A stretch of 64,000 nt of DNA from an uncultured Candidatus Nemicrothrix sp. Its GTDB lineage: Bacteria; Actinomycetota; Acidimicrobiia; Acidimicrobiales; Aldehydirespiratoraceae. The stretch is from contig CAZDEB010000003.1 in NCBI GenBank assembly GCA_964504305.1, forward strand, positions 212,047-276,046. The letters are read 5' to 3'. Below are positions 1 through 64,000 of the stretch, piece after piece; positions within the stretch are counted from its first letter, which is position 1; the number at the start of each line of letters is the position of its first letter. A program made the translations under genes and the position numbers. Under the pieces are notes generated by a model, which was not told the DNA's origin, ran no database searches, and saw only the letters and a list, made by a program, of their open reading frames with translations.

Positions 1-2
1 TC

Positions 3-1400
3 TCCCACGCCATGGGAAACTCCAACGGTTCGATCGTCGACTACGTCGACGCTTTTCACGCCGAGCCGGCCCTGACCGGCGGCTTCGTTTGGGACTGGCG
101 CGACCAAGGGTTGGCCGAAACCGACAAGCACGGACGCTTCTATTGGGCTTACGGCGGTCACTTCGGCGAGCAAATCCACGACGCCAACTTCTGCATCAAC
201 GGGCTGGTCGGTCCGGATCTGACGCCTCACCCAGCCCTGCGCGAGTACATGTGGGCGGGCCGTCCTGCGGTTGTGACTCACGTTCGTGGTCGCACGATCA
301 AGGTTGACAACCGCCGGCGCTTCGGCGACCTATCGGACCTTCGACTCCGGTGGAAGCTCACCTCCGATTCTGTTGTGGTGGCTCGCGGCGAACTCGATGT
401 GCAAGTCGAGGCGATGAGTAGCCGCAACGTGACATTGCCGGCGGCGGCGGTCGCGAAGGGTGCGGGGTGTTATCTAGATGTCGAGTGGGTCACCCGTCGT
501 CGCAATGGGTGGGCCGAACGAGGTCACGTTGTTGGCTGGGACCAGATGGTGTTGCGAGACGAGCAACAAGCGGCCACCCGGCCCGCCAACCAGTTGACGG
601 CCGTGGTCGACGATCAGGGTCAGATCAGCGTGGTGGACGAACGCTTCGGCCCGCTCATCTCCGGGATCGACGCCAACCTTTGGCGTGCCCCGATCGACAA
701 CGACGGGGCTATCGGAGGATGGCTGGCCGGACTCAACAGTTTGCGGCGATCCTGGACTCGCTGGGGGCTCGACGACCTGACCGTCGAAGTCGACGAGGTT
801 CGTCGCAGCCGAGGGCGGATCCAGATAGAGCGTCGGCTACGGGGAACAGACGAGGCGGCGACGCACCGCACGGTTGTGACCCACGAAAACGGCACGGTTC
901 GGTTTCGCGAGACGATCGAGACTCCAGCGCAGTGGACTGATCTGGCCCGAGTGGGGGTGCGATTCGAGGTGACGAAAGATCTGATCGATCTGATGTGGGA
1001 TGGTCTCGGTCCGCTCGAGACGTATCCCGACCGGTGCGCTTCGGCAACGCGAGGCGAGTGGCGCTCGAGGATCACCGATCAGTTCCATCCTTATGTGGTC
1101 CCCCAGGAAACGGCCGCCCACGTCGAAACCAGATCTTTCGAGCTGCGACGCGCCGACGGAACCGGGTTGATCTTTGTCGCGTCGGGCAAGCCGCTTATTT
1201 TCAGTGCCCGGCCCTACAACGACCACGATCTGGCGGCGGCCGCCACGTGGGCCGAGCTGCCGTTGGACCCTCGAACGCAAGTAACGATCGATACCGCGAT
1301 GCGAGGTCTCGGCACCGGCATCTGTGGCCCCGACACGTTGCCGAAGTACCGGCTCGGCCCGGGTCGTTACAGCTGGGAATGGACGGTGATGGCCACTTAG
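3..1400 (+). CDS. lacZ: Beta-galactosidase (GH2), C-terminal part, 5'-truncated by window edge
   Basis: Frame is open from position 3 (SHAMGNS, the LacZ-type HAMGNS motif); GGFVWDWRDQ, FCINGLV, GLGPLETYPDR and GICGPD motifs of the GH2 small-chain domain. Confidence 0.85.
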   Translation, partial: SHAMGNSNGSIVDYVDAFHAEPALTGGFVWDWRDQGLAETDKHGRFYWAYGGHFGEQIHDANFCINGLVGPDLTPHPALREYMWAGRPAVVTHVRGRTIKVDNRRRFGDLSDLRLRWKLTSDSVVVARGELDVQVEAMSSRNVTLPAAAVAKGAGCYLDVEWVTRRRNGWAERGHVVGWDQMVLRDEQQAATRPANQLTAVVDDQGQISVVDERFGPLISGIDANLWRAPIDNDGAIGGWLAGLNSLRRSWTRWGLDDLTVEVDEVRRSRGRIQIERRLRGTDEAATHRTVVTHENGTVRFRETIETPAQWTDLARVGVRFEVTKDLIDLMWDGLGPLETYPDRCASATRGEWRSRITDQFHPYVVPQETAAHVETRSFELRRADGTGLIFVASGKPLIFSARPYNDHDLAAAATWAELPLDPRTQVTIDTAMRGLGTGICGPDTLPKYRLGPGRYSWEWTVMAT

Positions 1401-1402
1401 CC

Positions 1403-2569
1403 CTAGTGGCCGGGAGTGAGAGGGCCCGCAAGGCCCACTCGGTCGGCCGCCAGGTCGGCTTCGGTCAGCCCTACATCCAGCAGCGAGCGGGGCAGCGCCC
1501 CGGTGGTTATCAGCGAAGTGGTGGCTTGGGCCAGACCATCCGAGGTGTGGATGCCGTACCCGCCCTGCCCGACCAGCCAGAAAAAGCCTGGTCCATCGGG
1601 GGCGAACCCGGCTACCGGAGTTCGGTCGGCGGTGAACGTGCGTAGACCGGCCCATGTAGAGCGAACGTGACGGGGTTCGAGAACGGTCCATTCGGCGAGA
1701 GTCTGAAGCCCTAGAGCTACGTCGATTTCTTCGGGTTTGGCGTCGCACGGTGGCGAGGGGGTTTCGTCGGCCGGCGAGACCATGAGGCCGCCCGGTTCGG
1801 GTTTTGCGTAGCCGCTCATGGGAGCGTTGTCGGGTTCGAACGAGGTGAGCGGCCACCGCTGCGAGTCGGTGTAACTGTCGGGGATGGCGGCGATGGCGAT
1901 CGTGCGGCGCAGGGGGTGCAGTCCGACTGGAGTGATGCCGCCGAGCTCGGCCACTTGGTCGCCCCACGCCCCCGCGGCGTTTACCACCACTGGGGTGCTG
2001 AACGAAGCGTTGGGGGTTACTACGGTCCATCCGTCGCCGGTTTGCGAGAGTGCGGTGACCGGACTCGACGCCGAGATGACGCCGCCGGTCGAGCGAAACC
2101 ACCTCACCGAAACCTGATGAAGGCCCGCCACATCGATGTCCATGCCGTTGGGTTCGTGTAGCGCGGCGGCAACGTCGGGGCGCAGGATCGGTAGAAGTTC
2201 GCGAGCCTGGTCGCCATCCAAGAACTCGGTGGACGGAACCAGCTGTTGGGCGTGTTCGACCTCGGCTCTCAGGTCGTCAACGCGACCGGCCCGACCAACT
2301 TTGAGAAGTGGTCGTGGCCTCAGTATGGGCCCGTCAGCAAATTCTGGCGGCGGTGATTCGACAAAGGGGCGAGTCGCGACTGTAAGGCGGCGCACCGAAT
2401 CGTTGCCGTAGTTCTCCAAAAACTGCGCCGCCGAACGTCCGGTGGTGTGATACGCCAGCGTGGGCTCGGCCTCGAGGAGGGTCACGGACAGGCCTTCGGC
2501 GCTCAGGCGAGCGGCCGCGCTGATCCCGGCAATCCCACCCCCGATAACGACAACATCAAACGTGGGCAT
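1403..2569 (-). CDS. FAD-dependent oxidoreductase, DAO family (D-arginine dehydrogenase-like)
   Basis: N-terminal DVVVIGGGIAG dinucleotide fold, HTTGRSAA, WAGLRTFTADR and GQGGYGI motifs; TAGGCT -10 hexamer 7 nt upstream of ATG. Confidence 0.85.
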   Translation of the reverse strand: MPTFDVVVIGGGIAGISAAARLSAEGLSVTLLEAEPTLAYHTTGRSAAQFLENYGNDSVRRLTVATRPFVESPPPEFADGPILRPRPLLKVGRAGRVDDLRAEVEHAQQLVPSTEFLDGDQARELLPILRPDVAAALHEPNGMDIDVAGLHQVSVRWFRSTGGVISASSPVTALSQTGDGWTVVTPNASFSTPVVVNAAGAWGDQVAELGGITPVGLHPLRRTIAIAAIPDSYTDSQRWPLTSFEPDNAPMSGYAKPEPGGLMVSPADETPSPPCDAKPEEIDVALGLQTLAEWTVLEPRHVRSTWAGLRTFTADRTPVAGFAPDGPGFFWLVGQGGYGIHTSDGLAQATTSLITTGALPRSLLDVGLTEADLAADRVGLAGPLTPGH

Positions 2570-2646
2570 CGCCGCGAGCCTAGGTGACCATTGCGGTTGG
2601 TGCCGCGCCGTTGACTAACATCGGGCCAGCCCTTAAAGGAGATCTC

Positions 2647-3222
2647 ATGGCCGTCACCGACATCAATCCGGCGAGCTTCAAACGGATGGACGAGTCGACC
2701 GCCGAACAGTGGGCCGTGATCGGGCAGGCCACCAACGACAATCAGGGCCGGGTGGCCGATCGGCTGATCATGTTGCTCGAATCGTTGGCCGAGATAAGCG
2801 ACGGTTTCATCACCGATCAACTCACCCATTGCCTTCAGACCGCCACCATGGCCGAGCGGGCCGGAGCCGACGAAGAGATGGTTTTTGGTGCGCTGATGCA
2901 CGACGTCGGCAAGGCCATTTCGGTGCCGAACCACGGCGGTATCTCCGCGGAGATGATCCGGCCCTATGTTCGCGACGACGTGTACCAGTCGATCAAGAAC
3001 CATCAAGATTTCCAAGGCATGCACTACTACCACCACTTCGGTGTGGCGACCGATATGCGCGATCGGTTCAAGGACGAATCTTGGTTCGGCCTGTGTGAGC
3101 AGTTCACCGACGAGTGGGACCAACAAGCCTTCGACCCCGATTACGACACGCGGCCACTCGAGCATTTCGAGCCGTTGATCCGCAGCATTACTGCCCAAGC
3201 CAAGATTCCCCTTGGGGGCTAG
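2647..3222 (+). CDS. HD-domain metal-dependent enzyme (PhnZ-like)
   Basis: H...LMHDVGK...NH...NH...WD ligand pattern; ATG at 2647 preceded by AAGGAGA RBS (ORF track start 2584 is probably too long). Confidence 0.75.
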   Translation: MAVTDINPASFKRMDESTAEQWAVIGQATNDNQGRVADRLIMLLESLAEISDGFITDQLTHCLQTATMAERAGADEEMVFGALMHDVGKAISVPNHGGISAEMIRPYVRDDVYQSIKNHQDFQGMHYYHHFGVATDMRDRFKDESWFGLCEQFTDEWDQQAFDPDYDTRPLEHFEPLIRSITAQAKIPLGG

Positions 3223-4256
3223 TCGCGGATAATCGCTATCCGGCCCTCGCCGGGGCGGGCCCGACCGATCACCGATGCCATATGGCCGGTGGCGGTGAGC
3301 CGGGAGAGCACATCGAAAGCGGCGTCAGGATCGACCCCGAACACCAGGCCGCCGCTGGTTTGGGCATCGGCCAGAAGGGTCACGTCGACGTCCTCGACGC
3401 CGTCGCCGATATCGAGGCGATCCTGTATCCAGCCGAGGTTGCGGCCGGTGCCTCCCGGCACCACCCCATCGAGGGCAAGCTCGCGTGCTCCCATGATCAC
3501 CGGCACATCGTCGACCACCAACTCGAGGTTGACTCCGGATTCTTGAGCCATACGGCCGGCGTGGCCGAGCAACCCGAACCCGGTGACGTCGGTTGCTCCC
3601 TTGGCGCCATGGTCGACGGCGATTTGGGAGGCGGTTCCGTTGGTTTGAGTCATTGAAGTAACGGCCGCGGCAACGGTGACGTTGTCGGTTACCCCACGTT
3701 TGAGGGCGGTGGTGATTACCCCGATACCGAGAGGTTTGGTGAGGATCAGTACTTGTCCGGCGGTGAGTCCGGCGTTGGTGAGCATGCGGTCGGGGTGAAC
3801 TTCGCCAACGACCGCCATGCCGTACTTTGGCTCGGGATCATCGACGGTGTGACCGCCCGCCACGATAAACCCACACTCTTCGCCGATGTCTTGGCCGCCA
3901 CGCATCACGTCGGCCAGCAGATCGGTCGATAGTTCGTCGGTGTTCCAGCAAACCAGGTTGAGCGCCAGCAGGGGAGTGCCGCCCATGGCGTAAACATCAG
4001 ATACCGCGTTTGCTGCTGCGACGCGGCCCCAGTCGTAGGCGTCGTCAACCACCGGGGTGATGAAGTCGGCAGTGAAAACCAGGGCGCGTTCGGGCGACAG
4101 TCGGTAGACCGCGGCGTCGTCGCCGCTGGTGGCGCCTACCAGGAGGTTTTCGGAGTTGACAGGTGAAAGCTGGCGCACGACCTGCGCCAATTCGCCGGGG
4201 GCGAGTTTGCAGCCTCAACCGGCCCCGTGACTGAACTCGGTGAGTCGTCGTGTCAT
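3219..4256 (-). CDS. selD: Selenide, water dikinase, selenocysteine-containing (UGA codon 14)
   Basis: ATG at 4256 after AGGAGG; reads MTRRLTEFSHGAG-UGA-GCKLAPGEL in frame with the SelD ORF (DDAAVY, DFITPVVDD, ANAVSDVYAMGG, GGHT, TDVTGFGLLGH, DAQTSGGL). UGA at 4215-4217. Confidence 0.92.
4171..4189 (-). promoter_or_regulatory. Bacterial SECIS-like hairpin
   Basis: On the mRNA: UGGCGCA-GGUCG-UGCGCCA, 7-bp perfect stem with a G-rich apical loop starting 32 nt after the UGA; resembles the GCAGGUC core of the E. coli fdhF SECIS. Confidence 0.7.
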
Positions 4257-4325
4257 TGGCATCGCCTCCTTCCCGTCGCTCCGTGAGTGCGTTTCCCTCG
4301 CACCCTACGTCCTAAGGTGGCCGAC

Positions 4326-5396
4326 ATGGCAGCATCTCGCGACGTCGACCATCGGCTCCAGACCCGGATCACCAGACTCTTCGGCGTCGACTACCCGATC
4401 GTGCAAACCGGCATGGGTTGGGTGGCTGGTCCGTCGCTTGTCACCGGGACCGCCAACGCCGGCGGCTTGGGCATCCTGGCGTCGGCCACCATGACCCTCC
4501 CGGAGATGAAGTCGGCGATCGCGGCTGTCAAAGATCGCACCGAACGTCCGTTTGGCGTCAATTTGCGCACCGACTCAGCCGACGTTGCCGAGCGAGTCGA
4601 TTGTCTCATTGCCGAGGGTGTGCGGGTTGCGAGCTTCGCTCAAGCGCCCCGACCCGACATGGTCAAGAAACTCAAAGACGGCGGGCTGATTGTGGTGCCG
4701 ACGGTCGGGGCCAAGCGCCACGCCGAGAAGGTCGCCGAATGGGGCGTCGACGCGGTTCTTTGCCAAGGCGGAGAAGGAGGCGGCCACACCGGCACCGTCC
4801 CGACCAGTTTGCTGTTGCCCCAGATCCTTGACGCGGTCGATATCCCCGTCGTGGCGGCGGGCGGGTTTCACGACGGTCGAGGCCTTGCGGCGGCGCTTAG
4901 TTGGGGCGCGGACGCCATCGCCATGGGCACCCGCTTCTTGCTCACCGCCGACAGTTCGGTACCGGACCAAATCAAGTCGGCCTATCTCGCCACGCCGGTG
5001 ACCGGAACGGTGGTGTCGCGCGCTGTCGATGGGGCCCCGCAACGAGTGATCCGCACCGACATGGTCGATTCGTTGGAGAGGGCCGGTCTGTTGAGGCTGC
5101 CTCGGGCCGCCGCCAATGCTCTGCGGTTTCGCAAGCTCACCGGCACCTCGGTCGGCGCTCTTGTTCGCGAAGGGTTGGCCATGAAGAAGAGCCAGGATCT
5201 GACCTGGTCTCAGCTGGCGATGGCCGCCAACGCACCGATGCTGACGCGCGCCTCGATGGTCGAAGGCAACATCGAGGTGGGGATCTTGCCCACCGGGCAG
5301 TGCGTTGGGGTCGTCGACGATTTACCGACCTGCGAGGCGCTGATCCAACGAATTGTTGCCGAAGCAACCGCGCGGTTCGATGCCGTGTGCTCTTAG
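4326..5396 (+). CDS. ipdC: Nitronate monooxygenase/FabK-family flavoprotein, IpdC-like
   Basis: QTGMGWVAG, ANAGGLGILASATMT, QGGEGGGHTG, VAAGGF, AMGTRF motifs match my recollection of mycobacterial Rv3553/IpdC; ATG at 4326. Confidence 0.75.
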   Translation: MAASRDVDHRLQTRITRLFGVDYPIVQTGMGWVAGPSLVTGTANAGGLGILASATMTLPEMKSAIAAVKDRTERPFGVNLRTDSADVAERVDCLIAEGVRVASFAQAPRPDMVKKLKDGGLIVVPTVGAKRHAEKVAEWGVDAVLCQGGEGGGHTGTVPTSLLLPQILDAVDIPVVAAGGFHDGRGLAAALSWGADAIAMGTRFLLTADSSVPDQIKSAYLATPVTGTVVSRAVDGAPQRVIRTDMVDSLERAGLLRLPRAAANALRFRKLTGTSVGALVREGLAMKKSQDLTWSQLAMAANAPMLTRASMVEGNIEVGILPTGQCVGVVDDLPTCEALIQRIVAEATARFDAVCS

Positions 5397-5403
5397 AATC
5401 TTC

Positions 5404-5533
5404 GCGGTTCGGTAGTTAGCGAAGTCGGTGCGATTCCGACGCTGTCCCGCAACGGTGATGTTGTCTCCTCGGAGGCCACTAAGTCCGGTCGCCTTTCTGC
5501 AGAACATGAACGAACCGACCCTCGAGGACAGGG
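5404..5533 (+). promoter_or_regulatory. Cobalamin riboswitch
   Basis: GAAG-TCGG-TGCGATT-CCGA (P4), CTGTCCCGCAACGGTGA core, AAGTCCGG J6/3, and P13 CCCT-CGAGGAC-AGGG (5519-5533) whose loop is complementary to L5 GTCCCG (5444-5449); lies upstream of a Btu-type ABC operon. Confidence 0.9.
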
Positions 5534-5595
5534 GCGGCTCGTGCGTCGGACCTCCGTCGCTCGTGCCACCATCTCGAGCCACAGGAGGAAATCCG

Positions 5596-6588
5596 ATGAA
5601 GAAATTGTCCGCCCTGCTTCTGGCCTTCATGCTGCTCGCCGCGGCGTGTGGCTCAGACAGTGGCTCCACCGAAGCATCAACCGACAACGCGGCTGACGCA
5701 ACGGCCGACGCAACGGCCGACGAAACCGCGGTCGAGGAACCAGCAGCCGCGGTCGACGAACCAGCAGCTGCGGCTGACGCTGCCGCTTCCGACGAAGCCG
5801 CCGCGCCGGCGATTCCCGAACGTATCGTCTCGATCTCGCCGACCGCCACCGAGATTCTGTTCGCTATCGGCGCGGGCGACCGTGTTGTGGCCGTTGACGT
5901 TTATTCGTACTTCCCCGAAGAAGCGCCGGTCACCGAGCTTGATGGGTTCAGCCCCAACGTCGAAGCGATCGCTGCTTACGAACCGGACCTGGTTGTGATG
6001 CAAGGCAGCGGTGACGTTGCCGCGGCGCTCGAAGCCATCGGCGTCACTGTTGTTGTGCAGGGCGGCCCGGCCTCACTTGAAGACGTATACAGCCAGATCC
6101 GCGAATTGGGTGAGGCCACCGGCAACACCCAAGAAGCCATCGATCTCGAAGAGGAAATGTCGACCGAAATCGACGACTTGCTTGCCGATGCGCCGTCGGC
6201 TGACGGGCTCAGCTACTACCACGAGCTTGACAACACGCTGTACTCGATTACCAGCTCGACCTTTATCGGCGAAATTTATGCCTTGTTCGGGTTGACCAAC
6301 GTGGCCGACCCGGCCGATTCTGACGGGTCGTCGTTTGGTTACCCGCAGCTCAGTGACGAGTTCCTCGTCGACGCCGACCCCGACTTGATCTTCTTGGCCG
6401 ACACGTTGTGCTGTGCCCAGAACGCCGAAGTTGTGGCCGAACGTCCCGGGTGGGATCAGCTTTCGGCGGTAAAGAACGCCAACGTGATCGAGCTCAATGA
6501 TGACGTTGTTTCGCGCTGGGGCCCACGGCTCGTGGACTTTGTGGGTTGGATTGCCGATGCCCTTCACGGAGTCGCTGCTCAGGGTTGA
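5596..6588 (+). CDS. btuF: Cobalamin ABC transporter substrate-binding lipoprotein
   Basis: AGGAGG RBS at 5583-5588, lipobox LAAAC, RIVSISPTATEILFAIGAG, PNVEAI, SRWGPRL; downstream of B12 riboswitch. Confidence 0.85.
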   Translation: MKKLSALLLAFMLLAAACGSDSGSTEASTDNAADATADATADETAVEEPAAAVDEPAAAADAAASDEAAAPAIPERIVSISPTATEILFAIGAGDRVVAVDVYSYFPEEAPVTELDGFSPNVEAIAAYEPDLVVMQGSGDVAAALEAIGVTVVVQGGPASLEDVYSQIRELGEATGNTQEAIDLEEEMSTEIDDLLADAPSADGLSYYHELDNTLYSITSSTFIGEIYALFGLTNVADPADSDGSSFGYPQLSDEFLVDADPDLIFLADTLCCAQNAEVVAERPGWDQLSAVKNANVIELNDDVVSRWGPRLVDFVGWIADALHGVAAQG

Positions 6589-6594
6589 TGGTCG

Positions 6595-7674
6595 TTGACT
6601 GATTCGTCGTCTCGACTGTCGCCGGACCGGCCGGAGGGGTTGCCCGTGGCAACTCGTTTGTCGGCCGGCGCAGTTGGGGCGGCGTTCGGCGTCTTGGTTT
6701 TGTCGGTCTTGGCCGGGCTCACTATCGGACCGGTCGACATGGCCCCCCACCGGGTGCTTCTGCAATTGCTCGACACGGTTCCTGGTTTCGCCGTTGATTC
6801 TGGACTGTCCGACACCCATGCGGCGATCGTCGAGAAAATTCGTCTGCCACGGGTGGTGCTCGGGCTTCTGGTCGGAGCGACCTTGTCGGTCAGCGGAGCT
6901 TCTTATCAGGGGGCGTTTCGTAACCCGCTAGCGGACCCGTACCTGCTTGGCATCGCCGCTGGCGCCGGCCTGGGCGCCACCATCATGATCACCGGCGGGT
7001 TTGGCGACGGCGCGGGCATTTGGGATCCGGTGCCGCTGGCCGCGTTCGTTGGCGCTCTCGCGGCCGTAGTTATCTCTTTTGTTGCTGGCCATATCGGCGG
7101 GCGGTCGACCGCCTCGCTGATCTTGGCCGGCGTTGCCGTGGCCAGCTTTCTGACCGCATGTCAGACCTATGTGCTTCAGTCCAACAGCGACGCATTCCGA
7201 GAGGTCTACACCTGGATATTGGGCCGGATCGCGACGTCGGGTTGGGCCGAGCCGGCGCTAATGGCTCCCTACTTCGTGCTCACCGCGGTTGTGGTCCTTC
7301 GTTACGCACGGGCCCTTGACGTTTTGGCGGTGGGCGACGAGGAAGCACGGGCGCTGGGAATCAACCCCGGTCGGGTCCGCAGCATCGTTGTTGTCGCTGC
7401 TTCGCTCGGGGCCGCGGCTGCAGTATCGGTGAGCGGGCTTATCGGGTTCGTGGGCATCATCGTGCCCCACACCGTGCGTTTGGCGTTCGGAAGCAGCCAC
7501 CGCGTGTTGTTGCCGCTGAGCATCATTTTGGGTGGGGCATTCATGGTGTTGGCCGATCTCGTGGCCCGCACGCTCGTTTCTCCAGCCGAACTTCCAATCG
7601 GTGTCGTCACCGCCTTTCTCGGCGCGCCGTTCTTCATCTTGGTTCTGCGAACCAGTCGTCGCGAGGTCTGGTGA
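6595..7674 (+). CDS. btuC: FecCD/BtuC-family ABC permease
   Basis: IRLPRVVLGLLVG, FRNPLADPYLLG, GLIGFVGIIVPH, ELPIGVVTAFLGAPFF motifs; many TM segments. Confidence 0.88.
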   Translation: MTDSSSRLSPDRPEGLPVATRLSAGAVGAAFGVLVLSVLAGLTIGPVDMAPHRVLLQLLDTVPGFAVDSGLSDTHAAIVEKIRLPRVVLGLLVGATLSVSGASYQGAFRNPLADPYLLGIAAGAGLGATIMITGGFGDGAGIWDPVPLAAFVGALAAVVISFVAGHIGGRSTASLILAGVAVASFLTACQTYVLQSNSDAFREVYTWILGRIATSGWAEPALMAPYFVLTAVVVLRYARALDVLAVGDEEARALGINPGRVRSIVVVAASLGAAAAVSVSGLIGFVGIIVPHTVRLAFGSSHRVLLPLSIILGGAFMVLADLVARTLVSPAELPIGVVTAFLGAPFFILVLRTSRREVW

Positions 7675-8441
7675 TGACCGGCATTCGTCTGATCGACGTT
7701 CATGTGCAAATCGAACAGACTCCGGTCCTACGAGGGATCAACCTCGACGTCGCCCCTGGTTCGTGGTTGAATGTGATCGGCCCAAATGGTGCCGGCAAAA
7801 CCACTCTTCTTCGGGCTCTGCTCGGTCTTGTGAAGGCCACCGGTTCGGTCGAGATCGACGGGTTGGGTGATGAGCGGCCCGCCGCCAGAGCTCGAACGCT
7901 TGCTTACGTGCCCCAGACACCGCTTATCCCACCCGGGATGGGAGTAATTGACTACGTGTTGCTGGGGCGCACTCCTCACCACGGCGTGTTCGCCAACGAC
8001 AGTGCCGATGATTTGGCGATTGCCGCTGAGGTCCTCGGCCGGCTTGATCTGGTCGGGTTCGCTGATCGCGAAGTGAGGTCGCTGTCGGGCGGGGAGCGGC
8101 AGCGGGTGGTGATGGCTCGAGCGTTGGCTCAGACAACGCCGGTCTTGTTGCTCGACGAACCAACCACCGCGCTCGATCTCGGACATCAACAAGAACTTCT
8201 GGACCTGGTGGACGAACTGCGGGCCGAACGAAACCTGACCGTTATTGCGACGATGCACGACCTCACTCTGGCGGCCCGGTACGGAGACCGACTGGCTTTG
8301 CTTTCGGAGGGACAGGTGCGCAAGACGGGGTCGCCCGAACAGGTACTTACCGTCGAATCGATCGCCGAGTACTTCCGTGCCAACGTCAAAATAATTTCCG
8401 ACGTTGACGGCCCGATCATCGTTCCCACGGGTCGAACCTGA
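7671..8441 (+). CDS. btuD: ABC transporter ATP-binding subunit (BtuD/FepC-like)
   Basis: Walker A GPNGAGKTT, LSGGERQR signature, LLLDEPTT Walker B, H-loop MHDL. Confidence 0.88.
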   Translation: MMTGIRLIDVHVQIEQTPVLRGINLDVAPGSWLNVIGPNGAGKTTLLRALLGLVKATGSVEIDGLGDERPAARARTLAYVPQTPLIPPGMGVIDYVLLGRTPHHGVFANDSADDLAIAAEVLGRLDLVGFADREVRSLSGGERQRVVMARALAQTTPVLLLDEPTTALDLGHQQELLDLVDELRAERNLTVIATMHDLTLAARYGDRLALLSEGQVRKTGSPEQVLTVESIAEYFRANVKIISDVDGPIIVPTGRT

Positions 8442-8449
8442 CGAGGTAG

Positions 8450-9601
8450 TCAGCCGCCCGAGACGAGGTCTTCGGCTCCTCGGGGCAGAGCGACTTCGCC
8501 ATCACGGTCGTCGAGCCAACCCTCGGGGAGATGTACTTGTTTGGCCGATCCGTGATGGCCGCGAACCATGCGCATTCCGCCATCAGGGAACGGAAGGGTC
8601 CGGTCGAGTTCGTCAACGAGACTGCGCATCTCGTTGAGAGTTCCGAGTCGGTTCAGACGGCGTCTGATTTCGTTGCCGGTCGCAAATCCTTTGAGATACC
8701 AGCCGGTGTGCTTGCGGAAATCGCGCATGCCGCGTGACTCGCCCATCCAGGCGCACAGAAGCTCGGCGTGCTCGACCATGCCGTCGAGGACCTCGCCGAG
8801 GTCGGGGCGGGGCGCAACCGCCTGACCGTCGAACACGGCGGCCAGGTCTCTGAACAACCACGGCCGACCGAGACAACCACGACCTACGACCACGCCGTCG
8901 GCGCCCGTCTCGCGCATCATTCGCAGCGCGTCGTCGGCTTCCCAGATATCGCCGTTGCCAAATACTGGGATAGACGTGATCGCCTGATTGAGTTCGGCGA
9001 TACGGCCCCAATCGGCTTGGCCGCTATAGAGCTGGTTGGCGGTGCGGGCGTGGAGGGCAACCGCCGCGCATCCTTCGTCTTCGGCGATGCGGCCGGCGTC
9101 GAGGAAGGTTATGGAGTTGTCGTCTATGCCGACTCGGAACTTGACCGTTACCGGCACGTCGCCGGCGGAGTTGACGGCGGCCCGAACAATGGATCGGTAG
9201 TGGGTGCGCTTCCACGGCAGGGCCGCGCCGCCACCGTGGCGGGTCACCTTCTTCATTGGACACCCGAAGTTCATGTCGATGTGGTCGACAGCTTGATCAT
9301 TGACCAAGAGCCGGACTGCTTCGCCGATCGAGAACGGGTCGGTTCCGTAAAGCTGAATGCTCCGGGGCGACTCTTCGGGGGCGAACGAAGCCATCTCGAG
9401 GCTCTTGCGGTGGCCTTCGACCAGCGCTCGAGCGGTGATCATCTGGTTGACGTAGAGGCCGGCTCCGTAGCGTCGACACAGAGTGCGAAAAGGGGCGTTC
9501 GTGACGCCGGCCATCGGCGCAAGTATTACTGGTGGCCACACCGGTAGCGGTCCGATGTGGGGTACATCAAACTCGCCGGAGGCGGCGGGGGCTTCGTTCA
9601 T
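8450..9601 (-). CDS. dusB: tRNA-dihydrouridine synthase
   Basis: LAPMAGVTN, IDMNFGCP, VTVKFRVG, HART, GNGDI, GRGCLGRPWLF, FRKHTGWYLKG; TAGCCT -10 hexamer 6 nt upstream. Confidence 0.93.
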   Translation of the reverse strand: MNEAPAASGEFDVPHIGPLPVWPPVILAPMAGVTNAPFRTLCRRYGAGLYVNQMITARALVEGHRKSLEMASFAPEESPRSIQLYGTDPFSIGEAVRLLVNDQAVDHIDMNFGCPMKKVTRHGGGAALPWKRTHYRSIVRAAVNSAGDVPVTVKFRVGIDDNSITFLDAGRIAEDEGCAAVALHARTANQLYSGQADWGRIAELNQAITSIPVFGNGDIWEADDALRMMRETGADGVVVGRGCLGRPWLFRDLAAVFDGQAVAPRPDLGEVLDGMVEHAELLCAWMGESRGMRDFRKHTGWYLKGFATGNEIRRRLNRLGTLNEMRSLVDELDRTLPFPDGGMRMVRGHHGSAKQVHLPEGWLDDRDGEVALPRGAEDLVSGG

Positions 9602-9625
9602 CCATTCAGGCTACGAACGGATTGG

Positions 9626-11704
9626 TCAATCGACTGTGCTCGGCCATTCTTGTTCGCTGGCTGCACCGAGCAGATCCAACATTGTGTCGACATCGTCGAG
9701 CCCGACTGTGGGGTTCATGAACAGCAACCGGAAAACGTTGAGCCCGTCGACGGGCTGGAACCCAATGAGGGCACTGCCATTGCTTTGCAGGACCGCTTTG
9801 GCCCTGGGAGCCAAGCGGTGCAGCCGGTCGTGTGCGGAGTTCGAGAGTTCGGCGAGGTTCAGGGGCCGGAGTTCGGGCGGCACCCAAGTGAGGCAAACGT
9901 TGGTGAACGAGCCGGCGTTGACCGCCGCGAACTGTCCGTTGCTAGCAGCGACTCTGGAGCGCAGATGGTCGGCGAGGTCGACGCCATGTTCGACCCGTTC
10001 GGCAAATCCGGTGTCGCCTCGGGCTTTCCATGTGAGCCACAGCTTCAAAATATCGACTCGGCGCGCACACATGAAACCGTTATCGCCCGCATCGAGTTCG
10101 CCGTGTTGTTTGTCGGGCTGAAACAGATAGTCGGCGTTGGTCGAAAAGGAGTCGCGCAACAGAGCAGGGTCGGCGACCAGCAGGGCGGTGCACTGTTGGG
10201 TGATGCCCATCATTTTGTGAAGGTTCCACACCACAGAGTCGGCCCGTTCGACACCGGCCAATCGGTGCCGTTCTCGCGGCGAGAACAACGCCGACCCGCC
10301 GTAGCAGCCGTCGACGTGCAGCCAGATGTTGTGTCGTGAGCAAATATCGGCGATTGCGTCGAGCGGGTCGAAGGCCCCGGTGACGGTGGTCCCCGCAGTG
10401 GCAACAACGGCGATAGGGGGAGCCGAGGGATCGACCGCGGCCTCCAGGGCATCGACTCGCATCGTGCCATCGGCGTTGGTCGGGATCGAGATCACATTGT
10501 TGCGACCGATTCCCATCATCGCGGCCGACTTTTCTACCGAGTAGTGGCCTTGATCGCTCACCAGAATCTTTGGTGGAGGCCCAACCCAACCCGATAGCAC
10601 CGAGTTGGGATCGTGGCGATGACGGGCCAGTTGCAAGGCGTGGAGGGTGGCCAGCGAACCGCCGGCGCAAAAGATCCCCGGCACCGTCGTGTCCGCAGGG
10701 GCGAAGCCGACCAGTCGGGCCAGCTTGTCGAGAACCGCTCGTTCCATCAAGGTGAACACCGGCGCGGCCTCGAACGTTGCGCTGGTCGTGTTGAGGGCCG
10801 CCGCCGCCCAGTCACCGACGACCGCTAGTGGGTCCGGACCGGCGAAGTTCTGGTTGACGAAGCGGCGGTGGCTGGTGTGGACCGACCGCTCGAAGACCGT
10901 CGCCACTGCGTGGAGGAGTTCGCCGGCGCCGTGAGCGGGTTCGGTCTCTTCGAAGTCCAGCGGCACCGATCGATCAAAGTCGGAAATGATCTGCTCGGGG
11001 CTGGCGAAACGAACAACGTCGTCAGGCCCCACTGGGGGGTTGGTGAGGTAGGCGAGGGCGAGGTCGGCAATCGAAGTGACCGGATCGATGATCGGTGCGG
11101 TCCGAAAGCTCAAGAGGTCGAGGCCATGTCTGTTCATCAACTCGTCGACCAGCGGGAGCGGCAACCCGATCACGTTGGTGACCGATCCGGAGACCTGGTC
11201 GGCAAAGAGGCTGGCGGCGCCTTGCAGGCCGTAGGCGCCCGCTTTGTCACCGGCCTCGCCGGTGCGGGTGTACCAATCACGGCGCTCGTCGTCCAGCTCG
11301 GCCATCGCCACGTCGGAGGTCTCGACGGCCGTGTGAACCGTGGTCGAGTCGGCGTCATCGGTCCTCGCGACCGCTACGCCGGTCATCACCTGATGGGTTC
11401 GTCCTTCGAGCGATTGGAGGATTCTGGCGGCGTGTTCAGGGTCGTCGGGCTTGCCGAGAATCTCGCCGTCGCACACCACCGAGGTATCGGCGGCGATAAC
11501 CACCGTTCGAGGGCGGGCCGCGCTCGCGGCCTTTTCTCGGGCCAGTCGTTCGACGTAATCAGCCGCCGCTTCCGCGGGTCGGGGAGTTTCGTCTATGTCG
11601 GCTGGCTCGACTCGAGGGTGCAAGCCAAGGCGGCCGAGCAGTTGGCGTCGACGGGGTGAAGCCGACGCCAGTACCAGCTCGTATTCGAGTTCGTATTCGG
11701 GCAC
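9626..11704 (-). CDS. maf: Fusion: Maf nucleoside-triphosphate pyrophosphatase + group II PLP-dependent decarboxylase (GAD/CSAD-like)
   Basis: N-terminus LASASPRRRQLL, IAADT, KP, DKAGAYGLQ, NVIGLP (Maf) continues without stop into FVNQNFAG, TAGTTVTGAFDPL, WLHVDGCYGG, NLHKMMG (PLP lysine). GTG start at 11704 preferred. Confidence 0.8.
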   Translation of the reverse strand: MPEYELEYELVLASASPRRRQLLGRLGLHPRVEPADIDETPRPAEAAADYVERLAREKAASAARPRTVVIAADTSVVCDGEILGKPDDPEHAARILQSLEGRTHQVMTGVAVARTDDADSTTVHTAVETSDVAMAELDDERRDWYTRTGEAGDKAGAYGLQGAASLFADQVSGSVTNVIGLPLPLVDELMNRHGLDLLSFRTAPIIDPVTSIADLALAYLTNPPVGPDDVVRFASPEQIISDFDRSVPLDFEETEPAHGAGELLHAVATVFERSVHTSHRRFVNQNFAGPDPLAVVGDWAAAALNTTSATFEAAPVFTLMERAVLDKLARLVGFAPADTTVPGIFCAGGSLATLHALQLARHRHDPNSVLSGWVGPPPKILVSDQGHYSVEKSAAMMGIGRNNVISIPTNADGTMRVDALEAAVDPSAPPIAVVATAGTTVTGAFDPLDAIADICSRHNIWLHVDGCYGGSALFSPRERHRLAGVERADSVVWNLHKMMGITQQCTALLVADPALLRDSFSTNADYLFQPDKQHGELDAGDNGFMCARRVDILKLWLTWKARGDTGFAERVEHGVDLADHLRSRVAASNGQFAAVNAGSFTNVCLTWVPPELRPLNLAELSNSAHDRLHRLAPRAKAVLQSNGSALIGFQPVDGLNVFRLLFMNPTVGLDDVDTMLDLLGAASEQEWPSTVD

Positions 11705-11773
11705 TTCGAGAGTCTGACACTTCGTGCGGGCCGCGCCACCCCACGGCCAAAGCAACGGCGTACTCTGGGCGCC

Positions 11774-12988
11774 ATCGACTCCACCGAATCATCCCCCGAA
11801 GCGCCGGTCGAGCTGCCGCCCGAGTCCGACGAAGAGATCGAGCCCGACAGCTTCCTCTCGAAGACTGGCTTTCTCCGTTCTGGTAGCGAAGCTCAAGATC
11901 TGCCGCGTGCCGCGCCCGGACCGGCGTTTGCCGACGACTACGCCGACCGCGAAGCTCACCGGTTCTTTGCGGTTCTGGCCGCTGGCCGCGAGCTCGAGCA
12001 TTTCGATGACCCTGTCGAACACGTCCGTGCGAACGGACTGATGATTCTGTATTCGGAGATCGCCGCCGACGCGTTCGAGACTTTTCTGGCCCGCATGTCA
12101 CCGGCCAAAGTCGACGTGTGGCGCGACCTGATAGCTGGAGGAGCTCGCTCCGAAGCGTTTGGACCGCTGACCCTTCAAGAACGCCTTGACGAACGTTCGG
12201 TCGAACACGCCCTCGTCGCCGGTCGCAAGCAGCGCGTGATCAACCTCGTCGTCGCCGCTTTGGTGGTCTTGGTGGTTGGCGGCGGTCTCGCCGCTGGATG
12301 GCGCACGCTTTCCAATCGTGATCAACGTACTCGTGGTGCGCTGCAGTTCTCACAAACCGACGAAACCCCAGCCGAAGCCGCGGTGCTGGGCGGTCCGCCG
12401 GTGGTCGAACCGGCCCTGACTGTCGCTTTGTCCGAGACAGTGGCAGTGCTCGCCGGCAACGAGCCGCTGGCCGATCGGGTCACCGATGCCGCGTTCTCGA
12501 CCTTTGCGTTCCCGCCCGGCGCTCTCGGGGCTTCGCTGTTCGAGTACGCCGGCACCGGTCATGTAGTAATCGTGGGGCCGGTGGGGTTCAGCGATCTTGC
12601 ATGTCTGCGAGTGAGCGTGGTGACCTCCGATCTGCGACCGCTCGACACCGTTACCCACGGCCCTTGCTCCGAACCGGTTGGGCGGCCGGCAGTGGTGGGG
12701 TGTGCGGGCCCGTCAGCGATTCTTCTGGGCCTCGACATCGCGTCGGGAGAGGTCGACTTGCCAGAAGGTGGCACCGGGTTTGCCGACGCGGTCAGGCTGC
12801 AGATGATCGGCGACCGGCCCGACGAATACGAGGTGTTGACAGTTCGCGGCACGATCAGCGTCGATCCCGATGCCGGTATTGTGATCCCCCGTTTTGGGGG
12901 AGCGACCGGCGAACAAATCACCTTCGACATTGGTTCGGGGCGCTCCGGCACGTGCACCCTTACCGGCAACATTTCTGGCAATAACTGA
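11774..12988 (+). CDS. Hypothetical single-pass membrane protein with acidic N-terminus; probable non-canonical start
   Basis: Frame of ORF 12041..12988 is open back to 11660 with GC3-rich, protein-like codons from about 11765; one hydrophobic segment (VINLVVAALVVLVVGGGLAAGW). Start uncertain (ATC 11774, CTG 11765 or ATG 12041). Confidence 0.6.
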   Translation: MDSTESSPEAPVELPPESDEEIEPDSFLSKTGFLRSGSEAQDLPRAAPGPAFADDYADREAHRFFAVLAAGRELEHFDDPVEHVRANGLMILYSEIAADAFETFLARMSPAKVDVWRDLIAGGARSEAFGPLTLQERLDERSVEHALVAGRKQRVINLVVAALVVLVVGGGLAAGWRTLSNRDQRTRGALQFSQTDETPAEAAVLGGPPVVEPALTVALSETVAVLAGNEPLADRVTDAAFSTFAFPPGALGASLFEYAGTGHVVIVGPVGFSDLACLRVSVVTSDLRPLDTVTHGPCSEPVGRPAVVGCAGPSAILLGLDIASGEVDLPEGGTGFADAVRLQMIGDRPDEYEVLTVRGTISVDPDAGIVIPRFGGATGEQITFDIGSGRSGTCTLTGNISGNN

Positions 12989-13698
12989 TGTGTGGTCGCT
13001 TTGTATCGGCTACGCCGCCTGATCAACTGGCCAAGTACTTTGGCGCCGAAATGGCGTCGGAGACTTTGATCGAACGGCCAGCCAACTTCAACGTCGCCCC
13101 GACCCAGGGCGTCTACACGGTCTACGAGGATGGCGCGACCCGCCGGCTCGACACCTTTCATTGGGGTCTGGTGCCATTTTGGGCGAAGGATCCCAAAATC
13201 GGCAGCCGCATGATCAACGCCAGAGCCGAAACGATTGCCGAGAAGAACTCGTTCAAACGCCCGTTTGCCCGAAGGCGTTGCATCATCCCGGCCGACGGTT
13301 TCTACGAATGGAAAAAGGTCGAGGGCCAAAAGAAGAAACAGCCGATGTACATGTCTCGTCCCGACGGCGAACCATTTGCCTTCGCCGGGCTCTGGGAAGT
13401 GTGGCGAGACAAGAACAATCTCGACGCAAACGGCGAGCCGCTCGAACTGTTTAGCTGCACGATTATCACCGGCAATCCCAACGAACGGGTAGCCGAGGTC
13501 CACGACCGAATGCCCGTGATGTTGTCGCCCGACGCTTGGGACCAGTGGCTCGACCGTGACAACCACGACACCAACTCTTTGCAGCAACTGCTGGTGCCCG
13601 CTCCGGCCCATCTGATCCGTCTGCACCCGGTGTCGACCGAAGTCAACAACGTCCGCAACAACTCGCCAGAACTAACCGACGAGTTCAGCGAAGGCTGA
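12988..13698 (+). CDS. SOS response-associated peptidase (SRAP/YedK/HMCES family)
   Basis: Starts MCGRF (catalytic Cys2), FNVAP, INARAET, GFYEW, AFAGLW, HDRMP. Confidence 0.93.
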   Translation: MCGRFVSATPPDQLAKYFGAEMASETLIERPANFNVAPTQGVYTVYEDGATRRLDTFHWGLVPFWAKDPKIGSRMINARAETIAEKNSFKRPFARRRCIIPADGFYEWKKVEGQKKKQPMYMSRPDGEPFAFAGLWEVWRDKNNLDANGEPLELFSCTIITGNPNERVAEVHDRMPVMLSPDAWDQWLDRDNHDTNSLQQLLVPAPAHLIRLHPVSTEVNNVRNNSPELTDEFSEG

Positions 13699-14086
13699 GT
13701 ATCGAAGCGATCTGATCGGCCAGCCCGTCGAGGTCGTGTGGATCGGGAGATGGGTCGGCTTGGCCGAAGTCGAGGGCGGCCATCGAATTCATGGGCACCA
13801 CATGAACATGAACGTGCGGAACTTCGAACCCGGCGATCAGCAAGCCGATGCGGGCCGGGTTGAGGAGTTGTTTTTGAGCCCGTCCGATCGAGTGGGCCAC
13901 CCCAACTAGGTGACTAGCGGTGTCGACATCGAGATCGGTCCACTGGTCGACCTCGGTGCGCGGCACGACAAGCACATGGCCCCGGGCCAGCGGCCGGACG
14001 TCGAGGAACGCGACGCACACGTCGTCGGTCCACACAAACCGTCCGGGAATCTCGCCATCGATGATGCGGGTGAAGATAGAAGGCAC
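13685..14086 (-). CDS. HIT family hydrolase
   Basis: SIFTRIIDGEIP, PLARGHVLVVP, EVPHVHVHVVP histidine triad. Confidence 0.92.
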   Translation of the reverse strand: MPSIFTRIIDGEIPGRFVWTDDVCVAFLDVRPLARGHVLVVPRTEVDQWTDLDVDTASHLVGVAHSIGRAQKQLLNPARIGLLIAGFEVPHVHVHVVPMNSMAALDFGQADPSPDPHDLDGLADQIASILSLR

Positions 14087-14109
14087 GCAACGATCGTAGG
14101 CTGCAATTG

Positions 14110-14724
14110 ATGACCGACGACAACAAGCCGCGCCAACGACAGGTCGGAGTATTCGAGGACCGGATCCTCACGGTCCCGAACCTCATTTCGCTGGCCCGTC
14201 TCGCTTGCATTCCATGGTTTCTCTGGTTGTTGTTCTCCGCCGAGAATCGTTGGGCGGCCGCATGGCTTTGGGGGTTCGTCGGCGCCACCGACTGGGTCGA
14301 CGGATGGTGGGCCCGCAAGTTCAACGTGGTGAGCGAATTCGGCAAGCTGATCGATCCTGTAACCGACCGGGCAGTGCTCATCACCGGGATTCTCGCAGTC
14401 GGTGTCGATGGTTCGGTGCCGTGGTGGCTGGTTGTGGTCACCCTCCTTCGCGAGGTGTTGGTTGCGTTGGCGGGGATTGGGCTGGGTGCATTGGGTGCTC
14501 GCCGAATAGACGTCACCTGGTGGGGGAAGTGCGCCACGTTTGGTCTCTATTTCGCGTTTCCGTTCCTGCTGGCCGGCGCCAGCACCAATGTGAGCGCCGA
14601 CTGGTTCCGGGTCGCCGGCTGGCTCGTCGCGGTGCCGTCGCTGATCTACAGCTACTTGTCGGCGGCCCAGTACATCCCGCTGGCGCGTATCGCACTCCGC
14701 GAAGGACGTCTCGATAAGAGCTAG
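14110..14724 (+). CDS. CDP-alcohol phosphatidyltransferase (PgsA2/cardiolipin synthase-like)
   Basis: TVPNLISLARL, DWVDGWWARKFNVVSEFGKLIDPVTD signature; sits in the conserved pgsA2-gcvH-garA neighbourhood. Confidence 0.9.
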   Translation: MTDDNKPRQRQVGVFEDRILTVPNLISLARLACIPWFLWLLFSAENRWAAAWLWGFVGATDWVDGWWARKFNVVSEFGKLIDPVTDRAVLITGILAVGVDGSVPWWLVVVTLLREVLVALAGIGLGALGARRIDVTWWGKCATFGLYFAFPFLLAGASTNVSADWFRVAGWLVAVPSLIYSYLSAAQYIPLARIALREGRLDKS

Positions 14725-14729
14725 GTTCG

Positions 14730-17252
14730 ATGGACATGAAGGCTGTGATCATGGCGGGCGGCGAGGGAACTCGTCTCCGGCCCCTCACCTCAAACGTGCC
14801 CAAGCCGATGATGCCCTTGGCCAACCGGCCGATGATGGAGCACATTGTCGACCTCTTGAAGCGTCACGGGTTCGACGAGATCGTCGTGACTGTTGCGTTT
14901 ATGGCAAACCAAATCCGTGACTGGTTCGGGGATGGGTCGGACTTCGGCGTAAGCATGGTGTACGCCACCGAAGAAACTCCGCTGGGCACCGCTGGTTCGG
15001 TGCGAAACGCGATGTCCGAACTAACCGAGCCGTTTCTGGTGATTTCGGGCGATGTCCTAACCGACATCGACCTGACCCAGATCGTCGAGTTTCACGAAGC
15101 GAACAACGCAACGGCCACGATCGGGCTTATCCGGGTTGACGATCCTCTCGAATTCGGGATCGTGATCACCCGCGAAGACGGCTCGATCGAACGGTTTCTC
15201 GAAAAGCCCGGCTGGGGTCAGGTGTTTTCCGACACCATCAACACCGGCATTTTTGTACTCGAGCCGGAGATATTCGACTACATCGAACCCGACCGTCCCG
15301 TCGACTTTTCCAGCGAGGTGTTCCCGGCGCTTTTGGCCGACAACAAACGCCTGTTTGGCGCAGTTGGCGAAGGCTATTGGGAAGACGTCGGAACGCTCGA
15401 GAGCTATCTCAACGCCCACACCGACATCCTTGATGGTCGGGTGAGTGCTCGCATCGATGGTTTCGATCGGGGCAACTCGATGTACATCGGAGAGAACGTT
15501 TCGATCGATCCGAGCGCGGTGATCACCGGGCCAGGGGTCATCGGCGACAACTGTCGAATCGAGGCGGGCGCCAACATCGGGCCGTATTCGGTTCTGGGCG
15601 CCAACGTCAGGGTCCGTTCGGAGGTGAACACCGAACGGGTGGTCGTGGCCGACAATGCTTATCTTGCCGAGGCGGTCGGGCTGCGAGGCGCGTCCATTGG
15701 CCGAGGCTGCGACCTTCGCAAAGGGGTCAAGGTCGACGAGGGTGCGGTGATCGGCGACGAGTGTTTCATCGGCGAAGAAGCTCAGGTGAGTGCCGGGGTA
15801 AAGATCTATCCGTTCAAGACCATCGAGGCTGGGGCGATCGTCAACTCGTCGATAGTTTGGGAGTCTCGAGGGGCTCGTAGTCTTTTTGGTCGGGTCGGCG
15901 TCAAGGGTTTGGCCAATGTCGACATAACCCCCGAGCTTGTCACCCGACTGGCGCTGGCCTACGGCACGACCCTCAAGCCTGGCGACGTCGTAATCACCAG
16001 TCGAGATTCGAGTCGCTCGGCGCGCATGCTCAAGCGGGCCGTACACGCCGGGCTCAACGCGGCCGGAATCTCGGTCCAAGATCTAGAAGTCGCCCCGTTG
16101 CCGGTTACTCGCTTCATAACCCGTCGTCCCGCGGTGGCGGGGGCGGTGGCTTTGCGTCTCGACGAATCCGACCCGCAATCGGTGATCATCGGGTTCATGG
16201 ATTCCCACGGCGCCGACATGTCCGAGGACGCCCATCGCAAAATCGAGCGAGTGTTCAACCGCGAGGATTATCGCCGAGTAGTGCCAACCGAGATCGGCGA
16301 CATCGACTATGCGCCTCGTGCCCTTGAGCATTACGCCACGGCCATCGAATCCATGGTCGACCTCGTCCAGATTCGTAAGGCGCGCATCAAGCTGGTAGCC
16401 GACTACGGCTACGGAGCGGTGTCGTTCATCATGCCGAATTTGTTGGCCAAGTTGGGCGCCGAGGTCTTGGCCATCAACCCTTACGCCTCTACTTCAGGAG
16501 CCGCAGGCTTTGATCGGTTGGCCCATGCCAACGATGTCGCGAGCCACGTCGCGGCCGCCGGCGCGGCTCTGGGCGTGGTGTTCACCCCCGGAGGCGAACA
16601 GATCACCGTCGTGGACGACAAGGCTCGGGTATTGAGCGACGATCAACTATTGCTGGCCCTGATTTCGTTGCAAGGCGAGTCGCTTGATGGCGCCCGCGTC
16701 GCGCTCCCGATCTCGGCGACCCAGCATGCTGCGGCGTTGGCCGAACAGCGCGGAGGATCGGTAGTCCTCACCCAAACAGCACCAGCATCGATCATGGCCG
16801 CGGCGTCTGACCCGTTCGTGAGGCTCGCCGCCGACCCTTCTGGCCGTTACAGCATGCCGGCGTTCATGCCGACCTTCGACGCCACCGCAACGTTCGTGAG
16901 CCTGCTCGATTCTTTGGCATCGAGCGACGTTGCACTCTCAGAAGTCGTCGACTCGTTGCCGTCGGTTCATATGCATGTCGAGGTGGTCGTGACCCCATGG
17001 GAGCAAAAGGGCATGGTGATGCGGACATTGGTCGAACGCTCCCACGATCATCAGGTCGATCTGGTCGACGGGGTGCGAATCCATCACGGCGATGGCTGGG
17101 CGTTGATCCTGCCCGATCCCGAGGAGCCTCTCACCCGTGTTATCGCCGAGGGCGCCGACGATGCCTCGGCGCTTCGACTGGCATCGGAGTACGTGCGCCG
17201 GATCGAACAGTTGGTCCGAGTTGACCACCATGGTCGCGCTCCAACCTTGTAG
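14730..17252 (+). CDS. Mannose-1-phosphate guanylyltransferase + hexapeptide repeats + phosphomannomutase-like domain
   Basis: MAGGEGTRLRPLT, PKPMMP, EETPLGTAG, EKP, YWEDVG; LFGRVGVKG starts a phosphohexomutase-like region. Confidence 0.88.
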   Translation: MDMKAVIMAGGEGTRLRPLTSNVPKPMMPLANRPMMEHIVDLLKRHGFDEIVVTVAFMANQIRDWFGDGSDFGVSMVYATEETPLGTAGSVRNAMSELTEPFLVISGDVLTDIDLTQIVEFHEANNATATIGLIRVDDPLEFGIVITREDGSIERFLEKPGWGQVFSDTINTGIFVLEPEIFDYIEPDRPVDFSSEVFPALLADNKRLFGAVGEGYWEDVGTLESYLNAHTDILDGRVSARIDGFDRGNSMYIGENVSIDPSAVITGPGVIGDNCRIEAGANIGPYSVLGANVRVRSEVNTERVVVADNAYLAEAVGLRGASIGRGCDLRKGVKVDEGAVIGDECFIGEEAQVSAGVKIYPFKTIEAGAIVNSSIVWESRGARSLFGRVGVKGLANVDITPELVTRLALAYGTTLKPGDVVITSRDSSRSARMLKRAVHAGLNAAGISVQDLEVAPLPVTRFITRRPAVAGAVALRLDESDPQSVIIGFMDSHGADMSEDAHRKIERVFNREDYRRVVPTEIGDIDYAPRALEHYATAIESMVDLVQIRKARIKLVADYGYGAVSFIMPNLLAKLGAEVLAINPYASTSGAAGFDRLAHANDVASHVAAAGAALGVVFTPGGEQITVVDDKARVLSDDQLLLALISLQGESLDGARVALPISATQHAAALAEQRGGSVVLTQTAPASIMAAASDPFVRLAADPSGRYSMPAFMPTFDATATFVSLLDSLASSDVALSEVVDSLPSVHMHVEVVVTPWEQKGMVMRTLVERSHDHQVDLVDGVRIHHGDGWALILPDPEEPLTRVIAEGADDASALRLASEYVRRIEQLVRVDHHGRAPTL

Positions 17253-17270
17253 ATCGGTTAGGTTCAGGGA

Positions 17271-17651
17271 ATGAACACTCCCGAAGAACTCCGCTACTCA
17301 TCTGACCACGAATGGGTTCGCGTCGAAGGCCAGACTGCCACTATCGGCATAACCGATTATGCCCAAGATGCCTTGGGCGACGTCGTGTATGTCGACCTGC
17401 CAGAGGTTGGTACCGAGCTAGCCGCGGGCGACTCCTTCGGCGAGGTCGAATCGACAAAATCGGTTTCCGAGCTGTACTCACCGGTCGCCGGCACCGTGGC
17501 CGCCGTCAACAACGATCTCGCTGATGCCCCCGAGAAGCTCAACTCCGACCCGTACGGCGATGGTTGGATTTGTCGGGTGACGATGTCGAGCGGCGACGAT
17601 GTCGAGCAGCTCCTTGATGCCGCGGCCTATACCGCACTTATCGACGGGTAG
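17271..17651 (+). CDS. gcvH: Glycine cleavage system H protein
   Basis: YSSDHEWV, GITDYAQDALGDVVYV, VESTKSVS (lipoyl Lys), NSDPYGDGW. Confidence 0.96.
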   Translation: MNTPEELRYSSDHEWVRVEGQTATIGITDYAQDALGDVVYVDLPEVGTELAAGDSFGEVESTKSVSELYSPVAGTVAAVNNDLADAPEKLNSDPYGDGWICRVTMSSGDDVEQLLDAAAYTALIDG

Positions 17652-17655
17652 GGGC

Positions 17656-18126
17656 ATGGACGATCTGTCGTGCCCGTCTTGTGGCCACCTGAACGCTGCG
17701 GAAGCCAACTTCTGCTCGTCGTGTGGGGCACTGACGCGGCGCGATGATGTCACCACCGAATCGGCCGCAATCGTGGTCGAAGGATCCGAGTTGGGCGAGA
17801 TCGACCGCTCGGCTTTCGGCCCTCACGACGGGCTTTTTGTTGTGATACAAGGGGCCAAGACCGGTGCCCGTTACGCCCTGGACGCCGATCTCGTCTCGGT
17901 CGGACGTCATCCCCGTAGCGACATCTTTCTTGACGACATCACGGTGTCACGTCGCCACGCCGAAGTTCGTCGTGACGGAGCGCGGTATTCGGTTCGCGAT
18001 GCCGGATCGCTCAATGGCACCTATGTAAACCGTTCACGGACCGAAGAGTGCGAGTTGGCCGACGGAGACGAGTTGCAGATCGGCAAATTCAAGCTCGTCT
18101 TTGCCTATGGCACCGGCAGTGTCTGA
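17656..18126 (+). CDS. garA: Zinc-ribbon + FHA domain protein (GarA/OdhI-like)
   Basis: CPSC...CSSC ribbon, DVTTES phospho-acceptor-like motif, GRHPRSDIFLDDITVSRRHA, DAGSLNGTYVN, QIGKFKL. Confidence 0.85.
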   Translation: MDDLSCPSCGHLNAAEANFCSSCGALTRRDDVTTESAAIVVEGSELGEIDRSAFGPHDGLFVVIQGAKTGARYALDADLVSVGRHPRSDIFLDDITVSRRHAEVRRDGARYSVRDAGSLNGTYVNRSRTEECELADGDELQIGKFKLVFAYGTGSV

Positions 18127-18127
18127 G

Positions 18128-19000
18128 ATGCCCGACGCGCCGCACCATTCCATTGGCGAAGTTCTTTCGTTGCTCAAGGAAGAACATGCCGATATCACGA
18201 TTGCCAAAATCAGGTTCCTGGAGAGCCAGGGGCTGATCGAACCCGAACGAACGCCGTCGGGTTACCGTAAATTTTACGACACTGATATCGAGAGGCTGCG
18301 TTGGATCCTGTCGCAGCAGCGCGACAACTTCTTGCCGCTAAAGGTCATAAAGAGACGGCTTGGCGAAGCCGGATTCGACCCCGCGTCCGAAGCAGTTCCA
18401 CGGGACCCAGATCCGGTGCCCGAGCCCAGCTTGTTCAGCCACCGAGACGAGCAGCCGGACCCGGCGGTGCAAAGCACGCACGATCCCTCGTCTGCTTCGG
18501 CCAAAGAGGCTCCCGGCGAGAAGACCGAGGCCTTGGTCGATTTACGCGAGACCGACGTCTCGGCCCCAACGGCATCACCACCGCCCTCGCCCCCGTCATC
18601 GTCGCCCCCACCCATCGTCGGGTCGGTGAGTCTCACGCTCAGCGAGTTGGCCGAGGCGGCCGGTGTCGACATCGGGTTTCTTGGAGAGCTCGAAAAACTC
18701 GGCTTGATCGAGGCCATGGCCACTGGCACCGGCAAGGTGTTCGACCACGAGGCCCTCTTGGTCGCCAAAGCCTCGGAACGGTTCCGGCGGGTGGGCCTCG
18801 AGGCGCGCCATCTTCGGATGTTCAAAGTCGCGGCCGACCGAGAGACCGGCGTTCTGGATCAGCTCGTCGGACACAAAATTCGTCGCGGCGGGGCCACCCA
18901 ACAAGAGGGCTTCGTAGAGCTCTCCGAGTTGGTCGATCTTGGTCAACAAATCCGTTTGTCGATTCTTCGCCGCAATCTTGGTGCTCCTCTCGATGGCTGA
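18128..19000 (+). CDS. MerR-family regulator (Rv1828/FtsR-like)
   Basis: SIGEVL...KIRFLESQGLIEPERTPSGYRKF...LPLKVIK; C-terminal LEARHLRMFKVAADRE; syntenic after garA. Confidence 0.88.
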   Translation: MPDAPHHSIGEVLSLLKEEHADITIAKIRFLESQGLIEPERTPSGYRKFYDTDIERLRWILSQQRDNFLPLKVIKRRLGEAGFDPASEAVPRDPDPVPEPSLFSHRDEQPDPAVQSTHDPSSASAKEAPGEKTEALVDLRETDVSAPTASPPPSPPSSSPPPIVGSVSLTLSELAEAAGVDIGFLGELEKLGLIEAMATGTGKVFDHEALLVAKASERFRRVGLEARHLRMFKVAADRETGVLDQLVGHKIRRGGATQQEGFVELSELVDLGQQIRLSILRRNLGAPLDG

Positions 19001-19553
19001 CGGATTAGAGGTTCTGGTCGACTCCGATGAGATCAACGAGATCATCGAGCGGTTGGCCGCCGAGCTCAGCGAGCAATACGAAGATGGCGTGGTGCTGGTG
19101 GCCGTGTTGCGCGGCAGCGTGCCGTTTCTGGCCGACTTGGTGAGGGCAATGACGATTCGGTCGGCGGTCGATTTTGTGGCCATTACCCCGTATACACCAG
19201 GTACCGGTAGGGTGCGGTTGCTGATGGATGTGTCCACCGACCTGCGCGACCGTGATGTTGTAATCATCGAAGACATCGTCGACACCGGTCTCACTGCCGG
19301 TTTTCTGATCGGAGAGTTGGGTCGTCGCGAACCGAAGTCGTTGTCGATTTGCACTCTGGTTGACCGCCCGGCGGGTCGAGTTGTGCCCGTCGAGTTGCGT
19401 CATGTGGGCGTGGTAATTCCTGATCGTTTTGTGATTGGTTATGGCCTCGATTACGAGGGGCGGTACCGGAACCTCCGAGTCTTGGCGGCTGCCGACCTCG
19501 ATATTTTGCACCGCGACCCCGACGCCTACGTAGAGGAGCTCTACGGGGCGTAG
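18993..19553 (+). CDS. hpt: Hypoxanthine phosphoribosyltransferase
   Basis: VLRGSVPFLADL, IIEDIVDTGLT PRPP-binding loop, FVIGYGLDY, YRNL. Confidence 0.88.
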   Translation: MADGLEVLVDSDEINEIIERLAAELSEQYEDGVVLVAVLRGSVPFLADLVRAMTIRSAVDFVAITPYTPGTGRVRLLMDVSTDLRDRDVVIIEDIVDTGLTAGFLIGELGRREPKSLSICTLVDRPAGRVVPVELRHVGVVIPDRFVIGYGLDYEGRYRNLRVLAAADLDILHRDPDAYVEELYGA

Positions 19554-19556
19554 GGT

Positions 19557-20054
19557 ATGGCCATGCAGGAGATGGACCTTCTCAGCGTCCGGGTCGAAAT
19601 GCCCGCCAACGCGCCAGTGGTGTTGCTTCGCGAACGGGCCGGAGCCGGACGGACCGTGCCGATCTTTATCGGCGCGACCGAAGCAACCGCAATTGCATTG
19701 GCTCTCGACGGGGTTGCGACTCCTCGCCCAATGACTCACGATCTGATCCGAGACCTGCTGGAGGAACTGGCGGTGGATATTGATCGAGTCGTTGTCACCG
19801 AGTTGCACGACAAAACATTCTTTGCCGAACTACACCTGGTACAAGGCGGCACATCCAAGGTTGTGGCGAGCCGCCCCTCAGACGCCATCGCCCTTGCGGT
19901 GCGCACCGGTACTCCCATATTCGCCAGCGACTCGGTGATCGACGAAGTCGGATTCTCCGACGGGGACGAGCCCGCCGGCGATGCTCCCGAAGAAGTCGTG
20001 GAAGAGTTTTTGGAGTTCCTCGACACGATCTCGCCCGAGGACTTCGAAGACTAA
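19557..20054 (+). CDS. Bifunctional nuclease family protein (DUF151, Rv1829-like)
   Basis: PIFIG..EA.AIA, RPMTHDL, FFAEL, SRPSDAIALA, ISPEDF. Confidence 0.9.
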   Translation: MAMQEMDLLSVRVEMPANAPVVLLRERAGAGRTVPIFIGATEATAIALALDGVATPRPMTHDLIRDLLEELAVDIDRVVVTELHDKTFFAELHLVQGGTSKVVASRPSDAIALAVRTGTPIFASDSVIDEVGFSDGDEPAGDAPEEVVEEFLEFLDTISPEDFED

Positions 20055-20123
20055 GGTCGCGCGTTCGGTGAGCGAAGTTGGTCGATATTCGCGCGCTCCG
20101 CGCGCAGCTTCGCGCGATGGTCG

Positions 20124-20152
20124 TTGACCCCTCGCGCGTGACCCCCTAGAGT
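20124..20152 (+). promoter_or_regulatory. Housekeeping sigma-70 promoter of the MerR gene at 20224
   Basis: TTGACC (20124-20129), 17-nt spacer, TAGAGT (20147-20152). Confidence 0.65.
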
Positions 20153-20223
20153 TCCAACATCACAGCGGCGTAATTTCGTCGTTGTGGTTGTAGCGACTAG
20201 ATTGATGATCAAGGGAGCAGTTC

Positions 20224-20691
20224 ATGGCAGAGCAAGGGTTCAGCGGGAAACGCACCGCCGAGATCGTCGACATCACTTACCGCCAGCTCGATTACTGGGC
20301 CCGCACCGACTTGGTGCGTCCGACGCTCACCGAGGCCACCGGTAGTGGCTCACGGCGCCAATACAGCTACCGCGACCTCCTCGAACTCAAGGTCATCAAA
20401 AGCCTTCTCGATTCTGGCATTCGGCTCGAACAGGTACGCAAGGTTTTTGCCTACATGCGAAACTCTCTCGGCGAGGATGTCGCTTCAGCCAATCTGGTGA
20501 TCGACGGGTCGAGCTCCGTACTCGTTAACACCGGCGAAGAACTAATCGATCTTTTGCAGAATGGCCAGGGCGTGCTCAACGTCTTGCCGTTGGCCAGTGT
20601 GAAGGAGCAAGTCGATGCCCGGATCGTGTCGCTGTACCCAGACATCGCCGCCCAAGTGATCGCGCCTATGAGGGCTGTGGGGAACGGCTGA
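20224..20691 (+). CDS. MerR-family regulator (Rv1830-like)
   Basis: ITYRQLDYWARTDLVRP...GSGSRRQYSYRDL.ELKVIKSLLDSGI.L...QG. Confidence 0.9.
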   Translation: MAEQGFSGKRTAEIVDITYRQLDYWARTDLVRPTLTEATGSGSRRQYSYRDLLELKVIKSLLDSGIRLEQVRKVFAYMRNSLGEDVASANLVIDGSSSVLVNTGEELIDLLQNGQGVLNVLPLASVKEQVDARIVSLYPDIAAQVIAPMRAVGNG

Positions 20692-20694
20692 GCG

Positions 20695-21018
20695 ATGAGC
20701 AAATTTGCTCATCCATCCGAGGCCAACGTGGCTAACTTGCTTGATGGTTACGGCATCCGGTGGGAGTACGAACCCACCACTTTCGTGCTCGAAAATGACG
20801 AGTCAGGCAACACCACCGAAGGCTTTACTCCCGACTTTTACCTGCCCGATTTCGATGCCTATGTTGAGTTGACCACCATGCGTCAACCACTCGTCACCCG
20901 CAAGAACCGCAAGGTTCGTAAACTTGCCGAGTCTCACCCCGACGTCCGCGTGAAGCTGCTTTATCGCCGCGACATCGTTCGTCTTGACGAAAAGTACCGA
21001 ATCGCCGATGCCGCCTGA
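20695..21018 (+). CDS. Small conserved protein with PD-(D/E)xK-nuclease-like motif
   Basis: WEYEP, FTPDFYLPDFDAYVELTT pattern; good codon usage, 107 aa. Confidence 0.7.
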   Translation: MSKFAHPSEANVANLLDGYGIRWEYEPTTFVLENDESGNTTEGFTPDFYLPDFDAYVELTTMRQPLVTRKNRKVRKLAESHPDVRVKLLYRRDIVRLDEKYRIADAA

Positions 21019-22081
21019 CGACCGCCGTTCGCCTCTGCACGAGGCTCATGTTGCCCTGGACGCCAAACTTGTCCCGTTCGGCGGCTGGGAGATGCCGCTC
21101 AATTACCCGAACGGTACTTTGGCCGAGCATCTTGCTTGTCGCCGCGGAGCAGTCATGTTCGATGTGTCGCATCTCGGGACCGTGCGCGTCAGCGGTGACG
21201 GCGCGCTTGATGCTCTCCAATGGGCTTTCACCAACGATCTCGGCCGTATCGAGCCGGGCCGCGCCCAATACACCCACCTGCTCGACCCTCACGATGCGTC
21301 GGTGCTCGACGACATCATCGTGTGGTGGGTGAGTAACGACCGGTTCGATGTGATGCCCAACGCCTCCAACACGAGTCGGGTAGCAAAGGCGTTGACCGAC
21401 GGTCCGACCAGTCCCGAAATGGTCGACGTAACCGCCAGCCGAGCGGTCATTGCCGTTCAGGGGCCCGACGCCCGCGAGCGTCTCGCCGCGGTTTCGCCCG
21501 AGGCTGCTGCCGTTGGGCGGTTCCGTGTCGCCGAAGTATCGATCGGCGACGTCGAAGTAGTCGTGGCCGGCACGGGGTATACCGGCGAAGACGGTGTCGA
21601 GATCGCCGTTGGCGTTGATCACGCCAAATCCTTGTGGGAGTCGTTGCTGGCCGCTGGTATCGAGCCAGCCGGACTCGGCGCCCGCGACACCCTCAGGCTC
21701 GAAGCGGGCTTACCGTTGCACGGCCACGAACTCGGCCCTGGCATCACATCGCTTCAGGCCGGACTCGACTGGGTTGTGCGGTTCGACAAGGAAGAGTTCC
21801 GCGGCCGAGCACCTCTGCTGGCCGAGTCCGAGGCCGGGCCACGCCGGCTGCTCAAGGGCCTGATGGTCGAGGGTCGCCGTCCGCCCCGCGAAGGGCAAAA
21901 CGTTTTGCGAGGTGGCGAGGTTATCGGCACAGTCTCGAGCGGCAATTTTTCTCCGGTGCTCGAGCACGGGGTCGCTCTTGCGTTCTTGGCCCCCGACGTT
22001 GTCGAAGGCGACGAACTCTCCATCGATATGCGGGGCACGGCCGTGCCGGCACGCGTCAAGAAACCCCCGTTTCACAAGTAA
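21008..22081 (+). CDS. gcvT: Glycine cleavage system aminomethyltransferase T
   Basis: FGGWEMPL, FDVSHLG, LDDIIV, AVQGP, TGYTGEDGVE, GLGARDTLRLEAGLPLHGHE; ATG at 21008. Confidence 0.95.
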   Translation: MPPDDRRSPLHEAHVALDAKLVPFGGWEMPLNYPNGTLAEHLACRRGAVMFDVSHLGTVRVSGDGALDALQWAFTNDLGRIEPGRAQYTHLLDPHDASVLDDIIVWWVSNDRFDVMPNASNTSRVAKALTDGPTSPEMVDVTASRAVIAVQGPDARERLAAVSPEAAAVGRFRVAEVSIGDVEVVVAGTGYTGEDGVEIAVGVDHAKSLWESLLAAGIEPAGLGARDTLRLEAGLPLHGHELGPGITSLQAGLDWVVRFDKEEFRGRAPLLAESEAGPRRLLKGLMVEGRRPPREGQNVLRGGEVIGTVSSGNFSPVLEHGVALAFLAPDVVEGDELSIDMRGTAVPARVKKPPFHK

Positions 22082-22132
22082 GCCTGATTCGCCACTAAGC
22101 CCGATTCGTGACCAAGCCTGATTCGCCACTAA
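22080..22132. repeat. 3 x 17-nt tandem repeat between convergent stops
   Basis: AAGCCTGATTCGCCACT / AAGCCCGATTCGTGACC / AAGCCTGATTCGCCACT at 22080, 22097 and 22114. Confidence 0.9.
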
Positions 22133-22992
22133 CAGAGCGGCGACAGCACCGTCTCGCCGAACTCGGCCAAGTTGTCGGGATCGGCGAAGTCGGTAAACCA
22201 GGCGTAAACCCGCTCGACGCCACGGTGGCCCAGGGCTTCGAAGTGCTCGACTAGTTGCTCGGCGGTTCCGGTTACGTGGCCGTTGGTGCCAAAACGGTGG
22301 GCGGCCCGGTTCCGGATTGCATCGTGATCGGCGGCGGCGGGCAAGAACGTAACCCGCTGCTGGATCGAGATGCGAGCCGGGCCGATTTGATCGCGGGCGG
22401 TGTCGAGACGGTCGAGGCGGTGAATCGGGCAGTTCCACCATGATGCAAAACGTCTGACCAATGTGAGTGTGCGCGGTCCAGCTCCGCCAATGACGATCGG
22501 AATCGACGCCAGCGGTGTCGGTTGTTGTTGAGCTGCTCGAAGGGTGAAGTATTGGCCGTCGTAGTCGACGACATCACCCGACCAGAGGGCGTGCATGACT
22601 TCGAGCGTCTCGGCCATGCGTTCGACTCGTTGGCGAGGGCTGTAGTCGGGTAGTCCGAAAGTGTCGAATTCGGTGGGGACCGACCCCCATCCCAATCCGA
22701 GTTCGAACCGTCCCTCCGTTGCGTGATCGAGGCTGACCGCTTGGCGGGCAAGAACCGACGGGTGCCGAAACGCATCGCACAGCACCAGGTGGCCAACTTG
22801 TGCGGTTGTGTGGGCGCCGAGCCACGCCGCGGTGACCATCGCGTCGAACATGGGTTTTGATTCCGCCAGGGGCGGGGCCAAGTGATCCATTAGCGAGGTC
22901 CCGCTGAAACCGGCGTGTTCGGCGGCTCGGGCTCGCTGGACGATCGTCTCGATGCCCATGCGCATCTGGGGCAAGAAGAGCTGGAACTCCAC
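22129..22992 (-). CDS. LLM-class flavin-dependent oxidoreductase
   Basis: AEHAGFSG..LMDH, FRHPSVLARQAVSLDH.TEGRFELGLGWG, PIVIGGAG; GTG start 4 nt after aroC stop. Confidence 0.85.
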   Translation of the reverse strand: MEFQLFLPQMRMGIETIVQRARAAEHAGFSGTSLMDHLAPPLAESKPMFDAMVTAAWLGAHTTAQVGHLVLCDAFRHPSVLARQAVSLDHATEGRFELGLGWGSVPTEFDTFGLPDYSPRQRVERMAETLEVMHALWSGDVVDYDGQYFTLRAAQQQPTPLASIPIVIGGAGPRTLTLVRRFASWWNCPIHRLDRLDTARDQIGPARISIQQRVTFLPAAADHDAIRNRAAHRFGTNGHVTGTAEQLVEHFEALGHRGVERVYAWFTDFADPDNLAEFGETVLSPLC

Positions 22993-22996
22993 GGAG

Positions 22997-24103
22997 TCAG
23001 GGACGTTCGGGCAGCGGCGGGAGTACGTCCATGGCCTGCTGACGCAGCCAGTGGTCGGCAAGGACGAGTAATACCATTGCCTCTACCATTGGGACCGCCC
23101 GTGGCAGCACACAGGGGTCGTGGCGGCCTTTGGCGGCGAGAGTTGTGGGTTGGCCGTCGCGAGTGACGGTGTCTTGTTGGCTGGCGATTGTTCCGGTTGG
23201 TTTGAACGCCACCGACATCAAAAGGTCTTCGCCGTTGGAAATGCCGCCTTGGATTCCGCCGCTGTGATTGGTCGCAGTGCGGATCTGGCCGTCGGGAGCA
23301 GCCACGAACGGATCGTTGTGGACGAGTCCGGTCATCTTGGTGCCGGCGTAACCACTGCCTATTTCGATGCCTTTGGCGGCCGGCAACGACATCAGCGCTC
23401 CTGCGAGGTCGGCATCGAGTTTGTCGAAGACCGGTTCGCCGAGGCCGGCGGGAACCCGCCGAGCGACGGCGCGCACCACCCCACCAAGCGAGTCGCCATC
23501 TCGACGAGCTTGCTCGATGGCCTGGCTCATGGCCGCCGCGGCTGTGGGGTCGGGGCAGCGAGTCGGGTCGGCCTCAACCGATTCGAGGCTCACCTCGTGG
23601 GGGTCGACCTCGGCTCTGATGTCGTGAACTTCGTCGACCCACGCCAGGACTTCGATCCCTGCGACGGCGTGCAGCAGGCGGCGGGCCACCGCTCCTGCGG
23701 CTACCCGCCCGATTGTTTCGCGCGCCGAGGAGCGTCCGCCGCCCGCCCAGTTACGAAAGCCGTACTTGGCGTCGTAGGTGAAGTCGGCGTGTGACGGCCG
23801 GTACACATCGCGTAGATGATCGTAGGCGCCGCTGTTGTGGTCCTTGTTGCGAACAAGCACGGCGATTGGTGTGCCGGTGGTGTAGCCGGCAAAAACTCCC
23901 GAGAGGATCTCGGCCTGGTCGGCTTCGTCGCGTTGAGTTACCAGGCGTGATTGTCCCGGACGGCGACGATCGAGGTCGTCTTGGATCTGGGCGACGTCGA
24001 GCGCCAATCGAGGTGGGCACCCGTCGACGGTGACGCCGACGCCACCGCCATGGGATTCGCCGAAGGTGCTAACACGAAAGACGGTGCCGAAGCTGCTGGC
24101 CAT
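22997..24103 (-). CDS. aroC: Chorismate synthase
   Basis: [44 protein letters not shown]. Confidence 0.96.
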
Positions 24104-24143
24104 GGCGAGAGTGTACGGCCGACGCGCCGTCTGGGCTGACGTT

Positions 24144-25856
24144 TCAGGCGTCGATCAGCCCGCGACCATCAACCGCCTCGCGGCGGGCGATGTCGGCGGT
24201 TCGGTCGTCGGCCGCGTCGTTGGCCGCTTCTTCGGCCTCGACTCGGTCGGCCCACGCTTGAATCTCTGCGACCTTTTTGGCGGAGTCCCAGCCGAGGGCG
24301 GAGGCAACTATTTCGGCTACCCGGGCCGAGACGGCGATGCCGCGGTCGACCGTCTCGACCGAAATACGCATTCGGCGAGCCAAAATGTCTTCGAGATGGA
24401 TTGCGCCCTCGACTTCGACGGCATAGAGCGCTTCGGCGGCGAGATAGCCCCCACCGGGCAGCACTTCGGCGAGATCGGGTTGGGCTTCTACCAGGGCGAG
24501 CACCGCGGCGACCTCCGAACCATGTCGCCAAAGCATCCGGTCGACGAGGTCGGCGTCGACCCCGTACTGGGCCCCAAGACGGGCGGCGGCATGCTGCCAC
24601 GTGTCCCAGTCGTTGCTGCCGAGGAGTTGGATGTGTTCGGTGACTGACGGGCCTATGGGCCGATCGATGCTCTCGGTTGCCATGTCGACCGCATCGGCGG
24701 CCATGACCCGATAGGTGGTGTACTTTCCGCCAGCGATCGAGATGAGTCCCGGCACCGGCTGAGCCACTGCGTGTTCGCGACTCAGGCGTGCTGTTTCGTC
24801 GGCCTCGCCGGCGATCAAGGGACGGAGACCGGCGTAGACGCCGACCACGTCGTCCCTGGTGAGCGGCCGCGATAAGGCTTCGTTGGCTTGTTCGATCAGG
24901 TAGTCGATGTCGGTCGACGACGCTGCCGGGTGGGCTCGATCTAGCTCCCATGCCGTATCGGTCGTACCCAGTAGCCAGAACTTGCCCCACGGAATGATGA
25001 ACAGGACGCTCGATGGCGTGCGTAGTACGAGGCCGCTGTCGCTGTCGATGGCCTTGCGGGGCACGACGATGTGGACTCCCTTGGCGGCCTGCACCCGCAG
25101 TCCTGAGGGACCAGCCATGTCTTGGATGTCGTCGATCCAGACGCCCGTGGCGTTGATAACCCGACGGGCCCGGATTTCGAGACGTCGACCGGTCTCTATG
25201 TCGACCACCGTGGCTCCGACAACAACCCCGTCTTCGATGATCAGGTCGTTGACTCGCGTTGACGTGGCTATCGCCGCACCGTGGCGCTTTGCGGTGCGAG
25301 CAACGCCAAGAGTGTGACGGGCATCGTCGATTTGGGCGTCGTGGTACACAATCGCACCGATCAGCGATGACCGCTTCAATCCAGGGCTCAGCTTGAGCGC
25401 GGCCCTTCGACTCAGGTGGCGATGGTGCGGCAAAGTGTTGCCGCCGAGCTTGGCCAGGAGGTCGTAGATCATCACGCCGGCGCCGTAGTACGCCCGCTGC
25501 CAAACACGGTTGGTCAACGGGATCAAGAACGACACAGTGCGAACGAGATGCGGGGCCACCACCGCGGCGTGCAGGCCGCGTTCCTTCAGGGCCTCACGCA
25601 CCAACCCGAAGTCGCGCTGTTCGAGATAGCGCAACCCGCCGTGCAGCAGTTTCGATGACCGGCTAGAGGTTCCCGACGCGATATCTCGTTGCTCCACCAG
25701 TCCCACGCTGAGACCACGTGTCGCGGCGTCCAATGCGCAACCGACTCCGGTGATTCCGCCGCCGATCACAAGAACGTCCAGTTCGTCGGCGGCCATCGAC
25801 TCGAGATCGGCGAGTCGTTGTGTCGGATTGAGAGATCCGGGTGCGGGGGAGTTCAT
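24144..25856 (-). CDS. glpD: Glycerol-3-phosphate dehydrogenase/oxidase (FAD)
   Basis: [56 protein letters not shown]. Confidence 0.93.
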
Positions 25857-25909
25857 GGCCCCAGCCTATGCTCCGTCACGAATCTGTCTTCACTATTGCG
25901 AGGAACGCC

Positions 25910-27535
25910 GTGCCTAGCTACGCCAGTATTTGGGAGGGAATAGCTGACGCGGTGCCGGATGCTGTTGCCGCGTGTCATGGTCGAGAGTCCCACTCTTGGG
26001 CCGTTTTCGAAGACCGCTCCGCCCGCATCGCCTCGGCCTTGGCCCAGGCCGATATCGGCCACAACGACAAGATCGGGCTCTATCTCTACAACGGTTTTGA
26101 GTATCAGGAGGCGCAGTTCGCTGCGTTCAAGCAGCGGGCGGTGCCCTGCAACGTGAACTACCGCTACCTTGCTGACGAGCTCGCCTATCTCCTCGACAAC
26201 GCCGATGCCAGGGCGGTGTTTTTTGACGCGTCGCTGGCTGATCGGATTGTCGAGGTCCGAGCCCGATGCCCACAACTTCGACTGTTGGTCCAGGTCGGTG
26301 GTGGCGAATTGGTTGACGGCGCGGTGGCCTACGACGACCTGATTGCGCACCACGAGCCTGCGGCGCGTATCGAACGCTCCGGAGCCGATCTGTGGTTCTT
26401 GTACACCGGAGGCACCACCGGCAACCCCAAGGCCGTCATGTGGCCTCACGACGAGCTGCAACGCAGCTCAGCGGCGTTCTACGCGCCGCTGGGTCGTGAG
26501 GTGCCCACCACGGTCGAAGAGGCGGTGGCGGCGTCGTTGGAGCTGCACGACCGTCGTCGCACAACACGGGTTTTGGCGGCCGCGCCGTTGATGCACGGCA
26601 CGTCGGGGATTGTGTCCTTGCAAGTTCTCACCACTGGCGGCGCCGTGGCGACGTTGGCCGAACGGTCCTTTGACGCCGCGGAGTTGTGGTCGATAGTGGG
26701 TCAGCACCGACTCACAATGCTCACGATCGTGGGCGAAGCATTTGCTCGCCCCATGCTGGCCGAACTCGAACGGGTCGCGGCCACAAGCGAGGCCTACGAT
26801 CTGACGAGTCTGTTTCAGATCATGTCGTCGGGGGTCATGTGGTCGACCGAGTCCAAACAGGCGTTCCTCAAGTACCGCAAGATGACGCTGCTCGACAGCC
26901 TGGGGTCGAGCGAAAGTCCTGGCCAGGGAACCCAGCTCACCCGCAAAGGCGAAGCGGTGGCCGCGACCGGACGGTTCACCCTCGGCGAAACCACCACCGT
27001 GTTGACCGATGATGGTGAGCAAGTCGAGCCGGGGTCCGGCGTCATCGGGCGTCTGGCCAACCGCGGGGTCGTCCCGCTCGGGTACTACAAGGACGAGGCC
27101 AAGACCGCCGAAACGTTCCCGGTGATCAATGGCGTGCGCTATTCGATTCCTGGCGATTACGCAACGATCGAGGCCGATGGCACGATCACGCTGCTTGGTC
27201 GCGGATCGGTGTGCATCAACTCGGGTGGCGAGAAGATCTATCCCGAAGAAGTCGAGGAGGCGCTCAAGTCCCATCCCGATGTCGTGGACTGCAACGTGGT
27301 CGGGTTGCCCGACGAACGGTGGGGCCAGTCCGTCACTGCTGTTTTGAGTGTGGCGGGTGGCGTCGAGGTCGACGACCAGACGCTGATCGAACATGCCCGT
27401 TCCAAGATCGCCGCCTACAAGGCCCCCAAGGGAATCTTTAGGGTCGACGAGGTGAGGCGCGGTCCCAACGGAAAACCCGACTACGCGTGGGCTCGCGAGA
27501 CCGCTGAGGCGTTGGCCGCCGGCCAGACAACTTAG
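25910..27535 (+). CDS. Acyl-CoA synthetase (FadD19-like)
   Basis: YTGGTTGNPKAV, PLMHG, DSLGSSE, LGYYKDEAKT, GRGSVCINSGGEKIYPEEVE, NGKPDY; GTG at 25910 after GAGGAA. Confidence 0.88.
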   Translation: MPSYASIWEGIADAVPDAVAACHGRESHSWAVFEDRSARIASALAQADIGHNDKIGLYLYNGFEYQEAQFAAFKQRAVPCNVNYRYLADELAYLLDNADARAVFFDASLADRIVEVRARCPQLRLLVQVGGGELVDGAVAYDDLIAHHEPAARIERSGADLWFLYTGGTTGNPKAVMWPHDELQRSSAAFYAPLGREVPTTVEEAVAASLELHDRRRTTRVLAAAPLMHGTSGIVSLQVLTTGGAVATLAERSFDAAELWSIVGQHRLTMLTIVGEAFARPMLAELERVAATSEAYDLTSLFQIMSSGVMWSTESKQAFLKYRKMTLLDSLGSSESPGQGTQLTRKGEAVAATGRFTLGETTTVLTDDGEQVEPGSGVIGRLANRGVVPLGYYKDEAKTAETFPVINGVRYSIPGDYATIEADGTITLLGRGSVCINSGGEKIYPEEVEEALKSHPDVVDCNVVGLPDERWGQSVTAVLSVAGGVEVDDQTLIEHARSKIAAYKAPKGIFRVDEVRRGPNGKPDYAWARETAEALAAGQTT

Positions 27536-28893
27536 AGTTCGAGAAGCGCCTGCTCGATTACTTCGGGCAGCGCCGGATGGATGTAGTACTGGCCGCGCGC
27601 TAGTTCGTCGACGGTCTGGCCAAACGACATACCCTGAATCAGTTGTTGGATGAGGGTCGAGGCTTGGGGGCCGATTATGTGTGCCCCGAGCAACAACCGG
27701 GTAGCCGGGTCGATGATGACTTTGACAAAGCTGGTCTCGTCTTCCATTGCCCAGCCGTAGGCGGCGCCACCGTAGGCCTGCGTGTGGGCTTTGTAGTCGA
27801 CTGCTTGGTCGAGGCACTGGCGTTCGGTCAGCCCAACGCTCGCAACTTGGGGATGGCCGAAAACCGCGTGAGGGATAAAGCGATGGTCGACCTTGTGAGG
27901 GTCGTCGGGGTGCGAGATGTTGTGGGCCACGACCCGGGCCTCGTGGTTGGCAACGTGTTTGAGTTGCACCGGGTTGGTGATGTCACCGAGGGCCCAAACT
28001 CCTTCGACCGAGGTCCGTAGTTGCTCGTCGGTTACTAGGTAACCGGATTGGTCGACTTCGTAGCCGTGGGCGGCCAGCCCGAGTTCGTCGGCGTTGGGGA
28101 CGCGGCCGGTGGCGACCAGAACGGCATCGACTCGCAGCTCTGAGGAACCCTCCGGGCCGTCGAGTTGAAGAACGATGTCGTCGCGGTCACGGGTTGCTTC
28201 CACCACGTGGGTTTTGGTGAGAGTCGCAAACTTCCGCGAGTAGATCTCGCTGAAACGGTCGCTTACTTCGTGGTCTTCGTTACGCAAGAACCGGTCGCTG
28301 CGAAGGATGAAGGTCACATCCGATCCAAACGCGCCGAAGACGTTGCCGAGTTCGGCGGCGATGTACCCCCCACCGAGGACCGCGAGCCGGGGCGGGACGT
28401 CGTCGACCCTCATCACGGTATCGGAAGTGTGATAGCCGACTTGGGCCAGCCCAGCTATGGGAGGCACCGTTGCCCGCGCCCCCGCGGCGATCACGATCTT
28501 GGTGCCGGTGATGACCTGCTCGCCCACTTGGATTTGTTTGGGACCAACAAACCGGGCGTCGTCCTGAAAGACCGTGACATTGGGGAGGTTCTTGCGGTAC
28601 TGCTCGCCGCCGGCCGCTATCGGGTCGATGCGCCCGAACACTCGATCGCGAATCCCCGGCCAGTCGACGCCATCGAAACTTGTGTCAACGCCGAGGCGCG
28701 CTCCGGCATTGGCGGCGAGTTCGGCGAGTTCGGCAGCGTGCACGAACATCTTTGAAGGGATGCATCCGACGTTGAGGCAGGTCCCTCCGAACGCACCCCG
28801 TTCGATCATGGCGATGGCGAGATCGTCGTGCTCGGGACCAATGATCATGTTCCCGGATCCGGAACCGAGAATTATCAGATCAAAGTGTTGCAT
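27532..28893 (-). CDS. mtr: Mycothione reductase
   Basis: FDLIILGSGSGN, GGTCLNVGCIPSKM redox disulfide, QLKHVANHEARVV, YYIHPALPEVIE. Confidence 0.88.
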   Translation of the reverse strand: MQHFDLIILGSGSGNMIIGPEHDDLAIAMIERGAFGGTCLNVGCIPSKMFVHAAELAELAANAGARLGVDTSFDGVDWPGIRDRVFGRIDPIAAGGEQYRKNLPNVTVFQDDARFVGPKQIQVGEQVITGTKIVIAAGARATVPPIAGLAQVGYHTSDTVMRVDDVPPRLAVLGGGYIAAELGNVFGAFGSDVTFILRSDRFLRNEDHEVSDRFSEIYSRKFATLTKTHVVEATRDRDDIVLQLDGPEGSSELRVDAVLVATGRVPNADELGLAAHGYEVDQSGYLVTDEQLRTSVEGVWALGDITNPVQLKHVANHEARVVAHNISHPDDPHKVDHRFIPHAVFGHPQVASVGLTERQCLDQAVDYKAHTQAYGGAAYGWAMEDETSFVKVIIDPATRLLLGAHIIGPQASTLIQQLIQGMSFGQTVDELARGQYYIHPALPEVIEQALLEL

Positions 28894-28984
28894 CGGCCGA
28901 CCATAGCGGCCTGTCGGGTGATACTGGTCGGTCGGGCTGTTACTGGTACCGCGACCGCTCGGGCGGGGAGTTGACTAGCCTCTT

Positions 28985-30619
28985 GTGATGCCCCCGCCGC
29001 GAAAGCCCCGATCTTTCGCCGCGCTGTCGTTGCCAGCGTTACTGTTGCTGGCGCTGTTCGCAGCCGGGTGTTCGTTCGAGACCAAGAACGCGGCCCGGGC
29101 TCGTCACCAACGCACAACGCTTCTCGATGGGGGTCTCCCAGTCGAGGTTCAAGGTGATGTTGTCCTTGGTTCCGAGGCCGACGGCATCGCCTTGAACCCA
29201 CTTTTGTTGGGCACAAATCTGCCGGCATGGGTTAGCCCCGGCAAGCTGGACAAGCCGTTCTTTTTTGATTCGATCGAAAAGTCGGGAACCACGCTGCTCC
29301 GACTCCCCGGCGGGTCGTGGAGCAACGCCTACAGCTGGGCTGGATGTCAGGCCAGCGACGATAGCGACTGCTACTGGACGTGGGCGTTGCGGCCCAGCGA
29401 CTTCATGGAGGTCATGGTTCGAACCGGCCTTCCGGCCATGTGGACGGTGTCGTTCAATGGCACGCCAGAGGAGGCCGCGGCGTTGGTGGCGTTCTTCAAC
29501 GGAGAGGTCGGCGACGAAACCACCATCGGTGCAGACCAGCGAGGCACCGGCTGGAAGACGGTCGATCACTGGGCTCGATGGCGCGCCGAACTTGGCTACT
29601 CGGAGCCGGTCCCGATCGCCTACTGGGAGGTCGGCAACGAGATTTATGGTGCGGTCGAGTCGGCCGGTCCCCATTGTGCACCATGGGGTTGGGAAGAAGT
29701 CGCGACGTGTGACGGCGTCGAATACGTCGAGGGGGTTGATGACCAGCAGGGGTTCCTCGATTTCGCGGCGGCGATGAGGGCTGTTGACCCAACAATCGAG
29801 ATCGGTGCCGTTGGCGTCGTGGGGCAAAGCGAGTGGGGAAACTGGGGCAAAGAGGTCCTGGCCGGGACCCGTGATCAAGCCGACTTCTACGTCATGCATC
29901 ACTACGGGTTCGATGGCGACATGAACGTCGAGGCCGCGCTGGCCATGCCGTACGAGACATGGTCGTGGGCGATGGACGACTTTGCCCAGGCTGCGACGGA
30001 AGCTTCGGTCGACCCCGCTCTTGCTGTTGCTGTGACGGAATACAACCTTGTCTCGTTTCTCGACGCCGACGTCGAGGCTCGCATGACACAGGCCATCAAC
30101 ATGTTCTACATGGCCGAAACAATCGGTGAAATGAGCGTCACCGGCGTCGACATCGCTACGCAATGGAACCTCATGAACGGGACCGCCTGGAACGGCACCG
30201 ACTACGGCATTGTCGATGTCGATACCGGCGAGATAGCGCCGCAATTCTACGCACTACGACTTTGGTCGCTGATGGGCGCCACGTTGTTGCCGGTAACGGC
30301 CGGAGTCGACGAGGTTTCCGCCTACGCGACGATCGATGCTGCGAGACGTTACGCGGTGATGCTCATCAACCCGACCGACGGCGACATCGATCTCGATGTC
30401 GAATTGCCGGTCGAAGGCCAGGTCGACGTCGTGGCCGATGTTGCCGTGGCCGACACGATGCAAGACCAACACATTGCCTACAACGGGGTAGAGGTCGGGT
30501 CCGTTGTCGATCTCGATCCCGAACCGCAGCAGCTCGGAAGTTTCGAGGGTGTGGTGCCGTTGTCGTTGCCGTCGTTGTCGGTGACAGTGATTAGGTTCGA
30601 GCCAGCGGCTCTTCGGTGA
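28985..30619 (+). CDS. Secreted/lipid-anchored clan GH-A glycoside hydrolase (GH51/GH44-like)
   Basis: Lipobox-like LFAAGC; LRLPGGSWS, YWEVGNE (acid/base), VTEYN (nucleophile). Confidence 0.7.
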   Translation: MMPPPRKPRSFAALSLPALLLLALFAAGCSFETKNAARARHQRTTLLDGGLPVEVQGDVVLGSEADGIALNPLLLGTNLPAWVSPGKLDKPFFFDSIEKSGTTLLRLPGGSWSNAYSWAGCQASDDSDCYWTWALRPSDFMEVMVRTGLPAMWTVSFNGTPEEAAALVAFFNGEVGDETTIGADQRGTGWKTVDHWARWRAELGYSEPVPIAYWEVGNEIYGAVESAGPHCAPWGWEEVATCDGVEYVEGVDDQQGFLDFAAAMRAVDPTIEIGAVGVVGQSEWGNWGKEVLAGTRDQADFYVMHHYGFDGDMNVEAALAMPYETWSWAMDDFAQAATEASVDPALAVAVTEYNLVSFLDADVEARMTQAINMFYMAETIGEMSVTGVDIATQWNLMNGTAWNGTDYGIVDVDTGEIAPQFYALRLWSLMGATLLPVTAGVDEVSAYATIDAARRYAVMLINPTDGDIDLDVELPVEGQVDVVADVAVADTMQDQHIAYNGVEVGSVVDLDPEPQQLGSFEGVVPLSLPSLSVTVIRFEPAALR

Positions 30620-31098
30620 CTTGGAGGCTGGTGGTCGTAGCGCTTCTGGCGGCGGCGGGCTGTTCGAACAACGCGTTGGCCGATTCGACGACACGAGATT
30701 CCAACGGAGCAATCGTTGCTTCCGGAACGGTCGGGACGTCTCGCTTGAGGGTGGGGGACTGCTACTCGGGGGCGGACTCGGAATCTTTGCGTACGGTCAA
30801 CGGTCGTCCGTGCGGGTCGCCCCACGATGGCCAAATGTTCGCTCGGATCGATTCGGTCAGATCGGGTGAGTGGCCGGGCCGAGAGTCACTCACCGCCGAA
30901 GCGTTCGACCAATGTCTGGTGTTTGCCAAGCGAGAGCTGGCCGCGGTGACCATGCGGGCCGATGCTGACGAGCTTCGCCTCTCGGCTTTCGTTCCCGACG
31001 AGTCGGCTTGGGATGATGGCGACCGGTCGATTGTTTGTCTGATCGAAACCAACGGAGCGCCTCTCACCGAGAGCCTGATCCTCGGTGTCACGAGCTGA
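30616..31098 (+). CDS. Septum-formation-family domain lipoprotein
   Basis: Lipobox AAAGC; LRVGDCY...PCGSPH.GQ...C...WDDGDRSIVC cysteine pattern. Confidence 0.7.
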   Translation: MTWRLVVVALLAAAGCSNNALADSTTRDSNGAIVASGTVGTSRLRVGDCYSGADSESLRTVNGRPCGSPHDGQMFARIDSVRSGEWPGRESLTAEAFDQCLVFAKRELAAVTMRADADELRLSAFVPDESAWDDGDRSIVCLIETNGAPLTESLILGVTS

Positions 31099-31116
31099 AG
31101 CTGGCAGACTCAGCTC

Positions 31117-31590
31117 ATGGGTCGACCCGTGTCTGGGAAGTGGTTCGAGGAGTTAACAGTCGGGTTGGTGATCGACCATCCGATTCGTCGCACGATTACC
31201 GAGTCCGACAACGTTTTGTTCACCACGATGACCATGAACCCGGCATGGCTCCATCTCGATGCCGACTACGCCGCCAACGAAACCGAATTCGGACAGCCGC
31301 TGGTCAACTCGTTGCTGACGCTCAGCCTCGTGGTTGGCATCTCGGTGCACGACACCACCCTCGGCACGACCGTCGCCAATCTCGGTTTTGATTCTTCGGT
31401 TTTTCCCGCCCCGATGTTTCACGGCGACACCTTGCGCGTCGAGACCGAGGTGATTGCTGCTCGCGGCTCGCAATCACGGCCCGGCCAAGGGGTTGTAGCT
31501 TTCGAGCATCGGGGATTCAACCAACACAACGTGCTTGTGTGTCGAGCGGTGCGTAATGCGTTGATGCTTCGCCGTCCCGTAGCCGACTAG
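31117..31590 (+). CDS. MaoC-family dehydratase
   Basis: [23 protein letters not shown]...[14 protein letters not shown]. Confidence 0.88.
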
Positions 31591-32420
31591 TCCGACGCCA
31601 GTTCGATAACGCGCCGAGCCTGGGCCGCTACCGGCTCGTCGACCATCTGGCCCTCGAACGCTATCGAGGCAACTCCCGCCGCTTGAGCTTCGACATACGC
31701 GGCTACGAGTCGCTCAGCCCGGTCGACTTCGTCTGGGGTGGGTAAGAAGCATCGGTTGGCGATTGCGACCTGGCTGGGATGGATGCAGAGCTTTCCTCGA
31801 TAGCCGATGGCCTTTGCTTCGACGCACTCGCGTTCGAAGCGGGCATCGTCGCGGAAGTCGGCAACTATCTGATCGACGACCACGATCGAGCCAAGACGGG
31901 CCGCCAACGCGACTTGGGAACGGGCATAGGCGACTTCGTGGTTGGCTTCGGTTCGCACACCGCCCATGTCGGCCATGAAGTCCTCAGCCCCGAAGTAGGC
32001 CGCGTCGATGGCCCGGTGGGCGAGCAGGGCCCGACTGTCGGCCACTCCGAGCGCGGTCTCGATGCCGCCGACGATGAACCCTTCGAACAAGCCGAGATCG
32101 TGACTCAGCTGATCTAGGCCCTCTACGGTCTCGATCTTGGGTACAACGATGCCCGCGAGGCCGGGGGGCAGCGCGTTGATGTCGTCGCGGTACCAGGGAG
32201 TGGTCGGGTCGTTGATTCTGGCCAGTACCGGTATGGAGTCTGCGAGCTCACGCATTGCGGCTTGGAGGTTGTTGCGCCCTTGGGCCTTGGCGTTGGGCGG
32301 TGTGGCGTCCTCGAGGTCGATCACAATTGCGTCGGCCCCTGTGGCCGGCATTTTGGTGATGAGGTCGGGGCGAACCGCGGGGGCAAATAGCAACGAGCGA
32401 AGTCGGTGAGGGAGTGTCAC
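31587..32420 (-). CDS. CitE/malyl-CoA-lyase-family (HpcH/HpaI) CoA ester lyase
   Basis: RSLLFAP, DLEDA, ARIN, PKIE, IET, FGAEDF, GKLCIHP.Q, MVDEP. Confidence 0.88.
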
Positions 32421-32497
32421 AGTCGAGACGTTAGGCGCCGTTCGACCAGCACCGCATTATCTGGGAAAGTCGGGTATCTCCGAGACGAAGGTTCGCG

Positions 32498-32965
32498 ATG
32501 CCTAATGACACCGAAGGTCGACAACAGGGCGTGAACCGGGTGGTGATGGCGGTTAGGGATCTTGACGCCGGTCGAGCCTTTTACGAAGAGTTTTTGGGTT
32601 GCACGTTTCACCCGGCTGATGATGCTGAGGCGGCGATGTGGGGCATCCGAATCTTGATGTCGTGGGACGGAGGGGTGGAGTTGGTGGCTCCTATCCCGGG
32701 GGCCGATAGCCATATCGAAAAGCATTTGGCCGAGCACGGCGAGGGTCTGGTTGGAGTTGTTTGGGCGGTTCGTGACGCCGACGCGTCGAAGCAGGCCGCC
32801 GCCAGCCATGGGCTCAGTTCGTTTTTCACGATCGATTACGACCAAGACCAGATCGACCAAAAATTACAGGGACGATTCAGCCGCTATTACGAGCATTTTG
32901 TTGCGCCGGGGGACCCGCTCGGCAACATGCAGGTCTTGGTCGGCGAATTCGACGAGAAAGACTGA
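32498..32965 (+). CDS. VOC/glyoxalase family protein
   Basis: VNRVVMAVRDLD, VELVAP, KHLAEHGEGL..VVWAV.D. Confidence 0.8.
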   Translation: MPNDTEGRQQGVNRVVMAVRDLDAGRAFYEEFLGCTFHPADDAEAAMWGIRILMSWDGGVELVAPIPGADSHIEKHLAEHGEGLVGVVWAVRDADASKQAAASHGLSSFFTIDYDQDQIDQKLQGRFSRYYEHFVAPGDPLGNMQVLVGEFDEKD

Positions 32966-32978
32966 GTTCGTTGGAGCC

Positions 32979-34184
32979 TTAGATCGAGATGGGGAACTCC
33001 GGCGGAACCGCTTGGTTGACCCCGGGATCGACTGGCCCGTTGAAGGTCGGGAAGCGACGGGTGGCGGCCTCGCGGAATCGGGTGGTGCTGTGAACGGGGT
33101 CCTTGTCGAACTCGGGGATCACGTGCTTGCCGAATACCTCGATCATCTCGAGAGTCTGTTCGTGGGTGTAGCCCTCGTCGGGGGTCCCGAATGCCACTTG
33201 GTCGCAGCCGACGTCTTGGTAGGCGGTGACCTGTTCGCATACTTCTTCGGGGTTTCCGCACAACATGTACCCCTCTTTGATCGCGTAGTCGAGCATCTCG
33301 TCGTCGAGTTCGAAGTGCGGTTTGGGGTTGGGCCAGACGATGGCGTCAGGGCTTTGGGGCATCGAGTCGTGGTACAGGTTGACCATGGTGACTCGGTAGC
33401 CGCGTAGGTTGCGTTTGGCCATGGCCCTCGCTTCCTCGCGGTCTTCGAGGCAGATAACCGCGTTGGTCATCATGACGTTGTTGTTTTGGTATTGGCCGAT
33501 TTGGTCGGTGACGTTCTCGGAGGCTTCCTTGTAGGCCTCGACTCGGCCTTTGAGGTTGTGGATCGGTTCGAAGTTGAAGGCAATTGCACCGATCCCGTGA
33601 CCGCCGGCTTTGGCGAATGTGGCCGGGTTACCGCACGCCACCCAGATCGGTGGGTGGCCGGTGCCGAAGGGTTTGGGCAAGATGTTGTGAGGGGTTGGCA
33701 CCGAGAAATGCTCGCCGTCGTGGGTGTAATCTTTTTGTTCCCACATACGCGGGACTTCGTGGGCGACTTCGTCCCACATGGCTTTGGTCTGGGACAGTTC
33801 GGTGCCGTCGAAGGTCCGGACCTCGTGGCTTCCGGCGCCGCGTCCGGTACCGAATTCGAACCGGCCTTCGGTTAGGTGATCCATCATTGCTGCCCGTTCG
33901 GCGATGCGAACGGGGTGTTCCTTGGTGGTCGGAAACGACGTGATGGCACTACCGATGTGGACCCGGTCGGTCTTGGCGGCGACGTATCCCATGAATGGAT
34001 AGGGCGCCGACATGTGGCTGTATTCGGTGAGTGCGTGATGCTCGCCAAACCAGGTGTATTTCCAGTTGTGTTTGTCGGCGTGAATCGCGTATTCGGCTTC
34101 GTGCATGAGCATTAGATGCTCGGATGCCGCGTCGTGAGCCGCTGGTCCGGGCAGGTAACCGTTGAAGAAAAGACCGAACTCCAC
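32979..34184 (-). CDS. LLM-class flavin-dependent oxidoreductase
   Basis: MEFGLF, W..EHH, HPVRIAERAAMMDHLTEGRFEFGTGRG, PKP...HPP.WVAC; GTG after AGGAG. Confidence 0.88.
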   Translation of the reverse strand: MEFGLFFNGYLPGPAAHDAASEHLMLMHEAEYAIHADKHNWKYTWFGEHHALTEYSHMSAPYPFMGYVAAKTDRVHIGSAITSFPTTKEHPVRIAERAAMMDHLTEGRFEFGTGRGAGSHEVRTFDGTELSQTKAMWDEVAHEVPRMWEQKDYTHDGEHFSVPTPHNILPKPFGTGHPPIWVACGNPATFAKAGGHGIGAIAFNFEPIHNLKGRVEAYKEASENVTDQIGQYQNNNVMMTNAVICLEDREEARAMAKRNLRGYRVTMVNLYHDSMPQSPDAIVWPNPKPHFELDDEMLDYAIKEGYMLCGNPEEVCEQVTAYQDVGCDQVAFGTPDEGYTHEQTLEMIEVFGKHVIPEFDKDPVHSTTRFREAATRRFPTFNGPVDPGVNQAVPPEFPISI

Positions 34185-34199
34185 AAAAACTCCTAAAAC

Positions 34200-34213
34200 T
34201 AGAACGCGTTCTG
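34200..34213. promoter_or_regulatory. KstR-type palindromic operator (candidate)
   Basis: TAGAACGCGTTCTG; one mismatch to TnnAACnnGTTnnA; 15 nt upstream of the LLM start codon. Confidence 0.5.
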
Positions 34214-34219
34214 GATAAG

Positions 34220-37141
34220 TTAGACCACTGCTGCGGGCGAATCAAGCGCCGCCGTCGAGTCGGGCCGATGGGCCAAGGTGTCGAGCGGGGGACAGCTACA
34301 AATGAGGTGGCGATCGCCGGCGGCGCCATCGATTCGGCTCACCGGCGGCCAGTATTTGTTGGCCCGGTCGAACGCGCTCGGGTGGGCGGCGATTTGGCGG
34401 CCGTAGGCATGGTTCCAGTCGTCGGCGATGACGTCGTCAGCCGGATGGGGTGCGTTCACCAACGGGTTGTCGTCAGCGGGCCATTCGCCCGAATGCACCC
34501 GCTGAGCCTCGTCGTGGATAGCGATCATGGCATCGCAGAATCGATCGATCTCGGCCAAGGATTCGCTTTCGGTGGGCTCGACCATGAGAGTGCCGGCCAC
34601 CGGGAAAGACATGGTGGGGGCGTGGAATCCGTAATCGATCAGCCGCTTGGCGATGTCGTCGACGGTGATGCCAGTGGCGTCTTTGAGAACCCGCGTGTCG
34701 AGGATGCACTCGTGGGCGACGAACCCGTCTGCGCCCTTGTAGAGCACCGGGAAGTACGGATCGAGGCGGGCGGCAATGTAGTTGGCGTTGAGAATCGCCG
34801 TTTCGGTTGCTCGGCGTAGCCCGTCTGCGCCCATCATCCGCAGATACATCCACGGAATCGCCAAGATTCCCGCCGATCCCCACGGGGCCGCGGCAACCGG
34901 CCCGGCTCCCGTCGGCGGTCCGGCGACCGGGTTCAGAGGATGGTTCGGAAGAAACGGCGCGAGGTGGGCGCCCACTCCGATGGGTCCAACTCCTGGGCCG
35001 CCGCCGCCATGGGGGATGCAGAATGTCTTATGAAGGTTGAGGTGGCTCACATCGGCGCCGAACTTGCCGGGTCGAGCCAAGCCCACCATGGCGTTGAGGT
35101 TCGCCCCATCGAGGTATACCTGCGCGCCGGCGTCGTGAACCATTTCGCAGATCCGACGAATCTCGACTTCGAAGACCCCGTGCGTCGATGGGTAGGTGAT
35201 CATAAATACTGCGAGTTGATCGCGGTGCTCGCTCACCATCTTGTCGAGGTGAGCAACATCGACGTTTCCGAAAGCGTCGCACTCGACGACCACAACCTTC
35301 ATTCCCGCCATTACTGCGCTGGCCGCGTTGGTGCCATGAGCAGAACTCGGGATCAGACAAATGTTGCGATCGTCGCCCCGACTGCGGTGGTAGGCCCTAA
35401 CCGCCAAGAGGCCGGCCAATTCGCCCTGCGCGCCGCTGTTGGGTTGCAGCGAGACCGCGTCGTACCCGGTGATCTCGACGAGCCAATGTTCGAGTTGATC
35501 GATCATTCGTTGGTAGCCCACCGTCTGATCGACAGGGGCGAACGGGTGAATCCCGGCGAACTCGGGCCAACTCACGGGCTCCATTTCGGTGGCCGCGTTC
35601 AGTTTCATCGTGCATGACCCGAGGGGGATCATGGAGCGGTCGAGGCCAATGTCTCGGTTGACGAGCATGCGCATGTAGCGAACCAGTTCGGTTTCGTTGT
35701 GGTAGGCCTCAAAAATCGGGTGAGACAGGACCGGACTTTGGCGCTTGAGTCGTTCGGGGCACGGGTGGTCGGCCACCGCCAGCATCTCGTCGACGTCGGC
35801 TTCGACCCCAAACGCACGCCAAAGGCCTTCGATCGTGGCTCGATGGGTGACCTGATCGAAAGAGGCCGCGACAGTGTCGGGATCAACACGGCGGAGGTTC
35901 AGGCCTTCGGTGAGGGCGATGGCCATCACCTTGTCGGCGCGACCCGGCACCCGGGCACAGATCGTGTCGAAGAACTTGTCGTGAACGATTTCGATGCCGC
36001 CTCGACGCAAACCCTCGGCTGCCGACGCGGCGAGGCGGGTGACACGATCGCCGATCTCCTCGAGACCCTTGGGCCCGTGGTAGATCGCGAAGAACGAAGC
36101 CATTACCGCGAGCAGTACCTGAGACGTGCAGATGTTCGATGTGGCCTTTTCGCGCCGTATGTGTTGTTCGCGGGTTTGCAGAGCGAGTCGCAGCGCGGCG
36201 CGCCCCTCGGTGTCGACCGAAACACCGACGACTCGACCGGGAAGTGAGCGCTGGAACTTTTCGCGTGTTGCGAAGTAAGCGGCGTGGGGACCGCCGAACC
36301 CCATCGGAACACCGAACCGTTGCGTTGACCCGACCACCACATCGGCTCCGAGGTCGCCGGGCGCGGCGAGAACGGTTAGCGCCAACGGGTCGGCGGCGGC
36401 CGCCACCAGCACGTTGGCTTCGTGCGCTCGTTCGATGATCGCCGCGAGATCGGGGAGCTCTCCGGTGGTGCCGGGGTATTGCACAACGACTCCGAACACC
36501 CCGTCGAGGTCGACGTCGGCGGGATTGGCGACCACAGTCTTTAGCCCTATGGGTTCTGCTCGGGTTTGGATCACCGCGACGGTTTGCGGGTGACAGGCCT
36601 CGTCGATCACAAAGACGTCGCCAGACTTTTTCTTGTTGACACGATGCAGCATGGTCATGGCTTCGGCTGCCGCGGTTGGTTCGTCGAGGAGCGACGCGTT
36701 GGCAACCTCCATGCCGGTGAGCTCGATGATCATTGTCTGAAAGTTGAGAAGCGCTTCGAGTCGGCCCTGGGAGATCTCGGGCTGATAGGGCGTGTAGGCG
36801 GTGTACCACCCTGGGTTCTCGAGAATGTTTCGACGAATTACGGGAGGAGTAACGGTCTCGTGATATCCCATGCCGATGAGCGAGGTTTGTTGGCGGTTGG
36901 CGCTGGCGACGCCGCGCAGCTCTTGTTGGGCTCCTAGTTGGCCGAGCGGCGATGGCAGATCGAGGTTTCCCGACAGCCGTATATCGCTGGGAACGGTTCG
37001 GTCAATCAGGTCCTCGATCGACGTGGCGCCAACAACACCGAGCATCGTTGTTTGGTCGGCGGCGGTTGGCCCAATATGGCGGCTCTCGAATGGGTCGCGG
37101 CCGGCTTGATCGGCGAGTGAAGGGCGGGGCGGGGTGGTCAT
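34220..37141 (-). CDS. gcvP: Glycine dehydrogenase (decarboxylating), P protein
   Basis: [73 protein letters not shown]; ATG at 37141 after GGAG (ORF-track extension to 37324 is riboswitch). Confidence 0.96.
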
Positions 37142-37174
37142 GGCGTTCTCCAGATGAGCTATCGGGATATTGAA

Positions 37175-37368
37175 CCCGCTCGGTCCGGATGCCTGAGAGC
37201 TTCTCCGACGTGGTCGGATTTCCCCTTCGGCGGACACACAAAGTGTCGCTCTCCCGAGGCGTCCACGCAGCGGCGGTCGGGGTGCCTGAGAGGGTTCCGG
37301 GTGGTTGCTCCTTCGGCGCCTCACTCAAGGCGAGGACTCTCCCGTCGTTGCAGACGACGCAGCGCAGA
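37175..37368 (-). promoter_or_regulatory. Tandem glycine riboswitch
   Basis: Minus strand carries two copies of GGGAGAG...CGCCGAAGG(A/G)G(C/A)AA...CTCTCAGG immediately upstream of gcvP. Confidence 0.93.
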
Positions 37369-37409
37369 CGCTAGCAGTCCTGAACGATTCGATACGAACG
37401 GAGATCGAG

Positions 37410-38240
37410 CTAGGTGAACTCGGCCAACAACGCGATCATGCCGATGGTGTTGATTGCGGCGTGGGCGACGATTCCGGCCCATATTCGGCCGGTGAGTTTG
37501 CGGCCCCAACCAATTCCGAGCCCAAGGGCAAAAAGAATGAGTATTCGGCCGGGTTCAAGATGGGCGGCGGCGAAAACGGCCGAGGTGACCACCAGTACCC
37601 AGTTTTCGCTCATGCCTCGCTTCAGCAACGCGCTCCACCAGAGCCCGCGGTAGACCAGTTCTTCGATAACCGGCACCGCGGTGCTTGCCAGTACCGCCAG
37701 CGTGATCAGCCAAACATCGATTCCGCCGCCGGCTTCGGCGTCTTCGGCGAGCGAAGCGACAGATGCGGTCGGCTCGGCTGCTCCGAGTGCGGCCATGATC
37801 ACTGCGGCGACGCTGGCGCCGACCAGCGCCACGATGAACAGTGCGCCGGCAATGGCGAGGTCGATGCTTCGAAAGCCGAAACCGAAGTCGGGGTCGAGCC
37901 CGCTTCCTCTTGCTCGTCCCACCCACATCACGTGGGCGAGTTGCAGCGTGGGTGCGGTTATCACGATCAACGGGAGCCAAGGTCCGCCCAGGTCGGCGTC
38001 TCGCCCTTGCACACCGAACGCCACCAGCACCGCGAGAATCGAGCCGAGGAGAAATATGGCGTAGCTACTGAACGCGTCGCCGAGTCCCCAGCGACTGGAG
38101 GGTAGGAAAGGGGCGTGAGGCGGGCGGCTGTGGTCTTTCCAGGTCGCCCCGGTTCCGCTGCCGCGGTTGGGTGGTGGCGGTGGAAGGGAAGGGGGCGGCG
38201 GCGGAGGGGGAGTCGGCGGTGGTGGCGGTGGGATGCTCAC
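37410..38240 (-). CDS. CPBP (CAAX/Abi) family intramembrane metalloprotease with poly-Pro N-terminus
   Basis: EELVYRG, FAAAH, GIVAHAAIN motifs; GTG start overlaps upstream stop (GTGA at 38237-38240). Confidence 0.85.
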   Translation of the reverse strand: MSIPPPPPPTPPPPPPPSLPPPPPNRGSGTGATWKDHSRPPHAPFLPSSRWGLGDAFSSYAIFLLGSILAVLVAFGVQGRDADLGGPWLPLIVITAPTLQLAHVMWVGRARGSGLDPDFGFGFRSIDLAIAGALFIVALVGASVAAVIMAALGAAEPTASVASLAEDAEAGGGIDVWLITLAVLASTAVPVIEELVYRGLWWSALLKRGMSENWVLVVTSAVFAAAHLEPGRILILFALGLGIGWGRKLTGRIWAGIVAHAAINTIGMIALLAEFT

Positions 38241-39367
38241 GGGTGAAGGTCGCCGCGGTCGTGAAGCTCCAACTTGGGGAACGGACCAAAGAATCCATGC
38301 TCGTAGAGGCCGTACCCAAGTTGGTTGTCGTAGCGGAACTCGCCGACCGAATCGACGACGCCGTATTGAGCCAAGTTCTGAATCTCGTCGACGTTCCAAA
38401 TTCGCGACTGAACCACCAGATCATCTCCTTGCCACATGCCGTGACGCCAGTCGTCTTCCATTCCGTATCCGGTACCGAGCGAAATGAAGTTGGTGATCAG
38501 GGGGGCGGCTTCGAGCTTTATCCCGCCTCCCGGAGCCTGCGGAAATCTGATGGTCGAATGATCGAGGAGTCGGGTGTTGGAGATCATGTCGTGTTCCCAC
38601 TCGGGCCGGCCGAGCCAGTCCACCGGGCGTTCGGGGTCGGCCCAGATACGTACGGCTTCTTCGAGCGGGCGGACGCCGTCAGGTTGTTCGTGCAGCATGT
38701 AAATGATCGAGTGGTCGCCAAAGTCGATCGGCATGTAGTTCCACATGCCTGGCATGGTGCTGATTGATTGTCGGATGCCGTCGGGTTGTTTTTCGCCGAT
38801 GGGGCGCACTCCCCACGACCGGTCTCGTGTTCCGCCGCAGCGGTCCGGCGTAACTTCGAATTGTTCGTCGCCGATTTGCAGAGTTCCTTCCCACCGTCCG
38901 AGTTGCGCTAATCTTTGCGTGTCGAATACGACGGTGCCTTTGGTGCGGAGGTATTGGCGGGGTTCTTCGAACGCGGGAATCGAGCCGACCCACGTGATGT
39001 CCATCTCTAGTTGTGATTCGTTTGGTTCTACGACGACGCGCCCTTTGCGAAGCGGCTCTATGACCTCGATTCGCATCGGGCCGACGCTGATGTCCATGCG
39101 GTCGTCGAGGGGCCGGGACGCTCGCATGATCCGCTGGGTGCCGGCGCGGGTGACTGCTAGAAATGCGTCGGTAGTGCCGAGGTTGGGGTACTGGCCGAGT
39201 CCAAATATGGCGAAGTAGTCCGCTGACGAAGAGTGAAGGTTGAAGTAGTAGCGATCATAAAAGTTGCGGTCCGATGTCGCAGGATGGCGGACAAACTCGG
39301 CGGTTTGATGAACGGGGAAGTCGTCCCACGAAGAGATGCTGCGCTCGGTTGGGCGTTCGAAACTCAT
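38237..39367 (-). CDS. Conserved actinobacterial hypothetical protein
   Basis: DDFPVHQT...SDRNFYDRYYF, RDRSWGVRP motifs typical of a family seen near lipid/steroid catabolic genes; ATG at 39367. Confidence 0.7.
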   Translation of the reverse strand: MSFERPTERSISSWDDFPVHQTAEFVRHPATSDRNFYDRYYFNLHSSSADYFAIFGLGQYPNLGTTDAFLAVTRAGTQRIMRASRPLDDRMDISVGPMRIEVIEPLRKGRVVVEPNESQLEMDITWVGSIPAFEEPRQYLRTKGTVVFDTQRLAQLGRWEGTLQIGDEQFEVTPDRCGGTRDRSWGVRPIGEKQPDGIRQSISTMPGMWNYMPIDFGDHSIIYMLHEQPDGVRPLEEAVRIWADPERPVDWLGRPEWEHDMISNTRLLDHSTIRFPQAPGGGIKLEAAPLITNFISLGTGYGMEDDWRHGMWQGDDLVVQSRIWNVDEIQNLAQYGVVDSVGEFRYDNQLGYGLYEHGFFGPFPKLELHDRGDLHP

Positions 39368-39390
39368 AGTGAGTGGACCGTACCCGTTAG

Positions 39391-39407
39391 TCTGACGCGG
39401 CGTCAGA
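39391..39407. promoter_or_regulatory. Perfect 17-bp palindrome in divergent promoter (operator candidate)
   Basis: TCTGACGC-G-GCGTCAGA in the 57-nt gap between divergent starts at 39367 and 39425. Confidence 0.55.
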
Positions 39408-39424
39408 TTTCGAGAGGCTTGGCC

Positions 39425-39877
39425 ATGACCAAAACCAAAATAGCGGCCGTTGATGGGCTCTTCGCCGAGACCGATGGGGTCGCTCACCTTGTGGGGGCAA
39501 AGGTTCCCGGTCGAGAGTCGTACTTTTTTCCTGCTCACTTGGCCGGCGGCGATCCGGCCGCGGCGGGGGCCGACCTCGAACCGGTTGCGTTGTCGAGTAC
39601 CGGGACGGTTTGGTCCTACACCACCAGCCACTACGCCCCGCCGCCTCCGTTTGTGGCCAACACCGATCCGTACGAACCGATCACGATCGCGGCTGTTCGC
39701 CTCGAGAAGGAGAAGATGGTGGTTTTGGGTCAGTGTGTGCAGGGGGTAACGCCTGATGACCTAAGCGTGGGTATGGAGGTCGAGTTGGTGATCGACACTC
39801 TTTACGAAGACGATGAGCACGAGTACACCGTCTGGAAGTGGCGGCCCGTTGCGGACGGAGGTGGAAGCAATGTCTGA
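39425..39877 (+). CDS. DUF35/ChsH2-like OB-fold protein (thiolase partner), zinc-ribbon cysteines absent
   Basis: LSSTGTVWSYT..HYAPPPP, AAV.LE.E...VLG, L.VGMEVEL; directly upstream of a thiolase-like gene. Confidence 0.85.
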   Translation: MTKTKIAAVDGLFAETDGVAHLVGAKVPGRESYFFPAHLAGGDPAAAGADLEPVALSSTGTVWSYTTSHYAPPPPFVANTDPYEPITIAAVRLEKEKMVVLGQCVQGVTPDDLSVGMEVELVIDTLYEDDEHEYTVWKWRPVADGGGSNV

Positions 39878-39998
39878 GCAAGCAATGTCTGAGCGAGCAA
39901 TGTCTGAGCGAGCAATGTCTGAGCAAGCAATGTCTGAGCGAGCAATGTCTGAGCAAGCAATGTCTGAGCAAGCAATGTCTGAGCAAGCAATGTCTGAG
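39865..39998. repeat. 15-nt VNTR (ATGTCTGAGC[A/G]AGCA x8 plus partial units)
   Basis: Units start at 39870, 39885, 39900, 39915, 39930, 39945, 39960, 39975; partial ATGTCTGAG at 39990; encodes MSE(Q/R)A. Confidence 0.97.
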
Positions 39999-41177
39999 AT
40001 CGCTCTTCTTGGGGTCGGGATGCATCAGTGGGGGAAGTGGGGCCGTAATTTTGTTGATTACGGCACGGCGGCGGCGCGTGACGCGTTGGCTGATGCGTCG
40101 GTGGATTGGAATGATGTCGGGTTTATTTCGGGGGCGATCACGGTGCGTTGTGGCTACCCGGGGTATGTGGCTGGTTCGACTTTCGCCCGTTCGTTGGGGT
40201 TCAACGGGGCGCAGGTGACGTCGAGTTATGCGGCGTGTGCTTCGGGGGCGACGGCGTTGCAGGTGGCTCGGGGCCAGATTCTTTCGGGCGCGACCGATGT
40301 TGCGCTGATTGTTGGTGCTGATACGACGCCGAAGGGTTTTCTCAAACCGCAGGAAGGCGACCGTCCCGACGATGTCGATTGGTTGCGGTTCCGCATGGTT
40401 GGCGCCACCAACCCGGTCTATTTTGGTCTTCAGGCCCGTCGCCGGATGGATCTTTATGGGGCGACGTCGGAGGATTTCGCTCGGGTGAAGGTCAAGAATT
40501 CGCGTCATTCGGTCCATAACCCTCGGGCTCGGTTTACCAAGGAGTACGGGATCGACGATGTTATGAATTCGCCGGTTGTGTCTGACCCGTTGCGACTGCT
40601 CGATATTTGTGCGACTTCTGATGGTGGGGCGGCTCTTGTTGTGTCGTCGATGGAGTACGCCCGTGCTCATGGCCATGTCGACCCGGTTCGGGTTGCCGGG
40701 ATCTCGACGGTCACGCCGACTTACCCCGACACGATGATCGACCTGCCGTACCTCGCTACCGATTCGGCGGGGGCGACCGCGGAGCCCGATCGGGGGTTCA
40801 AGCAGTCGATCGGTGATCGGGTGTACGCCGAGGCCGGTTTGGGGCCCGACGACGTGGATGTTGCCGAGGTCTACGACTTGTCGAGTTCTCTTGAACTTGA
40901 TTGGTATGAGCAGCTCGGGTTTTGTGAGGTTGGTGATGCCGAGAAGCTGTTGCGCGACGGCGTCACGTCGATCGGTGGCCGCTTGCCGGTCAACCCGAGC
41001 GGTGGGTTGGGCGCGTTCGGTGAGGCCGTACCGGCGCAGGCGCTTGCTCAGGTTTGCGAGCTGGCGTGGCAGCTGCGAGGCGAGGCCGGGGCCCGTCAGG
41101 TTGCGGGGGCTCGGGTTGGTATTACCGCCAATCAGGGCCTCTTTGGTCACGGTTCGTCGGTGCTGGTCCGGCGATGA
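39870..41177 (+). CDS. Thiolase-like lipid-transfer protein (SCP-x type, Rv1627c-like)
   Basis: MHQWGKWG, YAACASG, DICATSDGGAA, AEVYDL, VNPSGGL, ANQGLFGHG; nine possible in-frame ATG starts in the VNTR. Confidence 0.9.
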   Translation: MSEQAMSERAMSERAMSEQAMSERAMSEQAMSEQAMSEQAMSEIALLGVGMHQWGKWGRNFVDYGTAAARDALADASVDWNDVGFISGAITVRCGYPGYVAGSTFARSLGFNGAQVTSSYAACASGATALQVARGQILSGATDVALIVGADTTPKGFLKPQEGDRPDDVDWLRFRMVGATNPVYFGLQARRRMDLYGATSEDFARVKVKNSRHSVHNPRARFTKEYGIDDVMNSPVVSDPLRLLDICATSDGGAALVVSSMEYARAHGHVDPVRVAGISTVTPTYPDTMIDLPYLATDSAGATAEPDRGFKQSIGDRVYAEAGLGPDDVDVAEVYDLSSSLELDWYEQLGFCEVGDAEKLLRDGVTSIGGRLPVNPSGGLGAFGEAVPAQALAQVCELAWQLRGEAGARQVAGARVGITANQGLFGHGSSVLVRR

Positions 41178-41941
41178 CAATCCACGAGTCGCTCAGCGAA
41201 ACTGGCGTTCTTGAGCTGGTTATGGATAACCCGAAGGTCAACGCGTTGCCGATCGCCGACACGTTTGCGCTCGCTCAAGCGCTCAACGATGTTCGCAACC
41301 GAAGCGAGGTGCGAGCGGTCGTGCTTACGGCGACGGGCCGGGGTTTCTGTGCCGGTGTCGACATCAAAGAGATGCAGCGGATGCCCGGTCAGGAGGGCAT
41401 CCTCGCAGTAAACCAAGCCTGTTTCGATGCGTTCCGGGCCGTGTATGAGTGCGCCGTTCCTGTTGTGTGTGCCGTAAACGACTTTTGTCTGGGTACCGGC
41501 ATCGGTTTGGCTGGTTCAGCCGATGTGGTGGTGGCGGCCAAGGGTGTTCGGTTCGCTCTGCCAGAGGTTGATAATGGTGCCTTGGGAGCGGCTACCCATT
41601 TGGGCCGTCTTGTGCCCGAGAAACATTTGCGGTGGATGCTTTATAGCTGCGAGCCGGTCTCGGCGGAGCAGCTTCACGACTGGGGGACTGTCCTTCACGT
41701 GGTTGCCTTGGAGGACTTGCTCACCACGGCTCACAGGGTGGCCGACGTTATTGCCGCCAAGTCGCCGCCGGTTATTCGAGCGGCTAAGCGTTCGCTCAAT
41801 GGCATCGAGCCCGACCCGGCGGTTTCGTACCGTTATGAGCAGGGTTTTACGTTCGAACTCAACCTTCAGGGTCATGGCGACGCCGCCCGCGACGCATTTG
41901 TCCGTGGAGATCGGTCATCTAATTCCGCTGCTACCGACTGA
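41174..41941 (+). CDS. echA20: Enoyl-CoA hydratase family (EchA20-like)
   Basis: PKVNAL, GFCAGVDIKE, FCLGTGIGL, LPEVDNGALGAATHL.RLVP, YRYEQGFTFELNL; ATGA overlap with thiolase stop. Confidence 0.75.
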   Translation: MTIHESLSETGVLELVMDNPKVNALPIADTFALAQALNDVRNRSEVRAVVLTATGRGFCAGVDIKEMQRMPGQEGILAVNQACFDAFRAVYECAVPVVCAVNDFCLGTGIGLAGSADVVVAAKGVRFALPEVDNGALGAATHLGRLVPEKHLRWMLYSCEPVSAEQLHDWGTVLHVVALEDLLTTAHRVADVIAAKSPPVIRAAKRSLNGIEPDPAVSYRYEQGFTFELNLQGHGDAARDAFVRGDRSSNSAATD

Positions 41942-41988
41942 CGAACTCGGGGGTCACGACTTGGACCCCGACTGCTCGGCCGGCGGCT

Positions 41989-42255
41989 TTAGTTACCGGA
42001 GATTTGCCGTCCAAATTCTCGCAACCGGGCGACCGCGTCGGTGTCGGCCGGACTGGCACTGTCGGCCAGAGTCTGTTTGATCTCCTTGTACGTGGAGTGA
42101 GCAAGCCCGCAGTCTTTGCATTTCTCGAGGTGTTCGCCGATCTTGGCGGCAAAGTCGGGTTCGACGTCGCCGTCCAAGTAGCTCTGGAGGGCTCGTCCGA
42201 CCTCTCGGCAGTTTGCTTCGGAGCTGAGGCGGCGACGCCAACGTCGGCGGATCAT
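41989..42255 (-). CDS. zf-HC2 anti-sigma factor
   Basis: C.EV...LQSYLDG......I.EHLEKC.DC (HxxxCxxC); coupled to the sigma gene. Confidence 0.85.
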   Translation of the reverse strand: MIRRRWRRRLSSEANCREVGRALQSYLDGDVEPDFAAKIGEHLEKCKDCGLAHSTYKEIKQTLADSASPADTDAVARLREFGRQISGN

Positions 42256-42812
42256 GTTGGTCGTCCGTTCAGGTAGGCGCCACTTTGTTCTAGATGTTTG
42301 CGAATCCGAGTTCGGGCCCGGTGCAATCGGCTCATTACGGTGCCGGTTGGGACCCCCAAGATGTCGGCCGCTTCTTGGTATGACAGGGCCTGTACGTCGA
42401 CCAATTGAACGACCGAGCGGAACTTTTCGGGTAGCGAGTTGAGGGCGTTCTCGACCGCTGCGCTGTAGCCGCGTTCCAGCACTTGGGCTTCGGGGTCGGC
42501 GTCGTCGGAATCTTCGTCGGCGAGGCGATCCATGGTTGCGTCGGGGTCGCGAAGAAGTTCTGGGCGACGTCGTCGGACACGGTTGATCTGAGCATTGCGC
42601 ATGATGGTGAGCAGCCAGGCGCGGGGGTGGCGTCCGTCAAAGCGCAGGATTGCTTTGTAGGCGCGCAACATGGTGTCTTGCACGAGGTCTTCGGCATCGG
42701 TCGGGTTGCGGGTAATCGAACGGGCAACTCGGTAAAGCACTTCGATTTCGGGCACGACGTAACGGTCGAATGCAGCCTGCTGCGTGCTCGAGTCGACTTG
42801 CGGTTCAGCCAT
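42252..42812 (-). CDS. ECF RNA polymerase sigma factor
   Basis: DAEDLVQDTMLRAY, AWLLTIMRN, LSYQEAADILGVPTGTVMSRLHRAR. Confidence 0.93.
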   Translation of the reverse strand: MAEPQVDSSTQQAAFDRYVVPEIEVLYRVARSITRNPTDAEDLVQDTMLRAYKAILRFDGRHPRAWLLTIMRNAQINRVRRRRPELLRDPDATMDRLADEDSDDADPEAQVLERGYSAAVENALNSLPEKFRSVVQLVDVQALSYQEAADILGVPTGTVMSRLHRARTRIRKHLEQSGAYLNGRPT

Positions 42813-42852
42813 CGACGAAATCTAGCAAGGTCTGAGATCTTGATGGGGGTGG

Positions 42853-43071
42853 GTGGGGAATGGCGGCGCAGAACTGCGGGTTTGTGCGCTCATGGGGCAC
42901 ATGCACCGAGCCCGCTGGGGGCATATTCTCGAGTTGTGGATGGATGACGAGCTCGATCCGGCGCGCATCGAACGGGTTCTGCGTCATCTTTCCGAATGCG
43001 CCGACTGCGCGGGCGAAGTCGAGGAGCTGGCTTGTCTTAAGCGGGCGTTGGCGCACGTGACAACTTCGTGA
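42853..43071 (+). CDS. Second zf-HC2-like protein
   Basis: LELWMDDEL...V.RHLSECADC (HxxxCxxC); GTGA overlap with ccdA start. Start uncertain (42853 or 42892). Confidence 0.65.
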   Translation: MGNGGAELRVCALMGHMHRARWGHILELWMDDELDPARIERVLRHLSECADCAGEVEELACLKRALAHVTTS

Positions 43072-43820
43072 CCGGAAATGTCACCCTGTTGGCGGCGTTC
43101 GGCGCTGGGATTGTTTCGTTTCTCTCGCCGTGTGTGTTGCCGATCATTCCCGGTTATCTCTCGCTGGTAACTGGCTTGGAGATCGGCGAACTCGAGAATC
43201 GTGACCGGTCGGCTTTGGCGGGGATTGTTTTCAATACGATCCTCTTTATTGTGGGGTTCGGATCGGTTTTTGTTCTTCTGGGGCTCGGCGCGACCACCGC
43301 CGGCAGTTTGTTGCTTGATCATCAAGGCGTTCTTACCCGCGGCGCTGGGGTCATGTTGTTGACGATGGCGTTGTTTGTGTTGGGTTCGATGTATCTACAA
43401 GCGCCGTGGTTGTACCAAGAAGCGCGTTTCGCCCCAAACCTCTCCCGCTATGGACCATTTGCGGCACCGGTTGCGGGCGTAGCGTTCGGATTCGGCTGGA
43501 CGCCGTGTATCGGACCGGTCCTGACGTCGGTTTTGGCGGTGGCGGCCACCGATGGCCGAGCGAGTAGGGGAGCCCTTCTTTTGGGTGTTTACGCGTTGGG
43601 TCTCGGTCTGCCGTTCATGGTCGCGGGGGTCCTGTTTTCGCGTGTCTCGGGGGCCATGGGTTTCCTGAAACGAAAGATGCGGGCCATCACCTGGATCTCG
43701 GCGCTCTCTTTGGCCTTTTTCGGGATCCTTCTCACGCTTGATCGCCTGAGCTGGTTGACGATCCAGATCCAGCGATTGGCCCGAACTGTTGGACTTGAGT
43801 TCCTTGTCGAACTCGGATGA
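43068..43820 (+). CDS. ccdA: Cytochrome c biogenesis/thiol-disulfide transporter CcdA
   Basis: SFLSPCVLPIIPGY and FGWTPCIGP motifs; YALGLGLPF. Confidence 0.92.
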   Translation: MTGNVTLLAAFGAGIVSFLSPCVLPIIPGYLSLVTGLEIGELENRDRSALAGIVFNTILFIVGFGSVFVLLGLGATTAGSLLLDHQGVLTRGAGVMLLTMALFVLGSMYLQAPWLYQEARFAPNLSRYGPFAAPVAGVAFGFGWTPCIGPVLTSVLAVAATDGRASRGALLLGVYALGLGLPFMVAGVLFSRVSGAMGFLKRKMRAITWISALSLAFFGILLTLDRLSWLTIQIQRLARTVGLEFLVELG

Positions 43821-43835
43821 ACCTGGAGTTACCGG

Positions 43836-44477
43836 ATGAAACAAAAATCACAAACAAGTAGTGGCAAGGGCAAGAAAGCTCAGGCCGAAGCTCGCCGGCT
43901 TGCCGCGCAACGAGCGGCGCGCAAGGCGCGGTTGCAGTGGGCCCTAATCATCGGAATCGGTGTGGCCATTCTCGGTGGGGTTATTGGTGTCTCGGTTTGG
44001 GATGCCCGGACTCGCTCGGGTGATACGACCCGCGAGGCGTGGGATCTTCCTGCTCGCGACAACGATGCCGACGGTGACGGCCGTATCAAGCTTTCGGATT
44101 TCGCCGGGAAACCGACGGTGGTGAACTTTTATGCTGATTGGTGCACCGTCTGCGAAGCGGAGCTGCCCGACTTTGCGACGGTGGCCAACGACTTGGGCGA
44201 CCAAATCAATTTTGTGCATGTGAATACCCAGGAGACTGGTGACTGGAAACGGTTCATGAACCTCGGGACCGGTCACTGGCCAATCGCCAGGGACATAAAC
44301 GGTCAGCAAGGCGGGGGCTCGGGCCTCTATGAGTCGGTGGCACGACCGGCCGGAATCAACGGGATGCCTGTGACGGCGTTCTATGACGCCAACGGCAAGT
44401 GGGTGACCACGACCGGGGTGCGTAACGAGTCGTCGCTTCGGGCGACGATCGCCCAGTCTTTCGGAATCGGTCGCTAA
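43836..44477 (+). CDS. Membrane-anchored TlpA/ResA-like thioredoxin
   Basis: One TM helix, GKPTVVNFYADWCTVC.E.P, GMP.T.F.D. Confidence 0.85.
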   Translation: MKQKSQTSSGKGKKAQAEARRLAAQRAARKARLQWALIIGIGVAILGGVIGVSVWDARTRSGDTTREAWDLPARDNDADGDGRIKLSDFAGKPTVVNFYADWCTVCEAELPDFATVANDLGDQINFVHVNTQETGDWKRFMNLGTGHWPIARDINGQQGGGSGLYESVARPAGINGMPVTAFYDANGKWVTTTGVRNESSLRATIAQSFGIGR

Positions 44478-44509
44478 TCCGGGGAACGCAGGCCGGTACC
44501 GTTGCGGCC

Positions 44510-44893
44510 ATGACCGCGCCATCGTCGCTCTACGAAGTTGTTGGGGGCGATCAGTTCTTTGTCGATCTGGTCGATCGCTTCTACGTTCATGTTGAGCAGC
44601 AACCGTCGCTGCGTGCAATGTACCCAGACGATCTTGACGGACCCAGGCAACGGCTTACTCTGTTCCTGATCCAGTATTGGGGTGGGCCCGGGACTTACAG
44701 CGAGCAGCGCGGTCACCCCCGCTTGCGGATGCGTCACAACCCTTACCAGATTGACTGCTCGGCGCGGGACATGTGGCTTGGTTGTATGAGCGCGGCAGTA
44801 GCGGAGTCGGCGCCGCCAGTTGCAATAGGCGAGGCTCTGCTCGACTATTTTGTCCGTTCGGCCGACTTCATGCGCAACGTGGCCGAACCATAG
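44510..44893 (+). CDS. glbO: Group II truncated haemoglobin
   Basis: LYE.VGG, FY..V, QYWGGPGTYSEQRGHPRLRMRH, W..CM. Confidence 0.9.
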   Translation: MTAPSSLYEVVGGDQFFVDLVDRFYVHVEQQPSLRAMYPDDLDGPRQRLTLFLIQYWGGPGTYSEQRGHPRLRMRHNPYQIDCSARDMWLGCMSAAVAESAPPVAIGEALLDYFVRSADFMRNVAEP

Positions 44894-45071
44894 GCGCAAA
44901 ATGAACCCCTGTAATTTGATCAGGCGCGTATGGGGTTACACTAAGTTCGTTGAGTTTCTAGGGTAGAACGATGCCAAAGTTCTGCCTAAATGCTTGACTC
45001 GCGACCAAATATCTAGTCGTGTGTAACTTACCGGTCCGCGAAAGCCGTGGAACAAGCCAAGGAGAACGAAC

Positions 45072-45347
45072 ATGAACAAGGGCGAACTTGTCGCAGCAAT
45101 GGCCGAAGCGGCCGATGTTAGTCAGAAGGACGCAGGTGCCTGCCTCGACGCGATGTTCGAAACCATCGCCGCGCAGGTAAGTGCTGGCAACGAAGTGTCC
45201 ATCACTGGATGGATGAAGATTGAGAAGGCCAACACATCGGCCCGGGTCGGACGTAACCCGCAGACGGGTGAAGAAATTCAGGTCCCAGCTGGAACTCGCA
45301 CAAAGGTGAGCGCCGGCTCAAAGCTCAAGGCCGCAGGCAAGAGCTGA
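45072..45347 (+). CDS. hup: Histone-like DNA-binding protein HU
   Basis: MNKGELV, ARVGRNPQTGEEI; AAGGAGA RBS. Confidence 0.93.
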   Translation: MNKGELVAAMAEAADVSQKDAGACLDAMFETIAAQVSAGNEVSITGWMKIEKANTSARVGRNPQTGEEIQVPAGTRTKVSAGSKLKAAGKS

Positions 45348-45379
45348 ACCGCTTCGGTGTAGTACGGATTTCGCGATCG

Positions 45380-45404
45380 CGGGGCGGCTTCGGCCGCCCC
45401 GTTT
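45380..45404 (+). terminator. Intrinsic terminator after hup
   Basis: CGGGGCGGC-TTCG-GCCGCCCCG 9-bp stem, UUCG tetraloop, followed by TTT. Confidence 0.75.
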
Positions 45405-45439
45405 CGCGCTAGCAAGCAGGGCTCGCATCGGAGACAACC

Positions 45440-45868
45440 ATGAATCAGCCAAGACCAGCGGAGATATTGCCGCACCGTGATCCGTTTCTATTTGTCGACG
45501 AGATCACCGAGCTCGAGCCCGGTCAGTCGGCCAAAGCGGTCTGGACCTTGACCGGGGACGAGAAATTTTTCGACGGGCATTTCCCGGGCCGTCCGACTCT
45601 CCCCGGAGTTTTGATGTGTGAGGCTATTGCCCAGGTTGGAGCGATAGCTCTTCTGGCCGACGAACGCTACGCCGGCAAGCTGCCGCTGTTCGGTGGCCTC
45701 GACAAAGCCCGCTTTCGACGCCAGGTTGGCCCTGGCGACACGTTGGTGCTCGAGGTCGAGATGGGTCGGCTGTCGGCCCGAGCAGGCAAAGGCGAGGGAC
45801 GAGCGCTGCTGAACGGCGACGTAGCCGTGAGCTGCGAGCTGATGTTTGTGATCGTCGACGCCCAATAG
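45440..45868 (+). CDS. fabZ: 3-hydroxyacyl-ACP dehydratase
   Basis: LPHR.PFLFVD, GHFPGRPTLPGVLMCEAIAQ, RFRR.V.PGD. Confidence 0.93.
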   Translation: MNQPRPAEILPHRDPFLFVDEITELEPGQSAKAVWTLTGDEKFFDGHFPGRPTLPGVLMCEAIAQVGAIALLADERYAGKLPLFGGLDKARFRRQVGPGDTLVLEVEMGRLSARAGKGEGRALLNGDVAVSCELMFVIVDAQ

Positions 45869-45893
45869 CGGGCGAGAGGCGACGCCAGAGCCT

Positions 45894-47072
45894 CTATTCG
45901 GGCGGGCCGATAACGACGGTGCCGTTGTGCCCACCGAAACCTAACGAGTTCGATAGCGACGGACCTGGGGTCCACGGCGCCGGCTGATCGCGCACGATGT
46001 TGACCGGTGGTAGTTCGGGGTCGGGTTCGACGAGGCCGGCCGTAGGTGGGATCAGGTGGTGCTGCATGGCTAGCAGCACCGCTACGGCCTCGATTGCGCC
46101 GGCGCCGCCAAGAGCGTGTCCGGTGATGCCCTTGGTGGACGTTACGAGCGGGCCGTTGTCGGTGCCGAATACTTTGGAGATGGCTTCGGCTTCGGCGGCA
46201 TCGTTTTTGTCGGTTGATGTTCCGTGGGCGTTGATGTGTTTGACGTCGCCGGGCTCGATGCCGGCGTCGTTCATCGCGATCTGCATGCAGTTGACCGCGC
46301 CGACGCCGCCGGGTGCTGGTGCGGTGATGTGGTGGGCGTCGGCGGTGCTGGCCGATCCCATGATCTCGCCGAGGATCGTGGCGCCGCGTTCGATTGCCAT
46401 GTCCCACTCTTCGAGCACCAAGATGCCGCAACCTTCGGCCATGACGAACCCGTCGCGGCCAACGTCGAATGGTCGGCTCACGCCGCTTTTGGAAAGGGCA
46501 GTCATGTTGGAGAACCCAGCGACCGCGGTCGGCGTGAACGGTGCTTCTGAACCGCCCGCCATTACGACGTCGCAACGGCCATCGGCGATCATGCGAGCGC
46601 CGTTACCGATGGCGTGAGTGCCTGCCGCGCAAGCTGTGACAGTATTTTCACATGGACCCTGCCAGCCGTGGCGCATCGAAACGGCGGCCGCGGCGGCGTT
46701 GGGCATCATCATTGGTACGAGGAACGGAGAGACCCGGCGTTCGCCCTTGTTGAGACGAATCTCGATTTGTTCTTCGAGGGTGCCGATGCCGCCGATTCCG
46801 GTGCCGATGAAAGTTCCCCGGCGGGCCGGGTCGGCGGTGAGTTCACCGGCTTGGTCCAGCGCTTCTTCGGCAGCCGCGAGAGCGAATTGGGTGTAGCGGT
46901 CGCTGCGACGAGCATCCTTGGCATTGTCGAAGTAGGGACTGGCGTCCCAATCGTCGATCTTGCGAAAGCCAACCGGCGCTTCGCCTAGCAGACCTTCCCA
47001 AAATTTGTCTTTTCCAATACCGGCAAGGGCGACAACGCCAATGCCGGTAACCGCTACCCGTCGTCCCTGCAT
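45894..47072 (-). CDS. fabF: Beta-ketoacyl-ACP synthase II
   Basis: TACAAG (Cys), INAHGTST (His), KGITGHALG (His), SNSLGFGGHN. Confidence 0.93.
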   Translation of the reverse strand: MQGRRVAVTGIGVVALAGIGKDKFWEGLLGEAPVGFRKIDDWDASPYFDNAKDARRSDRYTQFALAAAEEALDQAGELTADPARRGTFIGTGIGGIGTLEEQIEIRLNKGERRVSPFLVPMMMPNAAAAAVSMRHGWQGPCENTVTACAAGTHAIGNGARMIADGRCDVVMAGGSEAPFTPTAVAGFSNMTALSKSGVSRPFDVGRDGFVMAEGCGILVLEEWDMAIERGATILGEIMGSASTADAHHITAPAPGGVGAVNCMQIAMNDAGIEPGDVKHINAHGTSTDKNDAAEAEAISKVFGTDNGPLVTSTKGITGHALGGAGAIEAVAVLLAMQHHLIPPTAGLVEPDPELPPVNIVRDQPAPWTPGPSLSNSLGFGGHNGTVVIGPPE

Positions 47073-47302
47073 CAGAGCTTGGTGACGACCAACTGGTACG
47101 CCCCGTCGAGCGTGGTCACGCCCTCGAGCTCTTCTTCTTCGACGTTGACGTCAAATTCCTCTTCCAGAGCCATGACCAGTTCGACAAGGTCGAGGCTGTC
47201 GGCGTCGAGGGATTCGAAGGTGGCGTCGGCAACAACCTGTGCCTCTTCGACGGACAAGACGTCGACGACACACTTGCTGAATCGATTCCAGTTGTCACTC
47301 AC
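47072..47302 (-). CDS. acpP: Acyl carrier protein
   Basis: LDADSLDLVELVMALEEEF phosphopantetheine motif; GTG at 47302 after GGAG. Confidence 0.92.
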   Translation of the reverse strand: MSDNWNRFSKCVVDVLSVEEAQVVADATFESLDADSLDLVELVMALEEEFDVNVEEEELEGVTTLDGAYQLVVTKL

Positions 47303-47381
47303 TACATTTCTCCATTGTTTGGGACGGCCACGCGGTTGGTGGACCGTCCGGAAAGTCGTTAATGATGTTCGGTAGGCTAGT

Positions 47382-48092
47382 TCAGCCCATCGAATAGCCA
47401 CCATCTACGGGCAATACGGTACCCGTGATGTAGCCCGCCGCCTCGGACGCCAAGAACTCAATTGCTGCAGCAATTTCGTCGGCTTGGCCCAGCCGCCCGA
47501 TTGGTACCACGCTCAACATTGCCTCTCGTTGGGCTTCGGTGAGGTCCATCAACATGTCGGTCTCGATAGGGCCGGGACAGATCACGTTGGCGGTGATGTT
47601 GCGCGAGGCGAACTCCTTGGCCAGTGACTTGGCCAAGCCGATCAGCCCGGCCTTGGATGCCGCATAGTTGGCTTGTCCGGCCTGTCCACCGAGTCCGACG
47701 ATCGAAGAGATGAATATCATTCGGCCCCAGCGGCCTTTCATCATGGCCTTCGATACTCGTTTGGCGACGCGGAAACCTCCCGTGAGGTTGGCGTCGAGCA
47801 CGTCGACGAAATCGTCATCGCTCATCCGCAGCACGAGACCGTCTTTGGTGATGCCGGCGTTGGATACCAGGACTTCGACCGGTCCGAGCTTTTGTTCGAC
47901 CTCGCTCACCGCAGAATCAACAGAGGCGGTATCGGTGACATCGCAGGTGACAACGAGGATGCCTTCGGCGTTTTCGGCAGAACCGCTCCGTGACGTGACC
48001 GCGACCTGATGGCCGGCGGCCGCGAACCGTTTGGCAGTGGCGAGCCCGATGCCGCGATTGCCGCCCGTTACGAGAACAACGCGGCCGGTCAC
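47382..48092 (-). CDS. fabG: 3-oxoacyl-ACP reductase
   Basis: VTGGNRGIG, NAGITKD, GQANYAASK; GTG start overlapping fabH stop. Confidence 0.93.
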   Translation of the reverse strand: MTGRVVLVTGGNRGIGLATAKRFAAAGHQVAVTSRSGSAENAEGILVVTCDVTDTASVDSAVSEVEQKLGPVEVLVSNAGITKDGLVLRMSDDDFVDVLDANLTGGFRVAKRVSKAMMKGRWGRMIFISSIVGLGGQAGQANYAASKAGLIGLAKSLAKEFASRNITANVICPGPIETDMLMDLTEAQREAMLSVVPIGRLGQADEIAAAIEFLASEAAGYITGTVLPVDGGYSMG

Positions 48093-49009
48093 CAGCGCAC
48101 CACCACGCTGCCCCAAGCCATACCCGCACCGAAGCCGGTCATGAGTACCAGCTTGCCGGGTTCGAGTGCGCCGGCGTCGTTGGCGACGCTCATTGCCAGG
48201 GGGATGCTCGCACCTGATGTGTTGCCGGTGTTTTCGAGCACGTTGTAGGTCTTTTCGATGGGAATACCGATGCGCTGACACATGGCATCGATGATTCGGA
48301 TGTTGGCCTGGTGAGGCAGAACAACATCGATGTCGTCGGGCGATAGCCCCGCCTGTTCGAGAACGGCGTTGACCGAAGAAACAACGGCGCGCACTGCTCG
48401 TTTGAACACCTCTCGACCTTCCATCTTGATGGTGTCGTGCAGGTCGCAGTAGAGGATTGACTGGAGGTCGCCGTTGACCCCGAAATCTGATCCGAGAAGG
48501 TCGCCTTGTTCGTGGCGTTCGAGCACAACCGCGCCCGCCCCGTCGCCGAACAAGATGGCTGTGCCGCGGTCGGTCCAGTCGGTGATTCTGGACATGGCGT
48601 CGGAGCCGATAAGGAGGACTTTGTCGGGACCGCCCGGAGTGAGCATCATTCCGTAGGCGGCGACGTAGCCATAGGGGAATCCGGCGCAAACCACGTTGAT
48701 GTCCAATGCGCCGCAAGTGAGCCCGAGACCACGAGCGACCTGACTCGATGTTGCCGGAAACGTCTGCTCTGGCGTGGTGGTACACAACATCAGCAGGCCA
48801 ATCTCTTCGGGACTCGCACCGGCGGCCCGTAGCGCCTCGCCGCCCGCCTCGATCGCCATTGCCGAGGTGGAGCCGCCGACGTGACGTTGACCTATACCGG
48901 AGCGTTCCCGGATCCATTGATCGCTGGTGTCCATCGACTGGGCGAGGTCGTCGTTGGTGACAACCTTCTCTGGGAGGTGCGAGCCGATTCCGGCTACTCG
49001 AATAGTCAT
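48089..49009 (-). CDS. fabH: Beta-ketoacyl-ACP synthase III
   Basis: NVVCAGF (Cys), FGDGAGA, PHQAN (His), GNTSGAS (Asn). Confidence 0.93.
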   Translation of the reverse strand: MTIRVAGIGSHLPEKVVTNDDLAQSMDTSDQWIRERSGIGQRHVGGSTSAMAIEAGGEALRAAGASPEEIGLLMLCTTTPEQTFPATSSQVARGLGLTCGALDINVVCAGFPYGYVAAYGMMLTPGGPDKVLLIGSDAMSRITDWTDRGTAILFGDGAGAVVLERHEQGDLLGSDFGVNGDLQSILYCDLHDTIKMEGREVFKRAVRAVVSSVNAVLEQAGLSPDDIDVVLPHQANIRIIDAMCQRIGIPIEKTYNVLENTGNTSGASIPLAMSVANDAGALEPGKLVLMTGFGAGMAWGSVVVRW

Positions 49010-50190
49010 CCTTTGGTCCTTAGCCAGGCAATGGGTTGACGGGAGGTAACTCGCTCGCCTTCGAAGGCCAGCACTCCCTTTATTTCGCCCGCGAAAGAGC
49101 TGACCACCTCTAGGGAGCCGACCATGCCTAGCACGTGACCCACACGTATCACGCGCCCGTCCTCGCAGTCGGCACGTGGAGTGAAAATACCTGCGCCCGG
49201 TGAAACGACCATACGTTCGGTGCCAAATAGGTGTTCGCCTTCGAGCGCCGACGATTCGACCTCGGTTGAACTGGCCCCGGAGAGGGCTTCGATCAGCCCG
49301 TCCAAATCGGCCGGAGTCGAGATGCTTCGGCGGCTCGCCGTCTTCACCGCCCGTTTGACCAGGCCGGTAAGAACAGTGCCTGGTCCGAGTTCGATGAAAC
49401 TATTGAACCCTTGGTCGTCGAGTCCGCGAAGGGTTTGACGCCAGCGCACCGGTGACGTGAGCTGTGCCCCAAGTAGCGCCGGCCAGTCGCTGGCCTCGCT
49501 GTGCGCCGTTGCGTCGACGTTGGCGTAAACCGGCTGCTCGGCGTCGCGGAACTCGACCTGGTCGATGGCTTTGCGAAGCCGGTCGCGGGCGGGCGCCATA
49601 AGCGGCGTGTGGAACGCTCCGCCCACCGGGATGCGCATCGCTCGTTTGGCGCCGAGTTCTTTGGCGATCGCGCAGGCTCGGTCGAGATCGTCGGGCGCGC
49701 CGGCAATCACGACCTGTCCGGGGGCGTTGTAATTGGCGATCCAAGCGTCGCCGGCGGCCCGTTGACAGGCAATGTCGACTTGGTCGTCGTCGAGTCCGAG
49801 GATGGCTGCCATGGTGCCGTCTTGTTCGTCGGCCGCTGCTTGCATGGCGTCGCCGCGTTCGTTGACCAAGTTGACCGCGTCGCCAAAGTCGAGCACGCCG
49901 GCTGCAGTTAGCGCAGAGTATTCGCCGAGTGAGTGGCCCGCGTGGGCGGCCGCTTCGGCACCGGTTCGGCTAACGGCATCGAGAACCACCATCGACGTGA
50001 CGAAGGTAGCCATTTGGGCGTTGCGGGTCATGGTGAGCTCGTCGGCATCGGTATCGAGCAGCAGCGCGCCGATATCGCGGTGAGTTGCGTCTGATGCTTC
50101 TTCTACAAGTTCCCAAGACGGATGGTCGACCCAAGCCGACCCCATGCCCGGGGTCTGTGAACCTTGACCCGGGTAGGTGAAGACGATCAT
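49006..50190 (-). CDS. fabD: Malonyl-CoA:ACP transacylase with C-terminal biotinyl/lipoyl-like domain
   Basis: PGQGSQ, GHSLGE, NYNAPGQ, GAFHT, SPVRW, E.GPG; extra about 75-aa C-terminal domain. Confidence 0.9.
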   Translation of the reverse strand: MIVFTYPGQGSQTPGMGSAWVDHPSWELVEEASDATHRDIGALLLDTDADELTMTRNAQMATFVTSMVVLDAVSRTGAEAAAHAGHSLGEYSALTAAGVLDFGDAVNLVNERGDAMQAAADEQDGTMAAILGLDDDQVDIACQRAAGDAWIANYNAPGQVVIAGAPDDLDRACAIAKELGAKRAMRIPVGGAFHTPLMAPARDRLRKAIDQVEFRDAEQPVYANVDATAHSEASDWPALLGAQLTSPVRWRQTLRGLDDQGFNSFIELGPGTVLTGLVKRAVKTASRRSISTPADLDGLIEALSGASSTEVESSALEGEHLFGTERMVVSPGAGIFTPRADCEDGRVIRVGHVLGMVGSLEVVSSFAGEIKGVLAFEGERVTSRQPIAWLRTKG

Positions 50191-50305
50191 TAATCAGTGC
50201 CCTCCAGAAGGCGTTGGTCGAACCTGACAGTCCAACTCCACACATTGTGACTCACCAGCCTGCCTTAGAGTTTCATTACTGGCGAGTAGTGAACAGTGCA
50301 ATGTG

Positions 50306-50449
50306 TCACGTCGTCGACAATGACCGCCGCGGCCAGTCATCTGCGGTGGTGCGGTGGCGACGGATCGAGAACTCTCGCCAGATCGTCACGAGGACCAGAA
50401 TGCCAACTACGCGAATCAATCGCTTCAGAACGTTTGTCCTCATCATCAT
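50306..50449 (-). CDS. Small single-TM protein (45-47 aa), below ORF-track cut-off
   Basis: MMMRTNVLKRLIRVVGILVLVTIWREFSIRRHRTTADDWPRRSLSTT*; TAGCCT hexamer 7 nt upstream of the third ATG (50443). Confidence 0.5.
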   Translation of the reverse strand: MMMRTNVLKRLIRVVGILVLVTIWREFSIRRHRTTADDWPRRSLSTT

Positions 50450-50479
50450 GAGGCTACGCTGCGCCTCGTGACCTCACCT

Positions 50480-50566
50480 GCCCGGGTGGTGGAATTGGCA
50501 GACACGACGGACTCAAAATCCGTTGCCTTCGCAGGCGTGCGGGTTCAAGTCCCGCCCCGGGTACCA
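50480..50566 (+). tRNA. tRNA-Leu(CAA)
   Basis: GCCCGGG acceptor (G1-U72 wobble), D loop TGGCAGAC, anticodon stem ACGGA/TCCGT with loop CTCAAAA, long variable arm, GGTTCAAGTCC T arm, encoded CCA. Confidence 0.96.
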
Positions 50567-51741
50567 ATTGCGATCGCGCTCACGAGGGTGAGCAGCACCA
50601 AGATCCAAGAGATGGTCGAGAGGCGCACCAGCCCGGCCGACACGTCATTGCCTATGTCGGTGGCAACAAACAACAAGATGGTGCCGTAAGAAAGCCGGCC
50701 GCCCAGCGAGTCGAGGCTGAGAAACGTGGCTCGATGTCGCTGTTGTAGCTGTGGCGCGGCGGCGGCGCTGATGAGCACTGGTGCCGCCGAACCTTGAGCC
50801 GACCGAAAGGCGATCACGATGACGACGAGGATGCTCGTTGTCGCCGCCATCGTGGTCACGATGAGCGCGCTGAGCGCCCCCAAGCCGATCAGCGTTGTCC
50901 GCAATCCGAAGGCGCGGCTCATACGAACGCTCGATCGGGCAAAGAATGCCCCGACTACCGAGACAACGGCTACCAGAGCACCGGACAGCAACGGGGTGCG
51001 CCCCAGTTGATCGGGGGTGCGGTGGAGGGCCTCGGTGAGCCACGGTTGTAGCAGAGTGAACGCAACGTGTTCGAGCACGACCATGGCGATGCCGTAGCCG
51101 AAGATCCAGGCGAGGGGAGCGCGTCGTAGATACGACAAGCACTCGCCGACTTGGCGCAACAAACCAGGAGCGGCGCCGACGTGGGGCGGTTCGGTGAAGG
51201 CCATGGCCACAACGAGCTGAGCGATCGCAAGGCCGAGCGACGCCGCGAAAGCGAGGCGAAGGTCGGCGAGTCCCACCGCGCCACCCACCAGTGCCCCGAT
51301 GCCGGCGACCACCAGCCCGCGAGAAGTGATGGTGGCTTGTCGATCTCCGAACTCGTTTGGGCGTTCGAGCGCTTCGAGTGTGTCGAAGTGAAACGTCACA
51401 TCGGTGCCCGACAGCGACGCATAACCAAGGGCGAGGAACGCTTGGCCCGCGGCGACGACGGTGAAGCTGTTGGCCCCCAGGATGAAACAGGTGTGGCACA
51501 CCATCCAGCTTGCGGCGGCGATTCGTAGCGTCGGGACCCGGCCGAGGCGATCGCTCATCCACCCGGATGGCACTTCGAATACGACCACGAACAAGTAATA
51601 GATGCCGGCCAGGCGAATGGCGCCGTCGAGATCGAAGTTGGAGCGAGTGAATAACACGAACACCGCTATCCACGGGTTGGTCCGGACCAACAGTTCGTGC
51701 CACTGAATGAGACGCAGGTTGCGTTCGAGACGTTCGATCAC
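50545..51741 (-). CDS. MFS transporter
   Basis: FEVPSGWMSDRLGR motif A, SGTD, about 12 hydrophobic segments; stop falls inside the tRNA T loop. Confidence 0.85.
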   Translation of the reverse strand: MIERLERNLRLIQWHELLVRTNPWIAVFVLFTRSNFDLDGAIRLAGIYYLFVVVFEVPSGWMSDRLGRVPTLRIAAASWMVCHTCFILGANSFTVVAAGQAFLALGYASLSGTDVTFHFDTLEALERPNEFGDRQATITSRGLVVAGIGALVGGAVGLADLRLAFAASLGLAIAQLVVAMAFTEPPHVGAAPGLLRQVGECLSYLRRAPLAWIFGYGIAMVVLEHVAFTLLQPWLTEALHRTPDQLGRTPLLSGALVAVVSVVGAFFARSSVRMSRAFGLRTTLIGLGALSALIVTTMAATTSILVVIVIAFRSAQGSAAPVLISAAAAPQLQQRHRATFLSLDSLGGRLSYGTILLFVATDIGNDVSAGLVRLSTISWILVLLTLVSAIAIGTRGGT

Positions 51742-51767
51742 GTGCGCACCCTACGGGTGGTGGTGGC

Positions 51768-52397
51768 TCAGATGTTGGGAAGCAGTAGGTCGAAGTCCAT
51801 GCGGAAGTTCAGGGCCGCGTTGCCGGTGCCGTCATCAAGGATTGTCGTGTTGGTCCCGGTAAACCACTGAGTTACCTGTCCCGAGGCCGCGAGGTAGTCG
51901 CCGGTGCCACCGATCACGGCCCTTGTGGCGCTTTGCTCCATCGAGTCCGTCCCCTCGATTCCGGCCGTTACGAGGTTGTTGGTCGGAAAGAGGTCCTCGG
52001 GCACGATTTGACCCAATACGAAGACCTGCCTCGAGGAGACATGAGGTTGGGGTCGGTTGCCGTCCAAGATGAGCCATCCCTGACAGAACCATCGGCCAAT
52101 CGAGCCCTCGTTTGTGGGTACGAATCCGTCGAGCACCGTTCCGGATGGGTAAATCCACCCCTCGACCAGAAACGGCAATCGGAAGTCGGCCCCGCTCGCC
52201 GGATTGCGGGGGACGACGTCGCGCCAGGTGTCGCCAAGGCAAGCAACATCGAACGTGACGCGCTCGCGTTTCCATGCGTCGGCGCGCGAAGCGGCGCCGG
52301 CGACTCCACCGGCAACGCCACCAACCAGGGCTGTTCCGCCGATCGCCGCGCCAGTAAGAACGGTGCGTCGATTTGGTTTTTGAGAATCTGCAGTCAT
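51768..52397 (-). CDS. Tat-signal hypothetical protein, dirigent/allene-oxide-cyclase-like barrel (paralog A)
   Basis: PNRRTVL twin-arginine signal + hydrophobic stretch + AGAAS; RAVIGGTGDYLAASGQV motif. Confidence 0.7.
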   Translation of the reverse strand: MTADSQKPNRRTVLTGAAIGGTALVGGVAGGVAGAASRADAWKRERVTFDVACLGDTWRDVVPRNPASGADFRLPFLVEGWIYPSGTVLDGFVPTNEGSIGRWFCQGWLILDGNRPQPHVSSRQVFVLGQIVPEDLFPTNNLVTAGIEGTDSMEQSATRAVIGGTGDYLAASGQVTQWFTGTNTTILDDGTGNAALNFRMDFDLLLPNI

Positions 52398-52406
52398 TTG
52401 CTGGCC

Positions 52407-55400
52407 TTACTGTTTCGGTGGTTGGTCGGCCGCATCGAAGGGCGCAGGCCATTGATCACACGTCGAGTGGTACTCGGTGTCTCGCGGGCCGAATTGGTGC
52501 CACTCGTCGGCTGTTAGGTTGCGGCCCGCGGTTTGGCACGCGATCTGCGGATAACTCTCTAGATCGAGGTCCCAGAAGACTGCATGTCCGTCCCACACCG
52601 TTGCCAGGTAGTTGGCGTTGGGTGAAGCATTGGCCGATGTGTTGGGGGCGTTGGGATAAGGCGCCCCGATCAGCTGACGGGTTTCGATGTCCCAGATCCG
52701 TCCCTGACCGTCGGCGGCGGTCACAAGATATTGGCCATCGACCGTGAAGTACGGTCCTCTGCTGTAGCCCCCGACCGCGTCGGTGTTGCCAAGAAACGGC
52801 GCGCCGACGGGTTGAAGGGTTTCGGCGTCGCGCAACAGAATTGCTCCGGTGCTGTCGACTGTGGCCAACCATTTGCTGTCGTGGGAGTAACGCAATTGCA
52901 TCACTTTGCCCCCGCCCGCCGACAGCAGGGGTGTCTGAAGCTCCCACGTACCGGTATCCCAGATAACGGCGGCTCCCCCGGATGTGGCTGCGGCCAGCCA
53001 CCGATCGTCAGGGCTGAACACCAATGACCGACCGATGGCGTCGGTCGCGGCCACCGCGTCGAGCAGGTCTAGTTCGGCAATGGGCTGACCCGAGTAGTAG
53101 TCGTACACTGTGATCGTTAGCTGGTCGGCTAGCGAACGGGTTTGGATCGCGAGCATTTCGCCGTTGTGGCTTCTGATGACCTCGAACGCCGCGAGTGCGT
53201 CGATAGATCTATTTCCGAGAGCTTCGTCCATGACGACTACGTGCCCCGCAAAGGAAGAAATCGCCAATAAGTTGTCGTCGTTGAGGAATCCGAATGACGG
53301 CTTGTCCAACTCCGGTAGCGGCAGCCGGCGTGGGGTGGCTCCGCTCAGGTCGTAGATCTGGGGAGGTTTGGAGTCGGCGTTGGAAATCACCGCGAGGTCG
53401 CCGGTGCTGTTGATAGTCACCTCGGCGCTGAGCTCGGTCTCGACAGTTCTCGAGATAGGCGATCTTCCGGCCAAGGAAAGCAGAGCAACACCGGTGCCGC
53501 CGCCGACCGCCAAAATCTCTTGGTCGGGGTCAAGTGATACGACCGCGGTTCCTGGCAATTGCGAGTCGAGAAGGTGCTCTAGGTGCCCGTCTTGGTTAGA
53601 GAACTGCACAACTGTGCCGCCGTCGCGAGCCGTAAAAACGGATCGGTCGTTCACGACAGTTGTGTTGGAGATTACCGAAGGCAGCACCGAGGATTCGAGG
53701 CCGGGGATTAGTATCCGCTCGGTGATCTGCCCGCTCGAGTCGATGAGAAGCGCCTCGAAGCTGGTGCCGACCCACGTTCCTTTTTCGTCCGTACCGGAGA
53801 AGTTGGTGATCGAAGATGCCGCCCTTTGCTCGCCTGACGAGCGCACCAACACTGTGTCGCTGGTCTTGGATCCGCTGTTGGTGTCCCAGATGCGCACTAC
53901 CGCAAGTCCGGCGCTCACCAGCTGCGAACTATCGGGTGAGAAACTCAAGGCCGACACACCAATACTGAACGATTCCGGTTGGTGGGGGAGCCCGTCACTT
54001 GCGCCGACAAGATCGAGTTCCTCGATGGCGCGCTCAGGGTGGGCGACCAGCGACTGTCGATAACTACCGTCCGCATTGAAGAGTCGCACGATGCCCTGGT
54101 GGGTACCGGTCGCGATGGTTCCGTCGGGAGCGGCTGCCAGCGCCGTAACTCTGGAGTCGTGGATAATTGGCTCACCGATGACCGACAGATCGGCGGCATC
54201 AAAACGAACCACGTTTTCGCCGCTGGCGGCTAGGAGAGTGTTGTTCGGACCCTTGATGACGGCGCTGGGAGAACTGAGACTCGCGCTAGCCACCTCTTCG
54301 CCGGTGGCGATGTCAACGATGATGAGACCCGCGGAGTGAGCAACAGCGAGGCGGGACTGATCGAGCCACACCATGTCGGTCACGTCGTAGCCCGACGCGA
54401 CCAAACCGAGGAATCCTTGCGACGCGACGAGCGTGGCTTGGACGGCGCCGAGAGTGGTGGGGCTGGGGTTGCGGTTGTATGCCTCCACGGCAAGCAACAT
54501 CGCGAGCGGCCGGTTTGTCGAGGCGAGACTGGTGGCGTCGGCGGCAAGCCGGCGGGTCTCCGCCGCCGACTGGGCCGCGGCCGCGGCGCGGGCTTCGGTG
54601 CGGGCTCGTCGGGCCTGAACCACCGCGACACCCCCGGCCGCCAACGCCACCACGGCCACCGTGCCGATGGCTTTGGAAAGCCGCCGCAAGCGGCGCGCCA
54701 CTCTTTGTTCTTGTTGCCTCAGTGCGGTGGCGGCGTCCTTGCTGCTGTTGACAAACTCGTGGGTGGGCCCTGTCTCGGGCAGAACATGAGTGTCGGATAA
54801 GTCGGCGGCGGCGGCGAGGCGAGCTCCCCTGAGCAGCAGGCTGGGGTCGCGTCCGAGCCGCGCCCATTCGGCCGCCGCATCACTGATAGCACGACGAGTG
54901 CGAACTTCGTCGCGGCTGGTCTCGATCCACTCTCGCAGCCTCGGCCACTCTCGTAACAAGGCCTCGTGGGCGACCTCCACGGTAGGTTCGCGGGACTCTG
55001 GGTCGCGGTCGAAAGTGAGCAGGCGTGCCTTGCCGAAACGCTCGAGCACCGCACCGATGGAGGCAGGGGGGCCGAGCGACGCGATGGGCGCTCGACGTCT
55101 GGTGTCGGTGGCACCACCGTCGAACGCCACGAGCTCGAGAAAAACGCGCTTGGCGCTATCTCGCCCACCCCGATCGAGTTCGTTGTAGAGACGGTCGGCG
55201 CGGCCCGACAGAGCGCCGGCGAATCCTCCGAGGCGTTCGTAACCCGCCAGCGTCATCGTGTTGGCCGACCGGTTCTGAAAGAGCGTGGTCAGCACAAATT
55301 GCAACTGCGGTAGCGCCAACGGTTCGCTCGACATGTCTCGGCTGATGGCCGCGAGTACGCCCGAGTCGACTGTTACGCCAACCCGGTTGGCTGGGCCGTT

Positions 55401-55706
55401 GATTACTTGCACGATCGCCCGTGCCGAGAGGGGGGTAATCGCTACCTGGTGCTCGACAATAAGGTCGGCGAAATCAGGAGCGTGCAGCGGGCGGTCGTAG
55501 TAGTCGGCCCGCAGGGTCACGATCACTTTGAACCGCGACAGTTCATCGGCGACCGTCGCGCCGATTGCTTGCACGAATTGGTGGGTGGTAGCGGGATCAC
55601 CGAGCGTGTACAACTCTTCGAGTTGGTCGATGACAAGGACCACGTCGCTATTTGGCGGCGAGAGGTCAGAGACGGTCTGGGCGAAGGACCGAGCCGAAGT
55701 AGTCAA
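52407..55706 (-). CDS. C-terminal fragment: STAND NTPase (nSTAND1) Walker B region + hydrophobic helix + WD40 repeats
   Basis: VLVIDQLEELYT, TLRADYY, LPQLQFVLT, GRARLLT-like, EVAHEALLREWPRL, RGARL; repeated FSPD...L.T/S and W-D units; WDLD..SY...AC..AGRNLT..EW tail. Confidence 0.85.
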   Translation of the reverse strand: MTTSARSFAQTVSDLSPPNSDVVLVIDQLEELYTLGDPATTHQFVQAIGATVADELSRFKVIVTLRADYYDRPLHAPDFADLIVEHQVAITPLSARAIVQVINGPANRVGVTVDSGVLAAISRDMSSEPLALPQLQFVLTTLFQNRSANTMTLAGYERLGGFAGALSGRADRLYNELDRGGRDSAKRVFLELVAFDGGATDTRRRAPIASLGPPASIGAVLERFGKARLLTFDRDPESREPTVEVAHEALLREWPRLREWIETSRDEVRTRRAISDAAAEWARLGRDPSLLLRGARLAAAADLSDTHVLPETGPTHEFVNSSKDAATALRQQEQRVARRLRRLSKAIGTVAVVALAAGGVAVVQARRARTEARAAAAAQSAAETRRLAADATSLASTNRPLAMLLAVEAYNRNPSPTTLGAVQATLVASQGFLGLVASGYDVTDMVWLDQSRLAVAHSAGLIIVDIATGEEVASASLSSPSAVIKGPNNTLLAASGENVVRFDAADLSVIGEPIIHDSRVTALAAAPDGTIATGTHQGIVRLFNADGSYRQSLVAHPERAIEELDLVGASDGLPHQPESFSIGVSALSFSPDSSQLVSAGLAVVRIWDTNSGSKTSDTVLVRSSGEQRAASSITNFSGTDEKGTWVGTSFEALLIDSSGQITERILIPGLESSVLPSVISNTTVVNDRSVFTARDGGTVVQFSNQDGHLEHLLDSQLPGTAVVSLDPDQEILAVGGGTGVALLSLAGRSPISRTVETELSAEVTINSTGDLAVISNADSKPPQIYDLSGATPRRLPLPELDKPSFGFLNDDNLLAISSFAGHVVVMDEALGNRSIDALAAFEVIRSHNGEMLAIQTRSLADQLTITVYDYYSGQPIAELDLLDAVAATDAIGRSLVFSPDDRWLAAATSGGAAVIWDTGTWELQTPLLSAGGGKVMQLRYSHDSKWLATVDSTGAILLRDAETLQPVGAPFLGNTDAVGGYSRGPYFTVDGQYLVTAADGQGRIWDIETRQLIGAPYPNAPNTSANASPNANYLATVWDGHAVFWDLDLESYPQIACQTAGRNLTADEWHQFGPRDTEYHSTCDQWPAPFDAADQPPKQ

Positions 55707-55711
55707 GGCGT

Positions 55712-57586
55712 TTAGGGCATCGAACGGAGGATCGATCGGATTCGTTGGAACGCGGCGACCAGCTCGCGGAATGGATCTTCGCCCGGGGTCATGGTGACGA
55801 TGAACGACCCCTGGCCCCGTAGATGAGGGACAACGCCCGCCTTGACGATGCTTGACTTGCCAGAGCCCGACGGTCCGACAACCGCACAGAAATGATTGGC
55901 CGTCAAATGATCCAAAATCTTGGCCGTCAGGTCGCCGCGGCCGAAAAAGTTGTCGACGTCGGACTCGTCGAACGCTTGGAGCCCTTTGTAAGGGTTGGCA
56001 ATCTCTCGGGTGGACTCGGGCGCCACCGGGGGATGTCTGGTCGAGTGGGTCAGCGCCTCCGCAAACGTGATGGCCGACTTGAAGCGGTCATCGGGTCGAG
56101 TGGCCGTGGCGAGAGAAACCGCCTCGTAGACATCCTCGTCACCGGGCGCTATCAGCACCGACAGGTCTGACACGCCTGCTCGGACCGCGGCGTGGCAGGC
56201 CTCGGCCGACAGAGCTCGCGGCTCGATGGCTCGTCCCAGCAACGCTTCGAGCGTGCTAACCCCCAGGGCGTAGATATCCGCGGTTGGCGACGCCGCATTG
56301 AACGCCCACCCTTCTGGTGGGTGATAGAGCATGTCGCGTGGCCGAGCTCTGGGTCGGTAGTCGATGTTGGCTTCGACCGCGGCGAGGCCGAAGTCGCCCA
56401 AGTAGGCATTGTGTTGCAGATCGAACATGATGTTGCTGGGTCGAACATCACGATGCAAGACGCCTCGGCGGTGAGCAGTTGCCAACGCTGAGCTGATCTG
56501 AGCCACCCACCTTGCGACCATCGATGGCTCCTGCGGTGTGCCGTCAAGACGATCATCAAGGGTTCCGCCGGCCAGGAAGCGCATTACCAGGTAAGCCCCG
56601 TCAGGGTCTCGCCAAAAATCGTATAGGGGTACGATGTTTGGATGTTCGAGTCGCCCAATGATGTGGGCTTCGGCTTCGAAGTGGCGAATGAATTCGGGAC
56701 GGTCGGCGACTTCTTTGCGGATCACCTTGATGGCGACCGGCCGTCCAAGGCCGGGTTGGACCGAACGGTGCACCACTCCAAAGGCCCCGGCTCCGATCTC
56801 TTCGTGGAGCTCGTAGCCGCGTAACTGCTGCTTGGTCGCATGATAGGCGAGGCTCGGATCGCGACGAGCAATTCGCGTGTCGAGATCCCTCAGAGCGTCA
56901 GAGGGATCAAGTCCGGTTTCCTCGCCGAGAAGGCGCCGGAAATCTTGGTAGGCGCGGAGTGCCTCGACCTGGGCCCCGCACCGGTACAGCGCCAGCATGG
57001 TGAGACGAACCGGTTCCTCGCGCAGAGGTTCGCGTGCGACCAAACTGGCCAGGTCCGAAAGAACCGACCGATGGTCACCAAGCTCCATCCGTGCCCCCAC
57101 CGCGGCTTCCATCGTGAGTGACAGCCGCTCTTCGAGCCGATGGGCTTCGGCATCAAAGGGCCGGTCGAGGGCGAGGACGCCAAAGGCGGGCCCGCTCCAC
57201 AAGGCGATGGCCCGCTCGAGCATCGAGCTCTGTTCGGTAACCGCGGCTGGTCCGGCGATAGCGCTCTGCAACAGCTCCTCGAATTGCATGGCGTCGACTT
57301 GGACCTCCCCAAGGTTGAGTCGATAAGCGTTGTCCCCGGTCTCGATGGAGGAGTCACCCAGAACTCGCCTCAATCGGGCGACGTAGGTTCGCAGCGTGTC
57401 GGATGGTGAGGCCGGCGAAGTGGTCGGGTCGGGCCAGACCGCCTCAGAAAGGGCATCAAGGCCGACCCAGCGGCCCGGGTGGGTTGCCAGTGCGGCGAGG
57501 GCGCGACGCTGGTTGGGTCCACCCACCTTGATCGGGTTGCCACGGTCGTCGATAGCCCCGACCTCGCCTAGCACCGCGATTCGCAC
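55712..57586 (-). CDS. N-terminal fragment: SARP winged helix + BTAD + Ser/Thr kinase + STAND Walker A
   Basis: I.VLG.V, GG..QRR.LA.L, DA.QFE, EPLREE...MLALYRCG.Q.EAL..Y (BTAD); IGAGAFG, VAIK, HRDVRPSN, DFG; NPYKGL..F.E.D...FFGR, GPSGSGKSS. GTG start after GGGAGG. Confidence 0.87.
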   Translation of the reverse strand: MRIAVLGEVGAIDDRGNPIKVGGPNQRRALAALATHPGRWVGLDALSEAVWPDPTTSPASPSDTLRTYVARLRRVLGDSSIETGDNAYRLNLGEVQVDAMQFEELLQSAIAGPAAVTEQSSMLERAIALWSGPAFGVLALDRPFDAEAHRLEERLSLTMEAAVGARMELGDHRSVLSDLASLVAREPLREEPVRLTMLALYRCGAQVEALRAYQDFRRLLGEETGLDPSDALRDLDTRIARRDPSLAYHATKQQLRGYELHEEIGAGAFGVVHRSVQPGLGRPVAIKVIRKEVADRPEFIRHFEAEAHIIGRLEHPNIVPLYDFWRDPDGAYLVMRFLAGGTLDDRLDGTPQEPSMVARWVAQISSALATAHRRGVLHRDVRPSNIMFDLQHNAYLGDFGLAAVEANIDYRPRARPRDMLYHPPEGWAFNAASPTADIYALGVSTLEALLGRAIEPRALSAEACHAAVRAGVSDLSVLIAPGDEDVYEAVSLATATRPDDRFKSAITFAEALTHSTRHPPVAPESTREIANPYKGLQAFDESDVDNFFGRGDLTAKILDHLTANHFCAVVGPSGSGKSSIVKAGVVPHLRGQGSFIVTMTPGEDPFRELVAAFQRIRSILRSMP

Positions 57587-57631
57587 TTCCACCCTCCCGC
57601 TCGTGGGATATAGCCGCATTGCTAGTCGAGC

Positions 57632-57653
57632 GACCTTTCAAGGACCTGTCAAC
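57632..57653. promoter_or_regulatory. 11-nt-period direct repeat (SARP/winged-helix site candidate)
   Basis: GACCTTTCAAG GACCTGTCAAC in tandem; related GGCCTTTCA at 57674. Confidence 0.5.
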
Positions 57654-57827
57654 CGGAGTTGCGCCATATGTCGGGCCTTTCAGCGCTATCGCGCCCGCTC
57701 GTGCCTTGTCACGAACCGTCGTGACAGCCAGCTGTTAGGTCGTGACGCGAGGGTGCCATTCGGGAGTCGACCGACTTTCGGATGGCATTCCAACCGGAAA
57801 ATATTCAACAGACAGGAGCGGGTTGAG

Positions 57828-58475
57828 ATGAGTGAATACGAAGCAATTAACGAGAGTCGACGCCGGGTGCTACGCAGTGCCGGACTGGTGGCTGGTGGGG
57901 CCGCCGTTGCGACGGTGTTGCCGGCCGCCGTGGCGGCTGCTTCAGACGACGATGACAATGACGATGCGGTGACACTCGATGTGGCGTGCGACAACGCGAC
58001 GTTTACCCTGGCGGTTCCGGAGCCGAGGGTCACGGAGTTTCCCGTCGGCGAGGGTTTCCCGCCACAGGGCTCGACGTTTTACGTCGAGGGGGCGCTTTTC
58101 CACGGAGGCACGATCCCCATCGGTGGTTCGAACTGGGATTATGCGGGCAATCTCTCTCACGCCATCGGCCACTGGATGTGTTACGGCTGGTTTGTGCACA
58201 CGGCGGCCCGCTTCGACCCCCACATCGTGTCGAACCACAGCTATTTACTGGACCGGATTTCCCAGCAGGAACCGTTCCCTCACAACCAGATGCAGAGCCA
58301 CGGACTAGAGGGGACCTTTGGCGGGGCCGTCGCTCACCGATCGGTGATTGGTGGAACCGGACGATACAACGGCGCGAGCGGCACTGTTCGCCAGACCGTT
58401 ATTGGTACGAACTCCACCCGCGACGACTTCGACTTCGAGGGGCTCAATTTCCGTTTCGTCTTCGAAGACTCGTGA
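57828..58475 (+). CDS. Tat-signal hypothetical protein, dirigent/allene-oxide-cyclase-like barrel (paralog B)
   Basis: CAGGAG RBS, ATG 57828; ESRRRVL twin-arginine signal + VAAAS; RSVIGGTGRYNGASGTV motif; shares motifs with 51768..52397. Confidence 0.72.
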   Translation: MSEYEAINESRRRVLRSAGLVAGGAAVATVLPAAVAAASDDDDNDDAVTLDVACDNATFTLAVPEPRVTEFPVGEGFPPQGSTFYVEGALFHGGTIPIGGSNWDYAGNLSHAIGHWMCYGWFVHTAARFDPHIVSNHSYLLDRISQQEPFPHNQMQSHGLEGTFGGAVAHRSVIGGTGRYNGASGTVRQTVIGTNSTRDDFDFEGLNFRFVFEDS

Positions 58476-58496
58476 GCCCCGAAGACTGGCGATCGG

Positions 58497-58760
58497 CTAG
58501 TCGGCGGTAACGCCAGGCCAGTAACAAGCGAATCGATGACCGGTGGCATCAACGGCTGGGCCGCGTAGCGAGCGGCTCAGCCCGAGATCGCGTTCGGCCA
58601 AAAGGCTCGAAAGGTTCCAGATTGCTTTGACGTCGAGCGAATCGACTGCAACGCAGGGTCCACTACGCATGCCCTCACCAACATAGTTGGCACGAGCCCG
58701 TCCTCCCGCCTGCGCTGCGGTCTCCGCCAGCAGCGCAAATTGATCGGAGTTCAGTTTCAT
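58497..58760 (-). CDS. Small hypothetical protein
   Basis: 87-aa ORF from ATG 58760; YxGxGMxxxxC...DxxG....YWP pattern. Confidence 0.5.
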   Translation of the reverse strand: MKLNSDQFALLAETAAQAGGRARANYVGEGMRSGPCVAVDSLDVKAIWNLSSLLAERDLGLSRSLRGPAVDATGHRFACYWPGVTAD

Positions 58761-58924
58761 TTTCGCGGCCCCCAAGCCACTATTTGTCGGCCGTGATCAT
58801 GACACTTCGCAACACAAACGTAAAGTCGTTGCGGCTATTTATATTCGGCGTGTTCTGGCGAAGCCGGGCTGTAGCTGGACGCTAGTGACGAACTAGGGTG
58901 GGGCTAGCCGGCGTCTGGAGCACC

Positions 58925-59359
58925 ATGGCGAATCAAGTTATTTCTGCCGAACGGATGATGGACCATGATTCGTCAGCAATCTTCGATGTGTTGGCGAGTC
59001 CCGCCGGGCACTTGAAGATGGACGGGTCTGGCACCGTAAGGGGCGTAGTTCGGGGCCCGGATCGGCTTTCGCTCGACGCCAAGTTTGTTATGAGGATGAG
59101 TCTCGGTGTGCCGTATCTCATGACCAGCAGAGTCAAAGAGTTCAAGGAAAATCGTCTCATTGCGTGGGCCCACTTCAGTGGTCATCGCTGGCGGTACGAA
59201 CTAGAGCCGGTCGACGATGGCACAAGGGTTACCGAGTCCTTCGACTGGTCGACGGCGCGGTCCCCCCGCCTGATCGAGCTCTTGGGTTACCCCGAGCGTC
59301 ACAAAGCCAACCTCATTGCGACGCTCGAACGGTTAGATGCCGTTGTCGCGGCGGCTTAG
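58925..59359 (+). CDS. SRPBCC (START-like) family protein
   Basis: IFDVLA.P..H..MDGSGTV, RLIAW, H.WRYELEP, T.VTESFDW; GGAG RBS. Confidence 0.85.
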   Translation: MANQVISAERMMDHDSSAIFDVLASPAGHLKMDGSGTVRGVVRGPDRLSLDAKFVMRMSLGVPYLMTSRVKEFKENRLIAWAHFSGHRWRYELEPVDDGTRVTESFDWSTARSPRLIELLGYPERHKANLIATLERLDAVVAAA

Positions 59360-59370
59360 GCGCCACGGTC

Positions 59371-60846
59371 ATGCAGCAGCTCTCTGGTCTGGACACAACG
59401 TTTCTCAATATCGAAACGTCGACGACTTACGGACATGTCAGCGGCCTTGCCGTGTTCGATCCCCCCGAACAGCCCGGCGCCGAGACTTTCGCACAGCTCC
59501 GAGATTTGATCGCCGAACGTATTCACTTGCTGCCGCCGTATCGGCGGCGACTGGTCGAAGTGCCGTTTGGGCTGGACCAGCCGTACTGGATCGAAGATCC
59601 CGACTTTGATCTCGACTTCCACCTACGCCACATTGGTCTGCCCCCAGACGGCACACCTCATCAACTTGCCGAGCAAGTAGAGCGCATCGTGGCTCGACCG
59701 CTCGACCGTACTCGGCCCCTGTGGGAGCTCTATGTGATCGAAGGCCTCGAGGGTGGCCGTATTGCACAGCTCACCAAGATTCACCACTGCGCGATCGACG
59801 GGGTATCCGGCGCCGAGATGTTGGCCAACTTGCTCGACCTGGAGGCCACGCCCCGAGTTGTCGAACCCCCGGCGAAACCGTGGCGGCCCGACGCCGAGCC
59901 GTCCGAGCTCGAGATGCTCGGTCGGGGGCTGGCATCAATCGCGTTCAAACCGGCCAAGGGAATTCGTCTGATGCGCGACAGCCTGCGCAACCTTCCCGCG
60001 GTCGCAAAGTCGGTGGGCGTCGAATTGCCGGAGTTTGATCGGATCCGCCACGGGGACTTCGATTCGTCGATGTTGTCGGTGGCCCCCACAATGCCCCCGC
60101 GCGTCTCGTTCAACGCCCGCATCGGGCCGCATCGGCGATTTGCGTTTGAGTCGATAAGGCTTCAGGCCTTCAAGGAGATAAAGACGGCCTTTGGCGTCAC
60201 CCTCAACGATGTGGTGATGACCGTTTGTGCCGAGGCTTTGCGGCGGTATCTGGTCGAACGTGACGAACTGCCCGACGCGTCGCTTGTGGCGATGGTTCCC
60301 GTTTCGGTGCGCACCGAAGACCAAGCCGGCGAAGGTGGCAACCAAGTAGCGAGCATGACCGCATCGCTTCACACCGACATCGAGGACATCGCCGAACGTT
60401 TGGGCGCAGTTCACGACTCGATGCAGATCGCCAAGCAATCCCACAAGGCGCTACCGGCGACTCTTCTTCAGGACTTCGCCCAGTTCTCGCCCCCCGCAGT
60501 TGCCGCCCGAGCGGCTCGCACCATAGCCAGAGCCTCGGCCCGAGCCTGGGTCGATCTGCCCTACAACGTGGTGATCTCCAACGTGCCTGGCCCTCAAATC
60601 CCGCTTTATGCGGTCGGTTCCAAGCTTTTGGCCAACTATCCGGTGTCGACGATCCACGACGGGGTTGGCCTCAACATGACTGTGCAGTCCTACAACGGTT
60701 CGCTCGACTTCGGACTCGTGGGCTGCCGCGACCTTGTGCCCGATATCTGGGACATTATGGACCATCTAAAGGATGCGGTCGACGAACTTCATTCGCTTGT
60801 TGACGAAACCGATTCGAACCCTAGAAACGAAAGCGATCCGGCATGA
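59371..60846 (+). CDS. Wax ester synthase/diacylglycerol acyltransferase
   Basis: MQQLSGLD..FL..E, YWIEDP.FDLD.H, PLDRTRPLWE, KIHHCAIDG catalytic motif, TLNDVV, SNVPGP. Confidence 0.93.
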   Translation: MQQLSGLDTTFLNIETSTTYGHVSGLAVFDPPEQPGAETFAQLRDLIAERIHLLPPYRRRLVEVPFGLDQPYWIEDPDFDLDFHLRHIGLPPDGTPHQLAEQVERIVARPLDRTRPLWELYVIEGLEGGRIAQLTKIHHCAIDGVSGAEMLANLLDLEATPRVVEPPAKPWRPDAEPSELEMLGRGLASIAFKPAKGIRLMRDSLRNLPAVAKSVGVELPEFDRIRHGDFDSSMLSVAPTMPPRVSFNARIGPHRRFAFESIRLQAFKEIKTAFGVTLNDVVMTVCAEALRRYLVERDELPDASLVAMVPVSVRTEDQAGEGGNQVASMTASLHTDIEDIAERLGAVHDSMQIAKQSHKALPATLLQDFAQFSPPAVAARAARTIARASARAWVDLPYNVVISNVPGPQIPLYAVGSKLLANYPVSTIHDGVGLNMTVQSYNGSLDFGLVGCRDLVPDIWDIMDHLKDAVDELHSLVDETDSNPRNESDPA

Positions 60847-62411
60847 AAGAGCTTGTTTACCACCGCGGTCTGTTGCCGGCGCTCGACGAGTACGCCGACA
60901 AGGTCGGGTTCATCGACGGCGAATATAGGGGCACCTTCGCCGAGCATGGGGATCGAGTTTTCCGGCTCTGCACGGCGATGCGAGAGAAGTTGGGCATCAC
61001 TTCGGACGCTCGCTTCGCGGTGATGGCTACCAACAGCCACCAATACCTCGAACTTTGGCATGCCGCGTTCCTGGGCGCGGGTGTGATGAATCCGCTCAAT
61101 CTTCGCCTCGCTGGTCCCGAGCTCGATTACATCGTGCGCGATTCGGGTACCGAAGTAGTTTTCGTCGACGCATTTTTTGCTCAGCATTTTGCCAATGCCA
61201 TGGCCGCGAGTCCCGACCCGAGTCCGATTCGCCACGTTGTGTTGATTGGTGATGCCGACGTCCCTCACGACATCAAGTACGAGGACCTCATATCGGGGGT
61301 CGCGGCCGACGTTCCCGACGAACCATACGAAGACGACCCGGTCGTGCTGATGTATACCGGCGGCACAACCGGACTTCCCAAAGGGGTGGTGCTCACCCAT
61401 CGCGCCCAGATGCTCAACTTGTATCACGTGGCGATGGTCGTGCCGTTTGACTCCGAGAACACCTACTTGCACCAGACTCCGATGTTTCACGCCGCATCGA
61501 TGGGCGGAATCCTCGGCACGCCCGCGACCGGAGGCGTCACTGTCTTCATGCCGCTGTTTGACCCGGGCGGGGCAATGGCGCTGATCGAAGAGCACTCGGT
61601 AACCCAAACAATGATGGTCCCCACGATGGTGGGCATGGTCTTGAACCATCCCGACTACCGTCCGCAACGACTCGACTCGTTGACCCAACTCACCTACGGC
61701 GCTTCGCCCATGCCGGCCGCGCTTCTCGACAAGGTGCTGACCACCTACCCAGACCTCAACGTCACCCAGGGATACGGGATGACCGAGTGCTGCGCGTTGC
61801 TCACTTGGCTTGATGCCGACGAACATCGCAAGGGCGGACCACGGGTCCGGTCCGCGGGCAAACCGGTGCTCGGCATCAGTTTGAGCATTCGGGACGAGGA
61901 CGGCAACGAGGTTCCCCGCGGCGAAACCGGCGAGGTTTGTGCGCGGGCCGGCAACTTCATGACGGAGTATTGGAACAAGCCCGAGGCCACCGCCGAAGCC
62001 TTCGCCGGTGGCTGGTATCACACCGGCGACGCCGGTTATCTCGACGACGAGGGCTTTTTGTTTCTGGTCGATCGGGTGAAGGACATGATCGTTACGGGCG
62101 GCGAGAACGTGTACTCGGCCGAGGTCGAGTCGGCGATCTCGCGTCACGACGCAGTCGAGCAGGTGGCTGTCATCGGCATTCCCCACGACACGTGGGGCGA
62201 ACAGGTCCACGCGGTGGTCGTTTGTCGAGCCGGTGTCACCGTCGAGGCCGACGAGTTGCAGGCTTTTGCCAAAGAGCAGATTGCCGGCTACAAGGTGCCA
62301 AAGTCGATCGAGTTCAGAGAAGATCCACTGCCACTGTCCGGGGCCATGAAGGTGCTCAAGCGCGAACTTCGGGCACCGTACTGGGGCGACCAGGACAGGT
62401 CCGTCAACTAA
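60843..62411 (+). CDS. Long-chain-fatty-acid--CoA ligase
   Basis: YTGGTTGLPKGV, PMFHAA, QGYGMTE, HTGDAG, DRVKDMIVTGGENVYS.EVE, SGAMKVLK. Confidence 0.92.
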   Translation: MKELVYHRGLLPALDEYADKVGFIDGEYRGTFAEHGDRVFRLCTAMREKLGITSDARFAVMATNSHQYLELWHAAFLGAGVMNPLNLRLAGPELDYIVRDSGTEVVFVDAFFAQHFANAMAASPDPSPIRHVVLIGDADVPHDIKYEDLISGVAADVPDEPYEDDPVVLMYTGGTTGLPKGVVLTHRAQMLNLYHVAMVVPFDSENTYLHQTPMFHAASMGGILGTPATGGVTVFMPLFDPGGAMALIEEHSVTQTMMVPTMVGMVLNHPDYRPQRLDSLTQLTYGASPMPAALLDKVLTTYPDLNVTQGYGMTECCALLTWLDADEHRKGGPRVRSAGKPVLGISLSIRDEDGNEVPRGETGEVCARAGNFMTEYWNKPEATAEAFAGGWYHTGDAGYLDDEGFLFLVDRVKDMIVTGGENVYSAEVESAISRHDAVEQVAVIGIPHDTWGEQVHAVVVCRAGVTVEADELQAFAKEQIAGYKVPKSIEFREDPLPLSGAMKVLKRELRAPYWGDQDRSVN

Positions 62412-62432
62412 CGAACCGGTGATCGGGTACTG

Positions 62433-62909
62433 CTAGTCGACGCCGGGCGCCGAGGTGCGGCGCTGTTGCGCGAACTGGGTGATCTCGTCGACAGCGAGCG
62501 ACGGGCACGAGAGCTTCCACGTCCACGCGGTCACAACAAACGCATTGTCGAGGTTCGGATCGGGTGCTGCGACCACGTCGAGGACAGATAGCGCCCCGGC
62601 GTCGGAAGAGGTCAATTGGTCTCGATGCTGTACCACGACCCCACCGGCCTCCAAGATCCTCACCTGGACCGCCTCGGCGAGGGGTGTGTCCAAAACCCCC
62701 GAGGGGGTCGGACCCGAAGCGTGAGGGCCAGAGGTCGGAGGATGAGTCAGGTACTGGTAGCCATCATCGGTCAGGACGTGCATATTGCTCTGCGGATCTT
62801 CTGATTCTCGTACTTCGTTGCAGGTGTTGGTCGACGCGCCGATGCACGCGGCGGCGCCGACGGCCACAAGCAGACCCAGACCCAACAACCTCAATGCCCG
62901 ATAACGCAC
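62433..62909 (-). CDS. DUF3105-like lipoprotein
   Basis: Lipobox AAACI; Y...PPTSGPH, LEAGGVVVQ, VTAW.W.L.C. Confidence 0.75.
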   Translation of the reverse strand: MRYRALRLLGLGLLVAVGAAACIGASTNTCNEVRESEDPQSNMHVLTDDGYQYLTHPPTSGPHASGPTPSGVLDTPLAEAVQVRILEAGGVVVQHRDQLTSSDAGALSVLDVVAAPDPNLDNAFVVTAWTWKLSCPSLAVDEITQFAQQRRTSAPGVD

Positions 62910-62986
62910 GCAACAATGATGCCGTTGTTGGTCGACTAAAGCGCACCCCGAATCGGGCGGCTACGCCCGCGGTCTATGATGAAGCC

Positions 62987-63274
62987 ATGTCACGGGCCCA
63001 GATCGAGCGGCGACTTCGAGCGGTAAGTGCGCAACTCAAATCGGCGCGTGACGATCTCGCCGTGAGCGAGGAACAACTGGTCCACCTCGCCGACGAAGCC
63101 GACGACGCTCGCTTGCGGGCGTTGGTGTCAGAAACGCCGGTCGCCGAGCGGGCTCACCGCAAAGCCAGCCGACACGCCGAGCGGTTGCGCAAACATCGCG
63201 ATCGTCTCAGCGCCTCGATCGAGGCGTTGGAGGCCGAGCAAGACCAACTGCTCGACCGCCTTATCGCGTCGTGA
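62987..63274 (+). CDS. Conserved coiled-coil hypothetical protein
   Basis: TATGAT hexamer 6 nt before ATG 62987; heptad-rich 95-aa product; GTGA overlap with next gene. Confidence 0.7.
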   Translation: MSRAQIERRLRAVSAQLKSARDDLAVSEEQLVHLADEADDARLRALVSETPVAERAHRKASRHAERLRKHRDRLSASIEALEAEQDQLLDRLIAS

Positions 63275-63849
63275 GTGGTCCAACCGTTGTTGTCGCCGAG
63301 GACGAAGCAATAATCCGACTCGACTTGGTCGAACTCCTTATCGACGAGGGATACGACGTTTTGGCCGACTGCGGTCGCGGTGACGATGCAGTTCGTCTGG
63401 CTGTCGACCATGTTCCGGATCTGGTGCTGCTCGACGTCAAGATGCCGGGCCTTACCGGGATCGAGGCGGCGTCGGCGATCGTCGATCAGACGTCGGCCGC
63501 GGTGGTGATGCTCACCGCGTTCAGCCAACGAGAACTTATCGACGAAGCGTCCGACGCCGGCGCTATGGCCTATTTGGTGAAGCCCTATCAACGAGACGAA
63601 TTGGTCGCGGCGCTGAGGCTCGCACTGGCTCGCCGTCGCGAGGCCGAGATGCTCAACGGGCGCGTCCTCGAACTCGAAGCTCGCTTCGAGGAGCGCAAGC
63701 TGATCGATCGAGCCAAAGGCCGACTGATGGACGAGTTGGGCCTCTCCGAGAACGACGCCTTCGCCGCACTACGCCGCGACGCCATGTCGGGGCGTAGACG
63801 CATGATCGACGTAGCCAACGATGTGCTGGCTGGCCCTGCTGCGAACTGA
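63271..63849 (+). CDS. pdtaR: ANTAR-domain response regulator
   Basis: AEDEAIIRLDL, LDVKMP (Asp), TAFSQRELI, YLVKP, ERKLIDRAKG.LM ANTAR domain; adjacent to polA as in other Actinobacteria. Confidence 0.88.
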   Translation: MSGPTVVVAEDEAIIRLDLVELLIDEGYDVLADCGRGDDAVRLAVDHVPDLVLLDVKMPGLTGIEAASAIVDQTSAAVVMLTAFSQRELIDEASDAGAMAYLVKPYQRDELVAALRLALARRREAEMLNGRVLELEARFEERKLIDRAKGRLMDELGLSENDAFAALRRDAMSGRRRMIDVANDVLAGPAAN

Positions 63850-63873
63850 GTCCACGCGTTAGGGTCGAGCCCA

Positions 63874-64000
63874 ATGGCCACCGTGATGCTCATCGACGGA
63901 AACTCCCTCACTTACCGGGCGTTCTTCGCACTACCCACTGACATGGCGACCGCATCAGGTCAGGTGACCAACGCAGTGTTCGGGTTCACTTCGATGCTCA
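63874..64000 (+). CDS. polA: DNA polymerase I, 5' end (truncated by window edge)
   Basis: MATVMLIDGNSLTYRAFFALP...TNAVFGFTSML, the 5'-3' exonuclease N-terminus. Confidence 0.92.
   Translation, partial: MATVMLIDGNSLTYRAFFALPTDMATASGQVTNAVFGFTSML

Follow-up and report, generated by a model that had tools for sequence, protein, structure and literature searches.

The window analysed here, a stretch of 64,000 nucleotides, carries a gene of approximately 1,730 codons for a multidomain regulator, flanked by genes for two small proteins, A and B (Table 1). The regulator joins a Trans_reg_C/BTAD DNA-binding module to a Hanks kinase, an nSTAND1 NTPase, a hydrophobic helix and a WD40 region. A first-pass annotation made from the sequence alone had named these SARP, kinase, STAND and WD40 parts, had placed A 9 nt downstream and B divergently, and had listed motifs common to the two flanking proteins. 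Each of these statements holds: all five Pfam families are found, nine nucleotides separate the regulator stop codon from the ATG of A, B lies across 208 nt, and A and B are twin-arginine homologues (BLASTP E 4e-25; 35% identity over 173 aa) that have in common VT(F/L)DVAC, F.VEG, IG.W.C.GW, PH..S, G.EGT, R.VIGGTG.Y..ASG, GTN.T and NFR..F.

Table 1. Positions of genes and features at the regulator locus, numbered within the window
Feature	Positions	Strand	Basis
Barrel protein A, 209 aa, cognate partner of the regulator	51768..52397	-	ORF translation
Spacer from regulator stop codon (TAA, 52407-52409) to the ATG of A, 9 nt	52398..52406	-	
Regulator C-terminal frame: nSTAND1 from Walker B (VLVIDQLEE), membrane helix, WD40	52407..55741	-	
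Predicted extracytoplasmic part: Ala/Glu/Arg-rich helix, then ~700 aa of WD40 repeats	52410..54614	-	
Single membrane helix, AIGTVAVVALAAGGVAVVQ, preceded by RRLRRLSK	54615..54671	-	hydropathy
Frameshift site, between Walker A (GPSGSGKSS) and Walker B	55731..55741	-	junction alignment
Regulator N-terminal frame, 635 aa	55712..57619	-	domain search
Domains of the N-terminal frame: Trans_reg_C wHTH, aa 35-93; BTAD, 108-250; Hanks kinase, 269-481; start of nSTAND1 with Walker A, 543-624			
Divergent intergenic region, regulator to B, 208 nt	57620..57827	.	
Barrel protein B, 215 aa, Tat-signal paralogue of A	57828..58475	+	ORF translation, BLASTP

A split regulator with a conserved helix

The domain matches of the N-terminal frame score 3e-38 (Pkinase), 7e-32 (BTAD), 1e-26 (nSTAND1) and 2e-7 (Trans_reg_C), and comparison with orthologues suggests that the true start may be a GTG at 57586, preceded by GGGAGG. 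The C-terminal frame, listed as an ORF of 1,099 aa (52407-55706) and open and homologous up to ~55733, matches nSTAND1 profile positions 97-378 (E 6e-76) as well as WD40 families. Specifically, within the translated stretch the WD40/beta-propeller Pfam matches fall at residues 463-640 and 866-1071, and the WD40 repeats would be long enough for two propellers.

The predicted total length of the regulator is confirmed, but in the window it is divided between two ORFs, as the term 'frame-repaired' in the first-pass annotation had implied. The frame after the junction is -1 relative to the frame before it, equivalent to a 1-nt deletion, and the N-terminal frame stops at a TAA (55712-55714). The same split gene occurs in at least four contigs of independent metagenome assemblies (10 contigs read), in which the DNA is 99.9-99.99% identical, with zero differences within 51768-58475, and the frameshift falls inside the NTPase in every assembly carrying the locus. 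It is real and fixed. No slippery heptamer of the form X XXY YYZ was seen in the sequence. Because a fixed 1-nt frameshift separates Walker A from Walker B, the window regulator is most likely a recent pseudogene, and this copy is probably inactive. Apart from this, its two halves run through 5.2 kb with no stop codon, so any inactivation is recent. Both barrel genes are intact.

The hydrophobic helix noticed in front of the WD40 region on first reading is borne out by the homologues. In the window it is the sole peak of its kind in the regulator, with a Kyte-Doolittle 19-residue mean of 2.05, and an equivalent helix is found in the orthologues at loci L041, L046, L001 and L003. Indeed, 114 of 120 homologues have a helix after nSTAND1, and only six comparable peaks occur elsewhere in their 170,290 residues. 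Flanking charge amounts to +4.05 on the N-terminal side and +0.43 on the C-terminal side, the former being the more positive in 114 of 114. Hydropathy and charge thus point to a conserved membrane anchor with its N-terminus inside and its C-terminus outside. Since the helix always obeys the positive-inside rule, the WD40 propellers are expected on the outer side of the membrane, in the compartment to which the barrel protein is exported.

The modules in front of this constant STAND-WD40 chassis are exchanged among homologues (SARP plus kinase, XRE plus kinase, adenylate cyclase or GerE). A check of kinase motifs finds the L041 kinase degenerate, and therefore kinase activity is not essential to the module. 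Such swapping would also suit an NLR-like conflict or immunity system, of a sort proposed for nSTAND1 proteins, in which the WD40 region detects a molecule of an invader or competitor, the kinase and SARP modules serve as effectors and the barrel is a secreted effector or decoy. In keeping with this proposal, nSTAND1 was defined in predicted counter-invader systems (PMC8195603; PMC7159879), whose kinases are often inactive (PMC7159879), like that of L041. However, PADLOC returns only generic kinase-domain matches and none for the barrels, the output module is a transcription activator and has an autoregulatory box, and the sensor is predicted to lie outside the cell. Moreover, neither defence genes nor mobile elements adjoin in the loci read, and the barrel is well conserved rather than diversifying. 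We consider an immune role improbable.

Exported barrels and their genomic neighbours

Protein A begins with a Tat-type signal (NRRTVLT, a Gly/Ala/Val-rich h-region and ADA|W), and an AF2 model of the protein (pLDDT 85) shows after it an 8-stranded beta-barrel resembling dirigent proteins, allene oxide cyclase (AOC) and the pyocyanin demethylase PodA. Foldseek retrieves these three from the PDB with E values of 7.5e-6 to 1e-3, probability 1.0 and TM-scores of 0.54-0.74, normalised to the target, so that model and search agree with the dirigent/AOC-type fold proposed earlier. Further matches include the Diels-Alderases AbyU, AbmU, Tsn15 and PloI4, likewise at probability 1.0, and pterocarpan synthase; the structural relatives are mostly enzymes, and VtrC is absent from the 50 best matches. 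By sequence the likeness is weak: Pfam Dirigent scores 15-23 bits against a threshold of 29.1, over the region EGT...R.VIGGTG.Y..A.G, and a PDB profile search with the family gives E 0.4-0.6.

The N-terminus of B carries the twin-arginine motif SRRRVLR and matches the 'TAT target' model TIGR02811 at E 2e-5, under the cut-off of the model. Across 33 family members the RR motif is at least 90% conserved, and the N-terminal part of the family profile weakly matches the Tat signals of NirK, AioB, Rieske and EfeB proteins. Remoter clades have Sec-type signals in place of Tat, and export is thus predicted family-wide. Invariant positions are mostly glycines, together with R159 and N183, and no catalytic residue set is identifiable among the conserved positions. 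The family is bacterial, small and unnamed, comprising 628 clusters at 50% identity among 1.84 billion representatives, and has no model in NCBIfam. When the window is compared with L041, no part of the module is as well conserved as the barrel (55% identity, versus ~45% for BTAD and STAND and ~35% for the helix and WD40 region). Conservation above that of the regulator would fit an enzyme too.

The first-pass annotation had proposed that such barrels associate with SARP/STAND regulators. This is true of the clade of A, in which the regulator lies directly upstream on the same strand at 13 of 13 other loci with upstream sequence (L001-L009, L041, L044, L046 and L054); it is not true of the clade of B elsewhere, nor of the family as a whole. 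In a neighbour-joining tree the regulator-linked barrels form a single clade. In L046 and L054 there is a 4-nt overlap between the regulator stop and the barrel start, gaps in other orthologues measure 52-64 nt, and the 9-nt spacer in the window implies that regulator and A would be co-transcribed and translationally coupled. Genes beyond the pair are not conserved. Judged by gene order, then, the regulator and its downstream barrel are a conserved, dedicated module of Acidimicrobiia-type Actinomycetota, the predicted core of which is a two-gene operon: a regulator of ~1,700-1,800 aa, and a barrel gene overlapping it or at most 64 nt away. At three of four remoter regulators of the same architecture there is no barrel gene within 5 kb, which indicates that the propeller can work without a barrel.

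Two flanking paralogues, by comparison, do not prove to be a conserved design. B falls in a different clade from A, no regulator lies near its two nearest relatives (L048 and L049), as holds for the homologues P0078 and P0079 (61-62% identity), and no second, divergent barrel gene is present at any other locus examined. On this comparison, the position of B next to the regulator is specific to the lineage of the window and B is not a conserved member of the module.

Nor is the family exclusive to SARP-STAND regulators. Other clades lie beside TonB-dependent receptors, BBE-type FAD oxidases (L027 and L030) or methyltransferases (L010, L012 and L017), contexts that look metabolic, or have no regulator close by. 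Some remote clades are divergent to other membrane-type wHTH regulators, of the Trans_reg_C-TM-PD40 propeller (L023-L025), Trans_reg_C-TPR (L020), Trans_reg_C (L026) and small SARP (L011) types. We count these arrangements in favour of the module, as apparent independent recurrences of the pairing.

The divergent spacer and the SARP box of orthologues

The 11-nt repeats reported for the spacer between regulator and B are actually 8-mers: GTCGTGAC occurs exactly at 57718-57725 and 57739-57746, with 21-nt spacing, and an inverted copy, TGTCACGA, at 57707-57714. The spacer also holds a 16-nt imperfect palindrome (57754-57787) and a 34-nt imperfect direct repeat (57624-57657 and 57765-57798), of which the regulator-proximal copy (TTGACA-17 nt-TCGACT) is kept in L041. 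GTCGTGAC is not enriched in the window (7 matches versus 5.1 expected), and by our own estimate a repeat of this type within 208 nt is only weakly beyond chance. A scan of the spacer found no consensus sigma-70 promoter.

The expectation of SARP direct repeats fails in the spacer of the window itself, where the box geometry is not seen, and is upheld at the promoter of orthologous operons. Five of these (L001, L002, L003, L004 and L046) carry (C/T)TGCAGAC(G/C) twice with 11-nt spacing, followed by 8 nt and then TANNNT (TATGTT, TACGGT, TACAGT, TACGGT or TACTGT). The box element, represented by the repeats TGCAGACG, is an invariant island amid diverged upstream DNA. This geometry fits the rule for AfsR and afsS, in which tandem direct repeats end 8 nt upstream of the -10 element (PMC11301090). 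A textbook SARP box at the promoter of the operon itself implies autoregulation, in one subclade. B may or may not be a target of the regulator.

For the window alone, one could suppose that there is no working system, the regulator being dead, A and B being independent exported proteins expressed from other promoters, and their flanking positions accidental. The frameshift, fixed and lacking a slippery site, would fit this proposal, as would the unlinked clade of B elsewhere and the spacer, with repeats barely beyond chance and no consensus promoter found. Nevertheless, the stop-free regulator halves make any inactivation recent, the clade of A is regulator-linked everywhere else, and the proposal concerns the window copy rather than the family-level module. 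We give it little credence.

A candidate co-sensing module among known systems

In co-component systems such as VtrA/VtrC, ToxR/ToxS, PsaE/PsaF and GrvA/FidL, a wHTH-TM regulator is paired with an 8-stranded barrel that binds a ligand and is encoded by the overlapping gene downstream (PMC9214523, Kinch et al. 2022). We give about an even chance to the reading that the regulator-barrel pair is an actinobacterial analogue of VtrA/VtrC- or ToxR/ToxS-type systems, built on a STAND switch and with the barrel as co-sensor, a role suggested by gene order, overlap and shared compartment. The SARP module (OmpR-type wHTH plus BTAD), Hanks kinase and nSTAND1 NTPase would occupy the cytoplasm, with one helix leading to the WD40 propeller outside. 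There the barrel would meet the propeller and act as its co-sensor, binding or processing a small molecule. Ligand-dependent contact between them would be relayed through the helix to the NTPase, which would oligomerise and let the SARP module switch on its own promoter and, probably, further targets; the kinase could be a second output or a scaffold.

In both arrangements a transcription factor is tethered to the membrane by a single helix, with an OmpR/CadC-type winged helix on the cytoplasmic side and a further domain on the extracytoplasmic side. The next gene downstream, which often overlaps, encodes an exported meander beta-barrel of 8 strands with a hydrophobic ligand (a candidate property here), and in both the pair is the unit that is conserved. 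However, they have no sequence or fold homology: the barrel described here is of the dirigent/AOC type and has a Tat signal, whereas theirs is membrane-tethered; the ectodomain is a ~700-aa WD40 propeller pair rather than a small alpha-beta sandwich; BTAD, Hanks kinase and STAND NTPase are additions on the cytoplasmic side; and the hosts are Actinomycetota rather than enteric Proteobacteria.

Alternatively, and with perhaps half the plausibility of the co-sensor reading, the propeller senses alone and the SARP module switches on the operon, whose regulated output is the barrel, in this case an exported enzyme for the modification or detoxification of some small molecule, hydrophobic or redox-active. 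PodA, which demethylates pyocyanin, and dirigent and AOC proteins, which steer cyclisations, are precedents. Consistent with such an output, the structural neighbours (PodA, AOC, pterocarpan synthase, Diels-Alderases) either catalyse or direct reactions, conservation is higher in the barrel than in the regulator, other clades adjoin the oxidases and methyltransferases named above, the upstream SARP box makes the barrel an automatic target, and regulators of the same architecture exist without it. On the other hand, an enzyme whose translation is coupled to the far end of a 5-kb regulator gene would be produced at regulator-like low levels, 4-nt overlaps are more typical of stoichiometric partners, and the mostly glycine invariants, even with R159 and N183, reveal no catalytic set.

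Other known systems resemble single parts of the module. Like AfsR and other large SARPs (SARP, NB-ARC STAND and TPR), the regulator has an OmpR-type wHTH and BTAD ahead of a STAND NTPase, with repeats at the C-terminus, and putatively activates from tandem direct repeats that are separated by 8 nt from the -10 element downstream of them (PMC11301090). The NCBIfam AfsR model matches its N-terminal 250 aa at E 4e-43, far under the full-length cut-off. AfsR, however, is a cytosolic protein with NB-ARC and TPR that AfsK phosphorylates in trans. The regulator described here has an nSTAND1 NTPase and a fused kinase, carries a membrane helix between the NTPase and a WD40 region predicted outside, and is encoded together with an exported partner. 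The mycobacterial receptor kinase PknD has a kinase-TM-beta-propeller architecture, and EmbR is a SARP-type regulator controlled by the receptor kinase PknH. The regulator resembles the former in having a Hanks kinase inside, one helix and a propeller outside, and the latter in uniting a SARP-type regulator with a receptor kinase. The mycobacterial parts are separate proteins that lack a STAND module and a co-encoded barrel; here one polypeptide holds the parts, and at least one lineage (L041, where the kinase is degenerate) can dispense with the kinase. The barrel shares fold and motif region with dirigent proteins, AOC and PodA, which are exported or extracytoplasmic and act on small hydrophobic molecules, as the barrel putatively does, although its sequence likeness stays under the Pfam threshold.

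As the first-pass annotation had supposed, the module appears to have no description in the searchable literature, while its design principle has an analogue in co-component systems. Thus, the regulator-barrel pair found across Acidimicrobiia is apparently an undescribed sensing module.

Conservation of the regulator-barrel pair

Scans of genomes and metagenomes with a 14-sequence subset of the barrel alignment, together with contig look-ups, yielded 43 distinct barrel loci. At every locus of protein A's clade that includes upstream sequence (L001-L009, L041, L044, L046 and L054), a BTAD-kinase-nSTAND1-WD40 gene lies directly upstream on the same strand, and in L046 and L054 the regulator and barrel genes overlap by 4 nt. 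These regulator-linked barrels form one clade in a neighbour-joining tree, and the genes flanking the pair are not conserved between loci. Protein B sits in a different clade of this tree. No regulator of this kind is encoded near its two nearest relatives, P0078 and P0079 (61-62% identity), and a second barrel gene divergent from the regulator was found at no other locus in the set of 43.

The comparison was also made in reverse. Among four more distant regulators of the same architecture, one is accompanied by a barrel (L054) and three are not (L055-L057), and the regulator family as a whole gives more than 3,000 matches at E <= 1e-30. From the linkage in A's clade, the unlinked relatives of B and this result of one in four, we conclude that the conserved unit is therefore a regulator with its downstream barrel, found in one subclade of a far larger regulator family. 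The first-pass annotation had described a regulator flanked by two paralogues and had suggested a test for enrichment of the barrels beside BTAD, kinase, nSTAND1 and WD40 genes. The association holds for A, throughout its clade, and is absent for the two nearest relatives of B and at L055-L057. Protein B is best described as a neighbour that is not proven to be part of the module.

Other aspects of gene context were also recorded. The closest named relative of B is encoded downstream of an ECF sigma gene and two Pfam-less genes encoding 232 and 514 aa (L048:6922-10702), which hints at possible control of B's clade by an ECF sigma factor instead of a SARP. In the window, the module is bordered on both sides by lipid-metabolism genes, none of which is conserved beside it in other genomes.

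Features of the regulator-barrel locus and its surroundings in the window
Feature	Position	Strand	Remarks
FabD-like and FabH-like genes, preceded by MFS transporter gene	within 48089-51741	-	downstream of A; transporter 26 nt away
Protein A	51768-52397	-	209-aa ORF; ATG 9 nt past regulator TAA
Regulator C-terminal ORF	52407-55706	-	1099 aa
Hydrophobic helix AIGTVAVVALAAGGVAVVQ	54615-54671	-	between nSTAND1 and WD40; RRLRR just before
Frameshift site	~55731-55741	-	from alignment with intact orthologues; between Walker A and Walker B
Regulator N-terminal ORF	55712-57619	-	635 aa
34-nt imperfect direct repeat	57624-57657 and 57765-57798		divergent spacer; 71% identity
Imperfect 16-nt palindrome TGCCATTCGGGAGTCG / CGACTTTCGGATGGCA	57754-57787		2-nt loop; between GTCGTGAC repeats and B start
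Protein B	57828-58475	+	215-aa ORF; 208 nt from regulator, divergent
WS/DGAT wax-ester synthase and AMP-binding acyl-CoA synthetase genes	within 59164-62411	+	beyond B

Domains, frame break and predicted membrane helix of the regulator

Jointly, the two regulator ORFs encode Trans_reg_C, BTAD, Pkinase, nSTAND1 and WD40 domains. Specifically, a SARP-type OmpR winged helix is followed by BTAD (31.6 bits for Trans_reg_C and 111.2 bits for BTAD, both over the cut-offs), and nSTAND1 (PF20703) exceeds its Pfam cut-off in two pieces that score 94.4 bits over profile positions 1-88 and 256.9 bits over positions 97-378. Its Walker A (GPSGSGKSS) and Walker B (VLVIDQLEE) motifs are both found. A frame change cuts the profile between positions 88 and 97: when aligned with orthologues, the N-terminal frame is homologous as far as ELVAAFQRI and the C-terminal frame from DPPFDALNAL, the latter being -1 relative to the former, as after a 1-nt deletion.

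Two other origins for this break were considered. Programmed frameshifting was discarded and a 1-nt deletion preferred, the junction atccgatcgat having neither a slippery heptamer nor a homopolymer. Assembly error was also rejected. Of 10 contigs read, at least four that carry B, which come from JGI, ENA and Logan assemblies, have the split called identically. They match the window at 99.9-99.99% DNA identity, and none of the differences falls inside 51768-58475. This agreement across independent assemblies indicates that the frameshift is real and fixed in the population, and the fact that both halves are otherwise open suggests a recent loss. Intact orthologous regulators have 1715, 1773 and 1755 aa; the NTPase of the window copy is not one intact polypeptide. 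Judged from sequence, the separation of Walker A from Walker B should abolish NTPase function, and the window regulator is probably a dead, frameshifted copy. To read the locus as dead in general is less likely, or would apply to this copy only. We give the same rating to the proposal that the module is a conflict system; PADLOC and NCBIfam searches with the regulator returned only generic kinase and AfsR-N-terminus matches. Several frame breaks also occur in the regulators of two long contigs (L002 and L004), one more lying in the L004 barrel gene, and these may reflect read errors instead of decay.

The kinase domain (132 bits) of the window copy has GAGAFG as its GxGxxG motif, VAIK, the alphaC glutamate in EAEA, and DFG, and its HRDxKxxN site reads HRDVRPSN, with lysine replaced by arginine. 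These motifs are canonical in most orthologues. The regulator nearest to the window's clade (L041:5569-6260) has a degenerate kinase, a pseudokinase in which GxGxxG is lost, the VAIK lysine is tyrosine, HRD has become HGN, DFG has become RFG and the C-lobe is missing, yet its downstream barrel is kept. Kinase catalysis is thus dispensable for the pairing of regulator and barrel.

The sole strongly hydrophobic segment of the regulator is AIGTVAVVALAAGGVAVVQ, and an equivalent helix is present in all four orthologues examined (L041, L046, L001 and L003). This feature extends well beyond the module. When window 52410-55706 on the minus strand was used to find the 120 best nSTAND1-WD40 homologues (P0229-P0348), 114 had one membrane-type helix located 20-40 aa past the NTPase, across N-terminal architectures that include SARP plus kinase, XRE-HTH plus kinase, adenylate cyclase and GerE. 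Comparable hydrophobic peaks elsewhere in these proteins number only 6 in 170,290 residues. The flanks carry a mean charge of +4.05 N-terminally and +0.43 C-terminally, and in all 114 cases the N-terminal flank is the more positive one. The positive-inside rule then predicts that the WD40 repeats are outside the cell, in the compartment of the exported barrel, as had been suggested for the propeller when the helix was first noticed. The repeats would then not share a compartment with the NTPase, unlike in Apaf-1-type autoinhibition, and the pattern implies a whole STAND family with putative extracytoplasmic WD40 sensors. In the literature searched, we found no description of a post-NTPase helix or an extracytoplasmic WD40 domain in nSTAND1-WD40 proteins.

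Predicted export and fold of the barrel family, and its genomic contexts

At 35% identity (E 4e-25), proteins A and B are homologues, and all of the motifs that the first-pass annotation had listed as shared are present in both. Each has predicted Tat-substrate features, namely an (S/T)RRx(F/V)L-type motif, a mildly hydrophobic h-region and an AxA-type site, within N-termini that read NRRTVLT...ADA|W in A and SRRRVLR...AAAS in B. Across an alignment of 33 family members, conservation of the RR pair is 90% or higher, which is consistent with the twin-arginine signals originally assigned to the two proteins. Tat signals in NirK, AioB, a Rieske protein and EfeB are weak matches to the N-terminal region of the family profile, and B matches the TIGR02811 'TAT target' model at E 2e-5, which is under the model cut-off. 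Distant barrel clades carry Sec-type, not Tat-type, signals. Export is thus the constant feature of the family, and Tat is no family-wide requirement.

An AlphaFold2 model of A (pLDDT 85) has eight strands, and its top Foldseek matches in the PDB are 6ooc, 4rev, 5k21, 5lal, 7ywe and 4h69 (probability 1.0). Matches with E values of 7.5e-6 to about 1e-3 include dirigent proteins, the pyocyanin demethylase PodA and allene oxide cyclases (AOC), as well as the Diels-Alderases AbyU, AbmU, Tsn15 and PloI4. The model therefore predicts an eight-stranded antiparallel barrel of the dirigent/AOC/PodA-like superfamily, the fold that had been suggested from motifs. At the sequence level, A (16.4 bits), B (15.4 bits) and the homologous protein P0154 (23.1 bits) do not reach the gathering cut-off of 29.1 bits for Pfam Dirigent (PF03018), and a PDB profile search with the barrel family gave dirigent at E 0.42 and PodA at E 0.6. 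At 50% identity the family amounts to 628 clusters out of 1.84 billion representatives (69 with E <= 1e-30), and neither NCBIfam nor PADLOC has a family that covers it. We treat the barrels as a bacterial branch, so far unnamed, of the dirigent/AOC/PodA superfamily, for which Pfam and NCBIfam lack a model. The two cysteines initially taken as a trait of these proteins, and considered here as a candidate disulfide pair, do not define the family: C105 is conserved in 37 of 48 sequences and C53 in 21 of 48, in actinobacterial clades only, with Glu in many others.

An apparent WD40-barrel fusion of 502 aa (P0090) was rejected as Rosetta-stone evidence. Its junction is Arg-rich and out of frame and the barrel keeps its own start and signal, which mark it as a read-through artefact. 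A BTAD fragment joined to a barrel (P0035) was left out as chimeric-looking.

Other branches of the family occupy different contexts. TonB-dependent receptor/plug genes directly precede distant homologues on marine or freshwater contigs (L013:6191-10726 and L014:447-9583), each of which has three tandem barrel copies with clear Tat motifs; this suggests that these barrels bind or process an imported small molecule. On two unrelated contigs (L027:874-2852 and L030:9884-11988), the gene immediately after that for a barrel with a Sec-type signal encodes a BBE/FAD_binding_4 oxidase. Plants pair a dirigent protein with an oxidase, and the bacterial arrangement recalls that pairing. Rv2258c-like winged-HTH methyltransferases adjoin barrels at L010:3-1441, L012:5005-6796 and L017:3-1435; in L012, a BTAD-SRPBCC (polyketide-cyclase-like) gene lies two genes upstream. 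Barrels are also divergent from a small SARP (L011), a Trans_reg_C-TPR protein (L020), a Trans_reg_C protein (L026) and Trans_reg_C-TM-PD40 propeller proteins (L023-L025). Given these varied winged-helix partners, the link between an exported barrel and a membrane-type OmpR-family regulator, meaning one that bears extracytoplasmic repeat domains, appears to have arisen more than once.

The metabolic contexts of other clades, the enzyme-like structural relatives of the barrel and its high conservation favour the view that the barrel may simply be an exported enzyme induced by the regulator, which is the main alternative to a sensory role. Against this view stands the tight translational coupling of the barrel to so long a regulator gene.

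Promoter elements and a candidate transmembrane switch

Upstream of the regulator in five loci (L001, L002, L003, L004 and L046), the sequence (C/T)TGCAGAC(G/C) occurs twice with an exact 11-nt spacing. The second repeat is followed after 8 nt by TATGTT, TACGGT, TACAGT, TACGGT or TACTGT, and about 50 nt beyond by a ribosome-binding site rich in G and a protein start that reads MEVRVLGPLEV. Together they form an invariant island amid diverged upstream DNA. Tandem direct repeats with 11-nt periodicity, the 3' repeat lying 8 nt before the -10 element, are the geometry of SARP boxes such as that of AfsR/afsS (PMC11301090). This match suggests that the operon of regulator and barrel may be under positive autoregulation. 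No second tandem box was found within these five loci, and the TGCAGAC box is absent from the window, L041 and L054.

In the window spacer, GTCGTGAC appears as two direct copies 21 nt apart and one inverted copy, and no TANNNT lies at +8. Across the whole window, GTCGTGAC is not enriched (7 matches versus 5.1 expected). The 11-nt promoter repeats that had been reported for the window are thus 8-mers 21 nt apart, and tandem boxes with 11-nt spacing occur in the five orthologous operons. A scan for consensus promoters found none, and terminators were at chance level. The regulator-proximal copy of the 34-nt repeat, TCCGGTTGACAGGTCCTTGAAAGGTCGCTCGACT (TTGACA-17 nt-TCGACT in regulator orientation), is conserved at the orthologous site L041:4763-4790 despite a protein identity of only ~45% there, which makes it a possible promoter (TTGACA-17 nt-TCGAxT) or operator. 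The distal copy is overlapped by the palindrome TGCCATTCGGGAGTCG / CGACTTTCGGATGGCA.

Overall, what was first observed in the sequence is for the most part correct. The initial description of A and the regulator as a module, and of its fold, export and topology, agrees with the linkage in A's clade and with predictions from AlphaFold2 and Foldseek, the RR motif and the helix charge. The inclusion of B and the window promoter are wrong or unproven, given the unlinked relatives of B and the absence of the SARP box from the window.

The best-supported reading is a transcription switch across the membrane that resembles a co-component system. The barrel would be the extracytoplasmic partner of the WD40 propeller, the STAND NTPase would serve as the cytoplasmic switch, and SARP-driven autoregulation would be the output. 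As in co-component systems of the VtrA/VtrC type (PMC9214523), a predicted membrane-tethered wHTH regulator is followed by an adjacent or overlapping gene for an exported eight-stranded barrel. In contrast, the ectodomain here is WD40 rather than the VtrA/ToxR periplasmic domain, and none of the 50 best Foldseek matches is a VtrC or ToxS barrel, the neighbours being dirigent, AOC and PodA. The likeness to VtrA/VtrC and ToxR/ToxS is an analogy, neither homology nor membership.

More tentatively, we propose that nSTAND1-WD40 proteins (over 100 in a sample of 120) may be 'transmembrane STAND' receptors, whose outside propellers would drive a cytoplasmic NLR-like NTPase through a single helix rather than by direct contact between repeats and NTPase. 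In one Acidimicrobiia clade, the receptor would have gained a dedicated co-receptor for small molecules in the form of a secreted barrel of dirigent fold, with SARP-dependent transcription of its own operon as the direct readout.

For the window alone, the meaning is more modest: its regulator is frameshifted and probably dead, and its second barrel gene is a neighbour, not a proven member of the module. The regulator-barrel module appears to be undescribed and a variation on known design principles, and the putative SARP box TGCAGACG offers a readily testable promoter-regulator pair. If our reading is true, the logic by which enteric virulence sensors such as ToxRS and VtrAC work as co-component systems would reach Actinomycetota, built from wholly different parts, and the unnamed dirigent/AOC/PodA barrel branch would gain its first functional context. 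Furthermore, STAND/NLR-type switches would be driven extracellularly via a single membrane helix, in conflict with the usual model of repeats that fold back on the NTPase.
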